64,000 bases of DNA. Origin: Acholeplasma sp. (lineage in GTDB: Bacteria > Bacillota_I > Bacilli_A > Acholeplasmatales > UBA5453). Positions 1-64,000 of this stretch are shown piece after piece. The stretch lies in NCBI GenBank assembly GCA_036677365.1, contig JAVBWN010000012.1, positions 64,001-128,000 of the forward strand, written 5' to 3'. Each line of letters opens with the position of its first letter. Position 1 is the stretch's first letter. The notes beneath the pieces are model-generated. The model saw nothing but the letters and a program-made list of their open reading frames with translations, was not told where the DNA came from and searched no databases. Made by a program: the position numbers and the translations under genes.

Positions 1-332
1 TTGAACGCGCAAAATCACTACTGAACAAAGTAGAAAAAAGTGTCCCAATCCTCTTTATTACACATACGCCATTTAAGGAGTACTCTGTTTCTAACAATAA
101 AGACATTGGGGTTCCATCCAACTGGATTTTCAATGATTATCCAAATGTTAAAGTATACATACATGGGCATGGGCATTCAAAATCCATGAAGAAAAAAATT
201 AGAAACATATGGTGTATTACTAATCCAGTCATTTTTCCAGAATCTATGATTGAAATGTCATTTTCAAAAGAAGAAGTCTCAAGTATGCTAGGATTAGAAC
301 AAAAATCAATCCATTTAGATTTAAAGAAGTAA
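1..332 (+). CDS. Calcineurin-like metallophosphoesterase, 5'-partial (C-terminal part only)
   Basis: Not in the ORF track. Frame from nt 3 reads ERAKSLLNKVEKSVPILFITHTPF...KVYIHGHGHS... to TAA at 330-332; THxP and HGHxH are the last two metallophosphoesterase motifs. Confidence 0.7.
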   Translation, partial: ERAKSLLNKVEKSVPILFITHTPFKEYSVSNNKDIGVPSNWIFNDYPNVKVYIHGHGHSKSMKKKIRNIWCITNPVIFPESMIEMSFSKEEVSSMLGLEQKSIHLDLKK

Positions 333-371
333 AATTCATATGGTTTACAAATTAAGGAGATGAGGTAGATT

Positions 372-857
372 ATGTTATCCACAAAAAATGTTATCGAAAT
401 GATTCATGAAAAGTATCAAAATGATACTATTTTATTGATTGCTACAGCGAAGGAGAATGTTCCTACGGTTAGATCTGTCGATAGTTTTTACTATCAGGGT
501 TCATTTTGGATTGTTACCGATTTGAATTGTAACTATGTTAAAGAAATCCAAAGCAATCCTTATGTGATGATATCCGATGGTGGACACAACCGCTTTTGGT
601 GTAAGGCGGTAGTTACTGGACACCCATTAGATGATATCAATCTACCGATTAGAGAAGAATTCTTATAGGTGTTCCACCATTGGTATAAAGAAGTCAATAA
701 TGAAGCATTAACCTCTGTTTGTTATGTAAAAGCAACCCCATATAAAGGTTATATTCATAAAGATAAAAAGGGTTATACATTCAATATGGAAGAAAACACA
801 GTAACTGTTTCAGACATTACTCATCACATCGATGTCAAACTCGAACCATTTTGGTAA
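372..857 (+). pseudogene. Pyridoxamine 5'-phosphate oxidase-like (FMN-binding split barrel) protein interrupted by an in-frame TAG
   Basis: ORFs 372-668 and 669-857 are in one frame, separated only by TAG at 666-668 (EEFL*VFHHWY). N-terminal LIATAKENVPTVRSVD...FWIVT...KEIQSNPYV is typical of PNPOx-like proteins. Confidence 0.65.
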
Positions 858-880
858 TCTATACGCTTAAGGAGAACAAC

Positions 881-1729
881 ATGAAACGTATTTTAAATAT
901 ATTACTGATCATCATATTATCCCCAGTTATTTTAGTTGTCGCTGTGATTGGCTTTTTCAGTTATTTTTTTGTCATGCCATTTGAAAGGTATAGATATAAA
1001 AACAGTCATTTCTTTAAAACCACCCAAATCAAATACAAGTTTCTCACGATGGCTAATGAAGTACTGAGAACTTACCATACAACCACCCAATTGGGTTTAC
1101 CGATAGAAGTCATAAAAACAACGGAAGACTTTGTGTATCTAAAAGATGACAAAGGTATGAACTACATTTTTCCAGATACGACTCAACTCATCTTTATTAA
1201 AGATCAACTATTCATTAAAAAGAATAATAAAGAACGCATCCCTTTTGAAACAGGGATTCAAGCTGAAATAGAGTCTTATGGTATAGAGGATTTAAACACA
1301 GTTACGTTATTCATTGTTAAAGATAGCATTTCAGATGTAGAAGCATTCAATGCTGCTTATGAATCCAAGTTCAACTATAAAATCTATCAATCCACCAAAG
1401 ATATCGTTGAATACTTGTCTATGGACTCAACGATAGATCCAATCAAACTTCGTATGGCATTGCCCAATCGGTTGTATCTATTATATATGGCTTTGATTGA
1501 AGCTTTAATCGCAGGTGTTGCCTTTTACCTCTTTTATAATCCAGTCCCTAGAATCAGCAACGAAGATATCTTCATTATATTATTCGTCAGTATCCCCGCC
1601 ATTCTCATTCACATATTGACATCTGGTATATTCAAATCTATTAAAAAGAAGTTTCCTAAGTTTATGGATATAAGGTGGGAGTTCTTGGCTGGATTTGTGA
1701 TTGCGCTAGCGATGTTTGGGTGGTTATAA
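881..1729 (+). CDS. Hypothetical membrane protein
   Basis: AAGGAG RBS before ATG 881; one N-terminal and about three C-terminal hydrophobic segments. Confidence 0.7.
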   Translation: MKRILNILLIIILSPVILVVAVIGFFSYFFVMPFERYRYKNSHFFKTTQIKYKFLTMANEVLRTYHTTTQLGLPIEVIKTTEDFVYLKDDKGMNYIFPDTTQLIFIKDQLFIKKNNKERIPFETGIQAEIESYGIEDLNTVTLFIVKDSISDVEAFNAAYESKFNYKIYQSTKDIVEYLSMDSTIDPIKLRMALPNRLYLLYMALIEALIAGVAFYLFYNPVPRISNEDIFIILFVSIPAILIHILTSGIFKSIKKKFPKFMDIRWEFLAGFVIALAMFGWL

Positions 1730-1760
1730 AAAGATTTGATGTATTAAATAGGAGATAATC

Positions 1761-3134
1761 ATGAATATACTTGAAAGTATCAAGATTGCTTCATATAGAA
1801 TAAGCCTTCAAAGATTGAATCTCAAGCTTAACAACAAACACGTCATTATTTCAGATAAAGTACTCAATAAGACCCAACAAAGGGTTAAGTATATTACACT
1901 GAATGTCGATAAAGGTGAGAAGAATGCTAGCTATATCGAACATATTCAAGGATTACAAACCAATATCCTCAAAAACAACCCATATGTTTCATCCTTAATC
2001 GAGAAAACAAAAAAGTACTTAGATGATGTTAACACGCATAAACTGAATCCAAAAGACTTGAGTTTTCCAGATCAAATAAAAGTATATGAAGATTTGATTT
2101 TCTCAATTCAAGAAAAGTCTACCAAGATAACGAGTTTAAGGATTGCTACTAATCAGTATGCATCTGATAATTACATATACAGTGAATGGAAAACCGACTA
2201 TGATTTATTTGAACAACTCAAAATAGCGGATGCTTTAAGAATCTCATTCATAAACCATTATGTAGGATTCAAAACCAAACAAAAATTGAATCAATATAAA
2301 GCGATTGCTATTAGAATCAAACAAAGACAAAAAGGTTTCAATTTTGATCTATCCAATTACAGCAGCGCACTTAGGTTTTATATATCCATAGAGAGTCAAA
2401 TTCAAACACATAATCGTAAATTCTTAGATGATAATATAAAAGGGTATTATGAAACCCATAAGCAAAAGAAGTATTCAATAACGGATTATTTTACGATGTT
2501 AACCAGTATTGAAGATTTAACCATGTCAGAGATAGAAGATTATTTTGATACCCTTCAAACACAATCATCGAATGATTTTGAAATGGTTGTAGAAATGAAT
2601 TTAAGGAAAATATTTCCATCATCCAAAATCATCAGGAGTTTATATCTAAAAACCAACAATATCCAATTACCAACTACCGAAATTGATATGATTTTGTTCT
2701 TAAAGGGGTATATTTTTGTGCTTGAATGTAAGGATTATCAAGGCACCATCTTTGGGTCTTATAATAAAGATCCTTGGTTACAAGTCATTAAAACCGACTA
2801 TAGATATAAACCTGGTGGTAAAGTGTATACCCGTTCCAATTCTTATGAGATAATTAATCCAATCAAACAAAATGAGATGCACATCAGTGTATTGAAAAAA
2901 TATGAACCATTTGATTATAAAAATGTAGTTTTATTCTCTAGTAGTTCTGAACTTAAAGTATCTTCAAAGGAGGTCTATCATCATAGAGACTTTTATGAGT
3001 CTTTAAAACAATTGGAAGAGAAATCAGCCAACACCGATGATATCTACTACAAATTATTATTAGAAAACAAAGGTCGTAGCAAACAAGTTAAGTCTGATCA
3101 CATAGAAGCAATCCAAAGGAAGTATGTGAGCTAA
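1761..3134 (+). CDS. NERD-domain (nuclease-related) protein
   Basis: C-terminal TTEIDMILFLKGYIFVLECKDYQGTIFG...NPIKQNEMHI matches the NERD pattern; AGGAG RBS. Confidence 0.75.
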   Translation: MNILESIKIASYRISLQRLNLKLNNKHVIISDKVLNKTQQRVKYITLNVDKGEKNASYIEHIQGLQTNILKNNPYVSSLIEKTKKYLDDVNTHKLNPKDLSFPDQIKVYEDLIFSIQEKSTKITSLRIATNQYASDNYIYSEWKTDYDLFEQLKIADALRISFINHYVGFKTKQKLNQYKAIAIRIKQRQKGFNFDLSNYSSALRFYISIESQIQTHNRKFLDDNIKGYYETHKQKKYSITDYFTMLTSIEDLTMSEIEDYFDTLQTQSSNDFEMVVEMNLRKIFPSSKIIRSLYLKTNNIQLPTTEIDMILFLKGYIFVLECKDYQGTIFGSYNKDPWLQVIKTDYRYKPGGKVYTRSNSYEIINPIKQNEMHISVLKKYEPFDYKNVVLFSSSSELKVSSKEVYHHRDFYESLKQLEEKSANTDDIYYKLLLENKGRSKQVKSDHIEAIQRKYVS

Positions 3135-3206
3135 CGATTTTCTATAGAACTATTAACTAATCAAACCCGATTTAGAATCTTATATGAAATAGTTTCGAAT
3201 AAAATG

Positions 3207-3240
3207 AAAGATTCGTGTTGTTTAGACATGAATCTTTTTA
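3207..3240 (+). terminator. Probable intrinsic terminator
   Basis: AAAGATTCGTGT...ACATGAATCTTT hairpin followed by a T-run, downstream of the NERD gene. Confidence 0.55.
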
Positions 3241-3476
3241 TTATTTTAGGAAATAATTAAGAAAACAATATATTTCTTAAATAAAAGTGATATAATCAAG
3301 CCATAATGTGTCAAATTTATTAAGTTCTTTGTGGGAGAAGGTATTTAATAATGATGTTTTGACAAATCATTATCTAACCAATGTTCAGGGGAAAACATAG
3401 TGGCATAAACAAACCGACAGTTTTTATTTAAATCGGTTTTTTTAGTTATAACTCAATTCGGAAAGGTAACTTAGGA

Positions 3477-4166
3477 ATGAATATAATCGATCACTCGGAT
3501 AAGTTTTTAAAAGACGGAATTAAAATACAGGTTCTCGAAATAATTGTAGATAATATTGAAAGCCATGCATCAAATTTAATTGAAATATTAAAGTCTACAC
3601 TTTGGATAGATAAGTTAGATATTTTTATGCAAAAGGCATATAGAGCTACATCAAAGAAAACCATTGAAAAACTAGTTCAAATATTTAGCGATGCTAAAAA
3701 TAGTGAGATTAGTTCTTCATTTGGTGAGTATCTAGTTAGTATTGTGTCTGGGTTAGCATTAGAAAGAGAGTTTGGCCACGAAAGGATACCTATTTCTGAA
3801 TTATTAAAAGAAAAAGTTACAGGTAATGCAAGTTTTGACTATCACACTATCGATGATAATGTATTTGTGTTTGGAGAATCTAAATATTCCTCAGTTGATA
3901 ATCCTTATAATGATGCAATTCAACAAGTTAAGGAATTTATTGCGGATGGAAAAGATGATATGGACTTGATTCATCTTAAGAATTTCAGTACGAAAGCAAG
4001 TGAAAACTATATACTAGAAAAAAAACATTATTCAATTTCATTTTCAATAGTATCTAGAAATAGATTATTGGTTTTAAAACATGCTGTAGATAATTATGAT
4101 TATTTTAAGAAGTTTGATAAATGGTATGTTATAGGGGTGATAATTGATGATAATATCGAAGGATAA
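3477..4166 (+). CDS. hamA: Hachiman HamA-like (DUF1837-type) nuclease
   Basis: FGEYL...GNASFDYHT...VFGESKY PD-(D/E)xK-like motif; overlaps a downstream Ski2-like helicase, as in the Hachiman layout. Confidence 0.6.
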   Translation: MNIIDHSDKFLKDGIKIQVLEIIVDNIESHASNLIEILKSTLWIDKLDIFMQKAYRATSKKTIEKLVQIFSDAKNSEISSSFGEYLVSIVSGLALEREFGHERIPISELLKEKVTGNASFDYHTIDDNVFVFGESKYSSVDNPYNDAIQQVKEFIADGKDDMDLIHLKNFSTKASENYILEKKHYSISFSIVSRNRLLVLKHAVDNYDYFKKFDKWYVIGVIIDDNIEG

Positions 4167-6369
4167 TTTGGATGCGGAAAACATACTAATTGAGACACTT
4201 GAAAAAATTAGAACTAGTGGTCCTAACGACTATGATGAAATGGAAACGTTATCGCATATAAAACTTAACCACAACGAGATTTTCATTAAGTACGAATCAC
4301 ATCTTTTGTTTTTGTTAGGGTTATTTTATAAAACAAGTGAGCCTAGAAACATAGTAGATCTTTATCTTAATGAGCTATCTTTGGTTATTAAAGCAGAGAC
4401 AAACATGACATTGTCAATTTTACAAGCAGATATTTATAACAAAATTAAGGAAAGTTTGGTTTTTTCTTTTTCTGCACCAGCAAGTGTAGGGAAATCTCAT
4501 CTTCTAAAAGAACTAATTTATTTAGGTGAAAGAGATGTAGTAATTGTAGTACCATCAAGAGCACTTATTGCTGAATATATTATTGATATTAAAAGTAGAG
4601 TTGACAATAACGTACTAGTTTTACCGTTTATAGATATTATAAATGCTAAGAACACAACTAGAAAAATATATGTAATTACTCCAGAACGAGGAATAGAATT
4701 ATTCAAGTATAAAGGTAAGTTAGACATCGAAATATTCTTTTTTGATGAGGCACAAATATCGGAAGATACAATCAGGGGAATGATATTTGACTCATTTGTC
4801 AGAAGAGTTAAGACTGAATTTCCCGATGCAAAAAAGATTTTTGCTCATCCATATGTGGATAATCCAAATGCTCAACTATTAAAACATAGTTTTGTAACCC
4901 ATTCTACGGCCACAAGATATAATCAAAATACTGTAGGAAAAATATTCGTATCGTGGAATGAAATTGATTTTGAATATTTCTCACCAAACAATAAGAAGAT
5001 TATTGAAAAGATTGATTTTGATATGTTTGATCAACTGTTTGAATCTGGAAAAACACTATTAATATATGCTTCAAAAAATCAAATTAATGATTCAACTAGA
5101 GTGTATCCATTTATTAAAAAATATATTAAGCATTTCCCATCAATTCAGGATAAACGAGCACTAGAGTTAATTCAACAAATGAAAGACTATATTGGTGCTG
5201 ATGATAAAAATAAAAAATCACAGATGATTAGTTATATGAAAAGAGGAATAGTGATGCATCACGGTTCCATGCCTCTTAGAATGAGATTTATTATCGAAGA
5301 GTTTATCAGATTTAATTATGCGAAGATTTGTTTAGCAACATCTACTTTACAACAAGGTATTAATATGCCGTTTGATGCTATTTTTATTGACAATTTTAAT
5401 AGACTACAAACACTATACTTGAAAAATTTGATTGGTCGTGCTGGGAGATCAACAAAACAACCATATTTTGATTATGGATATATTATAGTGAAAAAAAAGA
5501 ATATGAATACATTTATTAATAGAATGAATCAACAATTTGAAATACAAGCGACTTCAAGACTGGATACTCAAGAAGATTTTACTGATATCGATCTACAAGA
5601 TATTGTGGAAGCATCTAGAAATAACACATTCGATGATAAACTGGAAATAACGAAAACACAAGTCGATAGACTAAAAGATTCTAATTTGGATACTAGGATT
5701 GAATCATTATTGGATAACATAGCAGATAATGGTGAAATAAATCTAACTAGTATGAATAGTGTTATTAGGGATGAACTTAAAACGTGTTTAAAAGATATTT
5801 TCATTTCTCATCTAAAAAGAAAGGTATTAACCAAGTATGAAAATAGTATTTTACGTATAGCATTAACAATATATTTATGGAAAATTCAGAAGAAATCATT
5901 TAAAGAAATAATAGCAATACGTTACAATTATTTTCTTAATAATTTTAAGGATAATGCTCCTATTTTTAGTCAAAGTCCCCATAATTTACCAAACAAAAAT
6001 GCTAGATATCAAAACGCTTTTGAAAAACAATCTATCGAAAAATTTAATTACGATACGCTAATATACGACACTTATGATTATTTAGATAAAGTCATTGGAT
6101 TTTCATTAAAAGATCCCATTTCAGCTTATTTTTATATCTTTTACGAAAAATACAAAGATAAAAGGGCTTTGATTATGTACAAATTGCTTAAGTATGGAAC
6201 TTCAGATGAAGATGAAATATTGATGTTAAGATATGGATTTGAGTTTGAAGACTTTGATTGGCTCAAACCAGTCATAAGCAAAATATCAGAGGACAATATT
6301 GAGTTTAACGACAAAACTAGTGATTTGAGTGAACAACAATTAGCAATTATTAACAAGTATGCTTTTTAA
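4147..6369 (+). CDS. hamB: Hachiman HamB-like SF2 (Ski2-type DExH) helicase
   Basis: Motifs SAPASVGKS, VVPSRALI, TPER, DEAQ, HHGSM, ATSTLQQGINMP, NLIGRAGR. Confidence 0.7.
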   Translation: MIISKDNLDAENILIETLEKIRTSGPNDYDEMETLSHIKLNHNEIFIKYESHLLFLLGLFYKTSEPRNIVDLYLNELSLVIKAETNMTLSILQADIYNKIKESLVFSFSAPASVGKSHLLKELIYLGERDVVIVVPSRALIAEYIIDIKSRVDNNVLVLPFIDIINAKNTTRKIYVITPERGIELFKYKGKLDIEIFFFDEAQISEDTIRGMIFDSFVRRVKTEFPDAKKIFAHPYVDNPNAQLLKHSFVTHSTATRYNQNTVGKIFVSWNEIDFEYFSPNNKKIIEKIDFDMFDQLFESGKTLLIYASKNQINDSTRVYPFIKKYIKHFPSIQDKRALELIQQMKDYIGADDKNKKSQMISYMKRGIVMHHGSMPLRMRFIIEEFIRFNYAKICLATSTLQQGINMPFDAIFIDNFNRLQTLYLKNLIGRAGRSTKQPYFDYGYIIVKKKNMNTFINRMNQQFEIQATSRLDTQEDFTDIDLQDIVEASRNNTFDDKLEITKTQVDRLKDSNLDTRIESLLDNIADNGEINLTSMNSVIRDELKTCLKDIFISHLKRKVLTKYENSILRIALTIYLWKIQKKSFKEIIAIRYNYFLNNFKDNAPIFSQSPHNLPNKNARYQNAFEKQSIEKFNYDTLIYDTYDYLDKVIGFSLKDPISAYFYIFYEKYKDKRALIMYKLLKYGTSDEDEILMLRYGFEFEDFDWLKPVISKISEDNIEFNDKTSDLSEQQLAIINKYAF

Positions 6370-6423
6370 TAGTAGTATTGATTATCATAGAATTATTGTC
6401 TTTATATATATGGAAGGAAAACA

Positions 6424-6880
6424 ATGAACATCAATGATAAGAATTCAGAACCAATAAAATCTCTTTCAGATTTTGTAAATCAATATAGAAAAAACCTTGG
6501 AATCATTTTCAAGGACCCAAGTAAAAGTCTATATTACAGAGGAGAAAGCATGGATTATGGTGATTATAGACTTACTCCCAAAGTTTATAGAAAGAACATT
6601 ATTCCAAAATCATCGATTTAATGTTTCTAATCTATATAAGATGTCATATGTTAAACCTATACTTATTAATGAAAAATAAAAAAACAATCGGGTTTATTTG
6701 GTGTTTTTGGATTGAATGATAATGGTCTAAGCTTCATTAGCTATGCTAATTCGAAAAAGACAATTCTAGCAGAATTATCATTTATGACAGGAATAGACCA
6801 CTTTTCGCTTTTTGGTGGAATTGAAGGTTTATCACGAGATTATAAAATTGAATTGTACTACATATTCGTAAACTCGTCGA
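6424..6880 (+). pseudogene. Degraded FRG-domain gene
   Basis: Fragments in different frames: IKSLSDFV...LYYRGES...LTPKVYR (FRG N-terminus); VKPILINEK*KKQSGLFGVFG (like the PxxxNxRIxAQxGxF motif); KKTILAELSFMTGIDHFSLF (typical C-terminus). The QHYG/PTRLLD core is missing. Confidence 0.6.
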
Positions 6881-6908
6881 AAAAAACAAATGTAATACGG
6901 GAGGAAAA

Positions 6909-7661
6909 ATGCAAAATTACGTTGATTATCAAAAATCTATTTCACTTGAGTTATCGGGGCTAAAAAATAGAGTTCGCAATTTTATCGGTTCTGCAAACTG
7001 GAATGAGGAAGGTAGATATAAAGAATCGATACTAATTGACATACTCAAAAGAGCTTTACCAGCACACGTTGGTATTGGAACTGGTTTTGTCATTAATAAC
7101 GATGGAGAAATAACTAAACAAATTGATATCCTAGTGTATGATACTAGGATACCTTTGCTTTTTAAAAAAAATGAGTTTATTTTAACAACAAAAGAATGCG
7201 TATATGGGATTATTGAGGTTAAAACTAAATTGAATAACACCAGTTTCATGACTACTATTGATAATTCATTTCACAATGGAACAATTATTAATAAAAATCA
7301 TAAAAAGAAAATTTTCAATGGAATCTTTTGTTATGATAATGAAGTCACATATTCTGGAATGGTAAAGATGAGATTATTGTCTACTAATGGTGTTGTAAAT
7401 CACATTTCATTGGGTGAACACCAGTTTATCCGATTTTGGCAGAAAGGATTTCCCACACAATCATACCAAAATAATCATTTTGGAGTTTATGAAATGGATA
7501 CACTATCATTTGGTTATTTCATATCAAATTTGGTGGCACATGTTTATGAGAAAGATGACAAAAATTCTACTAGAAATGATCAACTTTATAAATATCTCTT
7601 TCCTATTGACGGAACAAAAGAATCCCGTAGGTTACATACATGGAATATCAGTGAGGATTAA
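6909..7661 (+). CDS. DUF6602 / NucC-like restriction-fold endonuclease
   Basis: EEGRYKESILIDILKRALP...GTGFVI...KQIDILVYD...VYGIIEVKT, the NucC/DUF6602 ID...ExK pattern; GGAGG RBS. Confidence 0.7.
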   Translation: MQNYVDYQKSISLELSGLKNRVRNFIGSANWNEEGRYKESILIDILKRALPAHVGIGTGFVINNDGEITKQIDILVYDTRIPLLFKKNEFILTTKECVYGIIEVKTKLNNTSFMTTIDNSFHNGTIINKNHKKKIFNGIFCYDNEVTYSGMVKMRLLSTNGVVNHISLGEHQFIRFWQKGFPTQSYQNNHFGVYEMDTLSFGYFISNLVAHVYEKDDKNSTRNDQLYKYLFPIDGTKESRRLHTWNISED

Positions 7662-7733
7662 TATTTATAGTAATAACGATTGTTTTAGGTAAACGGGAAA
7701 ATATAAATAATTAGTTAGATAGGAGATGAAAAT

Positions 7734-8363
7734 ATGGAGGCAAAAATAGTAACTCATAATGAGAGTAAAGAAGCTCGACAAAGAGCTAATAAAATAGTAC
7801 ATGAGATTAGAAAACACTATAAAATAAAAGGACAATACAAGTTTAACATTAGATTGATTGGTTCTGGAAAAAGAAGATGTATTGTTAAAGATACCTATGG
7901 TAAGTATGATTTAGACTATCAAATATTACTCACTAAGAATTCGAAGTTGGGTGATTCAAACCCTACAAAAATAAAAACTGACTTTCTACAAGCTTTTTCA
8001 GATTGCAAGAATGAAAATGAAAAAGTAGAAAACTCAACAACTGTTGTTACAGTAAGAGTCTCTAAAAACAAAGGAATTTTTGACGCAAATAATGAAAAGT
8101 TCTCTTTCGATTTTGTGATAATCAGTATTGATGAGTCTAAGAGAATTAGACGTAATGGACTAAACTTATTTACTTGGGTCGAACTCCCAAGTAAAAACTC
8201 ATACATTTATAAGAAATTTAACGCACTGTCAGGAGATGAACAAAGAACACTGTTAGAAAATAATATTATACCGCGAGTTATTGAAGAAAAAGAAAAACCA
8301 GAAGAAGATAGGATATCTTCAGTTCATATATTTTTCGAGGAAGTTAACAATCACGTGGAGTAA
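7734..8363 (+). CDS. Minimal Pol-beta superfamily nucleotidyltransferase (CD-NTase/SMODS-like core)
   Basis: LIGSG...YDLDYQ (hGS...DxD) plus a later strand with a third Asp (FSFDFVII); 209 aa. Confidence 0.7.
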   Translation: MEAKIVTHNESKEARQRANKIVHEIRKHYKIKGQYKFNIRLIGSGKRRCIVKDTYGKYDLDYQILLTKNSKLGDSNPTKIKTDFLQAFSDCKNENEKVENSTTVVTVRVSKNKGIFDANNEKFSFDFVIISIDESKRIRRNGLNLFTWVELPSKNSYIYKKFNALSGDEQRTLLENNIIPRVIEEKEKPEEDRISSVHIFFEEVNNHVE

Positions 8364-8366
8364 ACT

Positions 8367-9122
8367 ATGGAAAAAGAAAAAATAATAAAGAAACTAATAT
8401 TCAATCAAAACATTGATACAGAAATCAATGATGTTGAGTTTTATTTGAGAGTTAAAGGTGTTGCATTTCATCAAAGAGTAATGACGCATTTAGGTGTTGA
8501 TTTTAATGATTCCAATTCGTATATTGAATGGGTAAAAGTATCAGCATTATTGAGATACGATAAAAAACTGCGAGATAAAATATACATATATCTTGCAACC
8601 CTTGAGGAATACATAAGAGCTTATTTAAGTAACAAGTATGAAAATGAACCAGTTCAACCATTTTGGAAAAACGGGGCAAAGTCTCGCCACAATGTTAAAA
8701 CTAGGATACTAAATGGTGAGAACATTTTTGATGTTCTTCAATCAATTGAGTTTGGTCACTTATTATCACAAGTAGAGAATGTCTCAAAAGATGATATAAA
8801 TGAAATGTTTGATTATCCATACGCAATTCATGATAACTTAGGGGCTGTTAAAGAATTAAGGAATGCGGTTAGTCATCATGTTTTTTTAATGGATTATAAG
8901 TTTATGAATTGTGTTGTTAATGGAATTAATAATAATACATTAGAACATAACATAAAAAACCTAAGACAATTATTACCAAAAGAGTATAGATTTGGGAAAA
9001 ACGGAAATGGTGGGATTACTGCTGATATAGACAACTGTAAATACGAAAAAGCAAATAGTAGTAGAATAACAGAAAAGCTTCTGATGAAACTGGATAGTAG
9101 AGACATCGTAAACATGAATTAA
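8367..9122 (+). CDS. Abi family (AbiD/AbiF, Abi_2) HEPN RNase
   Basis: LLRYDKKLRDKIYIYLATLEEYIRAYL, FGHL, and the RxxxxH motif ELRNAVSHH. Confidence 0.75.
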   Translation: MEKEKIIKKLIFNQNIDTEINDVEFYLRVKGVAFHQRVMTHLGVDFNDSNSYIEWVKVSALLRYDKKLRDKIYIYLATLEEYIRAYLSNKYENEPVQPFWKNGAKSRHNVKTRILNGENIFDVLQSIEFGHLLSQVENVSKDDINEMFDYPYAIHDNLGAVKELRNAVSHHVFLMDYKFMNCVVNGINNNTLEHNIKNLRQLLPKEYRFGKNGNGGITADIDNCKYEKANSSRITEKLLMKLDSRDIVNMN

Positions 9123-9126
9123 ATAG

Positions 9127-9181
9127 TTTATAAGAGAAGTCTTATCTAGTACCTTATGTGCACTAAATCTTCTCTTATAAA
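9127..9181 (+). ncRNA. Candidate AbiF-associated structured RNA (hairpin)
   Basis: Perfect 13-bp inverted repeat TTTATAAGAGAAG (9127-9139) / CTTCTCTTATAAA (9169-9181) enclosing a small inner TAGT...ACTA stem, starting 4 nt after the Abi stop. Confidence 0.4.
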
Positions 9182-9248
9182 TTTCAATTCATTAGTGTCA
9201 TCGATGTAGAAAAGGTAAATGAACAAGATAAAAGGAGTAGAACAGCGA

Positions 9249-10718
9249 ATGACAATATATGAAACAGCCTTTAATAGTATTACAAGTTTTAGCACCTTTG
9301 GAAAAACACTTAATACCATTGCAATCTTTTCTGACCTACATTTTGACTATTCTAATCGTAAATATAAACCTACTAAAGCTAATGAAAATGAGTCGGACTT
9401 CATTAGAATTTTAAATGAAGAGTATAAGGAATCTCTAGTTTTATTGGCAGGTGATTTCTATGATGATTATCGCAAGACTTTTGCATTTGTAGATCGATTG
9501 GAGCGAGAACAAATATATGGTTTTTTCGTGTTAGGAAATCATGATTATTGGAACAAAGGTAAGTTCTCATATCATGAAATGATTGACCTATATAAATCAC
9601 ATACTGAAAACAATTGCTACTTTAAATTACTTGTCAGTGGAGTTCCTTATAAAATTAACGATATTCTGTTTATTGGTGATACAGGATGGACAAGTTTTGA
9701 TAATGGCAAAGGATTAATTGATTTGAGCAAAAAGTTCATTGATTTACCAGAAGAAAATCAGATAAAAGATTTTACCTATTCGCAGGTTCTTGATAATCAT
9801 TGTAAATGGATTGATTATGCAAATTCCATATTAGAATCAAGTAGCAGAGTTATAGTTTTGACGCATTTTCCAATGTTTGGTATATCCTTAAAAAAGAAAT
9901 CGGATTTGTGGTGGAGTTCAAAAACAAGAATTCTAGAAACAAAAAATTGTTGGAAAATTCATGGTCATACACATAAAAATTATCAAGAATACAATTGTTT
10001 ATCTTATCAAAGAGGATATGAGGATCAATTGGATAAACTATATTTTTTTAATGAAATGACGAGTTATGATTACTTTCAGTGTTCAATTGGAAAACTTATT
10101 AAACTGTCTGATAGTAAAGAGCTAGTGGATTCAAAAAAATACTTGATGGGTAAGTATTATAATAGTCAACAATTATCATCTACGAATGAGGTAGAGATTA
10201 TCAATGTTAAGAAAAGAGGGTATATTAGAAGTGCAGCAAATAAGAATGTTTTTGTCGAATTATCAGCAAACCCTAAACGATTTATAAACAAAGTAGAATC
10301 AGTGCTCAAAGGTTATCTTAATAATGTTTATATTGGTTATACACCTTACAAAGGATTAACTAGTGATGAGATTACATCTATTGAAAATTCCCTATTTATA
10401 CTTAAAAAGAGTGATTTTTCTGATATAAGAGAATACATGACAGCAGCTGTAATTGCTGGTTATGTATGGAACGGTATGCCTGACGGTATATCTTATATGC
10501 GTCCCCTAGACGATTATGACATCATTAGGTTTTATTTAATGTTTCTTACCATTAAAAAATTTGGTCTAACAATGAGTGATGTTAATAGTGTAAGGAAAAA
10601 CCCAAAACATTCAATTAAAGTAGGTAATGTAGATGTTTATATACCAATGGTAAATAACTATACATTAGATCCAGAAGAAGTACAAATCGAGTTACGAAGA
10701 ACAATGTTGTTGAGCTGA
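9249..10718 (+). CDS. Calcineurin-like metallophosphoesterase with an uncharacterised ~200-aa C-terminal domain
   Basis: SDLH, AGDF, GNHDY, THFP and HGHTH motifs; AAGGAG RBS favours ATG 9249 (ORF track start is 9219). Confidence 0.8.
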   Translation: MTIYETAFNSITSFSTFGKTLNTIAIFSDLHFDYSNRKYKPTKANENESDFIRILNEEYKESLVLLAGDFYDDYRKTFAFVDRLEREQIYGFFVLGNHDYWNKGKFSYHEMIDLYKSHTENNCYFKLLVSGVPYKINDILFIGDTGWTSFDNGKGLIDLSKKFIDLPEENQIKDFTYSQVLDNHCKWIDYANSILESSSRVIVLTHFPMFGISLKKKSDLWWSSKTRILETKNCWKIHGHTHKNYQEYNCLSYQRGYEDQLDKLYFFNEMTSYDYFQCSIGKLIKLSDSKELVDSKKYLMGKYYNSQQLSSTNEVEIINVKKRGYIRSAANKNVFVELSANPKRFINKVESVLKGYLNNVYIGYTPYKGLTSDEITSIENSLFILKKSDFSDIREYMTAAVIAGYVWNGMPDGISYMRPLDDYDIIRFYLMFLTIKKFGLTMSDVNSVRKNPKHSIKVGNVDVYIPMVNNYTLDPEEVQIELRRTMLLS

Positions 10719-10982
10719 TATACTTAGGATTCACTTCTTGTAACTGAATAATTAGTTGCTGGATGGATATTGTTTTAGTTCAATAAAGCAGGCATGATAT
10801 GTGAGAAATTTCTGTTTTGAGTAATACATTTTTTATGTCTTTTGTTAATTAATTAAATTAGGGTTCTATCCATTCATTAAATTATAACAATTTATGAAAT
10901 GGTTGTTAATAGCATTTTGAAAATGTATTAAAAAAGTTGGTTATGAAGTGCTATTGACGCCCTCATCTTGTAGGTGCTTTGA

Positions 10983-11348
10983 TTATTTATCCCACCAATC
11001 ATCTATACGAAGACCAGTTAAGTTTTGATACTGTTTTGTTAATTCAAAACCCAATAGGTCAAAAAACTTTAGTTCGGTAAGAGAAAAAAGTGATCCAATT
11101 CTTTCAATTTGTAAACTGCACAGGTGAATGACGATGATATTAGGGCTGTGATTTTCGATATACTGAATTGTCAAAGTACATCCATCAAGTGCAAAAACTA
11201 GACTATTTTTTTCAAGTTTTTGATGGTTTCCTTGAATATCTCTTTTCTCATCCTCTTCATTTCCTTTATTAGGTAATATCTCAGTGTAAACATTTGGAAT
11301 ATAGAACGACACAATCGTTCCTACTAATTCTTTTAGGTTATTTTGCAT
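10983..11348 (-). CDS. Hypothetical protein
   Basis: The only credible minus-strand gene; AAGGAG upstream on the minus strand; divergent from 11438. Confidence 0.5.
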   Translation of the reverse strand: MQNNLKELVGTIVSFYIPNVYTEILPNKGNEEDEKRDIQGNHQKLEKNSLVFALDGCTLTIQYIENHSPNIIVIHLCSLQIERIGSLFSLTELKFFDLLGFELTKQYQNLTGLRIDDWWDK

Positions 11349-11437
11349 GGTAAATTCATCTCCTTATATGTATTGTAACAGAAGATTTATCACTTTGTTT
11401 AAATATTTGATAGAATATACTTAATGAGGTATGAGAC

Positions 11438-11938
11438 ATGCAATTAGAAAAATTTAAACATTATCTATCAAAAACTAATTTGAAGATTGTAAAACAAGAA
11501 CATTCTAATACTAAAATGAAGCTAGAGCATGAGAATGAATTGTTGGGCTTTATAACTATTGAAACCATGGATAAATATTTAAGAAAAAACTCGAAACAGT
11601 TTGAAGACTTTCAGACTATATTTCTTAGATTAGTTGGTCCTGAAAGAACGAATGCAGATATTTGGAAGAACATTAATGTCGACGCGAACTATCATAACAA
11701 GTTAATAAGTAAAAATGAACGCCCGTCAAGAGACAAGGTGTTACAGATCATTATTGGCTTAAGATGTAATTTACAAGAAGCTGAGAAATTACTCGCCTCT
11801 GTTGGATATTCATTTAACAATTCCTTTAAGGATTTAATCATAAAAGCACACATAGAAAGTAACGATTATGATATTTTTAGCATCAATGAGCTATTGAAAT
11901 ACTACAAAGAAAAACCACTATTTTCAGATGAAGCATAA
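11438..11938 (+). CDS. Putative XRE-like HTH DNA-binding protein
   Basis: NADIWKNINVDANYHNKLI...PSRDKVLQIIIGLRCNLQEAEKLLASVGYSF resembles the XRE-like domain often found with macrodomain proteins in Bacillota. Confidence 0.55.
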   Translation: MQLEKFKHYLSKTNLKIVKQEHSNTKMKLEHENELLGFITIETMDKYLRKNSKQFEDFQTIFLRLVGPERTNADIWKNINVDANYHNKLISKNERPSRDKVLQIIIGLRCNLQEAEKLLASVGYSFNNSFKDLIIKAHIESNDYDIFSINELLKYYKEKPLFSDEA

Positions 11939-11957
11939 TAGACAAAAAAGTCAAGTA

Positions 11958-11987
11958 GACGCGAGGATGTATCTTGCGTTTTTTTTT
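11958..11987 (+). terminator. Intrinsic terminator
   Basis: GACGCGAGGA-TGTA-TCTTGCGTT hairpin followed by a long T-run. Confidence 0.65.
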
Positions 11988-12094
11988 GGTTTATAATAAC
12001 TATGTGTCAAACTTAAAACATTAAAATGACATAGGGTATTTAACGATTGAAACACATCTATAGATTTTTCAGGTCACTAATCATTGGAGGGAAT

Positions 12095-12427
12095 ATGATG
12101 TACAAGCATTTTATTATTAGAGAGTATTTATATCCTGAAGAGGTCTATAACCCTCAAATTTTGAATCAACAAATCTGTGTCAATTTTGATTATGAAGAAG
12201 AAATGGAGGAATCATTTGAACTAATTAAACAAAATTCTATATACATTCAAGGTGAAAAAATGAACAATAAAAGTTGTATAAGATCATCAACTATTAAAGT
12301 GATATTCTATGTTACAACCGATGCACTTGCGTTAGAGCTTGCCACACGTTGGATAAACGAGTCAAAACAAAAAAATAAAGGTTACAAAATCATCGGTATT
12401 GACCGATACTATTCTGCCTTAGAATAA
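12095..12427 (+). CDS. Hypothetical protein
   Basis: GGAGG RBS before ATG 12095. Confidence 0.55.
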   Translation: MMYKHFIIREYLYPEEVYNPQILNQQICVNFDYEEEMEESFELIKQNSIYIQGEKMNNKSCIRSSTIKVIFYVTTDALALELATRWINESKQKNKGYKIIGIDRYYSALE

Positions 12428-12437
12428 AGGAGAAAAA

Positions 12438-12755
12438 ATGATAAGAATTAAAAAACTGGATGAACTAAGTATTGATTTAGTGGCAGATATTTATCCAAAA
12501 CTAAGAGAATTCTTTGATCAAATAACCTTTGATAACTATGATCAATACATCATGGGGTATGAGTATGGCCCTTATCTTTTATATGAATCTTTCAATTTTA
12601 TGCCGAGTTCAGATGAACAGGATGATCAAATCATTGAATTTGAACAACGTAAACTATTCTTATTCTTGAATGGTGTCTTACTGTATCATATTCAATCCAT
12701 GGATCGAATAATTTTAATATGCGATGCTTATGACATCGAACATAAATTCAAATAA
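12438..12755 (+). CDS. Hypothetical protein
   Basis: AAGGAG RBS; operon spacing. Confidence 0.6.
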   Translation: MIRIKKLDELSIDLVADIYPKLREFFDQITFDNYDQYIMGYEYGPYLLYESFNFMPSSDEQDDQIIEFEQRKLFLFLNGVLLYHIQSMDRIILICDAYDIEHKFK

Positions 12756-12803
12756 TTAGTGAAATCATAAACAGAAGTATATAGACATTTTGGAGGAAAA
12801 ATA

Positions 12804-14714
12804 ATGAAGTTCATCGATTTAAAATTTGAAGAAAATGAGACTAAAAATGCATTTATTGTTACGCGGTGTTTATCAGAAAACAAGTGCATCTATATCCCTG
12901 ATGAAATTGCTGGAAAGCCTGTTATTGGTTTTTCAAGCACCTTTAAACTAAATGATTACAACAAGGTTATAGTACTTGGGAAACATATGGATAGTATCTC
13001 TGATGACATTCTAAATGAAGGTAATGAACTCACGGTTTATTCATATAATGATTTAAAGGATAATAGCCACACTGAAGACATCACAATTAGAGCTAATCTA
13101 GAATCTATATATGAAGATATGGATGTGATTTTTGGACTTTTTGGTGATAAAACAGCATATGTGATAGACAATCAAATAGTGGATTCGATGAAGATTGGTT
13201 TTGGTACTTGGGGTAGATTAATTGTTATACCAACCATGATTAATGATGAGTATAAAGTTGTTGGTATCGGAAATCATGCATTCTCAAATGCCATAAATTT
13301 AAAGAAGATTCTCTTGCCAGAAACCATAAAATGGATAGGAAAATTTGCATTCGAAAACTGTTATAAATTAGAAGATATCGCCTTGAATAGCGATATTCTA
13401 TGTATAGATGATTTCTCATTTAGCAGGTGTCATCATTTAGGTCGAGTTGAAATTAATGGTAACGTCGAGTATATGGGCAAAAACATTCTAAATGATTCAT
13501 TCAGATCATATTTACTATTTAATCAACTCGATACTGGCAACTTCAACAATAATTGGAATTTACAAAATAGACCAGTATATTATGGTTTTGTGGAGTTACT
13601 TTCAAGAAATGAACTGATTTATGCACTATTTAATGATTTTACTGCTGTTATAATAAGTAACCAATTAAGCAAACACACATTTCTAGAACTTCCTGAAAGA
13701 GTGGTATACATGAATCAAGAATATTTAGTCAAAGAAATAGCCCCATATGCATTTTACAAGTGTGTTAATCTGTTTCAAATTGAAATCCCATTCTCAATAA
13801 GCAAAATACATGCATATGCATTTTCAGGGACTTTATTGAGGGAAGTCACACTCCCACACCACATGGAATACATTGGAGAAGGCATTTTTGCCAATTCTAT
13901 ATTATTGGAATCTATTGTCATGCCTATAAATATAGAATTTATCCCTAAAAATTTCTCGAATAACTGTCAAAGTCTACATTCAGTAACCTTACCAGATAAT
14001 GTGAAAGTCATCTGTGAATCAGCATTTCAAGGGTGTTCGAAATTGACAAACATGAGTTTACCCAGTTCATTAGAAGTATTAGAATCCATGTGTCTATATG
14101 ATACAGATCTACCACTAATTATTTTAGGTCAAAATGTAAAAAAAGTAGAAGATCTCGCATTAGCTTGTAATAATACATTGGAGTCGATAGTATTTATGAA
14201 TTCGAATTGTATTATCGGTGAAAATTCATTATCATCAGACCGGTTAATCAAAATATATATCGCGGGTCCTGAAGAGAATCATTTAGCTTTGGTTTTACAT
14301 AGAACTTATGGCAAAAAAATCAATATTTTTACTGAAGTTGAAAAAACCATTGTTGATCATGGAATTATATATCTATTAAATGAATTTGGTGCTGCGATAG
14401 TTATTGGTCATCAGGATGAATCGCTAAATGAAAACGCCGTTATAAAAGCTCAGATTGAAGGTAATAATACTATTAAAGTGGATAGAAAAGCATTCTATAA
14501 TTCTAGACGTCTGAAAAATCTCTATATTCCTGATGGTGTAACTGAACTCAATCCTTATTTCATTCAAAATTGTTATAATCTCCAAAAGGTCTCCATTCCA
14601 GACAGTTTTAAGCATACATTAGCAAGTTGGTATCCGGGATCTCATCAAGTAAAAATTGAGATTAGATCTAAAAAAGTAACAAACGACAATAAAGAAATTG
14701 AGGTAGTATCATGA
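12804..14714 (+). CDS. BspA-type leucine-rich repeat (LRR_5) protein, no evident signal peptide
   Basis: Repeated LxxIxLPxxIxxIGxxAFxxCxxL units (e.g. LKKILLPETIKWIGKFAFENCYKL, LHSVTLPDNVKVICESAFQGCSKL). Confidence 0.85.
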   Translation: MKFIDLKFEENETKNAFIVTRCLSENKCIYIPDEIAGKPVIGFSSTFKLNDYNKVIVLGKHMDSISDDILNEGNELTVYSYNDLKDNSHTEDITIRANLESIYEDMDVIFGLFGDKTAYVIDNQIVDSMKIGFGTWGRLIVIPTMINDEYKVVGIGNHAFSNAINLKKILLPETIKWIGKFAFENCYKLEDIALNSDILCIDDFSFSRCHHLGRVEINGNVEYMGKNILNDSFRSYLLFNQLDTGNFNNNWNLQNRPVYYGFVELLSRNELIYALFNDFTAVIISNQLSKHTFLELPERVVYMNQEYLVKEIAPYAFYKCVNLFQIEIPFSISKIHAYAFSGTLLREVTLPHHMEYIGEGIFANSILLESIVMPINIEFIPKNFSNNCQSLHSVTLPDNVKVICESAFQGCSKLTNMSLPSSLEVLESMCLYDTDLPLIILGQNVKKVEDLALACNNTLESIVFMNSNCIIGENSLSSDRLIKIYIAGPEENHLALVLHRTYGKKINIFTEVEKTIVDHGIIYLLNEFGAAIVIGHQDESLNENAVIKAQIEGNNTIKVDRKAFYNSRRLKNLYIPDGVTELNPYFIQNCYNLQKVSIPDSFKHTLASWYPGSHQVKIEIRSKKVTNDNKEIEVVS

Positions 14715-15187
14715 AAAAATCGATTTATACAAAAAATGCCTTAGCTTATGAAATAGTGATTGAAGAGTTAAAGACAATATTTAAAAAATATGATGATGAC
14801 TTGATTAAAAAAATTATCGAAAATTCGATTATTCAGACATTAAGGAAGAAATCTGAATATGAAGTACCAAAATATATATCAGTTTTAGCACATGATAGTT
14901 TAGCAGCCTCTAAATATCAAATTTCACGTCATGGTCATGTTCATGAAATCAACAATCTTATCGAACCTATAATATTGGATCATTGTAATCCAATTACTGA
15001 TTTAGTTAGAAAATACCTTAATAATACCTTGGATTCAAAACAGTTGATTGAGCAGAATTTTACAGCCGTTCTGTTAAGAACCGAAGATAAAAAACTATCC
15101 AAAAATAAGTACAAAAGCAAACGATCTATGGGGTGGGAAAAAGCTTATGAGGATTGTGGAATTAAGATTAAACCATACAATCATTAA
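14711..15187 (+). CDS. Hypothetical protein, possible His-Me/HNH-like nuclease
   Basis: ATGA overlap with the LRR gene; IILDHCNPI...VLLRTEDKKL weakly resembles (D/E)HxxP His-Me motifs. Confidence 0.45.
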   Translation: MKKSIYTKNALAYEIVIEELKTIFKKYDDDLIKKIIENSIIQTLRKKSEYEVPKYISVLAHDSLAASKYQISRHGHVHEINNLIEPIILDHCNPITDLVRKYLNNTLDSKQLIEQNFTAVLLRTEDKKLSKNKYKSKRSMGWEKAYEDCGIKIKPYNH

Positions 15188-15255
15188 ATATATACATTGA
15201 AAAGAAAACCCAAGTCGAGAATTAGAAATTAAGAATAATCGAAAGAATCAAATAC

Positions 15256-15287
15256 AGCCTTTAATCTACAAGATAAAGGCTTATTTT
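15256..15287 (+). terminator. Probable intrinsic terminator
   Basis: AGCCTTTA...TAAAGGCT hairpin then TATTTT. Confidence 0.5.
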
Positions 15288-15443
15288 GTGTTACATAGTA
15301 CCATTTATTTAGAAAATGACGTACGTTATTTAAAACTTTAAATCGAAAGACTCTTTTTCAATCATAAAAGGTTATTTTAAATACTATTACATATGGGAAC
15401 CTGTAGGTTTCTAAAATTTCTTGGAAAATGGAGGGTTACATTT

Positions 15444-15983
15444 ATGTACAGTTTGAAAGAGATTCTCGAGTGGTTAAACACTAGAAAAATGAAGGTAAAT
15501 CATTTATTTGGAGAAGAGATTTCGAATCATTCAAATCTCACAGATTTATCATTAATTATGATGCCTAGCGTCAGCAAATCACCTAAAGTTCATGACTTTA
15601 AAGGCATCATATTTCCACCTGATTTGATTGATAAAGAAGAATCGATGCTCAATGCTTTGATAACCATGGATGAAGAAGCATTGTGTTTTGTAGTCTTGAT
15701 AGGTAAAGATGCGTTCAATGCTTTCAATTCAATTGAAAACATGTTAGAAGGGTATTTATATTTTAATCAGGCGTTTCCAATCATCAAAAAAGACAATCAT
15801 GTGCATTTCTTTGTGAGAGATATGTACCACACAAGAAAAGCAATTCAAACTATATCGAATATGGAGATAAAAGTTGTGGTTTTTCGTAATTTCAATGTGG
15901 ATTATTACTCGATGGGTCAAGTAACAAAAATCATTCATCCATCGCTATTCGTTGAATACTATCCATTGGTTTATTCAAAATGA
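15444..15983 (+). CDS. Hypothetical protein
   Basis: GGAGG RBS before ATG 15444. Confidence 0.55.
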   Translation: MYSLKEILEWLNTRKMKVNHLFGEEISNHSNLTDLSLIMMPSVSKSPKVHDFKGIIFPPDLIDKEESMLNALITMDEEALCFVVLIGKDAFNAFNSIENMLEGYLYFNQAFPIIKKDNHVHFFVRDMYHTRKAIQTISNMEIKVVVFRNFNVDYYSMGQVTKIIHPSLFVEYYPLVYSK

Positions 15984-16106
15984 CATACTAGAACTCAAAT
16001 AACTCCCAAGTCAATCATGAAATATTAGACTACCTATGAATCTTGATCATAGAAGTCATCAACGAATACTATTATATATACCAGAGAAGCTTTTTTAGGA
16101 GGAGAA

Positions 16107-16910
16107 ATGAAACCCAACATTTTAAAGTTGTATCGATTGTTATGTGATTCAAGAGTGTCTTTAAAGATAGGTAGCCAAGAGATACCAATAAAAGATGCGC
16201 CTCCAGAGTATCAAACATTGTTTCTATCACCACTTATTGATTTATCTCATATTCATTATTTAGAACAATCAAAACCTGACATCAATCGAATGATAAAGAT
16301 ATTTCAGATACTTACCACAATCCAATCAAACGAATTGTTTAGGATATGTATCTTGGGTGATTTTATAGACAATCAAGCATTACAATCATTTCATCCATAT
16401 GAAGATGAACACATCCAAACTATCCGATTGAAAAATGTCACCTACTTTTCACTCAAAAGAATCGAATTAGAAAAGTTCATGGATAAGTATTGGGATAAAA
16501 AGGATGACATCCTAATCTTATCACCAAGAGCATGTGGTGTTATTATCCCTGAAATGTCTTCTCATAATCAATATAAGATATTCTTATCGACAGAATCCTA
16601 TTACACTTTATGCACCCATTTGCCTGATAACCTTGATTATTTAGGTATGAATCTCATGAATTCAACCAGGGGATCACTCCAGTTTACACCGAGTGAATAT
16701 GACATCTTTAGAGCTATAAAAGCTTACAATTTCAAGGACTTAGATTTGAACATTAAGCTACTTGTGAACTTTGAAAAGCCTTTTGTTCAAAATATGGTAA
16801 CCAATATGTTGGCATGTAACAATATGCATAAAGCACAGTATTTAATTATCCAAGTATTAAAACAATTGAAAAATACAACCTTGGAATCATTGATAGGAGA
16901 TGATAAATGA
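16107..16910 (+). CDS. Hypothetical protein
   Basis: AGGAGG RBS; 267-aa ORF. Confidence 0.65.
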   Translation: MKPNILKLYRLLCDSRVSLKIGSQEIPIKDAPPEYQTLFLSPLIDLSHIHYLEQSKPDINRMIKIFQILTTIQSNELFRICILGDFIDNQALQSFHPYEDEHIQTIRLKNVTYFSLKRIELEKFMDKYWDKKDDILILSPRACGVIIPEMSSHNQYKIFLSTESYYTLCTHLPDNLDYLGMNLMNSTRGSLQFTPSEYDIFRAIKAYNFKDLDLNIKLLVNFEKPFVQNMVTNMLACNNMHKAQYLIIQVLKQLKNTTLESLIGDDK

Positions 16911-16985
16911 TTCTTGGATGAGTTAACCACGCTTAGGGTATAACGTAGTAAGAAACGATTGTAAAAAACAAACGGAGGGAACAAC

Positions 16986-17618
16986 ATGACATTCAAAAAG
17001 AACCAAGTATTTGAAAGAACCACCATCGAGGAACTATCACAACTTTGTTATTCGATTAGACTTCAACACGTTCATGTATTTGTTATCAAAGGACAAAACA
17101 AAGAACAATTATACGAATACATTAAAGAAATGGGATATGTGTTTGAGAATAATTTGATTAAAACCCTTCATAATGACAATATCATTTTCTCAACTCAATA
17201 TGACGATATTAGTTCAGTAATTTTTTCATTAGATGTTAAAAACGTCATTATAGAAGAAGTATTAGCGGCTAATGATGAAGATGGCAGCTATTTCATGACA
17301 GTGGTTGAAAGACTAAAACTATTATCTCAACATAATGATGATACAGATGTCCTCTTAGCAGCAATCATCGCAGAGAGCGAATTGGGTAAACTCATGTATG
17401 ACTTTGAATACGAAAGACTTTATGGTCATTTTAATGAGAAATTCATTCAAACCATGATGAATCACATTATAGACATCAGTGAAGTGAATGATATCGATTT
17501 GTTAAATAAAACTATTCTAGAAGCAGTATTAAATCTAGAGTTCTATATTTTTGATGATAGATTTGAATCGATAGTAACCCAAGATTATCTAGTGAAAAAA
17601 CTAGGTTTTATCAAATAA
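16986..17618 (+). CDS. Hypothetical protein
   Basis: GGAGG RBS; 210-aa ORF. Confidence 0.6.
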   Translation: MTFKKNQVFERTTIEELSQLCYSIRLQHVHVFVIKGQNKEQLYEYIKEMGYVFENNLIKTLHNDNIIFSTQYDDISSVIFSLDVKNVIIEEVLAANDEDGSYFMTVVERLKLLSQHNDDTDVLLAAIIAESELGKLMYDFEYERLYGHFNEKFIQTMMNHIIDISEVNDIDLLNKTILEAVLNLEFYIFDDRFESIVTQDYLVKKLGFIK

Positions 17619-17710
17619 ACGATTTACTTATATAATTAGTATCAAAAATAACACAACTTTAGTAATCAAGTATGATAATATGAACTTAAGTCGTAATTGT
17701 GGAGGAACCA

Positions 17711-19564
17711 ATGAAAATATCGAAAACTCGGTTCATGCATTATATCAAAAATGTACCCTATCCAAAAGAAATTGTTAAACGACTTAGGACCCTTGACTCG
17801 GAGATTGAGTTTAACGACATTACTGAATTATTAAAGCTCGAAAATGAGTCACGAAGAAAAATTATACTTGAAACGATGTCGAATATTCTTGAAGAGGATG
17901 CAGATGACATCAGTATTGATACTGACAAGTTGAACGAAAAAGATGCTAAAAAAGATATACTCTCTCCCTATTTAAAGAAGATAGAAGCCTTGGTTGCGAG
18001 AAAAGTAAAAAACATATTTGGTGGTATGGTTGTTCAAGAACAGGACACCTTTGATCAACCATACTATCAAATTGAACAAGATGGATATGATTTTTTCGCT
18101 TTTCTAGATACTCGTCAAGAAGATGAAACAACAGTTCGAATCATTGAAACCAAAGCAACCACATCCAACAAATTTTTAGAACTCAGCTATAAAATCAATA
18201 AGGAATCCTATCCAATATTTATAAAAAACTCACTGGGTGTATGGCAAACCAAAGCAACATTGGGCAGGATTGAAGACAAACAATACTTAAAGAAGATTGA
18301 AAAACTGATGGATAAGAAGGATAGGGCGGGTCAATACGTGTATGATTTGGCTTATCAAAGGTACATTATTGAAAATTCTAATAATAAGAAAAAACACCAA
18401 TACTATTTGGCTGTACTAAACAGTGACTATGTTTTTGATGGAAGATATGATAATAATGGTGAGCCTATATATTCGGATGACATTATAACAATCATAGATT
18501 TAACGGATATCACTGAGCAACTCATGGAGAGTATGAAAAATGATACTGCTTATGTGATTGATATACTAAATCACATGGACTTAGAAGCCATTAAACTCGA
18601 AGAGACATTGATGAAAGGTGATATTTTAATACAATCGAAATATCGAGAACTGATAGGTATAGAATATCCAATCACAGAATTTAATCAATACCACCACGGC
18701 TTTGGTGAAGACAAAATAAGCGTGCAGGATTTAATCAATCAAGGCATTAGAGGCTTTGATCAAATGCCAGAGAATTTTCTAGTTAAACCCAATCAAATCA
18801 TCCAATACAAAGCTTTTATAACAGAACAGCAGCATATTCAAAAAGATGTGATTAGACAGATGATAAGCCAATTAAAGTATCCATTATATCACTTAGACTT
18901 CGAAACATTTCCTTGTCCACTACCTAGATACATAGGTGAAAAACCATATGAGCAATCGGTATTTCAATTTTCATTACATATTGAAACCGAACCAGGCTTA
19001 TGTGATAAAGAAATCAATCATGTGGCGTTTCTTTCAAAAGACCACGAGGATAGAAGAAAAGAGATTATTGAAACGTTGCTTGAGCATATTAAAAACGATG
19101 GAGGAAATATCATTGCCTATCATGCTTCCTTTGAAAAAAAGGTATTATCACGATTAGCAGACATGTTTCCAATATATGCTCAAGAACTTAATCAACTCAT
19201 AGATAGAGCATATGACTTAAAAGACATTATTAAAAACAACAAAACCATAAGTAAATCGTTAGGATTAGGAGAGGATGTAACATTCAACTTCTATGACAAA
19301 AGACAACATGGATCTTTTTCAATCAAGAAGATATTACCTATTTTCAGCGAATTAAGCTATCAAGGCATGAATGTATCTAATGGAAATGACGCTTTAGTTG
19401 GGTATGCATTGTTACCTAAGTTGAAACGTGAAAATCAAAGAGAATACGATACACTATACCATGACATGTTGCAGTATTGTAAACAAGACACATGGGCAAT
19501 GGTGTTGATATTAAATGAATTAAGACAAGTAATTGAAAACAAAGGAGGATACAAGGATGCATAA
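17711..19564 (+). CDS. DUF2779-domain protein (N-terminal PD-(D/E)xK/Cas4-like, C-terminal RNase H-like)
   Basis: N-terminal ISKTRF, FLD...IIETKATT, YDLAYQ; C-terminal YPLYHLDFET...PYEQSVFQFSLH...IIAYHASFEK...SIKKILP...YCKQDT, typical of Mollicutes DUF2779 proteins. Confidence 0.8.
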   Translation: MKISKTRFMHYIKNVPYPKEIVKRLRTLDSEIEFNDITELLKLENESRRKIILETMSNILEEDADDISIDTDKLNEKDAKKDILSPYLKKIEALVARKVKNIFGGMVVQEQDTFDQPYYQIEQDGYDFFAFLDTRQEDETTVRIIETKATTSNKFLELSYKINKESYPIFIKNSLGVWQTKATLGRIEDKQYLKKIEKLMDKKDRAGQYVYDLAYQRYIIENSNNKKKHQYYLAVLNSDYVFDGRYDNNGEPIYSDDIITIIDLTDITEQLMESMKNDTAYVIDILNHMDLEAIKLEETLMKGDILIQSKYRELIGIEYPITEFNQYHHGFGEDKISVQDLINQGIRGFDQMPENFLVKPNQIIQYKAFITEQQHIQKDVIRQMISQLKYPLYHLDFETFPCPLPRYIGEKPYEQSVFQFSLHIETEPGLCDKEINHVAFLSKDHEDRRKEIIETLLEHIKNDGGNIIAYHASFEKKVLSRLADMFPIYAQELNQLIDRAYDLKDIIKNNKTISKSLGLGEDVTFNFYDKRQHGSFSIKKILPIFSELSYQGMNVSNGNDALVGYALLPKLKRENQREYDTLYHDMLQYCKQDTWAMVLILNELRQVIENKGGYKDA

Positions 19565-20384
19565 AAATGAAATAGATTATGGTATTTGGGATACACCAAA
19601 TGAAGAAGACATTCTTCAAATGGCTCATGTAATTACACAGTATACGAGATTTATCCATCCAGATATAGTCAAAATAATAGTAGAAGATAATGAAAAAATG
19701 TTTCCAATCTGGAAACCAATGTTAGAAAATTTTGGTGTTATAACTGATACATACATGTGGGATAAAGGGACATGTTTATTTCCAGGAATTAGAAGGCACG
19801 AAGGTGCTAGTGAGATTGCTAATAAAAGAACAAAATCTTTGGATCTCGATAATGAAAATGCGATATACCTCGATGATAATGATTATCCTAAACATCTATG
19901 GTCTTTTATTTTGTTTGGAAAGCAATTTAGTAAAAAAGGACCTATTGGTTATCAATTGGCACATATTTTAGACCACAAGAAGAATAATAATAGACTTGGT
20001 AGTGAACTTGGACTAGATTCTGATATCATTCTACCCGGTTTATTCACTGCTCCGACAAATACCTGTTATGTTCCAATTGAACTTATGAAGCCAACGGATG
20101 GCAATGAGAAATTAAGAAATCTGCTTTTTCTTAAAGCCAAAGACTTGTATAGAGATGTAAATATCTTGCCTAATCAATACATATCGCGAATTAATAATGA
20201 TTCTCCAAAATGGGACATAAAAAATTTCAAGTGGGCTGAGCCAGTTGGGAATATAAATCATGTCGAAGCTTTTTTAGCATATCGTAGGAAGAAAATGGGA
20301 GATTTGTTTAAAAAAAAGTTTGAGTTACAATCAATTGATTCAAATATCAATAACGGTTTAATAATGGAAAAAGACAGTATATAA
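19557..20384 (+). CDS. Hypothetical protein, putative HNH-like endonuclease
   Basis: GGAGG RBS; overlaps the DUF2779 stop; GYQLAHILDHK...LFTAPTNTCYVP resembles a beta-beta-alpha-metal motif. Confidence 0.5.
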   Translation: MHKNEIDYGIWDTPNEEDILQMAHVITQYTRFIHPDIVKIIVEDNEKMFPIWKPMLENFGVITDTYMWDKGTCLFPGIRRHEGASEIANKRTKSLDLDNENAIYLDDNDYPKHLWSFILFGKQFSKKGPIGYQLAHILDHKKNNNRLGSELGLDSDIILPGLFTAPTNTCYVPIELMKPTDGNEKLRNLLFLKAKDLYRDVNILPNQYISRINNDSPKWDIKNFKWAEPVGNINHVEAFLAYRRKKMGDLFKKKFELQSIDSNINNGLIMEKDSI

Positions 20385-20642
20385 AAGTTTTATTACCCAC
20401 GTTTTTACAACTATCTCTTGCGCTATATGTAGTATCAATTAATGTGTTGAAAAATTTATTTGAATCTACGAAATCAATGAATAAGTAACTCAAATATAAT
20501 CGACAATCGCTATAATTTAGCTACTCACATAATAAGTACAAAAATGAAACAATAATGAAATGTATCTTAAGGTAAAATAATTAATGAATCAAACCATAAA
20601 TTGATATCAAAAATTTATTTTAAATACTGAAAGAGGGCACAT

Positions 20643-23138
20643 ATGGATGCAAAAAGCAGTAGAAAACAGGTTTTAGATCAAGTTAGAAAAAATGGTTCAG
20701 ACATTAGATTAGCAAATCCAATATTTAAAAATGACAAAGAAATCGTGTTAGCTGCTATAAAGCAGTATCCTAATGCATTCTATCATGTGCATAAAGACAT
20801 GAAAGATGATTTTGAGGTTGTAATGAGTGCTGTGAGTGAAAGTGGTAGCATGTTAATGTATGTTTCAGAAAGATTAAGATCAAATATCACCGTTGTTGAA
20901 GCCGCACTGAACAATTTTGGAAGAGCTTTAGAATATGTTTTAGAACCACTAAAATCTAATAAAGAAATTGTCACACTTGCGTTAAAAAAATCTGGTTTAG
21001 CGATTGAATTTGCATCAAACGAATTTAAAAATGATCAAGATTTAGTAACGATTGCACTTGAGAACAACGGATGTGCAATAAAGTTTTTAGATCAAAGTTT
21101 TAAGAAAAATAGAGAATATGTCATTAAGGCAGTCAAGAGTAATGGTCTTGCGTTAGAATTTGTTGATGAGACATTTAAAGATGACGAAGAAATTGTCATG
21201 GCAGCCATCAATAAATCTGGTCATGCGATAAAGTTTTCAAGTGATAGATTTAGAAGAAACCTTGAATTGATAAAAAAAGTATTGGAAAAGGGTACTGAAT
21301 ATCTAGGATCAATCGATGAAGATATGATACTCACAAAACCAGTTCTATTAATGAAAAATGGTGTAACTGATGACACTTATAATTATCTTTCTGATGAATT
21401 GAAAAATGATTCAGAGGTTATAAAAAACCTGGTAAGATATAGGGATTATGCATTTCATTCAATACCAGATAAATTCAAAAAAAATATAGATTTCATTTCT
21501 GAGCTTATAGTTAAAGTTAATGAAAGGGTCATCGAACAAATAGATGATAAAATACTTTACAATAAAAGCCTATTGGCAGTTTTGATTGAGAGCAAATTTG
21601 AAAGATTCAGCTATTATATTGAATACAACAAACTACCTATAATATTTAAGAAAGACCCATACATACTATCCTTGGATTATGCTTCAAAACGGTCAAGAGA
21701 TGTATGGCAAATATTTAAAGATGACGATGAATTAATAAGAAAATACATAGATCATTCGAATTATGCTAGCCTATTTAGAAATAATGCGGGGTATATATTT
21801 GAAAAGTATTCTAATGATTATTCAGTGATGTTAGCTATGGTTGGATTACTAGATGAGTATACTAATTCACATTTGAAAAAGATCGGTAATGAGCTATTGA
21901 ATAATATAGATTTTATCTCTAAAGCTGTATCAAAGAATCCATATATTTTAAACTATACAAAGTATTCGTCTGACGCTCATTTTATGATTAATTTGATTAA
22001 ATTTGATCAACAGATGTTCAATTATGCACATGAAATATTGCTTGATAATGAAGAATTTGTATCACAATGCTTACCGTTTATTGAAGATAAAGGATTACTA
22101 TCTCTTATATCTCCGAGACTCAAACAAATACGGGATTTCATTTTACCACTCGTTAGTGTTCGTGGGTATGAGTTAAGATTTGCAGGAAGTCTATTGCAAG
22201 ATGACTATGATATTGTTTTGGCAGCAATCAAATCATCTTCAAATGCAATAGAGTACGCCAGTGAAAGACATCGAAATAATAGAGATTTAGTCATTGAATC
22301 GATAAAAAGATTTCCAAGCTATACTCGAGTTGATTTGTCTAAGTTCAGTGCTGATAAGTCACTGTTTAAGGAGATATTGTCTTTTAATGGGGAATTCATT
22401 CAGCATGCTTCAGAAGAACTTAGAAATGATTTAGAACTTGCTCAAATTGCAATAGAATCTAATGTCAAATCTTTCATATATTTTGGTCAATCATTAAAAA
22501 GTAACTACGATTTTGTATTAACGAATATTCAAAGAAACGCAGCAATCATTGCACAAATGGATGATGAAATAAAAAACAATTTGAATATGCTTAGTCATAT
22601 TATAGCGAAAAATATAAACGCCATTGACTGGATAGAATCAGAGTATATAACTGATGAGTTGTTGGATAAAGTGACTAACTTAATGATACTTGATGATAAG
22701 TCAGACTCTATTTTTAATGAGTCTCCTTCAAAATTGAGCATACATGAAACATGTAGAATACACTCGATCAAACATAAATTCGAACAGTTTCTAGTTATTA
22801 AAATGAAATTAAGCGAAAATCCCGCTGATGAGGCAGAAATTATGTTGGAAGAATCTGATTATGATTATGAGAAGGATGTAATTTCATATGATGTATTATC
22901 TAATAATATTCCAATTTCAAAAGAATATTTTGTTGTAACTTTGTATGGTTCTACAACCAAAAAAATGATTCCATCCATAGTTACCGTGAAGAATCATAAA
23001 GTTATTGGAAATGACATATATCTATTGATTGAAAATAACAGTAAGTCATACTCTTTTTATAATGAATACATGACAAGATTGCTGGATTTGTATCAATACA
23101 AACTAGAAAAGTATTTCAAAATTAAAAGAAATAAATAG
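20643..23138 (+). CDS. DUF4116 helical-repeat protein
   Basis: Many ~25-aa repeats of type DKEIVLAAIKQ...ALEFAS.ELKND. Confidence 0.8.
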   Translation: MDAKSSRKQVLDQVRKNGSDIRLANPIFKNDKEIVLAAIKQYPNAFYHVHKDMKDDFEVVMSAVSESGSMLMYVSERLRSNITVVEAALNNFGRALEYVLEPLKSNKEIVTLALKKSGLAIEFASNEFKNDQDLVTIALENNGCAIKFLDQSFKKNREYVIKAVKSNGLALEFVDETFKDDEEIVMAAINKSGHAIKFSSDRFRRNLELIKKVLEKGTEYLGSIDEDMILTKPVLLMKNGVTDDTYNYLSDELKNDSEVIKNLVRYRDYAFHSIPDKFKKNIDFISELIVKVNERVIEQIDDKILYNKSLLAVLIESKFERFSYYIEYNKLPIIFKKDPYILSLDYASKRSRDVWQIFKDDDELIRKYIDHSNYASLFRNNAGYIFEKYSNDYSVMLAMVGLLDEYTNSHLKKIGNELLNNIDFISKAVSKNPYILNYTKYSSDAHFMINLIKFDQQMFNYAHEILLDNEEFVSQCLPFIEDKGLLSLISPRLKQIRDFILPLVSVRGYELRFAGSLLQDDYDIVLAAIKSSSNAIEYASERHRNNRDLVIESIKRFPSYTRVDLSKFSADKSLFKEILSFNGEFIQHASEELRNDLELAQIAIESNVKSFIYFGQSLKSNYDFVLTNIQRNAAIIAQMDDEIKNNLNMLSHIIAKNINAIDWIESEYITDELLDKVTNLMILDDKSDSIFNESPSKLSIHETCRIHSIKHKFEQFLVIKMKLSENPADEAEIMLEESDYDYEKDVISYDVLSNNIPISKEYFVVTLYGSTTKKMIPSIVTVKNHKVIGNDIYLLIENNSKSYSFYNEYMTRLLDLYQYKLEKYFKIKRNK

Positions 23139-23257
23139 AAAAAGAATATCTACAAAATTATCTTTTTTTATTATAGATTAATTAGCATTTTGTTGACTGT
23201 TCTATACTAAGACCATTTAGTCATGATACAATCATATTAGATTTGAAAGGATTATTC

Positions 23258-24304
23258 ATGGAGATAGATAATACAAGTAAACTTCATAATAGTGAAGTAG
23301 AAGAAATAAATGTTTCTAGAGAATACCTAAGGATAAATACTGAATATTTATTTAATAGACTATTTACACAAATTTCATACTACAAAAAATTCGATTATAG
23401 AATTGGAAGTCTTAAAGACCAAATAAAAAAATATGAAATATCCGTTGGATTAATCATTACGTTAATGGTATTTATTCTTTTTATAGGAGTGTTTTGGTGG
23501 ATAAAAGTATTGTTACTTTTGTTACCATTTTTCTACGTTATTAAACTTTTTATTAGTATTCACAAAATAAATACTATAGTTAACAAACTAACAACTTCTA
23601 TGAATCATAAAAAAATGAAATTAGTTTTTGAAAAATCCATTTTTGTCACATATATGAAGAATCAAAGTAATCATTCTTATGATTCTCTATATAATATCTC
23701 ATCTAATCATGGATATTTAATAAGAGATAACCATAATCAAATAATTCTGTTTCCGAATTTTGCTCTTGTTATAGATGATAAAAAAATGGATATGTATTAT
23801 GGGGATGCCTTAATAAGCATGACAGCACATCAGTCTCAAGTTTTATCCGATATTTTATCACGAAAACATAAGTTTAGAACCTTATCTTATCAAAAATGGC
23901 AATATCAGCGAAAAGATGGTGGACCTGATCGAAGATATTCAAATAATCAACTGTACAATTTTTACGAATGTAACTATTTAAAAGTGTTTGATTTTTCATT
24001 TGATATTCCAAATGTCAATACATACAACCAGCTACTTAAAGAATGGAAGTTATCTCTTTCATCAGCAGACAATTACAATATCAATAGTAGTCAAAAGAAG
24101 TCCATGAATTTTGACACAATAGCTAACTTATCTAAAGAAGCAATTATTAGATATTTAGTAGACAAAAAAATCATTCATAATGATTATGGCGATATGATTG
24201 AGATTGAGTATAATCGAGACACATATATGATAGACAACAAAGGATTTATTAAAGACTCAAAACTAAATATCATCGATTTATTGGAGGGTTTACTAAATGA
24301 TTGA
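23258..24304 (+). CDS. Membrane protein with a WxYxxKDGGPDRRY motif
   Basis: Two hydrophobic helices; WQYQRKDGGPDRRYSNN motif; overlaps the downstream helicase start. Confidence 0.6.
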   Translation: MEIDNTSKLHNSEVEEINVSREYLRINTEYLFNRLFTQISYYKKFDYRIGSLKDQIKKYEISVGLIITLMVFILFIGVFWWIKVLLLLLPFFYVIKLFISIHKINTIVNKLTTSMNHKKMKLVFEKSIFVTYMKNQSNHSYDSLYNISSNHGYLIRDNHNQIILFPNFALVIDDKKMDMYYGDALISMTAHQSQVLSDILSRKHKFRTLSYQKWQYQRKDGGPDRRYSNNQLYNFYECNYLKVFDFSFDIPNVNTYNQLLKEWKLSLSSADNYNINSSQKKSMNFDTIANLSKEAIIRYLVDKKIIHNDYGDMIEIEYNRDTYMIDNKGFIKDSKLNIIDLLEGLLND

Positions 24305-27300
24305 ATTGAATAGTATATATAAGAGTTATAAGCAAAGACTTGTTAGTATTGACTCTAGAAATAGTTCCTTTTTTCTATCTAAACTATTACCAAAAAGACA
24401 TATAGACTTAACAAAACTTGCCACGAACCTTAACCATTTTGACGATTTGGAAAATGGATTGATTGAGTCCAAATCCATAACATTGTCGAAGTTAGAGATT
24501 GACAAAGATGAATTATTGGAAATATTCACTAATTATGAAGAAGATTACAGGGAAACGGTAAGAGAGATAATACCGACTTTCAAAGATTCTGATTTTGAAT
24601 ATTATGAAAAACTTTTAGATAAAAGGGAAAGTGACATAAAAATTGAACTATTCATAAAACAGCTTTTGAGCAATTATGAATCGGACTCTTTAAAACTAAT
24701 ACAACAATTTTCAAGACTCGATAAACAAGCAAAAGCCATAGAACGTGACATTGGGAAAAATGATTTGTATTTAGGGTTTCCCTTCATAGAAGGAAAATTT
24801 CAAAATGGTAAGAACTTTAGAGGTCCTCTTATTTTACAGCGTGTTAGCCTAACCGATTACAGTGACTCGGTAAAAATCGATATTCAATCCGAAGGTAAGA
24901 TTATTAATCCTGTTTTTTTATTGTCATATTTAAATGAGAATGGGAAGGAATACAGAAGATTTGAATTTGAAATTCCTGATCAATCAGAGGATTATATTGA
25001 GTACACAATGGATTTTTTGAACAAGAACAATATCAATATTAGAAAAGTTCAAAAACGTTTTGAAGTGATTGAAAGTCTTACAAAGTCAGAATACGAAAAA
25101 AAATACTTTAATGATATCAACAAGTTTGATATTAAATTCTATGCCGTTTTAGGATTGTTCCCTATTTCGAGTAGAAGTATATATGATGATTTAGATTATC
25201 TCGATAAAAACCCCAAAAAATCATCTGAAACACTTGAGAATTTTTTTAACGGTTATAAAAATTTCGATGATGAATTTGATGATAAGACACCTAAAGAGTC
25301 GATGATTAAGTATATCTCACCTTTAGATTGGAGCCAGAGAATTGTCGTAAAAAATGCATTAGAAAAAGATTTAGTTATTGAAGGGCCCCCTGGCACAGGC
25401 AAATCACAGACTATTGTAAATATAATTGTAAATCTGCTTTTGCAAAATAAGAAGGTTCTCGTTGTATCAGAAAAGTTAGCTGCGATTGAAGTTGTCTATA
25501 ATAGATTAGGAAAATTGCGTGAGAATACTTTGATTATAAAGGACTATATTCGCAATAAAGAAGATTTCTTCAAACAAATTATTGACACTAAATCAACACT
25601 GAATAATTATGACGAAACATATTCCTATAATCATTACTCAGATACCGTAATTGATGAATACTTAGGAGTACTAAAAAAGATTAATAAAAAGGAATACTAT
25701 CAAGGTAAAAGCATTAATGAACTGATTGAGTTCACTAAGAAACACAAAAATTATTCTTTGAGTATTGAACAAAATATTATCCTAAAAAAACTAATCAATT
25801 TTTATGTAAGTAAAAAAAAGTCAATTGATGACCAAGTATTAAGATTAACCTATTTAAGTTCTAGTGTTACATTAGACAAGTTAGAGTTCTTCTTAAGTAT
25901 GAAAAACACAGAAATATTCAAGACCTTAGGCTTCCAAGGTATTCAGTTTTTTTCTACTCAAACAGAAGCGAATCAGCGAAAGGAATTTATACAGTATAAC
26001 TACTATTTGAGCAAGACTAATAAACCGCTAATTGACAGATTTGATGATGTTTGTTTTAATGCTGGTTTAGAACCAAGGATTTTCACGTATACTGCACTAG
26101 AAACCTATGTGAACAATTTGTATGCAAAAATTAATCTACACAAAAAGTCTTTGTTAAAGATTACAGATCCACTTTATGCTGAACTGTCTTTCGATAAAAA
26201 GAAAGTAGATATTGCAATACAATATCCCAATATAAATAGAAATGAGTTAGCGTTAAGGATTAAAAGATTGAAAGAGCCGAATTACAATCAAACATTCATT
26301 CAGAAGCTATTTAGAAAACCAATCGAACTCTCAAATGAAGAAGAAAATTTTAAGGAATACCTTGAAAATTACGGCGATGTAATTGATCGTTTGGCTTTAA
26401 AAGAAATACATGGGGACATGTTAAAAGTAGATATTGTTATTGCTAATGAGTATTTAAATAGAAATTATAATTCTGTCTCAAGTTTGTTCGGAATGCTTCT
26501 AAATTCAGATTTGGTTCAGTTTAAAGATGGAAGTTTTGATCGAGTTTTTGATTTGTACAAATCTTCTTTAACGTCCATAAATATTTCAGTATATAATGAA
26601 ATGAGTTCTTTGATTGAAGAAGAAATTTTATACATAGAAAAGTGTAATAATCTCCCAGTAAATGATGATGATTTTAAGCAATTTATTCAATATTTAAACA
26701 TTGATCACCATACACTAAATGAGTTGATTATGATTGAAAGCTATTTGCAAGCTTTCGATTCAAACTATAAAAATGTCACGAATAGTTTAAATGATAAATA
26801 TAATGACTCCCTGAACATGGTTTATAATCACATGAAGAAAAGTCTAAATCAAGTTTTTAGATATAACAACGATCTTTATCGTGAATATAACGCATTGATT
26901 GGTCAAGCAGAACTTAAGAGACGCAAATCGATTAAGACAATATTTGATAGATATGGTAAACCGATATTATCTATATTTCCAGTAATATTGATGACACCTG
27001 AGGTAGTTTCCACTGCTTTCCCAATGCAAGAGGGACTTTTTGATTATGTAATTTTCGATGAAGCTTCTCAAATGTTTATTGAAAGAGCTGTCCCAGCAAT
27101 TCATAGAGCCAAAAGAGTGATTATCGCAGGTGATTCTAAGCAATTAAAGCCTTCGTCCACATTTCAAGCTAGATTAGCGGAATCTGAAGAACTAGACGAT
27201 GATGAGAATGTAACTAATCTTGAATTAGAAGCATTGGACAAAGAAAGCTTGCTAGAAATGGCAAAAGAAAAATATACAAGCAAAATGATTCAATTTCATT

Positions 27301-28337
27301 ATCGATCAGAACATGAAGAGTTAATCGAATTCTCAAGTGCAGCTTTCTATGAAGGAAAACTCTTTTTCGCTTCCAAAATAAATGGTGGAAAGTGGAAAAA
27401 ACCGATTGAGATAGTTAAGGTCAGCGATGGGCTTTGGACTTCTGAAAACACTAACCCTGTTGAAGCAGAATCTGTTGTAAAAATCGTGTCGCAATTACTT
27501 AATAAACGAAAGTTCAATGAAACGATAGGTATAATCACATTTAATATTAAACAAAAAGAACTTATACAAGACATGCTTCTAGAATCGGATAATAGACTAA
27601 TTAATTTGGAACTTAATCGAGTAAATCCACAGACTGGCGACGATGAAGGTCTTTTTGTTAAGAATATAGAAAATGTTCAAGGGGATGAACGTGATATCAT
27701 CATATTTTCAATTGGGTATGCTAAGAATAAAGATGGTAGAGTTAGAGCTCAATTTGGGCTCCTCAATCAATCTGGTGGAGAAAATCGTCTTAATGTAGCA
27801 ATTACGCGTGCAAAGAAAAAAATCATTGTGGTAAAATCTATTGAATCAGATGAATTACAAGTAAATGAACATATTCCGGGACCAACAAGACTAAAACAGT
27901 ATTTGAAATTTGTCGAACTGGTGCATAGCCAAAAAAGTGAAGATAAAAAGATTTTACTAAACTCGATTTGTGATTCAAGTTCTATATTTCATGAAAAAAT
28001 TCAAACTTTTGATTCACCATTTGAATTGGAAGTATTTCAAGAAATATCTAGGATTAAACCATCGAATATTGAACTTAGAAACCAAGTCAACGTAGGTGGA
28101 TTTCTAATTGATATTGCACTATACGACAAAGATTTAAACAAATTCATTCTAGGCATAGAATGCGATGGTTATCAGTATCATTCCAAACCTGAAGATGTTG
28201 AAAGGGATTTCCATAGACAACAATATTTGGAAAGTAGAGGTTGGCAAATTCACAGAATCATCAGTACAAATTGGTTTAGAGATAAGTTATCTGAAGTAGA
28301 AGTTGTGAAAACTTTAATGGGTTCGACTGTATCCTAG
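24297..28337 (+). CDS. DUF4011-type SF1 (UPF1/DNA2-like) helicase with C-terminal Vsr/DUF559-like endonuclease
   Basis: N-terminal KQRLVSIDSRN...LYLGFPFIEG; GPPGTGKSQT, VSEK, FDEASQ, GDSKQL, HYRS, ENVQGDERD, RLNVAITRA; C-terminal DSPFE...IDIAL...GIECDG...YHS...RGWQIHRI. Confidence 0.85.
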   Translation: MIELNSIYKSYKQRLVSIDSRNSSFFLSKLLPKRHIDLTKLATNLNHFDDLENGLIESKSITLSKLEIDKDELLEIFTNYEEDYRETVREIIPTFKDSDFEYYEKLLDKRESDIKIELFIKQLLSNYESDSLKLIQQFSRLDKQAKAIERDIGKNDLYLGFPFIEGKFQNGKNFRGPLILQRVSLTDYSDSVKIDIQSEGKIINPVFLLSYLNENGKEYRRFEFEIPDQSEDYIEYTMDFLNKNNINIRKVQKRFEVIESLTKSEYEKKYFNDINKFDIKFYAVLGLFPISSRSIYDDLDYLDKNPKKSSETLENFFNGYKNFDDEFDDKTPKESMIKYISPLDWSQRIVVKNALEKDLVIEGPPGTGKSQTIVNIIVNLLLQNKKVLVVSEKLAAIEVVYNRLGKLRENTLIIKDYIRNKEDFFKQIIDTKSTLNNYDETYSYNHYSDTVIDEYLGVLKKINKKEYYQGKSINELIEFTKKHKNYSLSIEQNIILKKLINFYVSKKKSIDDQVLRLTYLSSSVTLDKLEFFLSMKNTEIFKTLGFQGIQFFSTQTEANQRKEFIQYNYYLSKTNKPLIDRFDDVCFNAGLEPRIFTYTALETYVNNLYAKINLHKKSLLKITDPLYAELSFDKKKVDIAIQYPNINRNELALRIKRLKEPNYNQTFIQKLFRKPIELSNEEENFKEYLENYGDVIDRLALKEIHGDMLKVDIVIANEYLNRNYNSVSSLFGMLLNSDLVQFKDGSFDRVFDLYKSSLTSINISVYNEMSSLIEEEILYIEKCNNLPVNDDDFKQFIQYLNIDHHTLNELIMIESYLQAFDSNYKNVTNSLNDKYNDSLNMVYNHMKKSLNQVFRYNNDLYREYNALIGQAELKRRKSIKTIFDRYGKPILSIFPVILMTPEVVSTAFPMQEGLFDYVIFDEASQMFIERAVPAIHRAKRVIIAGDSKQLKPSSTFQARLAESEELDDDENVTNLELEALDKESLLEMAKEKYTSKMIQFHYRSEHEELIEFSSAAFYEGKLFFASKINGGKWKKPIEIVKVSDGLWTSENTNPVEAESVVKIVSQLLNKRKFNETIGIITFNIKQKELIQDMLLESDNRLINLELNRVNPQTGDDEGLFVKNIENVQGDERDIIIFSIGYAKNKDGRVRAQFGLLNQSGGENRLNVAITRAKKKIIVVKSIESDELQVNEHIPGPTRLKQYLKFVELVHSQKSEDKKILLNSICDSSSIFHEKIQTFDSPFELEVFQEISRIKPSNIELRNQVNVGGFLIDIALYDKDLNKFILGIECDGYQYHSKPEDVERDFHRQQYLESRGWQIHRIISTNWFRDKLSEVEVVKTLMGSTVS

Positions 28338-28664
28338 TGGCCTAAGCGAAAAAGACTTACGAATGCTTTTCTTATGTACACATAATTGCTAATAGATAAA
28401 TAGAAAACCTAGGTTTGTTAATATGGTTGTTTTTCTATAGACGATATTTTATATGGAATTTTTAATAAATCTTTATAAGTAACATAATAAATCAAAAATA
28501 CATTTGAAAGAGAGTATTTTATGTGAGATGATTTTACCGTATTTTGATGTACTAAAAAATCGTTGTATAGATATCAAGTTAATGATAAAATTTAAGTAGT
28601 ATTCTATAATTTGAAATAGTCATCTGTAACAGTTTTATAAAATATTGGATGGGGAGGTATCGAT

Positions 28665-29570
28665 ATGTCATATGCTTTTTATTATATGTTAACACCGAGA
28701 TGCTTGCTTAACTGTGGGTATTGTTTCAGAGATACTAGTAAAGAATCCCTAGAAAGAGAACTTACACTCGAAGATAAGAAAAAAGTTTTGACCTCTTTAG
28801 TAGAGGTTTTTTATGCTAGAAAAATTACACTATCTGGTGGTGAACCCACCATTACTGGTGGTGTAGTACTTACTCAATTTCTAGATTTAATGAGTCACGT
28901 TAAAGAACTTAAATTGAATCACCCAACACTTAGAATCGAGTTGTTAACGAATGCTATTTTATTAGATAGAGATGTGCTCGAAAAATTGGTGGGCATTGTC
29001 GATAGAATCACAATAACATTGGACACAATTAATGAAGAAATCTTAGAGAAAATTGGCCGAAACACTGGAAAATATAACAACTATTTAAGTCGGTTTAAAC
29101 AAAGAATGATGGATATGAACGACTTAGGATTTGAAACAAAAATTCATTCAGTGATTACACCAGTTAATTACGATTATCTAGAAGAATTAGCACAATATAT
29201 CAAAGATAATAACCACTTATTCAAAATTAATCGTTGGAAGTTTTATCAGTATATGACATACGATGATCCAGTTAAAGATGCCATTTATCAAATAGATGAT
29301 AATAAGTTTGATATTATGTGCAAAAAAATCTCAAGTATCATAGATGGCACTGGCATTGATGTTACATTCAAGGATAATAAACTGATGTTAGATTCTATGC
29401 TGAATTTGACTCACTATGGATGCTTAGAACACGTGACCATATTGGATGGCATTAAAAGAAACTTTGTATCAAAGCCGATTTGGTTATATCCCAATCTAAT
29501 GGAATTATTAAATGATATTCATTTACCAATAGAAAAACTGAACCAGTATCATAGCTATCAAGATGAGTAA
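28665..29570 (+). CDS. Viperin-like radical SAM enzyme
   Basis: CLLNCGYC (CxxxCxxC), KITLSGGEP, LLTNA, KIHSVI, RWKFYQ and MLDSM parallel the viperin motifs KINFSGGEP, KINSVI, RWKVFQ and MKDSY. Confidence 0.75.
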   Translation: MSYAFYYMLTPRCLLNCGYCFRDTSKESLERELTLEDKKKVLTSLVEVFYARKITLSGGEPTITGGVVLTQFLDLMSHVKELKLNHPTLRIELLTNAILLDRDVLEKLVGIVDRITITLDTINEEILEKIGRNTGKYNNYLSRFKQRMMDMNDLGFETKIHSVITPVNYDYLEELAQYIKDNNHLFKINRWKFYQYMTYDDPVKDAIYQIDDNKFDIMCKKISSIIDGTGIDVTFKDNKLMLDSMLNLTHYGCLEHVTILDGIKRNFVSKPIWLYPNLMELLNDIHLPIEKLNQYHSYQDE

Positions 29571-30279
29571 ACAAGTCTTATTCACTATGGATATAGATTG
29601 GGTCAGCGAACCTGTGATGAAAATCACAATTGATTATATTAAACAATTAAACATACCTTTTCTTATTTTTCAAACTCACATTAGCGAAAGCCTAGTTAAA
29701 GAAACGTCACCATTGATTACATTTGAACTTCATCCAAATTTTTGTGATGGTAGTGATCATGGTAAAACAACTAAAGACGTTATCGAAACCATTTGTAAAT
29801 TTCCTCATAAAGGTCAATCGATTCGCGCACATAAATACTTTATGCCTGATGATGCAATCAAACACATTGATCAGTTTGATTTCAAATATACATTGAATAA
29901 CTTTACAAATTTGAATTATCAAAAACCTGTGAAGATTACTGATAAACTAACAGAGATTCATACATTTTTTGAAGATGGCATTTACTTGAAAAATAAACAA
30001 CCATTAGATGTTGATTTTGTCATTTCAAAAATGAAATCAGATGGATTATATGTGTTCAATATTCACCCGATTCATATCGCTTTTAATGAAAAGGATTATC
30101 AATTAACGCGAAACTTTAAAGACTCGATGACTAAAGATGAGTATCGGTCTATAAGTGCTGAGTTTATTAATAAAAATAAATACAATGGGTATGGAATTGC
30201 TTCGTTTATTAAAGATCTTGTAAAAGAGCTTAAACAAATGGGATATGATTTCATACATATAGGAGAAGTAATCATATGA
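29563..30279 (+). CDS. Polysaccharide deacetylase-like (CE4/WbmS-like) protein
   Basis: FTMDIDW, ELHPNF, RAH, FFEDG and FNIHPIH motifs. Confidence 0.7.
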   Translation: MSKQVLFTMDIDWVSEPVMKITIDYIKQLNIPFLIFQTHISESLVKETSPLITFELHPNFCDGSDHGKTTKDVIETICKFPHKGQSIRAHKYFMPDDAIKHIDQFDFKYTLNNFTNLNYQKPVKITDKLTEIHTFFEDGIYLKNKQPLDVDFVISKMKSDGLYVFNIHPIHIAFNEKDYQLTRNFKDSMTKDEYRSISAEFINKNKYNGYGIASFIKDLVKELKQMGYDFIHIGEVII

Positions 30280-32135
30280 TTAAATGTGTTCTCTTAGACA
30301 TAGGTAATACACTGGTATCCAAGAGTGGAAATAATGTCGTAGCACCAGTATTGAAAATGGATATTTTGAGATTAAGAAAACAAGGCATTAAGGTTGGTGT
30401 TGCATCTATGAGAACATATGACCTTGCAAAAAGAATTCTTAATGGAATTGATTTTGATTTCTATATATGTTTAAGCGGTGCGCAAATATTTGTGGATGAT
30501 AAACTTTGTTATGATCAACCAATAGATTATCAAGAATCAGCACATCCTTATGTAATTTATTACAGTAACTCAGAAACCTATGCACTCGATGAAGTATCGG
30601 CGAAACTTGGTAGGGAAAAAGGGTTTGTCGTTGAAACAGTCAAATCGAGTCATACGGAAAACCTATATAATGTTTCGTTACTCGATGTAGAGGGAACAGA
30701 AGTAGATTCGTACAAATCAACATACCATACAGAGTATTGGAGTAGAATTAAAGTTTTGGTGCTCCAAAATCCATTGACATCCAAAGCGAATGCAGTTGAT
30801 TTTATAGCAAATTACTATGGGTTCAAACATGATGAACTATTGGGATTTGGTGATGGCCCCAATGATATCGAGTTTCTATCGAGATGTGGCATATCTGTAG
30901 CCATGGGGAAAAATTATAAGGAACTGATGGATTCAACTACTTTTGCGACTGACAAGGAAGGCAATTTAGGCGTTTCCAAAGCTTTAAGGAAATTAGGATT
31001 AATCCAGGATAAAGTGATTCTATTCATCGAATCAGTTAACGAAATCGGTGGTATGGAAATGCACGGTATGTATTTTATGGATTACTTTAAAGAATACACT
31101 GAACTTATCGTAGTTACTCATCAAAACAACAATAATGTTATTGTCTATAAAAACAATACTTGGATTAATGCAAGGATTGATGACATAGGTGTTTTTATAA
31201 AAGAATATGATGCACCAAACACAATGGTTTTCTTCAATTCGGGTCATTGGATTGAAGAAATGTCATTAATACGATATGCATGCCCAAAATCAACCATATT
31301 TTATAGAACTGGTGGCAATGACATCATATCCTCACCAATGCTTGATTTAACGATGAAAGCTAGCGATCGAAGAGTGTTTTGGAAAAACACAATTAATGAG
31401 GTTGTTAATCACCTCATAACCAATAGCGACTTAACAGAACGAAGACTTGTTGATTTTGGTATTAAAAATCATATTCTATACAAGGTGGTTGGAGGCGTGA
31501 ATGTTGCCATAATTCAACAACTGAATGATCAATATTTTGATATCCGAACGGAACTTTTTACACATGAAGGTAGGATTAATTTAGTATCAGTAACAAGATT
31601 TGAACCTTATAAACGAGTAGAGTTGTTGTTACAGACCATGAGTTTATTGGATAGCCATTTATATCATCTTTATTTGATTGGAAATGGACCTTTATTCAAT
31701 GAACTATATAATAAATACAATCATTTGGAACAGGTGACTTTTTTAGGAAAACAAGCACATGATACTGCTTTAAAATATATTTGTGCAGCAGATTTCTATA
31801 TACAATTTAGCGGAGACACTGTGACCAATCTAGATGGATTAACATATATCCATACGGAGGGAATGGGAAGAACCTTACTAGAAGCAATTACTGCAAGAAC
31901 ACGAGTCATCGTAACAAGATGTGGTGCGTTTGAAGAAATAATTGATGACACCCGTGGTGTGATTATGGATAGTAGTGACCCTAAAGAATTATCTATCATA
32001 ATCAAAGAACAGCAAAAGATAGAAAAAGAAAAACAAGCTTTAGAAATTTATGATTTTGATCATGTATTCAACCGATATTTGAATTTGTGGTGGCGGGATG
32101 AAAAAAATACTCATTATAGCAGCGAAACTATATAA
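30276..32135 (+). CDS. Fusion of Cof-type HAD phosphatase and GT4 glycosyltransferase
   Basis: N-terminal LLDIGNTL...VASMR...SKANAV...FGDGPNDIEFL (HAD); C-terminal IGGMEMH...VTRFEPYKRV...IGNGP...EGMGRTLLEA (GT-B/GT4). Confidence 0.8.
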   Translation: MIKCVLLDIGNTLVSKSGNNVVAPVLKMDILRLRKQGIKVGVASMRTYDLAKRILNGIDFDFYICLSGAQIFVDDKLCYDQPIDYQESAHPYVIYYSNSETYALDEVSAKLGREKGFVVETVKSSHTENLYNVSLLDVEGTEVDSYKSTYHTEYWSRIKVLVLQNPLTSKANAVDFIANYYGFKHDELLGFGDGPNDIEFLSRCGISVAMGKNYKELMDSTTFATDKEGNLGVSKALRKLGLIQDKVILFIESVNEIGGMEMHGMYFMDYFKEYTELIVVTHQNNNNVIVYKNNTWINARIDDIGVFIKEYDAPNTMVFFNSGHWIEEMSLIRYACPKSTIFYRTGGNDIISSPMLDLTMKASDRRVFWKNTINEVVNHLITNSDLTERRLVDFGIKNHILYKVVGGVNVAIIQQLNDQYFDIRTELFTHEGRINLVSVTRFEPYKRVELLLQTMSLLDSHLYHLYLIGNGPLFNELYNKYNHLEQVTFLGKQAHDTALKYICAADFYIQFSGDTVTNLDGLTYIHTEGMGRTLLEAITARTRVIVTRCGAFEEIIDDTRGVIMDSSDPKELSIIIKEQQKIEKEKQALEIYDFDHVFNRYLNLWWRDEKNTHYSSETI

Positions 32136-33219
32136 CGATCCTACAGGTGGTGGTGGAACTGTACTTAAAACACTTATTGATACTTTAATCGACGACTATC
32201 AATTGGACTTAATTTTATATAGAACACCTGTGAAAGATTATTATCAACATCCACAATTAAAAACATACTTTCATCCTATTAAATTTCGAAGTCTCAACAA
32301 ATTCGAAAGACGCATTAAAAATATAGAATGGAATATGCAGTACTTGAATGATAATCATGATTTATATTCTTACGAAAAAATCATCATCGTTCACATCAGC
32401 AAACTCTTTGGTTTTGAGATTTTATCCAAGGACATTTTAGCTAAAACGATCATTTTCCCCATGTATTTAACACCTTCATATAAACGTTCAAATGAAGTCG
32501 TTAGCGATGCTTATTTTGATGCAGAAAAAAGAGTTTTAGGACTTGTGGGAAAGATTATAACACCAAGTTTAAGTGAAAAAGAAGATTTGTTACAATTCTA
32601 TCAAGTTGATGAAAGTAAGATTAAAGTAATACCTAGGGGAATAGACAATGTTTTCTTAAATGAGCAGCGACTTGGGTTTCATTTCCCTATAAAATTAATC
32701 ACAGTATCGTCAATCAAACCTCAAAAGAATGTACTCGAATCCATTAAGATTTTAAAGACATTGAGGTCGTTAGGACATAATGTAGTTTTATCGATCATAG
32801 GCAAAGTTGAAGTTCAACATCTTTATGAAGAACTTATTTCATGTATTGATTCAACTGAAATGTCACCATATGTTGATGTTATTCAAGGCTTACCTTTAGA
32901 TTTAGTAGCAGAAGAAATGCATAAAGCAGATCTATTGGTTTTACCCTCTCGATGGGAAACTTTTGGACGTGTTGTGTATGAAGGTTTAGCTTCAGGAATG
33001 CCAGCAGTTATCAAAGACAATATAGATTGTTTTAGTCACTTATATAAACAGCAGTTTATTGCTCCCTACGATACCGTCAATGAAGCGGTTAAAAAAATTG
33101 CTTATTGGATCGATCACTTGGATGAGTATAAGGAAGCATCAAAATTAGCTATCGATTTTTCTATACAGTTCTTGTCTGAATTAGAAAGAAAGCGTCTTTA
33201 TGAGGAAATAACATGTTAG
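32098..33219 (+). CDS. GT4 glycosyltransferase
   Basis: TGGGG, VIPRGID, KPQKN, ADLLVLPSRWETFGRVVYEGLASG. Confidence 0.85.
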   Translation: MKKILIIAAKLYNDPTGGGGTVLKTLIDTLIDDYQLDLILYRTPVKDYYQHPQLKTYFHPIKFRSLNKFERRIKNIEWNMQYLNDNHDLYSYEKIIIVHISKLFGFEILSKDILAKTIIFPMYLTPSYKRSNEVVSDAYFDAEKRVLGLVGKIITPSLSEKEDLLQFYQVDESKIKVIPRGIDNVFLNEQRLGFHFPIKLITVSSIKPQKNVLESIKILKTLRSLGHNVVLSIIGKVEVQHLYEELISCIDSTEMSPYVDVIQGLPLDLVAEEMHKADLLVLPSRWETFGRVVYEGLASGMPAVIKDNIDCFSHLYKQQFIAPYDTVNEAVKKIAYWIDHLDEYKEASKLAIDFSIQFLSELERKRLYEEITC

Positions 33220-34271
33220 GACTTGTCGTCTTAGGTACTAGGCCTGAAGCAATCAAATTAATACCATTAATTCAAAAGTGCTTTAGTGAAGAAATTCCAC
33301 TAAAGATTCTTTCGACAGAACAACACTTTGATGCAGTTCAAACTTTATTTTCAGATAATCATATCAAAATCGATTATCGGTTAGTTCCAAAAAAATACCC
33401 AGACCTTGTATCTCAAACAACAGATTACTTATCGGCAATAAATTCACTCATTAACGATGAAAATTTCGACTTTATTATTAGCCAAGGTGATACAATTTCA
33501 GCTTATGTAGGTATGTTATATGCCTACTTGAGCAAAATAGATTATCTTTACATTGAATCGGGTTTAAGAACAAATGATTTTATGAATCCATTCCCCGAAG
33601 AAGGTCTAAGAACCATGATGAGTCACATTGCAAGAATGAATTTTGTACCTACAAAGCAAGAACAGACCAATCTCGAACTTGAAGGTATTGATAACAATAA
33701 AATAAAGATTGTCGGAAACACAGGTATAGATTATCTCATTAACCATATGAGTAATCAAAATGTTAACACAGTTCCGAAAAGTGTTTTGATTACAATCCAT
33801 AGAAGAGAGAACTGGCCACATTTACATGACTTTTTCTATAGGTTAGCTGAGTATGCAAAAAAACGCTCAGATGTTACATTCGTTTATCCTATACACTTTA
33901 ACCCTGAGATTCAAAGAAAAGCTTATCAATTATTATCTAATATACCTAATATTAGGATTGAAGAACCATTGGTTTCTGAGAAATTTTATACTGTATTATC
34001 ATCATCTGAAATGATTATTACGGACAGTGGAGGTGTACAGGAAGAGGCGACCTATTTAAATAAAAAAGTCGTCATCATACGTGATAAAATCGAAAGACTA
34101 TTTTTGAGTAAGTGTATCAAACAAGTCTCAATAACGGATAAACATTTATTTATTACGATTAATGATCTGCTAGAAATACCTCTAGTAGAAAAACCAAATA
34201 ATCTAGTGTATGGCGATGGATTTGCATCAGAAAGAATAGTTGAATGGATAAAAGAGGAGTATCGAAGATGA
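33213..34271 (+). CDS. wecB: UDP-N-acetylglucosamine 2-epimerase (non-hydrolysing)
   Basis: GTRPEAIKL, QGDT, ESGLRT, PFPEE, VGNT, TIHRREN, TDSGGVQEEA. Confidence 0.9.
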   Translation: MLGLVVLGTRPEAIKLIPLIQKCFSEEIPLKILSTEQHFDAVQTLFSDNHIKIDYRLVPKKYPDLVSQTTDYLSAINSLINDENFDFIISQGDTISAYVGMLYAYLSKIDYLYIESGLRTNDFMNPFPEEGLRTMMSHIARMNFVPTKQEQTNLELEGIDNNKIKIVGNTGIDYLINHMSNQNVNTVPKSVLITIHRRENWPHLHDFFYRLAEYAKKRSDVTFVYPIHFNPEIQRKAYQLLSNIPNIRIEEPLVSEKFYTVLSSSEMIITDSGGVQEEATYLNKKVVIIRDKIERLFLSKCIKQVSITDKHLFITINDLLEIPLVEKPNNLVYGDGFASERIVEWIKEEYRR

Positions 34272-35434
34272 ATATAACAATCATAGGTTTGGGTTATATT
34301 GGGTTCCCAGTAGCGATAAAATTAGCGGAAGCTGGTTTTCACATTCATGGTTATGATATCGATAGTCAGAGAATACAGGATATAGAAACTGGTAATTTCA
34401 ACATACAAGAACCTGAACTATATGAAAGATATCATGCAGTAAAATCAAATTTATCCATATCGACTAAATTGGTTAAATCAAGTACATATATTGTTACAGT
34501 TCAGACACCAGTAGATCAAAATAATAAAGCCGATGTTAGTTATGTAAATAGAGCACTTCAAGACATTGGGAAGTTTTTGTCAAAAGGTGATTTGGTTATT
34601 TTAGAGTCCACTGTCCCACCATATTCAAATGAGGTTTTTCATGCGTATCTTTCTGAGATTTCTCAAATAAATATCAATGATTTCGATTATGCATACTGTC
34701 CTGAAACGATACAACCCGGCAATGTTTTTTATGAATTGTCAACCAATCCGAGAGTAATTGGAAGTATTAATGAGCGTGCCTTTAAGCGTACTGAGTTGAT
34801 ATATAGCAAACTCACCAAAGGTAAGATTACGCATACGAACTACATAACAGCTGAGCATGTCAAAATCATGCAAAATGCATATAGAGATTACGAGATTGCT
34901 TTTGCAAACGCATTATCGATTTATTGTGACCAACATCGAATGAATGTGTTTGAACTTATTGGTCTAATTAATCAACACCCAAGAGCGAAAGTGTTGAATC
35001 CTGGCGTTGGCGTTGGTGGTCATTGCTTACCCGTTGATACGTTATTCATTATTGAGAAATCGAGCTTCGAGCCAATCATATTTTCAAGAAACATGAACAA
35101 CCATAAAACAGACTATGTCGTTGAAAAAATAATGAGTCAAGCACCAAAAAAAGTTATCCTTTTTGGTGCTACTTATAAACCGAACTCTGATGATTTAAGA
35201 CATTCACCTAGCATTGAAATAGCAAATCAGTTGATAAGTATTAATATTGAGGTTCTCTTTTGTGAACCCAATATAAATCAAGAGTTTATCTATGGTATTA
35301 AGAACATAAAGTTTGATGAAGCAATTAAGATAAAATCTCTTAAAGTCATCACTCAAAAGCACGATGTTTTCATCAAGGGATATGACAATTTTGGAAAGAT
35401 TGATTTTATTGACTTTGTTGGACTAGATTCTTAA
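34268..35434 (+). CDS. wecC: UDP-N-acetyl-D-mannosamine dehydrogenase-like nucleotide-sugar dehydrogenase
   Basis: IGLGYIG, VQTP, ESTVPP, YCPE, NAYRD..IAFAN, PGVGVGGHCLPVD, YKPNSDDLRHSP. Confidence 0.85.
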   Translation: MNITIIGLGYIGFPVAIKLAEAGFHIHGYDIDSQRIQDIETGNFNIQEPELYERYHAVKSNLSISTKLVKSSTYIVTVQTPVDQNNKADVSYVNRALQDIGKFLSKGDLVILESTVPPYSNEVFHAYLSEISQININDFDYAYCPETIQPGNVFYELSTNPRVIGSINERAFKRTELIYSKLTKGKITHTNYITAEHVKIMQNAYRDYEIAFANALSIYCDQHRMNVFELIGLINQHPRAKVLNPGVGVGGHCLPVDTLFIIEKSSFEPIIFSRNMNNHKTDYVVEKIMSQAPKKVILFGATYKPNSDDLRHSPSIEIANQLISINIEVLFCEPNINQEFIYGIKNIKFDEAIKIKSLKVITQKHDVFIKGYDNFGKIDFIDFVGLDS

Positions 35435-35602
35435 ATAGGTTGAAGATTAGCAGCCAAACATCTTTAAAAACTAGGATAATAGACACAAAGAACAATTTAA
35501 ATAGCAAGTCTATAAAAATTTAAATACAGCGATAAGATCAAATTTGGAATAAAAAATTTTTAATAAGTATAGGAGATATTATGTTATGAAAAATATATTA
35601 GC

Positions 35603-36076
35603 ATGTTCTTATTTATATTATTCTCAATGATATTGTTTGCATGCAACAGCTCGGAAACGAATAATGAAGTATTTGCAGTTGTTCATTACGATAATAGTAT
35701 GTGGAGTTCGACCAATGGTAAAATAATATTTGGTACATCTTCATTCTCTAGTTCTAAGCCTGTTTATTTTTATAACGAGAAAAAGAATGCGATTCAACTT
35801 CAGCCATCAAAAAATGGGAATATAATTAGCAATATTGATGCAGAATGGGAAAAGATTTTTTCAATTGAGTCGATAGGAATGCAACAAGTTTATTTTCTTA
35901 ATAATGTCACAAGTAAATATGAACTCATTAATGAAAATGAAATAGAGGTTTATAAAATTACAATACACACAGAAGCATCTTCAACGATTATTATTAATGA
36001 AATATTTGTTATAAGAGTCGAAGATATATCTGCATTTGAGTTTAATTATAAAGTTGAAGAATTAAAAGACAGATAA
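35603..36076 (+). CDS. Putative lipoprotein (signal peptide start apparently frameshifted)
   Basis: Hydrophobic stretch ending in lipobox LFAC; the RBS-linked ATG at 35586 is one base out of frame. Confidence 0.55.
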   Translation: MFLFILFSMILFACNSSETNNEVFAVVHYDNSMWSSTNGKIIFGTSSFSSSKPVYFYNEKKNAIQLQPSKNGNIISNIDAEWEKIFSIESIGMQQVYFLNNVTSKYELINENEIEVYKITIHTEASSTIIINEIFVIRVEDISAFEFNYKVEELKDR

Positions 36077-36228
36077 TTAAAATTAATCTTATTCTATCAA
36101 TATTCCAATAGCGAATAATACAATTGAGTAGCGTTCGTACTAACAGTTTATGAAAAGAGATCGAAAAAACATCGTAGTAAAATGTTACAAAATGTAATAC
36201 ATTTAACATAATAGGAAGAAGTGAGACA

Positions 36229-37317
36229 ATGGGTTATATAAACTACACATTAAAAGATAACGAAATTATTCAAAATAGATACGATTCCATGAAGCCTCTA
36301 AAAATAGGCATAAAGATAGTTGAACCAAAGTTGGATTGTGTATATTGTAAACTGGTATTCGACGATGCATTAAAACTTTATAATCATATTAAAAATGTGC
36401 ATAATGTGGTTAAACCTGTCACTATTGTTAATGGAAAAATACCCAGTCAATCTGGGGATTATTATATCGATCATGTCGATGAAGTTTTAGTTCTTATGTA
36501 TGGCAGTAAACAGATTGTGCTTATAGATAAACTAGTTCAAGAAACCTCAAGTGATACCTACAATCTAACAGAAATAATTAGAACTAGATTATCTCATAAT
36601 AGTGAAGTAATTTTATCGGTTGGAGATTTTTCGTTAAGAATCATTAAGTACAACATAGACTCGATTAAAAATCCAATCGTCCATGACACTATCAAACTGT
36701 GGAATCAAGCCACTTTTAACAATACACCGATTCGAATGATAAATACGGATGAACTTAATCATGCTGAAAAAAAATATATTGAAGCTTTTTATAACTATTT
36801 CATTGCATGTAATGCGAATGGTACAGATAAAGTGAATCGTTATATGGATGCGTATTCGAGACTTCAATCTTTCGAAACGATAAATACATTAGCGAAAACA
36901 ATTCTGAAAGTAATAGCGTTAAAGATGAATTGGATTGACCGTTTAGAACACTTGTCGTTTGAAGAGGATATCTTTAAGATACTTATTGATTTTTTTCACT
37001 TTAAGAATCCACAAATCAGGCTACAGGAATCAGGGCAAGAACAGTTATTTATCGAAAATGAATTAGAGATTCAAATTCGAACCATGCTTAACTTCATGCA
37101 AAGAAATAATGATGAAGTCAAAGCCTATGTCCATAACAAGGACTATTACTTAGATACTCAAGACATCAACGCTAAGGATCGAACATTATTCATACTATAT
37201 AGATATTTTCAATTGATTGAAAATTCTAAGAATGCATCTGGAATTATTGAAGCCTTTACAAGTGATACTCTACGTGAATTATGCAAAAATAACATGAATG
37301 AAATACAAGGAGGCTAA
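36229..37317 (+). CDS. Hypothetical protein with an N-terminal C2H2-type zinc finger
   Basis: CVYCKLVFDDALKLYNHIKNVH = CxxC-x12-H-x4-H with the conserved F and L; helical C-terminus. Confidence 0.65.
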   Translation: MGYINYTLKDNEIIQNRYDSMKPLKIGIKIVEPKLDCVYCKLVFDDALKLYNHIKNVHNVVKPVTIVNGKIPSQSGDYYIDHVDEVLVLMYGSKQIVLIDKLVQETSSDTYNLTEIIRTRLSHNSEVILSVGDFSLRIIKYNIDSIKNPIVHDTIKLWNQATFNNTPIRMINTDELNHAEKKYIEAFYNYFIACNANGTDKVNRYMDAYSRLQSFETINTLAKTILKVIALKMNWIDRLEHLSFEEDIFKILIDFFHFKNPQIRLQESGQEQLFIENELEIQIRTMLNFMQRNNDEVKAYVHNKDYYLDTQDINAKDRTLFILYRYFQLIENSKNASGIIEAFTSDTLRELCKNNMNEIQGG

Positions 37318-38428
37318 AGAAGTGAGTCAGAAAAAAAATAATAAAAAAGAAGTAGATGTATCCAATTTAATCGATGAAATTCAAGGGAAAGAATTAGCTC
37401 TAGCAATTTTAAATGATTCAAAAGCACCAACTAATATCGAAAAATTGATTGTGGACAACATCAAAAATAAGAGTCTTTCAATCCACGCTTTGAAAGCTGT
37501 TTTAGACGTGATTGATAATCGATTTAGATTGCATAAAATTAACATTCTATTAAAACTCTATACTGCTTTAAAAGATATTAAAACTAATGACATAACGGCA
37601 CATGACTTAATTCGAGCTTACATTTTAGATGCTGTAGTGACCATATTGGATGAGATTAAAAGTGAATACATTCATGAAGAGAATCAATCTTTTTTTACTA
37701 CTAACGGAGGGTTAAAATCTTTTTATGAGGATACCTTTAATAAAATGAGGTTTGCCAAAAATCTTGATTTTATTAGCCCTGCTAAGCAAAAAGATCAAAG
37801 TTTTAGATATAGTGCCATTATATGTTATATCTACAGCATGCTCTTTAATCACTTAGACACTATTACCAAGAAAAATGAACTTTATTGGCGAATTGACCGA
37901 ACTTTAGCTGAATTCTTTGCTGGTTTGACAGCCAATGATCAGTTTAAGTACATTGGAGATACTGTACTTAAAGCGTTAAATAGCAAAAATTTTAAGCAAG
38001 AACTTTCTAAACAAGTTCATTTATATGTAGCTGACCAAAATATCACTGAACTACTTATTAGTGATAAAGAAGAGTTGACAGAATCAGTTGTTAATCTTAA
38101 TAAGATGGTTACAACTTTAAAAATGAAAGTTATAGAATTAGAAACAACCAACCGCAGTTTGAATGCTGAAAATGCATTATGCAGGAAACAGAACGAATCA
38201 CTTAATGTAGAAATTAGTAAGGTGAACAATAGACTTGAATTTGAAATCAATAAGTTTGAGAAACAATACGAATCATTCAGGGAGAACGTATTATCTCAAA
38301 TTAAAAAAGATTTAGATTTAGAAATTTTAGGTGTTCGTGACATCATTGAACCTCTAAATGATGAAACGAAAGCTATGATTATTCGAAGACTTGGTCGAAT
38401 TGACAATATATTAAGTAAGAAAAACTAA
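37298..38428 (+). CDS. Hypothetical protein with a C-terminal coiled coil
   Basis: Heptad-rich C-terminal ~110 aa; overlaps the upstream gene; 11 nt before the Hsp70 gene. Confidence 0.65.
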   Translation: MKYKEAKEVSQKKNNKKEVDVSNLIDEIQGKELALAILNDSKAPTNIEKLIVDNIKNKSLSIHALKAVLDVIDNRFRLHKINILLKLYTALKDIKTNDITAHDLIRAYILDAVVTILDEIKSEYIHEENQSFFTTNGGLKSFYEDTFNKMRFAKNLDFISPAKQKDQSFRYSAIICYIYSMLFNHLDTITKKNELYWRIDRTLAEFFAGLTANDQFKYIGDTVLKALNSKNFKQELSKQVHLYVADQNITELLISDKEELTESVVNLNKMVTTLKMKVIELETTNRSLNAENALCRKQNESLNVEISKVNNRLEFEINKFEKQYESFRENVLSQIKKDLDLEILGVRDIIEPLNDETKAMIIRRLGRIDNILSKKN

Positions 38429-38439
38429 AGGAGCCCCTT

Positions 38440-39978
38440 ATGGCAAAGATAGGTATAGACTTTGGAACAACAAACTCGCTGCTTGTCGCATTTGATAAAG
38501 ACAAAAGAGAGTTTACTTATTTTAATTACATAGATAATACTCCCGTCCCAACATCCTCTACAGTATGGTATCACGATAATGATGTTGTTGTTGGTGATAT
38601 GGCTAGAGAAAAAATGTATCAATTATCAGGTGTAGATGGACATCACTTTGAACGATCGGTTAAGCTCAAGTTGGCCAATTCTGAATCGATTAATATCTTT
38701 GGTGAACGCGTTCAGCCACACAAGGTTGCAGGTCAAATTATTAATAAGCTTAAAGAAGATTCAATTCAAAAATATAAAGCAAATATTCTTGATATCGATT
38801 TAAATCGTGCTGTTTTTACCATACCAGTTAATTTTAGCGGCAAATCTCGAGAAGAGCTTAGACGTAGTGCCCATGAAGCTGGAATTGAAATTACAACTTT
38901 TATTCATGAACCGTTTGCCGCGATTGTTGCCTATTATTTTAATAAGTGTCATAAAAACCACACAAATGTTGTGCAAGAATTGGACCACTTAAACAGTCAG
39001 TACTTACTCACATTTGACTGGGGTGGAGGAACACTTGATATAACCGTTGTACAAATTGAAAATGGCAAAATATCAGAAAAAGGAACCTCAGAACTTACAA
39101 ACAGAGCAGGAGACAAATTTGATGAAGATTTAGCTCGTTATGTCTGGAGCAAATTTATCGATCAAAAAGGTAAAAAGTACAATCCTGAATACTTAGAAAA
39201 AATACGCATACAACGCTGGGGCCGATTGTTATCGATTGCTGAAAAATGTAAAATTCAGTTATCAACCGATATGCAGTCGGAGTTCATTTTGGAAAGAGTT
39301 ATGGAAAATGAAAATATTGATATCATCATTCATAGAGATGACTTCACCAAAATCATTGAAAGTACGGTGACAGATGCTCTAAACAAAATTGATGAAGCCT
39401 TAAAACAAGCTGGCATCAAAGACATAGATATTTCTAGTGTATTACTGATTGGTGGTACATGTAATATTCCAGCCATTCAAAAAGCCGTCACAAATAAATT
39501 TGGACACCGTGTTGTTACAGTAGAAAACCCTGAATTACTGATTGCACAAGGTGCAGCCATCATCTCTGAAATGGCATGGTTACCGGTCTTAACAAAAGAT
39601 ATCTTAGTTCAATTATCAGATGATTCTTATTACCCACTCTTTGAACGAAATCTGCCTATAGCCTCTAATATGAATGCAGTGAAGTCTGAAACATTTACGT
39701 GCGTTGACCATCGTGGAAAAAACGCAAAAGTAATCATTTGTGAAGGGTTAGATCAAGATGCACATAAAACTTTAGGTATTATTAATGTGCCATTATTGGG
39801 ACATGATTTGTTTGGCGACGATATTTTTGTAGAAGCTAAAATTAATCGAGATATTGTTTTGCATGTGAGTGGCTATAGCAAAATGTCGCAAGGACACAAA
39901 ACCCCAGAGCAACAGTATTCAGTTAGAAAATCTTGTGAAATCAACCAATTATGTTTTGGTTTAGACATTAAAAGGTGA
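38440..39978 (+). CDS. Atypical Hsp70-family protein (not DnaK)
   Basis: IGIDFGTTNS, TIPVNF, IHEPFAA, FDWGGGTLD, AGDKFD, AEKCKIQLS, LIGGTCNIP; short C-terminal beta domain without the DnaK lid. Confidence 0.85.
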   Translation: MAKIGIDFGTTNSLLVAFDKDKREFTYFNYIDNTPVPTSSTVWYHDNDVVVGDMAREKMYQLSGVDGHHFERSVKLKLANSESINIFGERVQPHKVAGQIINKLKEDSIQKYKANILDIDLNRAVFTIPVNFSGKSREELRRSAHEAGIEITTFIHEPFAAIVAYYFNKCHKNHTNVVQELDHLNSQYLLTFDWGGGTLDITVVQIENGKISEKGTSELTNRAGDKFDEDLARYVWSKFIDQKGKKYNPEYLEKIRIQRWGRLLSIAEKCKIQLSTDMQSEFILERVMENENIDIIIHRDDFTKIIESTVTDALNKIDEALKQAGIKDIDISSVLLIGGTCNIPAIQKAVTNKFGHRVVTVENPELLIAQGAAIISEMAWLPVLTKDILVQLSDDSYYPLFERNLPIASNMNAVKSETFTCVDHRGKNAKVIICEGLDQDAHKTLGIINVPLLGHDLFGDDIFVEAKINRDIVLHVSGYSKMSQGHKTPEQQYSVRKSCEINQLCFGLDIKR

Positions 39979-40283
39979 TTAGTATGAAACAAAAATCCAA
40001 TATCAAAATCATATCGAACATTATGTTACAAGATAAATATAAAGTTTCACCATCCTCATTTGTTCCTTGGGAACTTTTAAGAAAAGAAGAAAGAGATGTT
40101 CGTTATCATCCAAACTTGACACCACACCAATTAAATCAATTAAAGAAGCACTTGTGGTATGCGAAGAGAATCGAAAATGATGACGGTACGGTGACAATAT
40201 TAAACGAAAATGCCGAAGTTATCAAAACAATAACCGAGGATGAATATTTGGTTCAATTGATTAATAAATCTGAACATATCTAA
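39975..40283 (+). CDS. Small hypothetical protein
   Basis: GTGA overlap with the Hsp70 stop; 102 aa. Confidence 0.5.
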   Translation: MISMKQKSNIKIISNIMLQDKYKVSPSSFVPWELLRKEERDVRYHPNLTPHQLNQLKKHLWYAKRIENDDGTVTILNENAEVIKTITEDEYLVQLINKSEHI

Positions 40284-40358
40284 TCAGTAGCAAAATGAGT
40301 CTAAATAGCAGCTTTCATGTGGTTTAGAGCTTGATTTCTGCTCCATATAAGAAGCATT

Positions 40359-40388
40359 AGTCTAATACAATTTGTATTAGGCTTTTTT
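40359..40388 (+). terminator. Intrinsic terminator ending the Hsp70 operon
   Basis: AGTCTAATACA-ATT-TGTATTAGGCT hairpin plus T-run. Confidence 0.6.
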
Positions 40389-40646
40389 CTTATCAGAAAG
40401 GGGTAATTTTTCCTATCTGCCAATTTCCAGAACTCTAATTTGAATTGAAATCGGGGTTTTTAGAGGTCGAGTATTTTAGTGTTGCTTAACTATTTAACGA
40501 TTACCTAACAATCTACACGATTGTAAAAATATGAACATTAATTGATAAAAAATGATTACAACGTAGGATTGGATAAATTATAAACTATCTAATTTGATAA
40601 AATTGTGCTAAAATAGTGCATATGGTGTCCAAATCGAGGGAGTATT

Positions 40647-40838
40647 ATGAATTACGCATATTTAATAAAGAGATTACGAGAAAAACTTATATTATCACAA
40701 ACAGAGTTTGCTAAAATATTAGGTGTTTCTTTTACAACTGTATCAAGATGGGAAAAAGGAGTTCATGCCCCAACAATAAAGGTAAAAAGAAAAATAGTAG
40801 AGTTATGCAGAAATAATCAAATTGAGATGGAGGAATAG
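40647..40838 (+). CDS. XRE-family HTH regulator (possible R-M controller)
   Basis: IKRLREKLILSQTEFAKILGVSFTTVSRWEKG; 3 nt upstream of hsdM. Confidence 0.85.
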   Translation: MNYAYLIKRLREKLILSQTEFAKILGVSFTTVSRWEKGVHAPTIKVKRKIVELCRNNQIEMEE

Positions 40839-40841
40839 ACT

Positions 40842-42479
40842 ATGGCAAAAGCAGTAAAAAAACAGAAAGAAGCAACTTTGGAGCAGGTACTATGGAATTG
40901 CCGAGTCGCTCTTCGTGGTTTTGGTAGTTTTGAGAAGAATAGAGATTCTATTATTGGACTTGCTTTTTTGAAGTTTGCAAGTGACAAGTTTGATAAAAGA
41001 AGACAAGAGATTATTGCAGAACACGGAAATATTCCTGTATTTTTAGAAAAGGTGTCCTTTTATAATTCGCAAAATGTGTATTATTTAGAAGAACATTGCA
41101 GATGGAGTCATATTGTTAAAAATGCAGGTGCGAATGATATAGCGGTTATCTTGGATAAGGCTATGAAAGATATTGAAGACAAAAATCCACCTTTAAAAGG
41201 AACACTTCCACAAAATGTATATACTTCACTTGGTGCTGATAAAAATGCTATGAAATCTTTAATTGATGAGATCAATAAAATTAATGAAAAAAGATTCCAT
41301 GAAGAAGATTTAATTGGTAGAGTATATGAATACTTTCTTCAGAACTTTGCTGCATCTGCTAGCAAAGAAGATGGAGAATTTTATACACCTGCATGTGTGG
41401 TCCAGTTAATTGCTGAACTTATAGAGCCTTTTGATGGAATTGTTTATGATCCATGTTGCGGCTCTGGTGGCATGTTTGTACAATCAATGAAGTTTGTAGA
41501 TAATCATAAAGGAAATAGGAAAAAAGTCTCAATCGTTGGTCAAGAGAAAACTCCAGAAACATGGAGACTGGCTAAAATGAACTTAGCTATTAGGGGTATT
41601 GCACATAACCTAGGACAAAAGAATGCTTCAACATTTACTGAAGATCAGCATCAGGATTTGATAGCTCAATACATTATGGCTAATCCACCATTTAACCTTA
41701 AAAATTGGAGAGGTGAAGATGAGCTTTTGGATGATGCAAGATTTTATCAATACAAACCAGCTATACCTCCGAAATCAAACGCAAATTATGCATGGATTTT
41801 ACATATGCTCTCAAAACTTGATGTAGAAAAAGGAATTGCAGGGTTCTTGCTTGCAAATGGAGCACTAAATGCAGGTTCAAGTGGAGATGAAGATGATGAT
41901 GACAGTGGACAGGATCAATATCTTATCCGTAAAAAAATACTTGATAATGATAAAATTGAGGCCATAATTGTCCTACCAAGAGATATGTTCTATACTACTG
42001 ATATATCAGTTACATTATGGATTTTAAACAATAACAAAAAAGCAAGGACATTGAATGGCAGACAATTACGTAATCGAACTAATGAAGTTTTATTTATTGA
42101 TCTAAGAACATGGAATGAAAACATTGAAGAATATACAATAGATAAAGGAAAGAAAAAGAAAAAGACAATTTTATCGACAAAGCAAATTCAAAATGTTGTT
42201 AGAATTTATCGAGACTGGCAATCTGTTGATTGTGCTAATCCAAAAAAATACAACGTACCAGAACTTTATAGTTCCGTTTATTTAAGTCAAATTCAAGAAA
42301 AAAATTACAGTTTAATACCAAGTGAATATATCGAATTCATAGACCATGATTTAGAGATTGATTTTGAGCAAGAGATGAAAAGAATTCAAAAAGAAATGAA
42401 AGAGATTCTAGAACAAGAAAAGAAATCTCAAAAATTGCTTGAGGATGCATTTGAAGGTATAGGATATGGCATTAAATAA
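40842..42479 (+). CDS. hsdM: Type I R-M methyltransferase subunit
   Basis: GEFYTP, YDPCCGSGGMF, ANPPFN, NANYAWI. Confidence 0.95.
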   Translation: MAKAVKKQKEATLEQVLWNCRVALRGFGSFEKNRDSIIGLAFLKFASDKFDKRRQEIIAEHGNIPVFLEKVSFYNSQNVYYLEEHCRWSHIVKNAGANDIAVILDKAMKDIEDKNPPLKGTLPQNVYTSLGADKNAMKSLIDEINKINEKRFHEEDLIGRVYEYFLQNFAASASKEDGEFYTPACVVQLIAELIEPFDGIVYDPCCGSGGMFVQSMKFVDNHKGNRKKVSIVGQEKTPETWRLAKMNLAIRGIAHNLGQKNASTFTEDQHQDLIAQYIMANPPFNLKNWRGEDELLDDARFYQYKPAIPPKSNANYAWILHMLSKLDVEKGIAGFLLANGALNAGSSGDEDDDDSGQDQYLIRKKILDNDKIEAIIVLPRDMFYTTDISVTLWILNNNKKARTLNGRQLRNRTNEVLFIDLRTWNENIEEYTIDKGKKKKKTILSTKQIQNVVRIYRDWQSVDCANPKKYNVPELYSSVYLSQIQEKNYSLIPSEYIEFIDHDLEIDFEQEMKRIQKEMKEILEQEKKSQKLLEDAFEGIGYGIK

Positions 42480-43587
42480 GTATAAATTAGGTGAATTAGT
42501 AGAAAAAACAGATGAAAGGAACACGAATTTAAGTTTTGGCATTGTCGATGTTAAGGGTATGACTATATCTAAAGAAATTATCTCTACTAAAGCTAATGTT
42601 GATCAAATAGATCTAAGTAAGTTTAAGATTGTTCATCCAAATGAATTTATTTATAACCCTAGAACCCATGGAAAGAAGATTGGTTTAGGATATAATGATA
42701 CAAAAAAATCGTTTATAATTAGCTGGAATAATATTGCCTTTAGAATAAAGGATGAAGCATCAAACAAGGTGCTTCCTAGTTATCTTTACATGCACTTCAT
42801 TCGTTTAGAATGGGACAGAGAAGCCACCTATAGATCATGGGGAAGTTCAACTGAAGTATTTTCATGGGATGCTTTATGTTCGATGGAGTATGAATTCCCA
42901 GAAATAAGTGTTCAGCAAAAATATGTTGATATATATAATGCTTTACTCAAAAATCAAATGGCCTATGAAGCAGGATTGGAAGATCTCAAGCTTGTTTGTG
43001 ATGCATGCATAGAAGACTTAAGAAAAAATATACCTTTAAGAACAATCGAACCATTTGTACATAGGATTGATGTGAGAAATGGTAGAGAAGGATCAAAAAA
43101 TGTCATGGGAGTTAGTACGACAAAAGAATTTCGTGAGCCTACTTCAAAAGTCAATAAAGAAAATCTTAACAATTATAAAGTAGTGAAACCAAGACAAATT
43201 TCCTTCGTTCAAACAACACACAACGAAAAGGTGTTTTGTAATGCCTTAAATAATACAAATGAACCTATAGTAGTAACTTCTGTAAACGAAGTAATCGAAT
43301 GCGACGAGAGATATTTATTACCAGAGTTTTTGGTTATGTTTTTTAATCGAACTGAATTCGATAGATATGCAAGATTTCATTCATGGGGATCAGCAAGAGA
43401 AACCTTTACATGGAATGACTTAGTTAGAGTTAAGATACCTATTCCTAGAATTAGTATTCAAGAATCTATAGTAAATATTTTCACAGCATATAGACTACGC
43501 AAACAAACTAATGAAAAATTCAAATTTTTAATCAGAAATATTTCCCCAATTTTAATTAAGGGATCAATAGAAGAAGCAAGATTATAG
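42466..43587 (+). CDS. hsdS: Type I R-M specificity subunit
   Basis: Two TRD/conserved-helix halves (FPEISVQQKYV; IPIPRISIQESIV); lies between hsdM and hsdR. Confidence 0.9.
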   Translation: MALNKYKLGELVEKTDERNTNLSFGIVDVKGMTISKEIISTKANVDQIDLSKFKIVHPNEFIYNPRTHGKKIGLGYNDTKKSFIISWNNIAFRIKDEASNKVLPSYLYMHFIRLEWDREATYRSWGSSTEVFSWDALCSMEYEFPEISVQQKYVDIYNALLKNQMAYEAGLEDLKLVCDACIEDLRKNIPLRTIEPFVHRIDVRNGREGSKNVMGVSTTKEFREPTSKVNKENLNNYKVVKPRQISFVQTTHNEKVFCNALNNTNEPIVVTSVNEVIECDERYLLPEFLVMFFNRTEFDRYARFHSWGSARETFTWNDLVRVKIPIPRISIQESIVNIFTAYRLRKQTNEKFKFLIRNISPILIKGSIEEARL

Positions 43588-43598
43588 GAGGTATCCAA

Positions 43599-46500
43599 AT
43601 GGATTCTGTGCTTGAAAAAGGTAAATTTTCTGAAGATGAGCTAGAATATGCTTTTATAGAATTATTCGAGCAATTAGGTTATGAATATCTTCTTGGTGAA
43701 TCAATCCATAGACATTTTAAGGATGTCCTACTTTATAATGATCTTAAGACTTATTTAAAATGCAGATATACTGATATTACTGACAATGAGATTGAAAGAG
43801 CAATCAGTCTATTTGAAAATATTTCATCCTTCCCTTTGTACGATGGTAATCGTGCTACTTATAAGATGATAACTGAGGGGTATGATTTAGTCAGAGATGA
43901 CGTATCTAAAACTGCACTTCATATCGATTACATCGATTTTGATAAAGATCATAACAATAATATTTACAAGATTATAAATCAGTACACTGTTGAAGATTTA
44001 CATAATCGTAGACCTGACTTACTGGTTTTTATCAATGGTATTCCTATTGTTATTTTTGAGTTCAAAACTGCTATTGAAGAGGACAAAACTATTCATGATG
44101 CATGGAAGCAAATACATGTAAGATATTCAAGAGATATCCCTAACTTATTGAAATATTGTACAATTTCAATCATTAGCGATGGTGCAAACACAAAACTTGG
44201 TACTATTTTTACACCTTATCAGTTTTACTATTCTTGGAACAAAATAAATGAAGAAGATAAGGTTTCAAATGGGATAAACTCTTTATATACTCTAATGCAT
44301 GGTGTTTTTGCTAAAGATCGATTATTATCGATTTTAAGAGATTTTATTTTCTTTCCTGATGACAGTAAAAAAGAAGAAGCGATTATTTGTAGATATCCTC
44401 AATATTTTGCATCCATGAAAATGCTTAAAAGCATAAAAATGCATAAAAAACCTGAAGGCGATGGCAAAGGTGGTATTTATTTTGGAGCAACAGGCAGTGG
44501 GAAAACTTATTCAATGTTATTTCTTACTCGTCAATTGATGCTGAGAGAAAAAAATGTCTTTCAAAACCCTACTATCATATTAATTACTGATAGAGAGGAT
44601 CTAGACTCACAAGCATCAAAATTATTTGTCACTGCAAAAAAATATTTTCATGATAATAATGTTAGAAGCATTGAAAGTCGACAGGATTTACAGGATACAT
44701 TAACCAGTCAAGAAAGTGGTGGTGTATATATAACAACAATTCAGAAATTCTGCGAGAGTACAGGGCTCCTTTCGAATAGAAGCAATATAATATGCATATC
44801 AGATGAAGTTCATAGATCAAATACAGGTGTAGGAGCTAAACTTAAGAAAACTGAGAACGGTATATACACTTCGTATGGATATGCGCATTATTTACGAGAA
44901 AGTCTTCCAAATGCCGTTTACTGTGGGTTTACAGGAACACCTATAGATGAAGCAATAACAGTATTTGGGAAAGTTGTTGATAGTTATACGATGAAAGAAT
45001 CTAGTGATGATGGTATTACAGTACGAATTGCATATGAGCCAAGACTTGCTAGAGTTCTTCTATCTGATAAAGATGCAAAAGATATTGAAAAATACTATAA
45101 AGAATGTGCAGAACAAGGGTCGAATCCTGAGCAAATTGAAGAAAGCAAGAGAGCCATGAGCAGGATGACGACAATTCTAGGACATCCTGATAGAATAAAG
45201 AAATTAGCAAAAGATATTGTTGTACATTATGAATCAATATGTAACGAAAAACCAGAAATTGTTCAAAAAGCAATGATTGTATGCTCTGATAGAACAATAG
45301 CTTTAAAGGTCTATAAAGAAATCACTTCAATTAGACATGATTGGCTTATTGCTAAAAAAACTGAAAATCCAAGTAGATATACGAGTGAAGAACTTGAAAT
45401 GCTAGTTGAAGTCCCTAAAATCAATCTCGTGGCTACACGTGGCGATAATGATGAAAAAGAATTATACGACTTGTGCGGCACCAAAGATTATCACAAGTTT
45501 CTTGATGATCAATTCAAAAATACTGATTCGAATTTCAAAATTGCAATTGTTGTAGATATGTGGATTACTGGTTTTGATGTACCTTCTTTAGCGGTGATGT
45601 ATATAGATAAGCCACTTCAAAAACATACATTGATTCAAACTATTTCACGTGTAAATCGTGTTTTTGAAGGAAAAGACAAAGGGTTAATTGTTGATTACAT
45701 TGGAATAAAAGATGAAATGATGGAAGCCATCAAAATATATGGTGGCCCACAAGAAAGCCCTATAGATGAGATTAATATATCAGTTGGTATTTTTAGAAAC
45801 CATCTTAAAATCATTGACGACATTATGATTAACTTCAATGCTACCGATTTTTATGCGGGCAGTCCATTAAAAAGGTTACATTGTCTTAATCGAGCAGCTG
45901 AATTTGTACAAACATCAAAAGAGATTGAAACAAGATTTATGGGGCTTACACGAAAACTTAAAGCGGCATATAACATAATATCCCCATCGGGAGAAGTAAC
46001 CGATCAAGAAATAACCAGAGCGCAGTTCTATTTAGCAATTAGATCAATAATTTATAAACAAACAATAGGAAATGCTCCAGATGCAGAAATCATGAACCAG
46101 ATTGTTGAAGAGATGGTTAAAAATGCTATTTCAGTGACTGGTATTGAAAATATTACTGATGAGAACAAGTCTATAGACTTATTTAGTGAGGTATTTTTAA
46201 AGCAGATAAATTCACTTAAGATGCCTATTACTAAGTTTAACGCTTTAATGAAGTTGTTAAAGCGAGCCATATCTAATTATGGGAAGGTAAACAAGGTAAA
46301 ATCTCTCGAATTTGATGAAAGATTGAGGAGAGTTGTTGAGGCGTATAACACTAGAGACAAATTAGTCTTTACTAGTGAAGTCGTCGCTGATTTTGTGAAT
46401 GATTTATCGAACGAACTTATCAAAATATTCCAAGATTTAAATGAAGATAAGACATCATTCGAGAAAATGGGTATAAGCTATGAAGAAAAAGCATTCTACG

Positions 46501-46760
46501 ATATATTGGTGAAAGTTAGAGATGTACATCAGTTTGTTTTTGAAGATGAAAAATGTATTAATCTTGCAAAGAAGATTAAAGAATTAGTTGATGATAAACT
46601 TCAATATGCTGACTTTTTTAATCGGGCTGACATTAAGAACCAACTCAATATGGATTTAACTATTATCTTGTATAAAAATGGATATCCACCTGAGTGGGAT
46701 GAAGAAGTTTTTGAAAAAGTTATGCAACAAGCAGAGAATTTTAAAAAGTATATAGTTTAA
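43599..46760 (+). CDS. hsdR: Type I R-M restriction subunit
   Basis: RRPDLLVFINGIPIVIFEFK, ATGSGKT, TIQKF, DEVHR, FTGTP, MWITGFD, QTISRVNR. Confidence 0.95.
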   Translation: MDSVLEKGKFSEDELEYAFIELFEQLGYEYLLGESIHRHFKDVLLYNDLKTYLKCRYTDITDNEIERAISLFENISSFPLYDGNRATYKMITEGYDLVRDDVSKTALHIDYIDFDKDHNNNIYKIINQYTVEDLHNRRPDLLVFINGIPIVIFEFKTAIEEDKTIHDAWKQIHVRYSRDIPNLLKYCTISIISDGANTKLGTIFTPYQFYYSWNKINEEDKVSNGINSLYTLMHGVFAKDRLLSILRDFIFFPDDSKKEEAIICRYPQYFASMKMLKSIKMHKKPEGDGKGGIYFGATGSGKTYSMLFLTRQLMLREKNVFQNPTIILITDREDLDSQASKLFVTAKKYFHDNNVRSIESRQDLQDTLTSQESGGVYITTIQKFCESTGLLSNRSNIICISDEVHRSNTGVGAKLKKTENGIYTSYGYAHYLRESLPNAVYCGFTGTPIDEAITVFGKVVDSYTMKESSDDGITVRIAYEPRLARVLLSDKDAKDIEKYYKECAEQGSNPEQIEESKRAMSRMTTILGHPDRIKKLAKDIVVHYESICNEKPEIVQKAMIVCSDRTIALKVYKEITSIRHDWLIAKKTENPSRYTSEELEMLVEVPKINLVATRGDNDEKELYDLCGTKDYHKFLDDQFKNTDSNFKIAIVVDMWITGFDVPSLAVMYIDKPLQKHTLIQTISRVNRVFEGKDKGLIVDYIGIKDEMMEAIKIYGGPQESPIDEINISVGIFRNHLKIIDDIMINFNATDFYAGSPLKRLHCLNRAAEFVQTSKEIETRFMGLTRKLKAAYNIISPSGEVTDQEITRAQFYLAIRSIIYKQTIGNAPDAEIMNQIVEEMVKNAISVTGIENITDENKSIDLFSEVFLKQINSLKMPITKFNALMKLLKRAISNYGKVNKVKSLEFDERLRRVVEAYNTRDKLVFTSEVVADFVNDLSNELIKIFQDLNEDKTSFEKMGISYEEKAFYDILVKVRDVHQFVFEDEKCINLAKKIKELVDDKLQYADFFNRADIKNQLNMDLTIILYKNGYPPEWDEEVFEKVMQQAENFKKYIV

Positions 46761-46769
46761 AAAGAATGC

Positions 46770-46800
46770 GCGACTGGACATTATGTTTAGTCGCTTTTTT
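46770..46800 (+). terminator. Intrinsic terminator after hsdR
   Basis: GCGACTGGACA-TTA-TGTTTAGTCGC hairpin plus TTTTTT. Confidence 0.7.
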
Positions 46801-46963
46801 GTATAATTTTACTAAATACCCGAACTTTTACCCTTTTTTTGCGGACTTAGATTTGTAGGAGAATAAATTCTTTTCAATGCTACCGGCAAAACAAACTATA
46901 TCTTGCCATTTAAATATAGAAGGGAATGGAACAACTTACAAATTAAGGAAAGAGGTATTTACA

Positions 46964-48046
46964 ATGGATAAGAATAAAAAGAGTTCTATTGAGTGGGAAG
47001 ATGATGAAGACGATGGTCTACCAAGAATAGTTTCGGTTGCAGAATTTTTGGATAATCCATCTAAACTGCCTGAAGAAGTTATTGAAAGCGTTGTGCGTCA
47101 AGGACACAAAATGATGATCTCAGGTGCTTCAAAGTCTGGTAAAAGTTTTTTATTGATTGAATTGGCTATTGCACTAGCAGAGGGAACAAAGTGGCTTGGG
47201 TTTCAATGTAGAAAATCTAAGGTAATGTACATTAACTTGGAGATCGATCGCAATAGTCTTATTCATCGGTTTATTGACATCTATCAAGCGTTAGGTATCA
47301 AACCGAAGAACGCACATTGTATTTCCATTTGGAATTTAAGGGGATCCTCCAAACCACTCGATGACTTAATACCAGAACTTATCCAAAAAACAACTCTCAC
47401 AGGTGCTGATGTGGTTATTTTAGATCCTATCTTCAAAGTGATGATGGGTGATGAGAACAATGCAACCGATATGGCCAATTTAACCAATCTCTTTGACAAG
47501 ATTTGTTATGAGACTGGATGTACATTTGTCTATAGTCATCACCACTCCAAAGGAGCTCAAGGTTTCAAAAAATCAATGGATCGTGCATCTGGATCTGGTG
47601 TTTTTGCTAGAGATGCTGATGCCCAGGTGGATATGATTCAACTCAATCTTGTTGAAGTTTCATCACGTCATAACCCAGAAGAATCATCAGCGACTGCTTG
47701 GCGACTAGAAAGTAGTCTAAGAGAATTTCGAAGCTTTAACCCCGTTAACATATGGTTTGATTATCCAATACATAGAGTGGATGAAGCGGGAAAACTTAAG
47801 AAGAATTATGCTGATGGAGATCCGAGAGCTAACCTTACCAGAAGTTATAAACGAAATCAGACGACTGATTCGCGTAAAGAGGAATTTGATAAAGCATTTG
47901 ATACCAATAAGAGGAAAGATGGAACCTGTTTTGCCTTTGTACTTGCAGAGTATTTAGGGATTGCTGAAAGAACTTTTAGAGATCGAGTCATAGAATTCAG
48001 TGATGATTATGTCAATAAAAAAGGTATCGTATCACGTAAAAAGTGA
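46964..48046 (+). CDS. AAA_25 / RepA-like SF4 helicase of phage or mobile-element type, with C-terminal HTH
   Basis: GASKSGKS, YINLE, ILDP, HHHSKG, RASGSG..ARDAD; C-terminal LAEYLGIAERT; GAGG RBS before ATG 46964. Confidence 0.8.
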   Translation: MDKNKKSSIEWEDDEDDGLPRIVSVAEFLDNPSKLPEEVIESVVRQGHKMMISGASKSGKSFLLIELAIALAEGTKWLGFQCRKSKVMYINLEIDRNSLIHRFIDIYQALGIKPKNAHCISIWNLRGSSKPLDDLIPELIQKTTLTGADVVILDPIFKVMMGDENNATDMANLTNLFDKICYETGCTFVYSHHHSKGAQGFKKSMDRASGSGVFARDADAQVDMIQLNLVEVSSRHNPEESSATAWRLESSLREFRSFNPVNIWFDYPIHRVDEAGKLKKNYADGDPRANLTRSYKRNQTTDSRKEEFDKAFDTNKRKDGTCFAFVLAEYLGIAERTFRDRVIEFSDDYVNKKGIVSRKK

Positions 48047-48149
48047 AGTTGGAAGATAGGGAGAAATGAAATTTCGTCACGATTTCCTGAATTTGGCAGA
48101 AAGGATAAAAACACCTATCTTCCAACTACCAAAAAAACTGGCGGATAGG
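48047..48149. repeat. Iteron-like TTGG(C/A)AGATAGG repeats, including a perfect 14-bp inverted pair
   Basis: AGTTGGAAGATAGG 48047-48060 and its reverse complement CCTATCTTCCAACT 48114-48127; TTGGCAGAAAGG 48093-48104; TGGCGGATAGG 48139-48149. Confidence 0.65.
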
Positions 48150-48310
48150 CCTTATATAGTTGGATGTAACCAACACGCTAACGCATGTTTGTAGGATAGG
48201 GCTTGAAAGCCTGCCCTATCCCAAACAATGCATTATCGTTAGCACTCACCTTTCTTCCAAAGAAAAAACCAGAAAAAGTAAAAAACTGGTTAGCAATTAC
48301 AATTATTTCT
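48145..48310 (+). repeat. Copy 1 of a diverged ~160-nt direct repeat containing a long hairpin
   Basis: Hairpin GCTAACG...GGATAGGGC...GCCCTATCC...CGTTAGC (48177-48243); shares blocks with 49735-49892. Confidence 0.6.
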
Positions 48311-48422
48311 GTGAGTTTCATTAAATAGAGTTATGATAATCATCCCAAGCTAATAAATCCAAAATAACCTAATTAAAGTAATCATTGTTTGATATAATGT
48401 TTATAAAAGTGGGTGGTAGAGT

Positions 48423-48953
48423 ATGATAAAATTTCTAGATTATGTTGGAGATAAGGAGCAATTTGAAACGAAACTTATAAACTCTTGTAAAGATGGACTA
48501 AAGGCGAAAACGAAATTGATATATATTAAAAAACCTATAATAGAAGACAATAAATATGTCCTAAATTGCGAACAAAGTGAAATTATTGTCAATGATGAAT
48601 GTTCAATCAGTGGTAAGAGTAATGGCTATGTTTATGCAATATTTGATAAAGATGAGAAATTTTTATATATTGGAAGTACTCAAAAATTAAAAGAACGACT
48701 AAAACAACATTTGATTGCAAATCCAAGCTTTCATGTTGATAAGGAAAAAGCTAAAACATCAAGTAAAACTCATTCAAAGATTAATAAAGTTTTCGAACAT
48801 TTAAAAAATCTCTCTCTCAAGGAAAACAGAGTTCTCATGTATGGATACTTTAAAGTTGAACCGTGGTATTATTACACAGCAATTGAAAGTCTCCTAATTG
48901 AGAAAGTTCCTACAGCCTGGAACGATAGGGGAACCCCCCCAACTGGAGAATAG
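48423..48953 (+). CDS. GIY-YIG nuclease
   Basis: GYVYAIFD...FLYIGSTQKLKERLKQH...IESLLI...WN. Confidence 0.75.
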   Translation: MIKFLDYVGDKEQFETKLINSCKDGLKAKTKLIYIKKPIIEDNKYVLNCEQSEIIVNDECSISGKSNGYVYAIFDKDEKFLYIGSTQKLKERLKQHLIANPSFHVDKEKAKTSSKTHSKINKVFEHLKNLSLKENRVLMYGYFKVEPWYYYTAIESLLIEKVPTAWNDRGTPPTGE

Positions 48954-49155
48954 TTATGTATGTGGGTACCGACCGACGTCTATTTCATTTATTAGATAAT
49001 TTTTTGAGAAAATCTGGATATTTGAACTGGTAACATAAAAGTAGACATCACCAGAATTATAAAAAGATATTAATGATTTGTAATGTATTCAAAGAGGTTG
49101 CTATGAAATACGCTAATGTACAACGAATAGACCTGTAAAAAAAATCTATCCATGA

Positions 49156-49404
49156 GTGATCAATGTCGTAGAAACACCTGAGCAGTATGATATCAATAAT
49201 TTACCTTTGGTAAACGTCGATAGTGAAATACAAAATAGCAGTATTAAATCGAAGCATGCTACCCTAGATGAACTCGGGAGATTATCAAAACAACAGTTAA
49301 TCATGGAGGTCATTAAAGCAAGTATTGAGGCTGAAAGAGAAAAAAGGCATCGCAATAACAAAAACTTAGAAGTTAAAAATACGGGAGGATATAAATATGA
49401 TTAA
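49156..49404 (+). CDS. Small hypothetical protein (possible remnant)
   Basis: 82-aa ORF overlapping the next gene. Confidence 0.35.
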   Translation: MINVVETPEQYDINNLPLVNVDSEIQNSSIKSKHATLDELGRLSKQQLIMEVIKASIEAEREKRHRNNKNLEVKNTGGYKYD

Positions 49405-49717
49405 AAACAATAAACCATTTACAAATGAAAATGGTTGGGAAGATAGCGAACTAATCAGTGACCTATCATTAGAAAAGCAAGAGATTGTTTTGAACTGGAT
49501 AAAAAGTGGATTTATTCCAAGAAAAACAGAGAATCGCTCTCACTCAAGTTATGGTTTGAAACATTATCTGCAAGATGAAACAGGTATTTATCTTACGAAC
49601 AATCAATTTAAAGATGCTATGATGATTTGTGGATTCTATACTAAAGATCCTAACAAACTCAATTGGCACTATGGTATCAGTGAGAAATCACCAGTTTTTT
49701 TGAGAAATAAAAATTAA
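49397..49717 (+). CDS. Small phage/MGE-type hypothetical protein
   Basis: GGAGG RBS; SSYGLKH...YLTNNQFKDAM..CGF motif, which I recall from small phage proteins. Confidence 0.6.
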   Translation: MIKNNKPFTNENGWEDSELISDLSLEKQEIVLNWIKSGFIPRKTENRSHSSYGLKHYLQDETGIYLTNNQFKDAMMICGFYTKDPNKLNWHYGISEKSPVFLRNKN

Positions 49718-49734
49718 AAACACACTGTTATAAA

Positions 49735-49892
49735 AGCCGTATACATAATTGTTATCAGCAAACACAGACGAATTATTGTAGATTTGGGCTGATAACCTTT
49801 CCTTATCACATACACATGCATCAACGTCAGCACTACCTTTCTTCACAAAAAATTCAAAAAAGTAAAAACCGGGTTGCAATTACCATTAATTT
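49735..49892 (+). repeat. Copy 2 (diverged) of the ~160-nt direct repeat
   Basis: CCTTATCACATACACATGCATCAACGTCAGCACTACCTTTCTTC vs CCCTATCCCAAACAATGCATTATCGTTAGCACTCACCTTTCTTC; AAAAAGTAAAAACCGGGTTGCAATTACCATTAATTT vs AAAAAGTAAAAAACTGGTTAGCAATTACAATTATTT. Confidence 0.6.
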
Positions 49893-49968
49893 AGTTCGTT
49901 TCAAATTCTTAAACACCAATCATTAAGTATCGATCATTTGGTATAATTGAATCAAGTGAGGTGGCAAA

Positions 49969-50387
49969 ATGCACATTTGGTTAAAAGAAGAAAAAATCTA
50001 TTAGTACTGATGCATGACCTCTCTCAATTTACACTAGTTTTCTATGGAGTTAAGTAAAGCTACTTAAAAGAGTTTGATCAAATGATTAGTGTTGCAATGG
50101 CAAATAGTATGATGGATGTTGGATTCATACCTGAAAAAATCAGTGCATATCTTAATCATCAACTAGAAGCAATGACATTTAGTAAAACAAAAAGTAGAAC
50201 CTTGGTAACCAAATTAAATAAGGCTGTTTAAATGAAAGATCATGTATTAAGCACTGATGATTTTCATGAAGATGCTATTGAACAACGCCATGCAAGTTTA
50301 TTTAACAATCAGCTGCTCGTTTGCGAAGACAAGAATAAAATTTGTTATTATCCAAAAGAAAAACTGCGAGAATATATCGAAATTTAA
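49969..50387 (+). pseudogene. Degraded DUF6933-like (pRiA4b ORF-3 N-terminal type) gene
   Basis: GAGGTG RBS plus ATG; broken frames read RRKNLLVLMHDLSQFTLVFYGVK* and MTFSKTKSRTLVTKLNKAV*, with stops and frameshifts. Confidence 0.45.
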
Positions 50388-50534
50388 GATGTTGTAGACA
50401 CTAAAATGTCACCAACATCTTTTTTCCTCTTTCGAAAAGTTCAAATTCGTTTTAAGACTAGGTTTTTATTTAACGATTTTCATGTTACTATTAAAGTGGA
50501 TTAAACAATATAATAGGACTTGAGGACAATTCAA

Positions 50535-50684
50535 ATGAAAGAACTAACATCGCTTGCTGAAATATTTAATCAAAAGATTTTACGCATTCCAGATTATCAA
50601 AGGGGATATGCCTGGCAAGATGATCAGCTCAAGTATTTGGAGATGCCGTTATCCATGGAAATGCTAGAATCAAAGGTACCATGA
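50535..50684 (+). pseudogene. Truncated DUF262 (GmrS-like) N-terminus
   Basis: MKELTSLAEIFNQKILRIPDYQRGYAWQDDQL carries the IPxYQRxYxW motif, then loses similarity and stops after 49 codons. Confidence 0.7.
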
Positions 50685-50904
50685 AAGCGAGTAAACCAGT
50701 CACTGTAATTGATAATAGCGATGTAATCATGACTATGGCTGATAACAAAATCCATATCTATCAGAGTACAGTATACACTGAAGAAGAACTTCCAGATAAA
50801 TATAGAGGTGTTTTGGGTTTTAAATAAATCCTGTCATAATATACGATTGTAGACATAAATAATATATTAGATATATAACAATATTATGCTTTGTATAAAT
50901 CACT

Positions 50905-50948
50905 AACAGATAAGTAGATTCATTAGTCACTTCTTATCTGTTTTTTTT
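50905..50948 (+). terminator. Probable intrinsic terminator
   Basis: AACAGATAAG...CTTATCTGTT hairpin plus T-run. Confidence 0.55.
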
Positions 50949-51124
50949 GATCTCTAAAGTGATGTCTTATTTAAATAAATTCATTTAGTGTTATTAAAAA
51001 ACGCTTCCACATGGTAAAATTTAATTATAAGTGGGGACGAAATAAGATAAAAATCATTCATAGTTCTTGAGACTGTATTTTATGGCTTGGGATATGTGAT
51101 TTTTGATAAGGAGAGTACAATTGA

Positions 51125-54100
51125 ATGAGCATTATATTTATTGATTTTCAGAAAAACCTGACTGAAACGAAAACAAATAGATATTCCTTTTTTTGCTATT
51201 CATTAGAAGAACAGTATCAACACATCACATCGCGCATCCCAATAGAAAAAAACATAACAAATAGTTTACAAGAACTGATTGAAATCTGTTTCCCAACTAG
51301 GTTTGTTAAAAAATACTATTTTACATCATCCAATTTCAAGCGTGATAAGAGAGATGGTGTTAATGGAACAACCTTTTTAAACAATATCGTTATTAGACCA
51401 GAATTGACACCACAAATGAGGAGTTTCTTACCGGATAAAACCAACATCATCTTGATTGGTGATATTCAGGAAAACGATAAATACAAAACTTTCATTGTAA
51501 AAGGTATCGAACTCATTGATGAATTTATATCAACAACCAATGATATTCAAATCAATGATAGCTACTGTGCCCATTCATTTGGCATGGGACAATCCTATTA
51601 TGGTAAACCATATACGAAATGGACAATTGATAATCCGCCACATGAAAGCTCTTTATTCACACCAGATTTTGTTGCAAATCTGATAAAAAACTGTTATCCA
51701 ATGTCAACAACAAGTGTAGTTCAAGTACATAAAGCCATTGATCAATGGCAAACTTATATCACCTTTAGACAAAAGTATCTCGAATTACAAACACAACGTC
51801 AATTTCAACTAGCTCAAGTAGAATACATCACAGCGTATTCTATCAATCGTCAAACTTACAATAGAAATGCTTCACAATATGAAGAAGACATAATTGTCGC
51901 CCATGAAGACTTTAAAAAAGGGGAACAAATACTACTCAAAAATCCTGTACCAGAATCTGAAGAAATCAATTTGATTGCGACACACATTGACTACAACAAA
52001 AAAACCTTCATTGAAAATAGCAAGCTTGATAAGCGTGGTTTTTTAGTTAATCCTGAAGAAAAAACACTTAGAATCATGTCCAGAGAAAATGTCGCTATAA
52101 GTAAAGTTAAGCCAACAGTAAATAATTACGATCAAGTACTTAAAGATAGCTTTACACTTGACGACCGCTATAAACTAATCAAACAAGAAATCAAACCTGA
52201 CTGTAAGAAAATTGTGAAGGAATATGACGATCTAATCAAACAACAAACCAAAGCCATTCAAGACCGTTATCAAGCATTGATTCAACAAGAAACACAGTCC
52301 TTAAAGAAAATAGAACAACAACGATTGGATGATGAACTAGAATCTACCATCCAAACCATTCGAAGTGAGTATGTAAAAAAACTAGAAGAAATCATTCAAA
52401 AAAATGATGATATAGAAATTCAAAACGAAATCAATCGAATGACTGAAGCCAAAGATAAAGAACTCAACAAAGAACTCAATTCAAGAATCAATAACATTGA
52501 TAAAAAAGAAAAAGATAGAGAAAGCTTAGTCAAAACTTTAAAGGATGCGAAAGAAAATAAACTCAAAGCATTTACAATGTCTATCGATGTTAAAGGTCTT
52601 TATGATGCGAAATTCAATCGAATGTTAGAACAAGTGAGTAAAGATCAAAAAACCAAAAACGATCAATGGATTAAATCCTTTGAAACTTCTAAAAAACTAG
52701 AACTCAACACGAAGTATAGCAACCAAATCATTCAAGAAATTGATAAGAAAAAAGTTGAACTAGATGAGAAAAGGGATAAAGAAATCGAACTCAAAATTCA
52801 AAATGAAACGATTCTTCGATTTTCTATATACTATAAGTTTAATGCGGAAAATTTCAATATAAGTAATGTGCAGTTTGGCTCATACAAGTGGCTTATTTAC
52901 GACCATAGGGCAGAAAAGGCAAAAATTAACCGTCAGGAGAATGCCCTTAAAAATTTCTTTGAAGGCAATGTCAAAAATCCATATTTATCTACTTACTTAT
53001 TCGCACCTAAAGAACTAAAGAAGAACTACTATGATTTCACTGAGTGGAAGTGGTTTTTAGAAAGTCTTAATGATAACCAAAAACTCGCTGTACAACGTGC
53101 GGTAGCAAGTAAAGGTATTTTCCTTTTACAAGGACCTCCAGGTACAGGTAAAACCCAAGTAATAGCAGAAATTGTAGGGCATTTAGTTCAGGATGGGAAA
53201 AAGGTATTGGTCGCCTCTGAAACACATAAAGCAATTGATAATGTGTTTGAAAGATTACCACTGCTAGCGGATATACGTCCTTTACGTTTAATTGCAACAA
53301 GATCCAATAAATCATCCAACTTTGGACCAGAGAACTTGGTTGATAACTTCTACGAAAATATTTCTAAGAACATGAGAAATATCATCAGAACCTATGAAAA
53401 GTTTAGCGAATATCGTGAGAACTTTTTTGAGACTTATCAAAAACAAAAAGTATTAAGTGATCGTATCGCTGCCAATAAAGCACTCATTGACAAAATCGAC
53501 AAAGAGATTAGGAAACTTAATATAAACATCGATGAGTTGAGAGCAAGTAAGCAAAAAGAAACCGATAAAGTCGATGAATTGATGACCCGCAATGATGAAC
53601 AAATTCGTACTAGAAGACATTTAGAACGTGCCAACCTCAAATTGGATGATGATATTGACGGTAAACTAATCAGTGACTTCATCCAAGAGTCCATGAAGCT
53701 AATCAAGAAAGAAAAAATGTTCATTCTAGATGAAACAGGCTTAATCATACAAAAACTGTTGTTGGTTGATATAAAGACAATTACAGAAGAAATCAATGCA
53801 ATCCTCTCTTCATCTAATGAAATGAAAATCGCACAAGAAACAGATATTATTAGACAACAATTAAACCAATACAAAGATGACTTTGGCGATTGGAAAGAGA
53901 ACACAGAACAATTTTACAAGCCACTACAAGCCAAACTCAAGGCTTTGCTAGAGCATAAAACGAATGGGATTGATTTTTCAGAATTGAAAATTTCAAAAAT
54001 CATTCAACCACAATATTTAACCACCCCAATACCACTCAAAACTTTGATTGAAAAGTATCAAACAGAGCTGATTGATGTTCGAAACAAGTATTACATCATT

Positions 54101-55642
54101 ATTGATCAGACCATTGAATCCATCACCAATAAGATGAATGAAATGAATTCGAACATCACAGCCATTGAATCCAAGATGTTTAAGATTGGGGAAACTATTC
54201 GGACCCTACAAGACGATGATGGCTATAAGAGTATACAAGAAGATGAAGCGAGATTGAGACGAGAAATCGCGAAATTCATTGAGACCTTTAATGTCGCGAT
54301 TGAATATAAAAATTATAATGAGGCTTTAGAAAAGATATATCAGGAGTATGTCGATTTGGATCGAAACTTCAAACAAAAAGAAGAAGCGAACAAGAAGATT
54401 ATTCCTATATACAAGAAAATCAGTGATTATTTGTTAAAGGATGAAGTTAGAGAAGCTGACAGGAAGAAATACACTAAACCGCTATTCGATAAAGTAAACT
54501 TGTTTGGAATTACCAATACCTCCAGAGACAGTTTCGGTGAAGATTCGATGGTTGAACTCGAAAAATATAATCTCGGTAGAATTGATTTGAAAGAAGAAGG
54601 CATAGATGTGGTTATCATCGATGAAGTATCTAAGTCTAGTTTCCTCGATCTACTGATACCAATACTGTACGGTAAAACAGTTATCTTGGTTGGAGATCAC
54701 AGACAACTACCTCCTATGTATGAGTTTAGAAACTTTAGACAAGAAGATTATGACAATATCGATGAATCGATTTTAACCAAAGGGATGAATGAGAAATTCA
54801 AGCTTTTATATGAAGAAAGCTTCTTTAAGACACTCTTCGAACTTGTACCAGAGGACTATAAAGTAATGCTCAATCAACAGTATCGTAGCCATGAACATAT
54901 CATGCAAGTGTATAACTGTTTTTACAACCACAAACTTCAATTGGGCAAGAAAACTCAAAATAGCGAGAAGGAACATCACTTAAACATCATTTCGAATCAT
55001 CGTCAGATTATTGAACCGAAGAAACACGTTTATTTCGTGGATTGTAAAAAGTTTGAATCCAAAGAAACAGACTCGACTTCGATATATAACTCCAATGAAG
55101 CGGATGTCGTTGTTGAACTCATTAAGCAAATCAATGAATCCTATAAATCTCATCCAAACTTTAAACCGGAGATCTCAAAAGATAGAGACGAGCGTATGAG
55201 TCTAGGTGTCATTTGTACCTATGGTGACCAAGCACGTGTCATCAAACAAAAGATGAAGGCTGCTAAGATCAAATTAGGTATGTTTAATGATAAACCAGAT
55301 GCGAGAACCATCATTTCAACAGTAGATGACTTCCAAGGGGATGAACGAGATATCATTATTCTATCCATGGTTAGAAACCCACAAAATAGAGGTAAGAGTG
55401 ATCCTGGATTTGTTACTGCATATCAACGCATCAATGTAGCTTTATCTAGAGCAAGAAGACTACTCATCGTTGTTGGTAATAAGAGTTATCTTGAAGATAA
55501 AGGGGTCATTGATTTACCGGATGTCGATGGCAAGGGTAAAGATCAAAAGAACTTCTATGTGTATAAGGAAGTCATTGGTGCGATACACCAATATGGTACT
55601 GTCTTCGATGATGAGGATGTTCTTGGTGGAGGTAGAAAATAA
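51125..55642 (+). CDS. Large SF1 (DNA2/NAM7-like) helicase with long coiled coils
   Basis: LNDNQKLAV, QGPPGTGKT, ASETHKAIDN, IIDEVSK, VGDHRQLPP, QYRSH, STVDDFQGDERD, RINVALSRA; coiled coils upstream of motif I and inserted between motifs Ia and II. Confidence 0.9.
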   Translation: MSIIFIDFQKNLTETKTNRYSFFCYSLEEQYQHITSRIPIEKNITNSLQELIEICFPTRFVKKYYFTSSNFKRDKRDGVNGTTFLNNIVIRPELTPQMRSFLPDKTNIILIGDIQENDKYKTFIVKGIELIDEFISTTNDIQINDSYCAHSFGMGQSYYGKPYTKWTIDNPPHESSLFTPDFVANLIKNCYPMSTTSVVQVHKAIDQWQTYITFRQKYLELQTQRQFQLAQVEYITAYSINRQTYNRNASQYEEDIIVAHEDFKKGEQILLKNPVPESEEINLIATHIDYNKKTFIENSKLDKRGFLVNPEEKTLRIMSRENVAISKVKPTVNNYDQVLKDSFTLDDRYKLIKQEIKPDCKKIVKEYDDLIKQQTKAIQDRYQALIQQETQSLKKIEQQRLDDELESTIQTIRSEYVKKLEEIIQKNDDIEIQNEINRMTEAKDKELNKELNSRINNIDKKEKDRESLVKTLKDAKENKLKAFTMSIDVKGLYDAKFNRMLEQVSKDQKTKNDQWIKSFETSKKLELNTKYSNQIIQEIDKKKVELDEKRDKEIELKIQNETILRFSIYYKFNAENFNISNVQFGSYKWLIYDHRAEKAKINRQENALKNFFEGNVKNPYLSTYLFAPKELKKNYYDFTEWKWFLESLNDNQKLAVQRAVASKGIFLLQGPPGTGKTQVIAEIVGHLVQDGKKVLVASETHKAIDNVFERLPLLADIRPLRLIATRSNKSSNFGPENLVDNFYENISKNMRNIIRTYEKFSEYRENFFETYQKQKVLSDRIAANKALIDKIDKEIRKLNINIDELRASKQKETDKVDELMTRNDEQIRTRRHLERANLKLDDDIDGKLISDFIQESMKLIKKEKMFILDETGLIIQKLLLVDIKTITEEINAILSSSNEMKIAQETDIIRQQLNQYKDDFGDWKENTEQFYKPLQAKLKALLEHKTNGIDFSELKISKIIQPQYLTTPIPLKTLIEKYQTELIDVRNKYYIIIDQTIESITNKMNEMNSNITAIESKMFKIGETIRTLQDDDGYKSIQEDEARLRREIAKFIETFNVAIEYKNYNEALEKIYQEYVDLDRNFKQKEEANKKIIPIYKKISDYLLKDEVREADRKKYTKPLFDKVNLFGITNTSRDSFGEDSMVELEKYNLGRIDLKEEGIDVVIIDEVSKSSFLDLLIPILYGKTVILVGDHRQLPPMYEFRNFRQEDYDNIDESILTKGMNEKFKLLYEESFFKTLFELVPEDYKVMLNQQYRSHEHIMQVYNCFYNHKLQLGKKTQNSEKEHHLNIISNHRQIIEPKKHVYFVDCKKFESKETDSTSIYNSNEADVVVELIKQINESYKSHPNFKPEISKDRDERMSLGVICTYGDQARVIKQKMKAAKIKLGMFNDKPDARTIISTVDDFQGDERDIIILSMVRNPQNRGKSDPGFVTAYQRINVALSRARRLLIVVGNKSYLEDKGVIDLPDVDGKGKDQKNFYVYKEVIGAIHQYGTVFDDEDVLGGGRK

Positions 55643-57795
55643 TGCAAAAGTTCGAAACCAGTTTTGCCTTTCCCCTCATCAAAATGAATACGTTAATTAC
55701 GTATACTGAAGTAGAAAAGCCTACAGGTATTAGCTACTTCCTTTTGGTGCTGATCAATGAGTATTCAGACAAGTCCGTCAAAATCAGTCATTTATTAAAA
55801 CAATTTGGTGTACCCAACGATTTACATGAATTATTCGCTGATGAAATTCATGCCTTATTAAAGGCTGAAATCATAACCACTGAATATGGATATAATAAGA
55901 GTTATTTCCAGGAGTATCCACTAGGAAAATTCCAATTTACCATGAAAGGTAAAAAAGTATTTTTAGATGAAGCGATACCTTCAAATATCAATAAAACGTT
56001 AAAACAAGCGGTATATTATAATCCTGCCTTGAATCAATTAACATTAACAGTAGATCGAGACTATGGAAACATCGACACTTCTGTCCTTGGTGAAGCCTTT
56101 TTCAAACAATTTTCATACCCAGATAATGACCTAATCGAAGAGTATTATGGCACTAAGAAGGGGAATGGTCTTTCGATTAAAAAAGAAGAAATTATCTTAT
56201 CTGCCATTTTGCAAAATATAGATTACAACTTCATCACGTACCCAGTTACCATTTTGATTGAAGAGAACGATCAAATTGGTTTTGAATTTGAAGACATGAA
56301 GATTAAAGCTTTCTTTGAAAAATATTACACCAAGGAAATGATTAAAGACTTGATTCAGGTTAAAAACAAGTTCACTTTCACAATACCAGAAACGATTCAA
56401 ACCAAACTATCCACGATAGCCCCTTATAACCATATCTATTTACCAGAAGCGATTAAACAAAAACAAAATGAAAAATCATTGATTGATGTCAATCTAGATC
56501 GTTATCCAACCAATAATGCAAAATTGTCATATACATCAAAACCGATTCTAGCCAAAATCAATTCTGCCTTTGCTTTTGTAAAAATCATTGATATGAATCA
56601 TGCTTATGGCTATATCCCTGCAGGTATTACTTTAAGCAGTCATATATTTGGTCCGATTCAACTCAAACTATTGATTGAAATGTCACTTGATAACCCTCAG
56701 GTAAAAGCGATATTAGGCGATTTGGTGGATCAGTATAAAGAATTTGTATACGATGACAATGAACCATGGAACTATAAGTCATTATTACTTTTATGCAAGT
56801 TGAGCAATAGTCTACCGATGATTCAGGGGAAAATAGATCATTGGATGATTGATTTATCAAATGATGACCAAATTTCTATTTTAGGCAAAATTAAAGACAA
56901 ATCTGTCAATGAACCATTGGTATATGACTTTATTAAGAAAAAAGGATTAAGTCTATCTGATGCTTACTTTAGTGATATAAACTTAGACAACCTCGAAGTC
57001 AAATTAAACAATTCAGGGTGGATTTATAAAGCGAATAAACTATCGGATATTCAAGTACTACAAACCATATTTAGTAAGATGGATGTTTCAAAGTTGAACA
57101 AAATCAAATTGTACAATGCATTGGAGTCGTTAGGTTATCAATCCGAAGACATCCTTACATTCATGAAAGATTTCGTTCTTGATATCATCAATGACAATAA
57201 ATCATCTAATGGGCTTAGTAAATTGAAGTTGACACTCGATAACGCTTTAAAGACGCTCCAATCTATTACAGGTATCAAAGATCCCCATAATTACGCAATG
57301 AAAGATATTTTCCAAAAAACAGATTTTATTGACCATTATAGGGTCTATAGTGAATCCTTAAAATCATTATCTTTTATTGAAAAATACAACAAAGAGTTAC
57401 TCTCTGTATATAAAGATTTCGATCGATTGTTTTCGAACTTAAACGATCTCTTTGTCTTAGAGAGAAATGCACTTGGAAATCCGAAAGCAATCAATGAAAA
57501 ACTGATTGATTCAAAAATCAATTCAGGTGATCTTTTAAGTGCCGTAACCAACCTCTACGTTAAGTTATCATATATATGTAAAACTAAACTCAATATCAAT
57601 GAAGATTTTGTTCAAATGATTCAGACTTTGGAAAAGAAAGATTACATCGATAAGGACGAAACTGCAGTTCTTCATCAGTTCAGACAATACCGTAATGATT
57701 TAGAACATGCGAATGAAGTAAAGAAAGCATTAGATAAAAAGGATTTACAAGCGGTAAAAAGCATTGTCTTCAAATTGGAGGGTATGAAACTATGA
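55642..57795 (+). CDS. Hypothetical protein: possible N-terminal winged helix, C-terminal HEPN-like domain
   Basis: TAATG coupling to the helicase; C-terminal LHQFRQYRNDLEH (RxxxxH) in a ~100-aa helical domain; N-terminal FQFTMKGKK wing-like segment. Confidence 0.6.
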   Translation: MQKFETSFAFPLIKMNTLITYTEVEKPTGISYFLLVLINEYSDKSVKISHLLKQFGVPNDLHELFADEIHALLKAEIITTEYGYNKSYFQEYPLGKFQFTMKGKKVFLDEAIPSNINKTLKQAVYYNPALNQLTLTVDRDYGNIDTSVLGEAFFKQFSYPDNDLIEEYYGTKKGNGLSIKKEEIILSAILQNIDYNFITYPVTILIEENDQIGFEFEDMKIKAFFEKYYTKEMIKDLIQVKNKFTFTIPETIQTKLSTIAPYNHIYLPEAIKQKQNEKSLIDVNLDRYPTNNAKLSYTSKPILAKINSAFAFVKIIDMNHAYGYIPAGITLSSHIFGPIQLKLLIEMSLDNPQVKAILGDLVDQYKEFVYDDNEPWNYKSLLLLCKLSNSLPMIQGKIDHWMIDLSNDDQISILGKIKDKSVNEPLVYDFIKKKGLSLSDAYFSDINLDNLEVKLNNSGWIYKANKLSDIQVLQTIFSKMDVSKLNKIKLYNALESLGYQSEDILTFMKDFVLDIINDNKSSNGLSKLKLTLDNALKTLQSITGIKDPHNYAMKDIFQKTDFIDHYRVYSESLKSLSFIEKYNKELLSVYKDFDRLFSNLNDLFVLERNALGNPKAINEKLIDSKINSGDLLSAVTNLYVKLSYICKTKLNINEDFVQMIQTLEKKDYIDKDETAVLHQFRQYRNDLEHANEVKKALDKKDLQAVKSIVFKLEGMKL

Positions 57796-58907
57796 GTTAC
57801 TCAGAAATGATCAATTATGAAGCATTATCTCTTAAAGCAAAAGCCAAATGTAGTGTTGCACAACAAGCAATCGCACACATTGAACGTTTACTAGAATCGA
57901 TTAAAGCAAATGCTCAAACGATTCCATCCAAAAAGCTGATAGAGTACGAAAAATCACTATTAAAAGAAAAAGAAGACATTTTAAAACGAATTAAATCTAT
58001 AGAACAAAAGGCTGAAGAACAAGCAAAAATTGGCGTTAAAAGGATGAAGATCGGCACATCAGAAATGTTGATATATGAACATCGTAATGATCTCATCTAT
58101 GAAAGCGATAAACTCATAACGTTAGCTAATGAATTGATGACTACAAAACTTGAAGTGATGAATAGTTACATCAATGAAGAGCTAATCAATATCGCTAACA
58201 ATTCACAACAACAGTTAATGAATGCTGCTCGAGGTGTCATTAGCTTGCAACAACAGTTACTCAAACAACTGGATACCATCGAAGACATCACGTTAAGAGA
58301 ATCGGTTTATCGTGTAGCGATTGAACTCGAAAATCAGGAGAAATCATTTGAAGAATTGGTAGAATTAGGTCGAGAAAAACTCAAAGGACTCACTGAAAAC
58401 CTGTTAGAAAAGCACAGACAAACCATTCTTGAAGGCATTAGACGTGATATGGAGGCTTCTCGAGTGGATGCGTCTACGATTAACCAAACACTGAACTCAA
58501 ATAGTTCAGTTCAAGAAATCCGTGCTCAAGCAACCCATGAAATTGTAGGCGAAGAAGTCAGAAAAGAGTCGTTAAAAATCATTCTTAAAGCTATTGAGAC
58601 CAGAGGGTTCATTGTGGATAGAAAGAACAGCATTAAAATCAATAAGGATAAAAATGAAGTCCTTGTTATTGGTAAGAAAGCCAGTGGTCAAACAGCAGAA
58701 TTTAAAATATATCTAGATGGTCGTTTTTCATATAAATTTGATGGATTTGAAGGTCAAGCATGTCAAAAGGATATCGAGCCATTCATGAATGACTTAGAAG
58801 ATATCTATGGTGTGAAGATTACAGGTAGAGTAGAACTTTGGAAAAATCCAGATAAACTCTCTTCACAAAAATATCAAACTTATAATACCAATAAAGGTAA
58901 AAACTGA
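57792..58907 (+). CDS. Coiled-coil protein with a C-terminal DUF2997-like segment
   Basis: ATGA overlap; long heptad region; C-terminal FKIYLDG...DGFEGQACQKDIEPFMNDLE. Confidence 0.55.
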   Translation: MSYSEMINYEALSLKAKAKCSVAQQAIAHIERLLESIKANAQTIPSKKLIEYEKSLLKEKEDILKRIKSIEQKAEEQAKIGVKRMKIGTSEMLIYEHRNDLIYESDKLITLANELMTTKLEVMNSYINEELINIANNSQQQLMNAARGVISLQQQLLKQLDTIEDITLRESVYRVAIELENQEKSFEELVELGREKLKGLTENLLEKHRQTILEGIRRDMEASRVDASTINQTLNSNSSVQEIRAQATHEIVGEEVRKESLKIILKAIETRGFIVDRKNSIKINKDKNEVLVIGKKASGQTAEFKIYLDGRFSYKFDGFEGQACQKDIEPFMNDLEDIYGVKITGRVELWKNPDKLSSQKYQTYNTNKGKN

Positions 58908-58918
58908 GGAGGATTCAT

Positions 58919-60745
58919 ATGTCAATCAATACCAGTTTTGCAAAAATCAAACGAGAAATTGGCATCAAGAAATGCATCATCATCGATGGGAATGTTGGCG
59001 ATGTCTATTTGAATGATAAAGGTAAAATACAAAATATCAAAGAATCGTTGGATAGCATCCTCAAAGACTTAAAATACGATGACATCATATTTTGGGACAG
59101 AATTGATGGTGCAGTAGGGAATTTACAAAACTTACAGATCATCGATGAAACCAAGGTTGAAGGTGACAACTATCTAGATGAAGCTGATGAAGTTACACCT
59201 GAACCGAAAACAGGATTATTTAAACAGCCAGCGGAAATCTTTAATATTGTTTTGAAGAACTTGACCAACCCAAAAAAGAAAATTGCTTTTGTCTTAAACT
59301 GGGCGGAATACTTATTTGATGGTGGTGGCCAACAAATCGCAGGGGAAGGGTTAGATAATATTACCATCTTAGGCAAAGCACTCAAAGACAAAAAGATTGA
59401 TTACTACAATCCCGATGTGAATGAAAGTACCATCATATTCATCACCAACAAAATTTCGTTGTTTCCAATCTCGTTTTATCAAGGTAATCCAGAAGTAAGT
59501 TCAATAACATTGACTAAACCAGATCGTCTTGAACGTGAAAGAATGATGGAAAAAATCGAAGATTCATTCAATGTAAGAGTACCAGGAAATGTAGCACTGA
59601 TGTCCAGTGAAAAGAAAGCCGAATATGTAGATATGCTTGATGATTTTACAAATCGAGAAATCATTCAGATTTCCAAATTGTCACGAAAAGAAGACAAAAT
59701 GACTTTTGATAAATTGTTCTATCTGTTCAAATACGGTGAAAAAGAAAACCCATGGGAAAAACTCGATTACAATGAAGTCAAAAACATCAAGAAGCGTCTT
59801 TCTGAAAGAGTAGTTGGACAAGAAGAAGCCATTGAGAAAATCGAAAAGACCATCGTTAAAGCCTATATGGGTTTAACCGGAATTCATAAAACATCCTCTC
59901 GAAGTATGCCTAAAGGAATATTCTTTTTTGTCGGACCAACGGGGGTTGGAAAAACAGAATTATCCAAAGCTTTGGCTAAATTTCTATTTGGTGATGAACA
60001 AGCATGTATTCGCTTTGATATGAGTGAATACGCAACCGAAAACAGTGATCAAAAACTGATTGGTGCAGCTCCTGGTTATGTCGGTTATGAAGAAGGCGGA
60101 CAGCTTACCAACGCAGTTAAAGAGAAACCTTTCAGTGTTATCTTATTCGATGAAATTGAAAAAGCAGCCAAACCTAACCCACGTATATTAGATATATTCC
60201 TACAAATATTAGAAGATGGTAGATTAACCGATTCAAAAGGCGAAACCGTCTATTTTAGCGATACCATCATCATTTTTACCTCTAACTTAGGGGCTTCACA
60301 AGTTCAGATATCAGCAGATCACGAAGACGTTTCTAAACAATTCATCAAGATTGTGAAAGAGTATTTTGATACTGAAATTAGAAGACCAGAAATACTCGGT
60401 AGAATTGGTTATAGCAACATCGTACCGTTTAATTTTATCGTCGATAAAGAATTCGTCATGAAGATTGCGAAATCCAAACTTAAACCGATAAAAGCTGGTA
60501 TATTCGAGAAGTATCGCATCGATTTAGAGTTTGAAGATGAAATGAAGTTTGTTAACTACATCTCCACCAAAGTCGATATTGCTAAAGGTGGTAGAGACAT
60601 TTTAAATGCCATTAATGATCATTTATTAGAACCTCTAGCCATGTTCATGTTTAGCAATAAGAATGATTTATCCAGTTTTAAAGGCGGAAAGATTGTGGTT
60701 AAACTCACAGGAAGCGGGTTAAATTTTGGATTCGATATTAACTAA
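58919..60745 (+). CDS. ClpB/ClpA-D2-like AAA+ ATPase with a degenerate N-terminal AAA-like domain
   Basis: VVGQEEA, GPTGVGKTELSKALA, RFDMSEY, LIGAAPGYVGYEEGGQLT, LFDEIEKA, DGRLTD, RPEILGRI; N-terminal IIIDGNVGD lacks a Walker A lysine. Confidence 0.85.
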   Translation: MSINTSFAKIKREIGIKKCIIIDGNVGDVYLNDKGKIQNIKESLDSILKDLKYDDIIFWDRIDGAVGNLQNLQIIDETKVEGDNYLDEADEVTPEPKTGLFKQPAEIFNIVLKNLTNPKKKIAFVLNWAEYLFDGGGQQIAGEGLDNITILGKALKDKKIDYYNPDVNESTIIFITNKISLFPISFYQGNPEVSSITLTKPDRLERERMMEKIEDSFNVRVPGNVALMSSEKKAEYVDMLDDFTNREIIQISKLSRKEDKMTFDKLFYLFKYGEKENPWEKLDYNEVKNIKKRLSERVVGQEEAIEKIEKTIVKAYMGLTGIHKTSSRSMPKGIFFFVGPTGVGKTELSKALAKFLFGDEQACIRFDMSEYATENSDQKLIGAAPGYVGYEEGGQLTNAVKEKPFSVILFDEIEKAAKPNPRILDIFLQILEDGRLTDSKGETVYFSDTIIIFTSNLGASQVQISADHEDVSKQFIKIVKEYFDTEIRRPEILGRIGYSNIVPFNFIVDKEFVMKIAKSKLKPIKAGIFEKYRIDLEFEDEMKFVNYISTKVDIAKGGRDILNAINDHLLEPLAMFMFSNKNDLSSFKGGKIVVKLTGSGLNFGFDIN

Positions 60746-61319
60746 TCAAGTCAAATTTAATGTAGCCAGAATCATCACAGTTTCTGAAGTAGAAGGACCA
60801 TTTAAACGCATGGCCATTTGGTTTCAAGGGTGTGATATCAACTGTTTTGGTTGTTGTAATCCAGAGTTACAACTTTTTAAAGTTGCTAATATCATGACAT
60901 TTGAACAGATTCTTCAATTAATCATTGAGACTAAGGATAAACACGGCATTGAAGGTGTGACTTTTTGTGGTGGGGAACCCTCTCTTCAACAAAACCTACA
61001 TGTATTGGGTTTAAAACTTAGAGAGCTAAACATTGGAACCATTATGTTTAGCGGAAAGTACATAGAGCAACTACCCAAAGCACTGGTAGAATCGATGGAT
61101 ATGATTTTGGATGGCCCGTTTATTCTAAGTAAATTAGAAAAAGAAAGAAGATTACTCGGTTCAACAAATCAAAGAATCATAAATATAACCGATCGCTATA
61201 AAAAACATACGAATTGGTTTTATGATAAGAAAGAAATGATTCAAGAAATAAACATGTCTGAGGCACTCTATTTTAATGGGGATGCATTGGTTGATAATGA
61301 CCATAAATCAGAAAGGTAA
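60726..61319 (+). CDS. NrdG/activase-like small radical SAM protein
   Basis: EGPFKRMAIWFQGCDINCFGCCNP, GVTFCGGEP, DMILDGPF, GSTNQRI. Confidence 0.85.
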   Translation: MDSILTNQVKFNVARIITVSEVEGPFKRMAIWFQGCDINCFGCCNPELQLFKVANIMTFEQILQLIIETKDKHGIEGVTFCGGEPSLQQNLHVLGLKLRELNIGTIMFSGKYIEQLPKALVESMDMILDGPFILSKLEKERRLLGSTNQRIINITDRYKKHTNWFYDKKEMIQEINMSEALYFNGDALVDNDHKSER

Positions 61320-61325
61320 TGAAAA

Positions 61326-63089
61326 ATGGCTAAGTTAATCCCCGATTTACAAAAAATAAAAACAAGTATGAGACCTAAACCAGAAATTGGTGAAATGTTT
61401 TTACTCGAATTATTAGCTAAGGAACTTAGTGATGAATGGCATGTTTATTTTCAAGTTAGCATAGATGGAAGCCACCCTGATATTGTTTTGGTGTGCCAAA
61501 ATTTTGGTGTAATAATAATTGAAGTAAAGGATTGGAATTATAATAATTATCACATTTTAAGTGAAGATAATAGGGACAAATGGATATTAAAATCAAAAAA
61601 TCAAAGAATTAAATCACCAATAGATCAAGTAGATGAGTATCGCTGGTTAGTGAAAGAAAAATTAGTCAGTATTATTAATGAAGATGAGTATAGTAATGTG
61701 ATCAGAAATATTGTCGGTATGGTGTATTTTCATAACTTTACGAAAACCGAGATTAATCATGTAGCATCTGTAAGTTATAAATGCGAGAATTACATTAAAC
61801 TATTAAACCGTGAAATATGTTTGGAGTCGAAATTTATGTCAATTCTTAACAAATTCATTTTACATAAAAACAGAAAATGTTTTAGTGAACAAGTTATAGA
61901 AGGGTTTATAAATGTATTTAAACCTTCCCTGAATTGGTTGGACACTATGTTTCCCAATGAATTATTTCATTTTAATAAAAAGCAATTAGAACTATCTATA
62001 TCCAAACCAGAGCATATCAAATTTCGAGGTGTAGCAGGTAGTGGGAAAACATTTGTTTTAGCAAAAAGAGCGATAGACGCATATAAAAAGAAGGGACAAA
62101 AAGTTTTAATTCTATTTTTCAATATTACGATTACTAACTATTTCCACGATAAAATATCTGTTTTTAGAGAAGATGTAAGCTGGAAAGCTTTTGAAATTAT
62201 GCATTTTCACAAGTTAATATATAACAAAATAAATTTAGATATTGGCTATTTCGAAGATATAAATACCCGCATACAAGAAATTATTAAAATGATTAATTCA
62301 GGATATCAAATTGAACAGTATTCAACAATTTTGATTGATGAAGGGCAAGATTTTGAATTACTATGGTTCGAGTTTATAAAAAACTATTTGTTAGCACCAA
62401 ATGGTGAATATGTTATTTGTGCTGATGAAAAACAAAATGTATACAACAAAGTGCTCGAAGATAATAAAATAAAAACAAATATACCAGGTAGGTGGAATGA
62501 ACTCAATGAGTCATATAGATTGGCAGGAAATATAAAAATGGTCGTGCAAAATTTCCAAAATAAATATTTTTTTGATGAAGACTCTATAATCGAAAGCAAC
62601 ATTAAAATGTCGTTATTTGATCCCCAGATTTTTTATTATCGCACATTAGAACATAACATAAATGATGATGTGATAGAAGTAATTCATAAAATGAGAAGTG
62701 AAGGAATTAAGGATAGCGACATATGTATTATCACTGTTCAACATAGTACTTTGAAGTCTATTTCTAACACGTTGGAAAATCAAAACATTAAACATTATTA
62801 TGTATCAGAACAAAAAAGGAGTAAGCAAGGTCTACATTTGAACAATGATTTAATCAAACTCGTTTCGATATATAGTTTCAAAGGTTGGGAATCTAGTTCT
62901 ATCATCTTAATAATTGAGGACAATATGAAACCCGAGTTGTTATACACAGGTATGACAAGAGCTTTTACTAATCTATACATTATTAATTCAATCTATGAAT
63001 ACGAAGAATTCTTCGATGAACAAGAACAGATTGGTTTATTGACAGTAATAAAAAAGTCACGACCTTTATATGAAGAGTTGCCATTTTAA
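61326..63089 (+). CDS. NERD nuclease fused to a UvrD-like SF1 helicase
   Basis: HPDIVLV...IIIEVKDW...SPIDQV (NERD); GVAGSGKT, LIDEGQDF, ADEKQNVY, SYR, SFKGWES, LYTGMTRA. Confidence 0.85.
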   Translation: MAKLIPDLQKIKTSMRPKPEIGEMFLLELLAKELSDEWHVYFQVSIDGSHPDIVLVCQNFGVIIIEVKDWNYNNYHILSEDNRDKWILKSKNQRIKSPIDQVDEYRWLVKEKLVSIINEDEYSNVIRNIVGMVYFHNFTKTEINHVASVSYKCENYIKLLNREICLESKFMSILNKFILHKNRKCFSEQVIEGFINVFKPSLNWLDTMFPNELFHFNKKQLELSISKPEHIKFRGVAGSGKTFVLAKRAIDAYKKKGQKVLILFFNITITNYFHDKISVFREDVSWKAFEIMHFHKLIYNKINLDIGYFEDINTRIQEIIKMINSGYQIEQYSTILIDEGQDFELLWFEFIKNYLLAPNGEYVICADEKQNVYNKVLEDNKIKTNIPGRWNELNESYRLAGNIKMVVQNFQNKYFFDEDSIIESNIKMSLFDPQIFYYRTLEHNINDDVIEVIHKMRSEGIKDSDICIITVQHSTLKSISNTLENQNIKHYYVSEQKRSKQGLHLNNDLIKLVSIYSFKGWESSSIILIIEDNMKPELLYTGMTRAFTNLYIINSIYEYEEFFDEQEQIGLLTVIKKSRPLYEELPF

Positions 63090-63132
63090 TATTTGAGTTT
63101 TTTCTATTATAAAACAGTATAGAAAGTAAGTG

Positions 63133-64000
63133 ATGAAATTGATTAGATTAGACAATGATTTAAAAAAAGACTTTATACAATTCTTAGAGAATAGAGCAAA
63201 ACCTTCTCCAGGTCCTGATAAATACATTGACCAGACATCTGAAAAAATTAATATTTATGTGGAAGAGAGCGATTTTTTCAAGTATTTAACATATTCACTT
63301 CTAGACATTGAAAAATACTACTTTATTAACCAAAAAGTGGATTTGAATCAATTCGCTAAAGACTATATAGATTTTCTAGATACAGATGTCGATGATTTGT
63401 TTATAGAACATGCGGATGAGCTGTCTGACTATGATTATTATAATCCAAAGCTAATTATTGATGTGTATAAAAACAGTGTTCCAGTCATATTTAATCAAAA
63501 GGATAAAACTAGAGTTGAATTTAACGAAATCGTCTTAAGAAGAATTGTTGGGGATTTCAGTTTTGATTCATCATCTATAACCAAACTAGAAAAATCAATA
63601 ACTGACTTGTACAAAAATATTGCAAGCATGTATTTGAATAATGTTATCTATAGGCTTTTAAAATTAGATCACTTTGCTTTTTTATTCTGCTATGATGTGA
63701 TAAAAAAAAGCCAAAAGAATTCTCATAAGTGCATTTCATTTTTAGGGAAAATACATTTCATATCATTTGATTGTAATAGTATTGACCCCTTTAGTTATTG
63801 TTTTGAGGAGGATTTTCCAAAATACCTCGAAGCACTTGAACTTATTAATTTAGAGGATTTTCGAGAACAAAGTCGTTTAGAGGATATGTATGTGAATTTA
63901 TTCAATATTTCAGAATATTATGAAAGATACAATACAACTTATACAAGATTTCCACTTGCAATTAATCCATACATTAAGTCAAATGACAAAAATACCTATA
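63133..64000 (+). CDS. Hypothetical protein, 3'-partial
   Basis: Not in the ORF track; ATG 63133 (MKLIRLDNDLKKDFIQF...) appears to stay open to the window end. Confidence 0.6.
   Translation, partial: MKLIRLDNDLKKDFIQFLENRAKPSPGPDKYIDQTSEKINIYVEESDFFKYLTYSLLDIEKYYFINQKVDLNQFAKDYIDFLDTDVDDLFIEHADELSDYDYYNPKLIIDVYKNSVPVIFNQKDKTRVEFNEIVLRRIVGDFSFDSSSITKLEKSITDLYKNIASMYLNNVIYRLLKLDHFAFLFCYDVIKKSQKNSHKCISFLGKIHFISFDCNSIDPFSYCFEEDFPKYLEALELINLEDFREQSRLEDMYVNLFNISEYYERYNTTYTRFPLAINPYIKSNDKNTY

Follow-up and report, generated by a model that had tools for sequence, protein, structure and literature searches.

A distinct viperin-superfamily radical SAM enzyme in a glycosyltransferase cassette that may build a soluble amino-sugar glycoside

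Organization of the operon

Within the window (the whole 64,000-nucleotide stretch of DNA analysed here), six plus-strand open reading frames (ORFs) occupy positions 28665–35434, each overlapping its neighbour. The successive overlaps are 8, 4, 38, 7 and 28 nt, and a GGGGAGG ribosome-binding site lies 7 nt 5′ of the first ATG. The 327-nt AT-rich gap 3′ of the upstream helicase gene contains a candidate promoter, which taken alone is weak evidence; promoter-type sites in the region number 39, versus 46.9 expected in shuffles. The features are as follows:

28582–28610, plus strand: candidate sigma-70-like promoter upstream of the operon (10 of 12 consensus positions)
28665–29570, plus strand: viperin-superfamily radical SAM enzyme (rSAM; P0001), 301 residues (Pfam Radical_SAM, 2.2e-21)
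29563–30279, plus strand: WbmS-like N-deacetylase, 238 residues (Pfam PF22537, 7.9e-30)
30276–32135, plus strand: fusion of a HAD-IIB domain (Cof-type sugar-phosphate phosphatase) and glycosyltransferase GT4a, 619 residues (Hydrolase_3 and Glycos_transf_1)
32098–33219, plus strand: glycosyltransferase GT4b, 373 residues (Glyco_transf_4 and Glycos_transf_1)
33213–34271, plus strand: WecB, non-hydrolysing UDP-GlcNAc 2-epimerase (TIGR00236, 247 bits, above cutoff)
34244–35434, plus strand: WecC-like NDP-sugar 6-dehydrogenase (TIGR03026, 316 bits, above cutoff)

These genes are one translationally coupled operon, and the ORF list and domain assignments bear out the original prediction of six overlapping genes. 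The motifs that it had picked out in the rSAM (YYM, CLLNCGYC, KITLSGGEP, KIHSV, RWKFYQ and DSM) are all found in the translation. Because no 19-residue window in any of the six proteins reaches a Kyte–Doolittle mean of 1.6, none has a predicted membrane segment and all look non-membrane-bound.

The radical SAM enzyme

The best NCBIfam match of the rSAM is viperin_w_prok (NF038283), with 99.1 bits against a cutoff of 180. Its match to the prokaryotic viperin (pVip) models of PADLOC has an E-value of 1.8e-30, and these models are the sole PADLOC matches among the six operon proteins. Among five family representatives compared with NF038283, P0049 scored 103.6 bits and the other four were not listed at E ≤ 1e-28. 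The AlphaFold2 model of the rSAM (pLDDT of 95.5) aligns with viperins at TM-scores of 0.71–0.76 along roughly 300 columns that take in the C-terminal extension, and viperin or viperin-like structures take the first 19 ranks among the Foldseek matches listed. Similarity to BlsE, DesII and MoaA is lower (TM-scores of 0.52, 0.55 and 0.55, respectively), with E-values of about 1e-10 for BlsE and DesII versus 1e-17 for viperins.

Invariant in all 52 rows of the rSAM family alignment are the cysteines C13, C17 and C20 of the CxxxCxxC motif and G58-G59-E60 of the GGEP motif. Aligning with mouse viperin K120, R194, K220 and K247 are four basic residues that the family keeps: K/R53 (49 of 52 rows), R132, K159 and K192 (52 of 52 each). 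The rest of the pocket differs. The N-x-H of pVips (Asn in 23 and His in 24 of 25 sequences) is Y-[YW]-M in the rSAM family (Tyr and Met each in 48 of 52), the position aligned with mouse viperin Y302 is Met, Leu or Phe in all 52 rows versus Tyr in 24 of 25 pVips, and viperin N222 is replaced by an invariant His. For N-x-H, Y302 and the basic residues, presumably phosphate-binding, we assume the functional roles known from the viperin pocket.

In an 89-row tree, the rSAM family (16 rows) is monophyletic (SH-aLRT of 100) and branches apart from a clade (support of 94) made up of the 25 proteins scoring above the pVip cutoff; this tree is a quick search with three SPASM-type maturases as the outgroup, and true MoaA, BlsE and DesII sequences are not among its rows. 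The rSAM thus forms its own clade and does not fall within the pVips. The family is sharply delimited, with 15 of 1.84 billion representative proteins matching its profile at E ≤ 1e-30, and the rSAM of the window founds a distinct clade of the viperin superfamily. The original description of the enzyme as viperin-like therefore holds for sequence and fold, but not for its position relative to the pVip-model clade or for the replaced N-x-H and Tyr.

Three more specific assignments were rejected. The sub-cutoff score, separate clade and changed pocket residues rule out a pVip; a MoaA-type GTP 3′,8-cyclase is rejected on TIGR02666 (66 bits versus a cutoff of 284) and the TM-score of 0.55; and for a BlsE-type cytosylglucuronate decarboxylase, TIGR04466 does not appear in the top 25 of 47 NCBIfam matches and the TM-score is 0.52.

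The sugar enzymes

The sole PDB sequence match of the deacetylase is WbmS (3hft, 1.5e-08). In the fusion protein, Hydrolase_3 spans residues 6–237 and Glycos_transf_1 residues 425–585. The HAD-IIB domain resembles the sugar-phosphate phosphatase BT4131; weak matches are to the S6PP family and to that of the mannosyl-3-phosphoglycerate phosphatases (MPGP), a remote relative of the domain (3.5e-05). The GT4a profile matches PimB′ best (2.8e-26), followed by BshA, TarM and MshA, with sucrose-phosphate-synthase-like structures also among its matches; those of GT4b include MshA. By their profiles, the GT4 enzymes resemble PimB′, BshA and MshA, glycosyltransferases whose acceptors are small polyols or acids.

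WecB exceeds the equivalog cutoff of TIGR00236 (247.1 versus 210.15 bits). The dehydrogenase best matches WecC (NF008286) at 282 bits, under the equivalog cutoff of 459, and passes only the subfamily model TIGR03026 (316 versus 190 bits). As the WecC cutoff is missed, its probable substrate is deduced from its WecB neighbour.

Related loci

Related loci span about ten phyla, including Bacillota, Mycoplasmatota, Bacteroidota, Chlamydiota, Pseudomonadota, Myxococcota, Gemmatimonadota and Planctomycetota. In 47 of 48, the rSAM is followed by a homolog of the deacetylase, and both GT4s accompany it in 45 of 48. Two gene orders were distinguished, A-type (11 loci) and B-type (35 loci). The HAD-IIB domain is always present, with a shifting position: at the N-terminus of GT4a in the window, in a separate gene in other A-type loci and at the C-terminus of GT4b in B-type loci. 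In locus L004, HAD, GT4a, GT4b and WecB form a single 1,294-residue fusion.

WecB and WecC are optional members, found within the cassette in 31 and 25 of 47 loci, respectively. The originally proposed unit of six self-contained genes is therefore not conserved as such; the core comprises the rSAM, the deacetylase, two GT4s and the HAD-IIB domain. Owing to the optional status of WecB and WecC, with WecC missing from 22 of 47 cassettes, and to a BlsE TM-score below those of viperins, the suggested analogy with uronic-acid chemistry of the BlsE kind is weak.

Many relatives carry further genes. A second phosphatase belongs to most of the cassettes: HAD_2 in 10 of 11 A-type loci, with L001 encoding it and the rSAM as one fused protein (P0020), and a ComB-like phosphatase (PF04029) in 23 of 35 B-type loci. 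Less than 1 kb from the cassette in 13 of 35 B-type loci is a fused ABC exporter (ABC_membrane and ABC_tran) of the MsbA/MdlB rather than Wzm/Wzt type; nine of the 13 are 50–58% identical to the copy in L016, across phyla. Two further loci, L011 and L047, have a three-gene ABC-2 transporter (ABC2_membrane_6). No cassette-linked exporter was found in the 11 A-type loci or the window, and the window copy also lacks the second phosphatase. The exporter-free character noted in the original prediction is thus true of the window copy and not of these exporter-bearing relatives; the original prediction had named ABC exporters among the features that would count against it.

Intracellular symbionts are the source of 23 of 47 cassette loci. 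The intracellular bacteria carrying it comprise Chlamydiota, Rickettsiales, Holosporales, Cardinium, Mycoavidus, Caedibacter and Legionellaceae- and Francisellaceae-type bins.

Genomic surroundings

The window is a defence island, with Hachiman HamB-like, NucC-like, Abi_2, type I restriction–modification, MkoA-like, PDC-M37B-like and NERD+UvrD genes, and directly upstream of the operon is an Hhe/ProA/PDC-S37-like helicase–nuclease gene. This setting, part of the original prediction, is not conserved: when the two ORFs closest to the cassette on either side are considered, only 5 of 44 related loci show a defence or candidate-defence neighbour. The flanks of the related loci are mobile-element or housekeeping genes.

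Among 194 flank proteins of the related loci, none is a Wzx, Wzy, Wzz, priming transferase or Wzm/Wzt protein, although polysaccharide-type glycosyltransferases adjoin the cassette in L010 and L019. A surface polysaccharide locus (capsule, O-antigen or enterobacterial common antigen) was rejected, as neither the operon nor these flank proteins include a priming transferase, Wzx/Wzy, Wzm/Wzt or, in the operon, membrane proteins. The flanks also support the earlier view of a cytoplasmic pathway unlike a wzx/wzy locus. The cassette belongs neither with canonical pVip defence genes nor with surface-polysaccharide loci.

Proposed pathway and alternatives

We somewhat favour a cassette spread by horizontal transfer whose product is a soluble, phosphate-free amino-sugar glycoside that many hosts export. 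Its invariant core would consist of the viperin-superfamily rSAM, the WbmS-like N-deacetylase, two putatively retaining GT4s and the HAD-IIB sugar-phosphate phosphatase domain, with WecB and WecC as a probable optional feeder (UDP-GlcNAc to UDP-ManNAc to UDP-ManNAcA). The chemical steps given here, including product, acceptor and rSAM substrate, are those that we infer to be most likely. One GT4 would transfer an N-acetylhexosamine onto a phosphorylated acceptor, the HAD domain would remove the phosphate after glycosyl transfer, the deacetylase would free the amine and the second GT4 would add another sugar. The rSAM may act by radical elimination of the viperin type, either a dehydration or a deamination, on a nucleotide or UDP-sugar that it grips through the di- or triphosphate. 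The product, probably of small-molecule size and not a polymer, would be secreted in many relatives by the dedicated ABC exporter. A glycosyltransferase followed by a HAD-IIB phosphatase is the arrangement of sucrose-phosphate and mannosyl-3-phosphoglycerate synthase/phosphatase pairs, and a GT4, a phosphatase and a deacetylase perform the first three steps of mycothiol synthesis. Lacking both exporter and second phosphatase, the window copy may make a different, truncated or no product.

The product may instead be lipid-linked, as MsbA-type exporters also flip lipids and the enzyme that GT4a matches best, PimB′, works on a glycolipid. A broader form of this idea, which we consider doubtful, is an envelope glycoconjugate, with a cationic aminoglycolipid as one example: the GT4s would attach GlcN- or ManNAcA-type sugars to a lipid of the membrane or a polymer of the wall, the rSAM would modify the sugar, and the MsbA-like ABC protein would move the conjugate outward. 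UDP-ManNAcA is a classic precursor of envelope polymers, the deacetylase family is named for an O-antigen enzyme, and PimB′ is a glycolipid mannosyltransferase; the exporters adjoining 13 cassettes and the polysaccharide-type transferases in L010 and L019 are consistent with this. The NCBIfam matches to GlcNAc-phosphatidylglycerol synthase, TuaC and EPS transferases are weak, however, and all far under cutoff (for example, 41 bits versus 480). The six proteins have no membrane segment, the flanks lack the polysaccharide assembly families, WecB and WecC are dispensable, and a conserved soluble sugar-phosphate phosphatase domain together with a second phosphatase is hard to fit into a lipid-linked pathway.

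Given the dense defence island, the pVip matches and the viperin-like fold with its retained phosphate-binding basic residues, the operon could, as the original prediction also considered, be an anti-phage system of the island, with the rSAM making a ddh-nucleotide-type chain terminator that the transferases and deacetylase decorate or activate. The HAD_2–rSAM fusion in L001 would suit dephosphorylation of a nucleotide product, and defence-like neighbours occur at three of six Bacillota/Mycoplasmatota-type copies: the window, L004 (PDC-S27 and PDC-S01) and L005 (a NACHT protein). We nonetheless regard this as unlikely. The rSAM scores well below the pVip cutoff and branches outside the pVip-model clade, with both N-x-H and the Y302-aligned residue changed, and few related loci have defence-type neighbours. 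About half of the loci are in obligate intracellular bacteria, in which phage pressure is generally thought to be low, and known pVips, judging from PADLOC model names, stand alone or with a kinase and not with five sugar enzymes.

A retained cytoplasmic protectant is improbable. It would be a mycothiol/bacillithiol-like or compatible-solute-like amino-sugar glycoside that is not secreted, at least by those A-type copies that, like the window's, come with no exporter. In its favour, the GT4, phosphatase and deacetylase logic of MshA/MshA2/MshB and BshA/BshB is mirrored here, the PDB and NCBIfam matches include BshA and MshA, the HAD-IIB domain has a remote kinship with mannosyl-3-phosphoglycerate phosphatases, and 11 A-type loci and the window have no linked exporter. 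Against it, no locus has a cysteine ligase or other thiol-installing gene, a core redox buffer would not be expected to be so patchily distributed and so tied to mobile elements, B-type copies have an exporter and the role of the rSAM is left unexplained.

Returning to the exported amino-sugar glycoside, a more far-reaching version, on which we would place little weight, makes the rSAM family a third branch of the viperin superfamily that acts on a nucleotide or UDP-sugar at the outset of the pathway. The nucleoside- or aminoglycoside-like product would be exported and would take effect in the cytoplasm of the host, where competing microbes or host viruses are conceivable targets; the exporter-bearing cassette would have passed among unrelated intracellular bacteria, and the defence island of this gut Bacillota window would have taken in a variant that has no exporter.

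Relation to known systems

Viperin is one of the few immune enzymes common to animals and bacteria and, to our knowledge, ddh-nucleotides are the only products so far established for its relatives. The rSAM family stands beside them as a sister group with sharp limits: it keeps the phosphate-binding scaffold, has an invariantly different pocket and is locked into a glycoside-building cassette. Working out its chemistry could widen the known use of viperin-type radical reactions and may reveal a new nucleoside-type or aminoglycoside-type natural product. Because the cassette occurs in intracellular symbionts with a co-transferred exporter, a role in symbiont–host or symbiont–competitor interaction is directly testable. 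The case also cautions against equating 'viperin-like, in a defence island' with 'antiviral'. A literature search found no published description of this cassette, in agreement with the original statement that no named system has such an architecture, and it appears to be undescribed so far.

With pVips and eukaryotic viperin (ddhNTP synthases), the rSAM shares the fold including the C-terminal extension, CxxxCxxC, GGEP and the four aligned basic residues; it differs in its sub-cutoff score, separate clade, changed pocket, sugar-enzyme cassette and non-conserved defence neighbourhood. BlsE (blasticidin S) and DesII, both among the structural matches, likewise use rSAM radical elimination on a nucleoside- or nucleotide-attached sugar, but have lower TM-scores, and the WecC supply of uronic acid is missing in 22 of 47 cassettes.

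Mycothiol (MshA–MshA2–MshB) and bacillithiol (BshA–BshB) synthesis share the logic of GT4 transfer of GlcNAc to a small, often phosphorylated acceptor, dephosphorylation and N-deacetylation. The cassette lacks a cysteine ligase, adds a second GT4 and an rSAM, scores far under the family cutoffs, and has a WbmS-like deacetylase where those pathways use what we take to be an LmbE-type enzyme. Sucrose-phosphate and mannosyl-3-phosphoglycerate synthase/phosphatase pairs share a glycosyltransferase fused or adjacent to a HAD-IIB phosphatase, to which the cassette adds a deacetylase, a second glycosyltransferase and an rSAM, with UDP-HexNAc or UDP-ManNAcA as probable donors.

The aminoglycoside-type AGAB cluster of Rickettsia buchneri is a different gene set, with a PIG-L deacetylase, KanB/HemL aminotransferases and a GMC oxidoreductase, and with neither an rSAM nor an epimerase mentioned in the two texts cited here; shared with the cassette are its sugar-antibiotic-like character, exporters, mobile elements and obligate intracellular hosts (PMC8770908, PMC6300072).

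A six-gene operon in a defence island

The operon lies at 28665–35434 on the + strand. As originally predicted, it consists of six overlapping genes at exactly these coordinates, confirmed by the ORF list of the window and by domain assignments, and consecutive genes overlap by 8, 4, 38, 7 and 28 nt.

Genes of the operon (28665–35434, + strand), in order, with Pfam/NCBIfam assignments
Gene 1, + strand: radical SAM enzyme (rSAM)
Gene 2, + strand: WbmS-like deacetylase
Gene 3, + strand: HAD-IIB (Cof-type) phosphatase fused to a GT4 glycosyltransferase (GT4a)
Gene 4, + strand: second GT4 (GT4b)
Gene 5, + strand: WecB, exceeding the equivalog cutoff
Gene 6, + strand: NDP-sugar dehydrogenase, most like WecC, passing a subfamily model only

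Preceding the operon is an AT-rich gap of 327 nt, with a ribosome-binding site (GGGGAGG) 7 nt 5′ of the first ATG; scans for promoters and terminators gave no enrichment over shuffles. The absence of a membrane protein from the operon also holds, as no hydrophobic 19-residue window of at least 1.6 occurs in any of the six products, and every rSAM motif originally quoted is found in the translation. Two marginal domain matches are regarded as chance or generic: a Pfam ‘ocr DNA mimic’ match in the rSAM (E 0.004, 18 bits versus a cutoff of 25) and a GT4-conflict match in GT4b (40 residues, 26.2 versus a cutoff of 26).

The window is a defence island, as had been proposed. Surrounding the operon are HamB-like, NucC-like, Abi_2, type I restriction–modification, MkoA-like, PDC-M37B-like and NERD+UvrD genes, and its direct upstream neighbour is a Hhe/ProA/PDC-S37-like helicase-nuclease.

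A viperin-like radical SAM enzyme outside the pVips

The rSAM is viperin-like, in line with the original prediction, and is not a prokaryotic viperin (pVip). Its best NCBIfam match is viperin_w_prok (99 bits versus a cutoff of 180; the MoaA model scores 66 bits versus 284), PADLOC pVip models match it with 1.8e-30, and viperins head a PDB sequence search (~1e-10, with MoaA at 3e-4). An AlphaFold2 model, predicted from an alignment of 52 sequences of its family (the window enzyme and its close relatives) with a pLDDT of 95.5, retrieves viperins or viperin-like enzymes at all of the first 19 ranks listed by Foldseek against the PDB (E ~1e-17 to 1e-14, TMq 0.68–0.76), followed by SuiB/SkfB (0.63–0.65), DesII (0.53–0.55), MoaA (0.55) and BlsE (0.52).

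The family is small, with only 15 proteins among 1.84 billion representatives matching its profile at E ≤ 1e-30, beyond which scores fall from 138 bits to the 100–120 bit range. NCBIfam labelling of 164 proteins, in sets of 70 and 94, gave viperin_w_prok as the best match for all 32 proteins listed from the first set (five above cutoff) and for most single-domain proteins of the second; the long multi-domain matches are SPASM/twitch-type maturases. A search for longer rSAM fusion proteins came back empty at E ≤ 1e-20, itself weak evidence, and the ESM Atlas returned generic ‘radical SAM’ clusters only.

In a quick IQ-TREE analysis of 89 sequences (SH-aLRT support only; authentic MoaA, BlsE and DesII not included), 16 family members form a single clade with support of 100 and a stem of 0.95. 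The 25 proteins passing the pVip cutoff, eukaryote-type viperins included, form another (support 94), and 42 of 43 viperin-like proteins below the cutoff a third (support 95). With three SPASM maturases as the root, the family falls outside both (support 87, not starred). Two studies of viperin evolution use MoaA as the outgroup (bioRxiv 10.1101/2023.09.13.557418; PMC10732462), and the available portions of these two texts contain no mention of a glycosyltransferase-linked clade.

Residues of the pocket were counted by alignment column in 52 family, 44 below-cutoff and 25 pVip sequences. Those aligned with mouse viperin K120, R194, K220 and K247 are kept in all three groups, the family having K/R53 in 49/52 and R132, K159 and K192 in 52/52 each; presumably, these conserved basic residues bind the triphosphate and γ-phosphate in viperins. 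The N-x-H motif of pVips (N 23/25, H 24/25) is Y-[YW]-M in the family (Y and M both 48/52), the N222 position is His in 52/52, and the Y302 position, Tyr in 24/25 pVips, is Met, Leu or Phe in all 52. Invariant and the family’s own are K236 and Y196. Judged by these residues, the family would still bind a substrate bearing a di- or triphosphate, in a remodelled, more hydrophobic pocket. Accepted viperin-like enzymes already vary at the N-x-H position: a second Trichoderma virens enzyme (PDB 9dfn and 9dfu) is naturally N-Y-F rather than N-Y-H, and its F40H variant has been crystallised.

A cassette transferred among many bacteria

The operon represents one copy of a cassette that has been transferred widely. 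In a single scan with the family alignment, 48 loci (L001–L048) emerged from species-representative genomes; these were then searched by tblastn with the window proteins. A deacetylase homologue comes shortly after the rSAM in 47/48, with a HAD_2 gene between the two in six loci. Both GT4s are present in 45/48, the exceptions being a truncated contig (L028), a degraded copy (L040) and a locus outside the family (L048). Every cassette has a HAD-IIB domain, in three arrangements. The cassette is a soluble enzyme set, variously fused, that moves as a unit. Locus L004, from a gut ‘Mollicutes’ bin, encodes HAD-IIB, GT4a, GT4b and WecB in a single ORF of 1294 aa (11612–15496), a natural Rosetta-stone for the pathway.

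Two gene orders occur. The A-type (11 loci), in which the rSAM comes first, is found in Clostridia, the ‘Mollicutes’ gut bin, Bacteroidota, Thiotrichaceae and one bin labelled Pacearchaeota. The B-type (35 loci) has the order (WecC–WecB)–GT4a–GT4b/HAD–rSAM–deacetylase and is found in Chlamydiota (12), Myxococcota (4, the degraded L040 being a fifth locus from this phylum), Rickettsiales (3), Holosporales, Mycoavidus and Longimicrobium (2 each), Legionellaceae, Francisellaceae, Caedibacter and Cardinium (1 each) and 6 others. Intracellular lineages contribute 23/47 cassette loci.

WecB is present in 31/47 cassettes and WecC in only 25/47. Both are absent from seven B-type loci with ~7 kb of upstream sequence available (L008, L009, L010, L013, L029, L038 and L041), and six A-type loci have WecB without WecC. 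This patchiness places the uronic acid outside the conserved chemistry and weakens the analogy with BlsE and its uronic-acid substrate that had originally been drawn.

Two loci merit separate mention. The L040 cassette (7462–11598) is fragmented and apparently decayed, with split rSAM and deacetylase matches and GT4 remnants, and shares one Myxococcia MAG with the intact copy L013. In L045, from the ‘Candidatus Pacearchaeota archaeon’ bin and compared with L020 and L024, the HAD_2 protein shares 98.6% identity with its Thiomargarita nelsonii counterpart; the contig is probably a misbinned bacterial one rather than an archaeal copy.

Accessory phosphatases and exporters

Adjoining the rSAM in 10 of the 11 A-type loci is a HAD_2 phosphatase, fused to it in L001 (protein P0020) and ~30% identical between Clostridia and Bacteroidota. 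At this position L004 has a 189-aa ORF with no Pfam match and no BLAST match to other HAD_2 proteins; no cassette-linked exporter was found in that locus.

Following the deacetylase in 23/35 B-type loci is a convergent ComB-like phosphatase (PF04029), and within 1 kb of the cassette on either side, in 13/35, is a fused ABC_membrane+ABC_tran exporter, replaced in L011 and L047 by a three-gene ABC-2 transporter. Nine exporter copies from different phyla are 50–58% identical to the L016 copy; exporters with this identity lie beside the cassette in L010, L016, L021, L025, L029, L030, L031, L038 and L042, with hosts in Chlamydiota, Rickettsiaceae, Francisellaceae, Mycoavidus and Caedibacter. Owing to this identity across phyla, the exporter appears to travel with the cassette; the same identity suggests that intracellular bacteria have exchanged the entire module recently. 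These accessory genes suggest roles in removing phosphate and in export. Within the whole window, tblastn found no homologue of the HAD_2, ComB-like or ABC-exporter proteins (best E 0.14).

Proposed product of the cassette

Pairing of a glycosyltransferase with a HAD-IIB phosphatase would, by analogy, be the signature of a glycoside made in two steps from a phosphorylated acceptor, and GT4, phosphatase and deacetylase together would follow the scheme by which GlcN-inositol and GlcN-malate are formed. The nearest GT4 profile matches are PimB', BshA, TarM and MshA. The strict adjacency of rSAM and deacetylase suggests consecutive steps: the rSAM might carry out a DesII-like radical elimination beside the freed amine or, as another option, a viperin-like dehydration on a nucleotide or UDP-sugar bearing the sugar. 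We lean towards a small, phosphate-free amino-sugar glycoside as the product, exported where an exporter is present.

An envelope glycolipid or polymer is an unlikely product. Additional polysaccharide-type glycosyltransferases flank the cassette at L010 and L019 only, and Pfam detected no Wzx, Wzy, Wzz, priming transferase or Wzm among 194 proteins encoded in the flanks (three ORFs per side at most), which agrees with the original view that this is no wzx/wzy polysaccharide locus. The flanks hold housekeeping genes, many transposases, integrases, one relaxase, toxin–antitoxin pairs, eukaryote-like ankyrin, F-box and TPR proteins and, in Mycoavidus, an NRPS.

A decorated ddh-nucleotide serving in defence, as the viperin-like fold and the island setting might suggest, is distinctly improbable. 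With a pocket remodelled as proposed, the rSAM substrate would differ from that of ddhNTP synthases. Lasting proximity of the gene set to defence genes elsewhere, originally put forward as a check, was not borne out: among 150 proteins (two nearest ORFs per side at 44 loci, leaving out ORFs >1400 aa and two L003 ORFs, one of them 99.5% identical to its L002 counterpart), PADLOC gave defence or candidate-defence matches at five loci (L004, L012, L019, L025 and L036), so lying in a defence island, as the window copy does, is no conserved property of the cassette. Other PADLOC matches were partial ones of ABC ATPases to ‘mad3’, of a relaxase to RecD-like models, and of TPR, HTH and methyltransferase fragments.

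A retained mycothiol-like metabolite, with MshA among the GT4 matches on one side and the linked exporters on the other, can be considered very unlikely.

The gene set can be described as an rSAM-containing sugar-tailoring cassette whose radical enzyme forms a new viperin-superfamily branch. Full-text literature searches found no description of the gene set, consistent with the earlier remark that no named system is known with this architecture. The aminoglycoside cluster of Rickettsia buchneri was considered as a match and rejected, its gene set being different in the available portions of the reports (PMC8770908, PMC6300072, PMC4564193).

Other genes of the window

35603–36076, just after the operon: 157-aa protein with a lipoprotein-like N-terminal signal, its hydrophobic stretch ending LFAC
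36229–40283: four co-directional genes, for proteins of 362 aa and 376 aa (unknown family), an Hsp70-like ATPase of 512 aa and a 102-aa protein
55642–58907: two proteins of unknown kind
58919–61319: ClpB-like AAA+ ATPase (PADLOC PDC-M37B/DolB matches), then a 197-aa NrdG-like, activase-type radical SAM protein
6909–8363: NucC/PD-DExK-like nuclease adjoining a 209-aa protein

The 157-aa protein has no family match and no homologue in the related loci. The genes at 36229–40283 have no PADLOC match and, across the 48 loci, no homologue beside the cassette; they may thus form an independent, uncharacterised system. The NrdG-like protein, second rSAM of the island, is unrelated to that of the operon, and the two proteins of unknown kind lie ahead of the pair that it forms with the ClpB-like ATPase. 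The 209-aa protein has weak matches (1e-06) to CD-NTases (oligonucleotide cyclases), and with the adjoining nuclease it may form a reduced CBASS-like pair.

Follow-up and report, generated by a model that had tools for sequence, protein, structure and literature searches.

A widespread five-gene operon with an Upf1-like helicase, an exchangeable RNase domain, a ClpB-D2-like AAA+ protein and an orphan activase-type radical SAM enzyme

Six closely packed genes lie between positions 51125 and 63089 of the 64,000-nucleotide stretch of Acholeplasma sp. DNA analysed here (GCA_036677365.1, JAVBWN010000012.1:64001-128000; hereafter the window). A first-pass annotation had read them as a single multi-component defence or conflict machine. 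Which of these genes belong together, and what could they do? We found that positions 50624-61319 carry a copy of a five-gene operon, widespread and as yet unnamed, and that the sixth gene is a separate local neighbour.

Extent of the conserved unit

All six open reading frames are on the + strand at the coordinates first proposed: a 1505-aa Upf1/MkoA-like SF1 helicase (g1, 51125-55642), a 717-aa adaptor-effector (g2, 55642-57795), a 371-aa protein with coiled coils and a new domain at its C-terminus (g3, 57792-58907), a 608-aa single-ring ClpB-D2-like AAA+ protein (g4, 58919-60745), a 197-aa minimal radical SAM (rSAM) enzyme of the glycyl-radical-activase branch (g5, 60726-61319) and a NERD-UvrD gene (g6, 61326-63089). 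Read off the sequence from g1 to g6, the junctions also agreed with the earlier description: g1 and g2 overlap by 1 nt (TAATG) and g2 and g3 by 4 nt (ATGA), g3 and g4 are 11 nt apart, g4 and g5 overlap by 20 nt, and 6 nt separate g5 from g6. The 20-nt g4/g5 overlap rests on a TTG start of g5, with no in-frame ATG nearby; an upstream TTG start is also used by several g5 homologues.

Related loci were all gathered through g3, and the counts are conditional on the presence of this gene. Genes g1-g5 were present in order in 19 of the 29 genome loci; eight others ended at contig edges and carried consecutive members only, and the last two (L019 and L028) were decayed. The five viral-contig loci all had g1-g5. 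Among the 113 loci with g3, g4 followed g3 in 101 of the 102 with room for it and g1 was upstream in 76 of 77, while g5 followed g4 in 82 of 85 by script and, once the three misses were accounted for, in 85 of 85. At all loci g5 overlapped or abutted g4. The five-gene order was repeated in more than 100 independent loci, which is beyond chance and confirms the expected co-occurrence of these genes elsewhere.

The first-pass annotation had included the NERD-UvrD gene in the machine, and this part did not stand. Such a six-gene machine could be suggested by the gap of just 6 nt between g5 and g6 and by the + strand between them, which is free of terminator-like sites. However, g6 and g7 were missing from all related loci fetched, the sole tblastn match being the window's own genome copy; relatives from other samples with at least 90% identity diverged at 61291, at the end of g5, and coverage fell at 61296 in four runs. 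Moreover, g6 by itself matched the PADLOC single-gene candidate C3a187 (NERD+UvrD, 1.3e-58). We thus consider the six-gene version very improbable, and it is nearly certain that g1-g5 form one conserved unit to which g6 does not belong.

The left limit of the shared unit is at about 50624-50632, the contigs from other samples (at least 90% identity) starting or diverging at 50624/50632. Loose ends at these two positions were found in X4, X16 and X17, with contigs covering 50624-51225. The unit therefore includes a leader (50624-51124, + strand) that is present in relatives from other samples and moves with the cassette. No Rfam family was detected in 48900-64000, leader included, and promoter and terminator scans of the window gave signals not above those of shuffles. 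The window copy is preceded by a type I R-M HsdR gene. Metatranscriptome X16 contigs span g1-g5, a weak hint of expression since DNA carry-over is possible.

The helicase and the adaptor with an exchangeable domain

In g1, the N-terminal domain is unrecognised; the protein also contains coiled coils and a split 1A domain, and its Walker A motif (G670-T677) is at 53132-53155 (+ strand). Pfam assigned AAA_11 (2.3e-22) and AAA_12 (1.2e-44), and the helicase motifs were retained in at least 95% of 46 homologues. The PADLOC MkoA models matched strongly (2.7e-90 and 1.3e-84) over the helicase core only, the best stretch aligning residues 1160-1488 with profile positions 792-1098 of 1112 and leaving the N-terminal parts unmatched; the match to TIGR00376 (4.9e-57) was below the cut-off. 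Pfam, searched with 24 fragments from the N-terminal regions of the g1, g2 and g4 proteins, recovered nothing except an S1 domain fused at the N-terminus of g1 in L103. The helicase also matches an NCBIfam model named “PLuB system,” a name that we did not find in the literature searched.

In g2, a beta-hairpin and winged helix (residues 25-111) are followed by a middle part that is beta-rich and helical and by a HEPN domain (residues 613-717; 57478-57792, + strand). In structural comparisons of its AF2 model (pLDDT 88.4) with VIA, winged helices were recovered with Z scores of 7-8.5. Residues 613-717 matched HEPN structures with Z scores of 8-10.5: 1wwp (10.5; rmsd 3.2, 104 aligned), 5yep (10.0), 8xdj (9.2), 7ae2 (9.0), 2hsb (8.7) and the Csm6 structure 6tug (8.2). 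Helical bundles may reach such scores by chance, and it is the uniform family identity of these matches that carries weight. Foldseek with the whole g2 model gave only helical-repeat noise, and sequence profiles of g2 and of its HEPN part retrieved nothing meaningful from the PDB.

The HEPN motif is defined, in the available part of its description, as Rx4-6H with a polar residue after the arginine (PMC3710099), and g2 fits this definition; it also has the helical HEPN fold. The RxxxxH motif previously noticed at the end of g2 is R684-N-x3-H689 (RNxxxH, 57691-57708, + strand); R684, N685 and H689 were invariant in 20 of 20 sequences, and in 16 of 16 in a set with the viral loci included. Scores against DUF4145 (PF13643) were close to the gathering score of 23.1 bits for the window protein (21.1 bits, 3.4e-4) and reached 23.5 in L038 and 16.9 in L036. 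The invariant motif, the DUF4145 scores of the window protein and L038 and the fold match uphold the initial reading of g2 as a HEPN protein.

The two ends of the slot-2 proteins behaved very differently. The N-terminal 200 aa fell into one BLAST cluster for 74 of 75 proteins, whereas the C-terminal 220 aa formed nine clusters (sizes 37, 26, 4, 2, 2, 1, 1, 1, and 1) whose representatives included PIN_4 (E 1e-15 to 5e-20), HEPN/DUF4145 and S1, the others having no recognised domain. This swapping of HEPN, PIN, S1 and other domains on a conserved N-terminus suggests RNA as the target.

The coiled-coil protein, the AAA+ protein and the radical SAM enzyme

The N-terminal part of g3 is a helical bundle or coiled coil, and residues 245-371 (58524-58904, + strand) form a conserved alpha-beta4-alpha domain at the C-terminus, with a loop (G318-D327; 58743-58772, + strand) and then a W350-x-NPD tail. 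The profile of this domain gathered 393 clusters at 50% identity. Pfam gave no family beyond one DUF2997 match in one of 25 members (E 0.005), too weak for us to retain the link. With the AF2 model (pLDDT 71.9), Foldseek returned no match at E 0.001 or better, and the wide VIA search returned generic helical-bundle matches only, over residues 1-147, so that the C-terminal domain was barely probed. The g3 sequence profile found nothing meaningful in the PDB, and a phage collection searched with g3 contained no match. Three longer relatives (P0129, P0149, and P0201) that we considered as fusions turned out to be coiled-coil duplications or a probable chimera and were uninformative.

As previously proposed, g4 contains one intact AAA_2/ClpB-D2 module (Pfam AAA_2, 2e-52) with a GYVGY pore loop (60074-60088, + strand). 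The Walker A motif (GPTGVGKT; 59933-59956, + strand), Walker B motif (LFDEIE), pore loop, sensor-1 N456 (TSN) and the GGR of the sensor-2 arginine were invariant in 22 of 22 homologues, over which mean column identity was 88%, and the same motifs were retained in at least 95% of 61 sequences. The match to ClpB (TIGR03346; 256.9 bits, cut-off 1232.1) aligned residues 288-602 with ClpB positions 557-851, that is, D2 only, and g4 thus lacks the two-ring layout (D1, D2, and middle domain) of the ClpB/Hsp104 disaggregases. Over the AAA core, g4 had PADLOC matches to PDC-M37B (4.4e-34) and DolB (1.9e-21). The N-domain (residues 1-285) is conserved and unrecognised. It had been regarded as degenerate, but we could not confirm a decayed AAA+ ring, hhalign against the C-domain giving a probability of 0.4; Atlas returned AAA-bearing leads only (0.81-0.87).

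The g5 protein carries the cluster motif C36x3C40x2C43 (60831-60854, + strand) and matches Fer4_12 (2.5e-23) and Radical_SAM (2.8e-10) in Pfam. C36, C40, C43 and the GGEP motif (G82-P85) were invariant in 22 of 22 homologues, and the cluster and SAM motifs were retained in at least 95% of 55 sequences and occurred in six of six loci of the Mollicutes family described below. The nearest solved structure is PFL-AE (E 5e-11), whose DGPGIR aligns with EGPxKR of g5. The resemblance to NrdG noted earlier was recovered, TIGR02491 being the best NCBIfam match (1.4e-20). Could g5 then be a conventional NrdG or PflA whose glycyl-radical enzyme is unlinked? This best match is in its favour, but all activase models scored below their cut-offs: 73.8 bits for TIGR02491 (cut-off 126.1), 56.1 for TIGR02826 (151.7) and 52.4 for TIGR02493 (231.75). 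We confirmed that the window has no NrdD or PFL partner, found no Gly_radical protein in the cassette, and obtained no NrdD match in the whole genome, which is 99.86% complete, so that complementation of an unlinked nrdD can be set aside. The single PFL-type Gly_radical gene of the genome is on another contig and is adjoined by its own activase. The lack of NrdD and the dedicated activase of the sole PFL make g5 an orphan, and its constant linkage to g4 also speaks against a role for an unlinked enzyme, which we find scarcely credible. Several hosts of the cassette are aerobes, such as Acinetobacter and Polaromonas, which argues against a long-lived glycyl radical.

We had also considered Gly321 and Cys324 of the g3 loop as a universal target of g5. 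In one Mollicutes family, Cys324 of this otherwise invariant loop is replaced by His and Gly321 is not retained, while g5 is intact; the loop thus cannot be a universal rSAM target.

Distribution, possible function and comparison with known systems

Among the hosts of the cassette are Bacillota, Mycoplasmatota, Bacteroidota and Pseudomonadota. It is also carried by conjugative plasmids from bacteria that can be cultivated, and it was found in all five plasmid records that we inspected (Acinetobacter, Moellerella, Polaromonas, Photobacterium, and Leisingera). A specific PADLOC defence match was found in the flanks of 19 of 42 loci, a raw count without background control that comes from our own reading of at most the four nearest large flank ORFs. 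Other flanking genes encode recombinases, GmrSD, SIR2-HerA and AbiD; upstream, several loci have regulators of the CARF or WYL type or an HTH gene with a coiled-coil gene. The cassette was present in one of five other genomes of the genus of the window and in 39 of 399 genomes of a phylum sample. The Mollicutes family has reduced genomes (0.9-2.2 Mb), and there the cassette was present in 32 of 54 sampled genomes, including 18 of 18 in one genus. The copies are syntenic among housekeeping genes (rplM-rpsI, leuS, and folD); the full cassette, g5 included, was recovered at six of six loci fetched, and the slot-2 protein shows neither a recognisable nuclease nor an RxxxxH motif. This fixation and synteny are unlike a typical patchy defence system, and maintenance beside ribosomal-protein genes suggests a function strong enough to hold 10-11 kb in a 0.9-Mb genome.

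Taking the gene set as a whole, we consider it somewhat probable that the cassette is an RNA-directed conflict or defence system. Against this reading stand the fixed copies of the Mollicutes family, with their slot-2 protein and altered g3 loop, and the aerobic hosts. The content, order and coupling of the genes, their intact catalytic motifs, the swapping of effectors and the genomic contexts are observed; what we infer concerns the RNA target, the defence role, who binds whom and the rSAM substrate. The Upf1-like helicase g1 would engage RNA, and g2 would dock through its conserved N-terminal winged-helix module, bringing an exchangeable C-terminal RNase that would be HEPN in the window and PIN in most other lineages. 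The g3, g4 and g5 proteins would form an invariant control module. In this module, g3 may be a coiled-coil scaffold whose variable half would track the type of g2 and whose conserved C-terminal domain would meet the conserved engine; g4, as a hexameric unfoldase of the ClpB-D2 type, would remodel or reset the complex; and g5, an activase-type rSAM small enough for a macromolecule substrate, could license a partner (protein or RNA) by modifying it.

The same genes could alternatively serve housekeeping RNA surveillance or ribonucleoprotein quality control, with Upf1-like decay, an unfoldase and an rSAM modifier, and also have spread on mobile elements. The fixed and syntenic copies of the reduced Mollicutes genomes, the extreme conservation of g4 and the RNA-related nature of the HEPN, PIN, S1 and Upf1-like helicase domains are consistent with this possibility, which we nevertheless judge unlikely given the patchy distribution outside this family, the plasmid copies, the neighbouring R-M, GmrSD, SIR2-HerA, AbiD and CARF genes and the effector domain swaps, which are typical of conflict systems. 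Another reading concerns g5 itself, which could act on nucleic acid, modifying or damaging bases or sugars of RNA or DNA; the system would then depend on modification, the helicase and the AAA+ protein being its translocases. The cassette has no glycyl-radical enzyme, the g3 residues considered as a candidate target are not universal, g5 shows weak similarities to QueE (7.5e-5), MoaA (1e-6) and pVip (5.6e-4 and 6.6e-4, both partial), and additional rSAM genes are present downstream in L045, L052, L054, L099 and L119. Yet the best matches of g5 are the NrdG/PflA activases, with the EGPxKR loop aligned to that of PFL-AE, and its length of about 180-200 aa leaves no added substrate-binding domain; we thus find this reading rather improbable.

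A bolder and doubtful possibility is that g3-g4-g5 constitute a new switch based on post-translational radical chemistry, in which g5, an activase-type rSAM without a glycyl-radical enzyme, would act on an immune or RNA-surveillance component or on RNA, the unfoldase would present or recycle the substrate, and the module would be old enough to have taken a fixed core role in one reduced-genome lineage. Such a switch would be the first activase-type radical chemistry outside metabolism and a prokaryotic Upf1-plus-PIN/HEPN decay machine parallel to eukaryotic NMD. As a defence system, the cassette would add a widespread family, with 393 clusters at 50% identity from the profile of the g3 domain alone.

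In agreement with the first-pass annotation, the cassette could not be matched to any named system in PADLOC-DB 2.0, NCBIfam 20.0 or the PGAP annotation, and the literature searched holds no description of this five-gene set. Mokosh (type I, MkoA and MkoB; type II, MkoC) is likewise led by a large Upf1/COG1112-type SF1 helicase, has a presumed RNA target and is found in defence islands. However, the MkoA match is confined to the helicase core, the MkoB PLD nuclease had no match in g2-g7 (PADLOC, E up to 0.01), with no PLD domain in Pfam, and Mokosh is not known to have an AAA+ unfoldase, an rSAM enzyme or a g3-type protein, all three of which are in the cassette. CoCoNuT systems of types II and III (CnuH-CnuE-CnuB/C), as far as the available portion of their description goes, resemble the cassette in their UPF1-like helicase, HEPN RNase, extensive coiled coils and AAA+-class motor, and also in their overlapping reading frames, CARF-type regulators at some loci and predicted RNA targeting (PMC11090510). 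In the same portion, their motor is the McrB GTPase instead of a ClpB-D2-type ATPase, and no rSAM enzyme corresponds to g5 (PMC11090510). McrB or McrC/DUF2357 families were not found by Pfam in g1-g7, the sole McrB/McrC trace being an NCBIfam McrB match (E 0.0059) on the P-loop region of g4. Dodola (DolA and DolB) and the PADLOC candidate PDC-M37 share a ClpB-like single AAA+ protein with the cassette, but DolA (DUF6414) and PDC-M37A had no PADLOC match among its proteins, and the DolB and PDC-M37B models leave the N-domain of g4 uncovered. Prokaryotic viperins are also rSAM enzymes in defence contexts; with 257-262 positions, the pVip models are about 60-100 aa longer than g5, which is always coupled to an AAA+ protein and is only marginally similar to them.

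The activases of the PFL-PflA and NrdD-NrdG pairs are like g5 in their CX3CX2C and GGEP motifs, their activase-type EGPxKR loop and their minimal size. Unlike these pairs, the cassette has no Gly_radical domain protein in or beside it, and no RVxG[FY]-type motif was seen in g3. The cassette core, combining a ClpB-type unfoldase, an orphan activase-type rSAM and a new domain, is thus without counterpart in named systems. It offers a testable case of activase function without a glycyl-radical enzyme, and it brings together, in bacteria, an Upf1-like helicase and RNases of the PIN or HEPN type.

Limits and conservation of the cassette

The open reading frames of the window bore out the six genes that the first-pass annotation had joined into a single defence or conflict machine, together with their junctions as read from the sequence (TAATG, ATGA, an 11-nt gap, a 20-nt overlap and a 6-nt gap). 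On the plus strand, these are an SF1 helicase (g1, 51125-55642), a predicted winged-helix adaptor with a HEPN domain (g2, 55642-57795), a coiled-coil protein (g3, 57792-58907), a ClpB-D2-like AAA+ protein (g4, 58919-60745), a radical SAM protein (g5, 60726-61319) and a NERD-UvrD protein (g6, 61326-63089). The 20-nt overlap between g4 and g5 exists because the start of g5 was taken as TTG; an in-frame ATG is absent, and an upstream TTG is also a frequent start in g5 homologues.

A scan with g3 as query, using one genome per species, recovered 29 genome loci in Acholeplasmataceae, Clostridia, Bacilli and Bacteroidales MAGs. The order g1-g2-g3-g4-g5 was present in 19 of them, and eight others were interrupted by contig ends and held consecutive members only. 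The last two (L019 and L028) were decayed, with a truncated g3 followed by intact g4-g5 and with g1-g2 missing; upstream of the truncated g3 were unrelated genes (ABC transporter and others). Thus, of the gene set initially proposed, g1 to g5 recur together elsewhere and g6 is not among them at any of these loci. Both g6 and the next open reading frame, g7 (63130-63999), were found in 0/29 genome loci and were absent from all loci collected up to that comparison, their sole match being the window's own genome copy, so that g6 can no longer be counted as part of the machine.

The profile of the g3 C-terminal domain recovered 393 clusters (50% identity), of which 308 reached E 1e-10 or better; almost all are proteins of 340-400 aa with the domain at the C-terminus. 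In a collection of 5.8 billion proteins, 325 g3 relatives were obtained at E 0.001 or better, and none of the 120 listed among them carried a Pfam domain or a name beyond 'hypothetical protein'. The same operon was present in five viral-contig loci and in 80 loci from metagenomes that belong to a distant g3 clade and were the best of 156 confirmed. All loci were collected through g3, and the following co-occurrence counts are therefore conditional on it. Among 113 g3 loci, g4 followed g3 in 101 of the 102 with room (exception L113), and g1 was upstream in 76/77 (exception L019). A script placed g5 after g4 in 82/85 loci; all three misses do carry g5, the script having chosen a second radical SAM open reading frame in L052 and L090, and g4 being frameshifted in L087.

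Relatives from other samples (reads and contigs, at least 90% identity) span 50624-61291 and then enter unlike sequence, with loose ends at 50624/50632 and 61291 and a collapse of read depth from 61296 onward. These boundaries agree with those drawn from the comparison of loci.

The five proteins

The g1 protein consists of AAA_11/AAA_12 helicase halves, matches PADLOC MkoA over the helicase core only (2.7e-90) and belongs to a set of 46 homologues in which the SF1 motifs are retained in 95% or more. No Pfam family was assigned to its N-terminal ~640 aa; in L103 alone, an S1 RNA-binding domain lies at this end. The match to NCBIfam NF040671, 'PLuB system helicase-like protein' (3.1e-49), is far under the cut-off of 999, and the term 'PLuB system' was not found in the full-text literature searched.

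A weak DUF4145 match (3.4e-4) was the only Pfam hit of g2. Its AF2 model is confident (pLDDT 88.4), and in this model residues 613-717 resemble HEPN structures (1wwp, Z 10.5; 5yep, 10.0; 8xdj, 9.2; 7ae2, 9.0; 2hsb, 8.7; Csm6, 8.2) and residues 25-111 resemble winged helices (Hel308 WH, Z 8.5; MarR/PadR, 7-8). The terminal RxxxxH motif reported at first pass is R684-N-x3-H689, invariant in 20/20; it agrees with the Rx4-6H definition of HEPN domains, among whose families DUF4145 is counted, as given in PMC3710099. When we compared the 75 proteins occupying the position of g2 (slot 2), the N-terminal 200 aa formed a single cluster (74/75) and the C-terminal 220 aa fell into nine (37, 26, 4, 2, 2, 1, 1, 1 and 1), the large ones being represented by PIN_4 and HEPN, one small one by S1 and others by no family. 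This constant N-terminus with a varied C-terminus argues that g2 is a fixed docking module carrying a swappable RNA-directed head.

No Pfam, PADLOC or NCBIfam family was assigned to g3, which combines a helical, clade-dependent N-half, a conserved alpha-beta4-alpha C-terminal domain and a disordered but conserved tail. Residues kept in 95% or more of 73 sequences are E254, R257, F273, V290, G299, Y314, Y319, G321, C324, D327, Y339, W350, N352 and P353. The g4 protein belongs to AAA_2 and, in line with the single intact ClpB-D2 module first described, aligns with the ClpB model at positions 557-851 only (256.9 bits vs a cut-off of 1232), all AAA+ motifs being invariant. Its mean column identity is 88%, against 24-52% for g2 and 34-62% for g3 within the same loci.

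The g5 protein (Fer4_12/Radical_SAM) has NrdG as top match, with a score under every activase cut-off, and, among solved structures, the PFL-activating enzyme as its closest relative (E 5e-11). The CX3CX2C and GGEP motifs of g5 do not vary, and an EGPxKR loop aligns with DGPGIR of the PFL-activating enzyme. The lack of an NrdD partner, first noticed in the window, extends to the whole genome (1.97 Mb, 99.86% complete), in which NrdD had no match; the sole PFL-type gene, on contig 24, has its own activase directly behind it. Therefore g5 does not stand in for the nrdG of an unlinked nrdD, and it is an orphan radical SAM protein.

The window holds another radical SAM-type open reading frame (28665-29570, 301 aa), unrelated to the cassette, which Fer4_12 matched weakly when the whole genome was searched (E 1.9e-6, at G000:C12:92698-92955). 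Several PIN-type loci carry extra genes of this type close behind the cassette (L045:14014-14772, L052:4082-5976, L054:7968-9398, L099:5536-7077 and L119:12460-14442), the one in the Acinetobacter plasmid is accompanied by a small AAA ATPase, and L050 and L064 show a second short g5-like open reading frame immediately after g5.

Mobile copies and a fixed locus

The window copy is preceded by a type I restriction-modification HsdR (43599-46760; PADLOC REase_I, 7e-295), an AAA_25 ATPase (46877-48046), a GIY-YIG protein (48423-48953) and decayed gene fragments; 43599-48953 is a defence-island or mobile-element setting. The 1.4 kb at 49717-51125 contain gene fragments and no open reading frame of at least 60 aa. 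A DUF262/GmrSD-like start (MKELTSLAEIF...IPDYQRGYAW, ~50536-50632) breaks off at 50632, where the contigs of other samples diverge, and it seems that a GmrSD-like gene was entered, or partly replaced, by the cassette or its leader. On the other side, g6 begins 6 nt behind g5 and is hit by C3a187, a single-gene candidate in PADLOC (1.3e-58); g6 and g7 probably form a separate one- or two-gene candidate defence unit. No family was found for g7, which runs beyond the window end.

The flanks of other loci vary and include serine recombinases, GmrSD/HEC-05, a type IV restriction enzyme with a C5 methylase, type IIG restriction-modification, SIR2+HerA, PDC-S01, AbiD and spbK. By our own reading, 19/42 loci had a specific PADLOC match within their nearest large flank open reading frames (at most four per locus), a raw count that ignores generic ABC-ATPase, methyltransferase, DEDDh, UvrD and radical SAM matches and draws on 128 of 170 candidate open reading frames (22 from seven near-duplicate loci were left out for size, plus 20 others). 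Ten loci (L003, L004, L007, L010, L011, L016, L017, L025, L026 and L029) have, 1-108 nt before g1, a gene for a conserved ~175-aa protein with an N-terminal HTH-like segment and a coiled coil; this gene is missing from the window. CARF genes are upstream in L020 and L068 and WYL genes in L057 and L065. Other loci show unrelated ~300-aa genes at the position before g1, preceded by CARF in L020 and L068. In L029, a full spoVAD (1079-2065) lies upstream of the cassette island and its 3' part is repeated downstream (14386-14823; profile positions 200-329), which looks like a target duplication by an integrating element.

Relatives of g3 were also found on 10 plasmid records, and the full five-gene set was present on each of the five that were opened (Acinetobacter, Moellerella, Polaromonas, Photobacterium and Leisingera), where PGAP names its members in generic terms ('AAA domain-containing protein', 'PIN domain-containing protein', 'hypothetical protein', 'AAA family ATPase' and '4Fe-4S single cluster domain-containing protein').

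In a sample of the window's phylum, 39 of the 399 scored genomes contained the g3 domain. Its distribution is patchy in the window's own genus (1/5 other genomes). A family reading TGA as Trp (genomes of 0.9-2.2 Mb) has it in 32/54 genomes, with 18/18 in one genus. The six loci fetched from four genera of this family (L130-L135, from G017, G146, G015, G121, G200 and G342) all hold g1, a slot-2 gene, g3, g4 and g5. These loci are embedded among housekeeping genes in a conserved syntenic arrangement: leuS-cassette-folD-fhs in one genus and, in the other three, rplM-rpsI immediately before g1. Plasmid and island contexts on one side and fixed syntenic loci on the other thus indicate that most lineages carry the cassette as a mobile, island-borne unit and one family as a fixed core locus.

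In L130-L135, no nuclease could be recognised in the slot-2 proteins, and RxxxxH is absent from them. The loop sequence of g3 is G[YF][ED]x-H-x-H-D-x-D vs the usual G[YF]EGQAC-x-K-D: His replaces Cys324, Gly321 is lost, and the W-x-NPD tail is gone. Since g4 and g5 retain all their motifs in these loci, the Gly321/Cys324 loop of g3 is ruled out as a universal substrate of g5. The change from Cys to His beside the retained Asp would be more in keeping with a ligand or metal site.

Proposed role and relation to known systems

We lean towards a defence or conflict role for the cassette, and RNA is its somewhat favoured target. In such a scheme, g1 would engage RNA, g2 would supply the RNase, g3 would be the scaffold, g4 would remodel or reset the complex, and g5 would license it via radical modification of a macromolecular partner. 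That the g5 substrate is a protein of the predicted complex is a tentative proposal, and g3 itself is an unlikely candidate for it.

As the first-pass annotation had found no match to a named system, so PADLOC-DB 2.0 (2023), NCBIfam 20.0 and PGAP gave no name for the five-gene set, nor was it found described in the open full-text literature searched. The cassette differs from Mokosh by the lack of MkoB, from CoCoNuT by the lack of McrB/McrC, from Dodola by the lack of DolA and from GRE pairs by the lack of a GRE. By analogy of working logic, its closest counterparts would be the helicase-plus-HEPN arrangements of Mokosh and of CoCoNuT type II/III.
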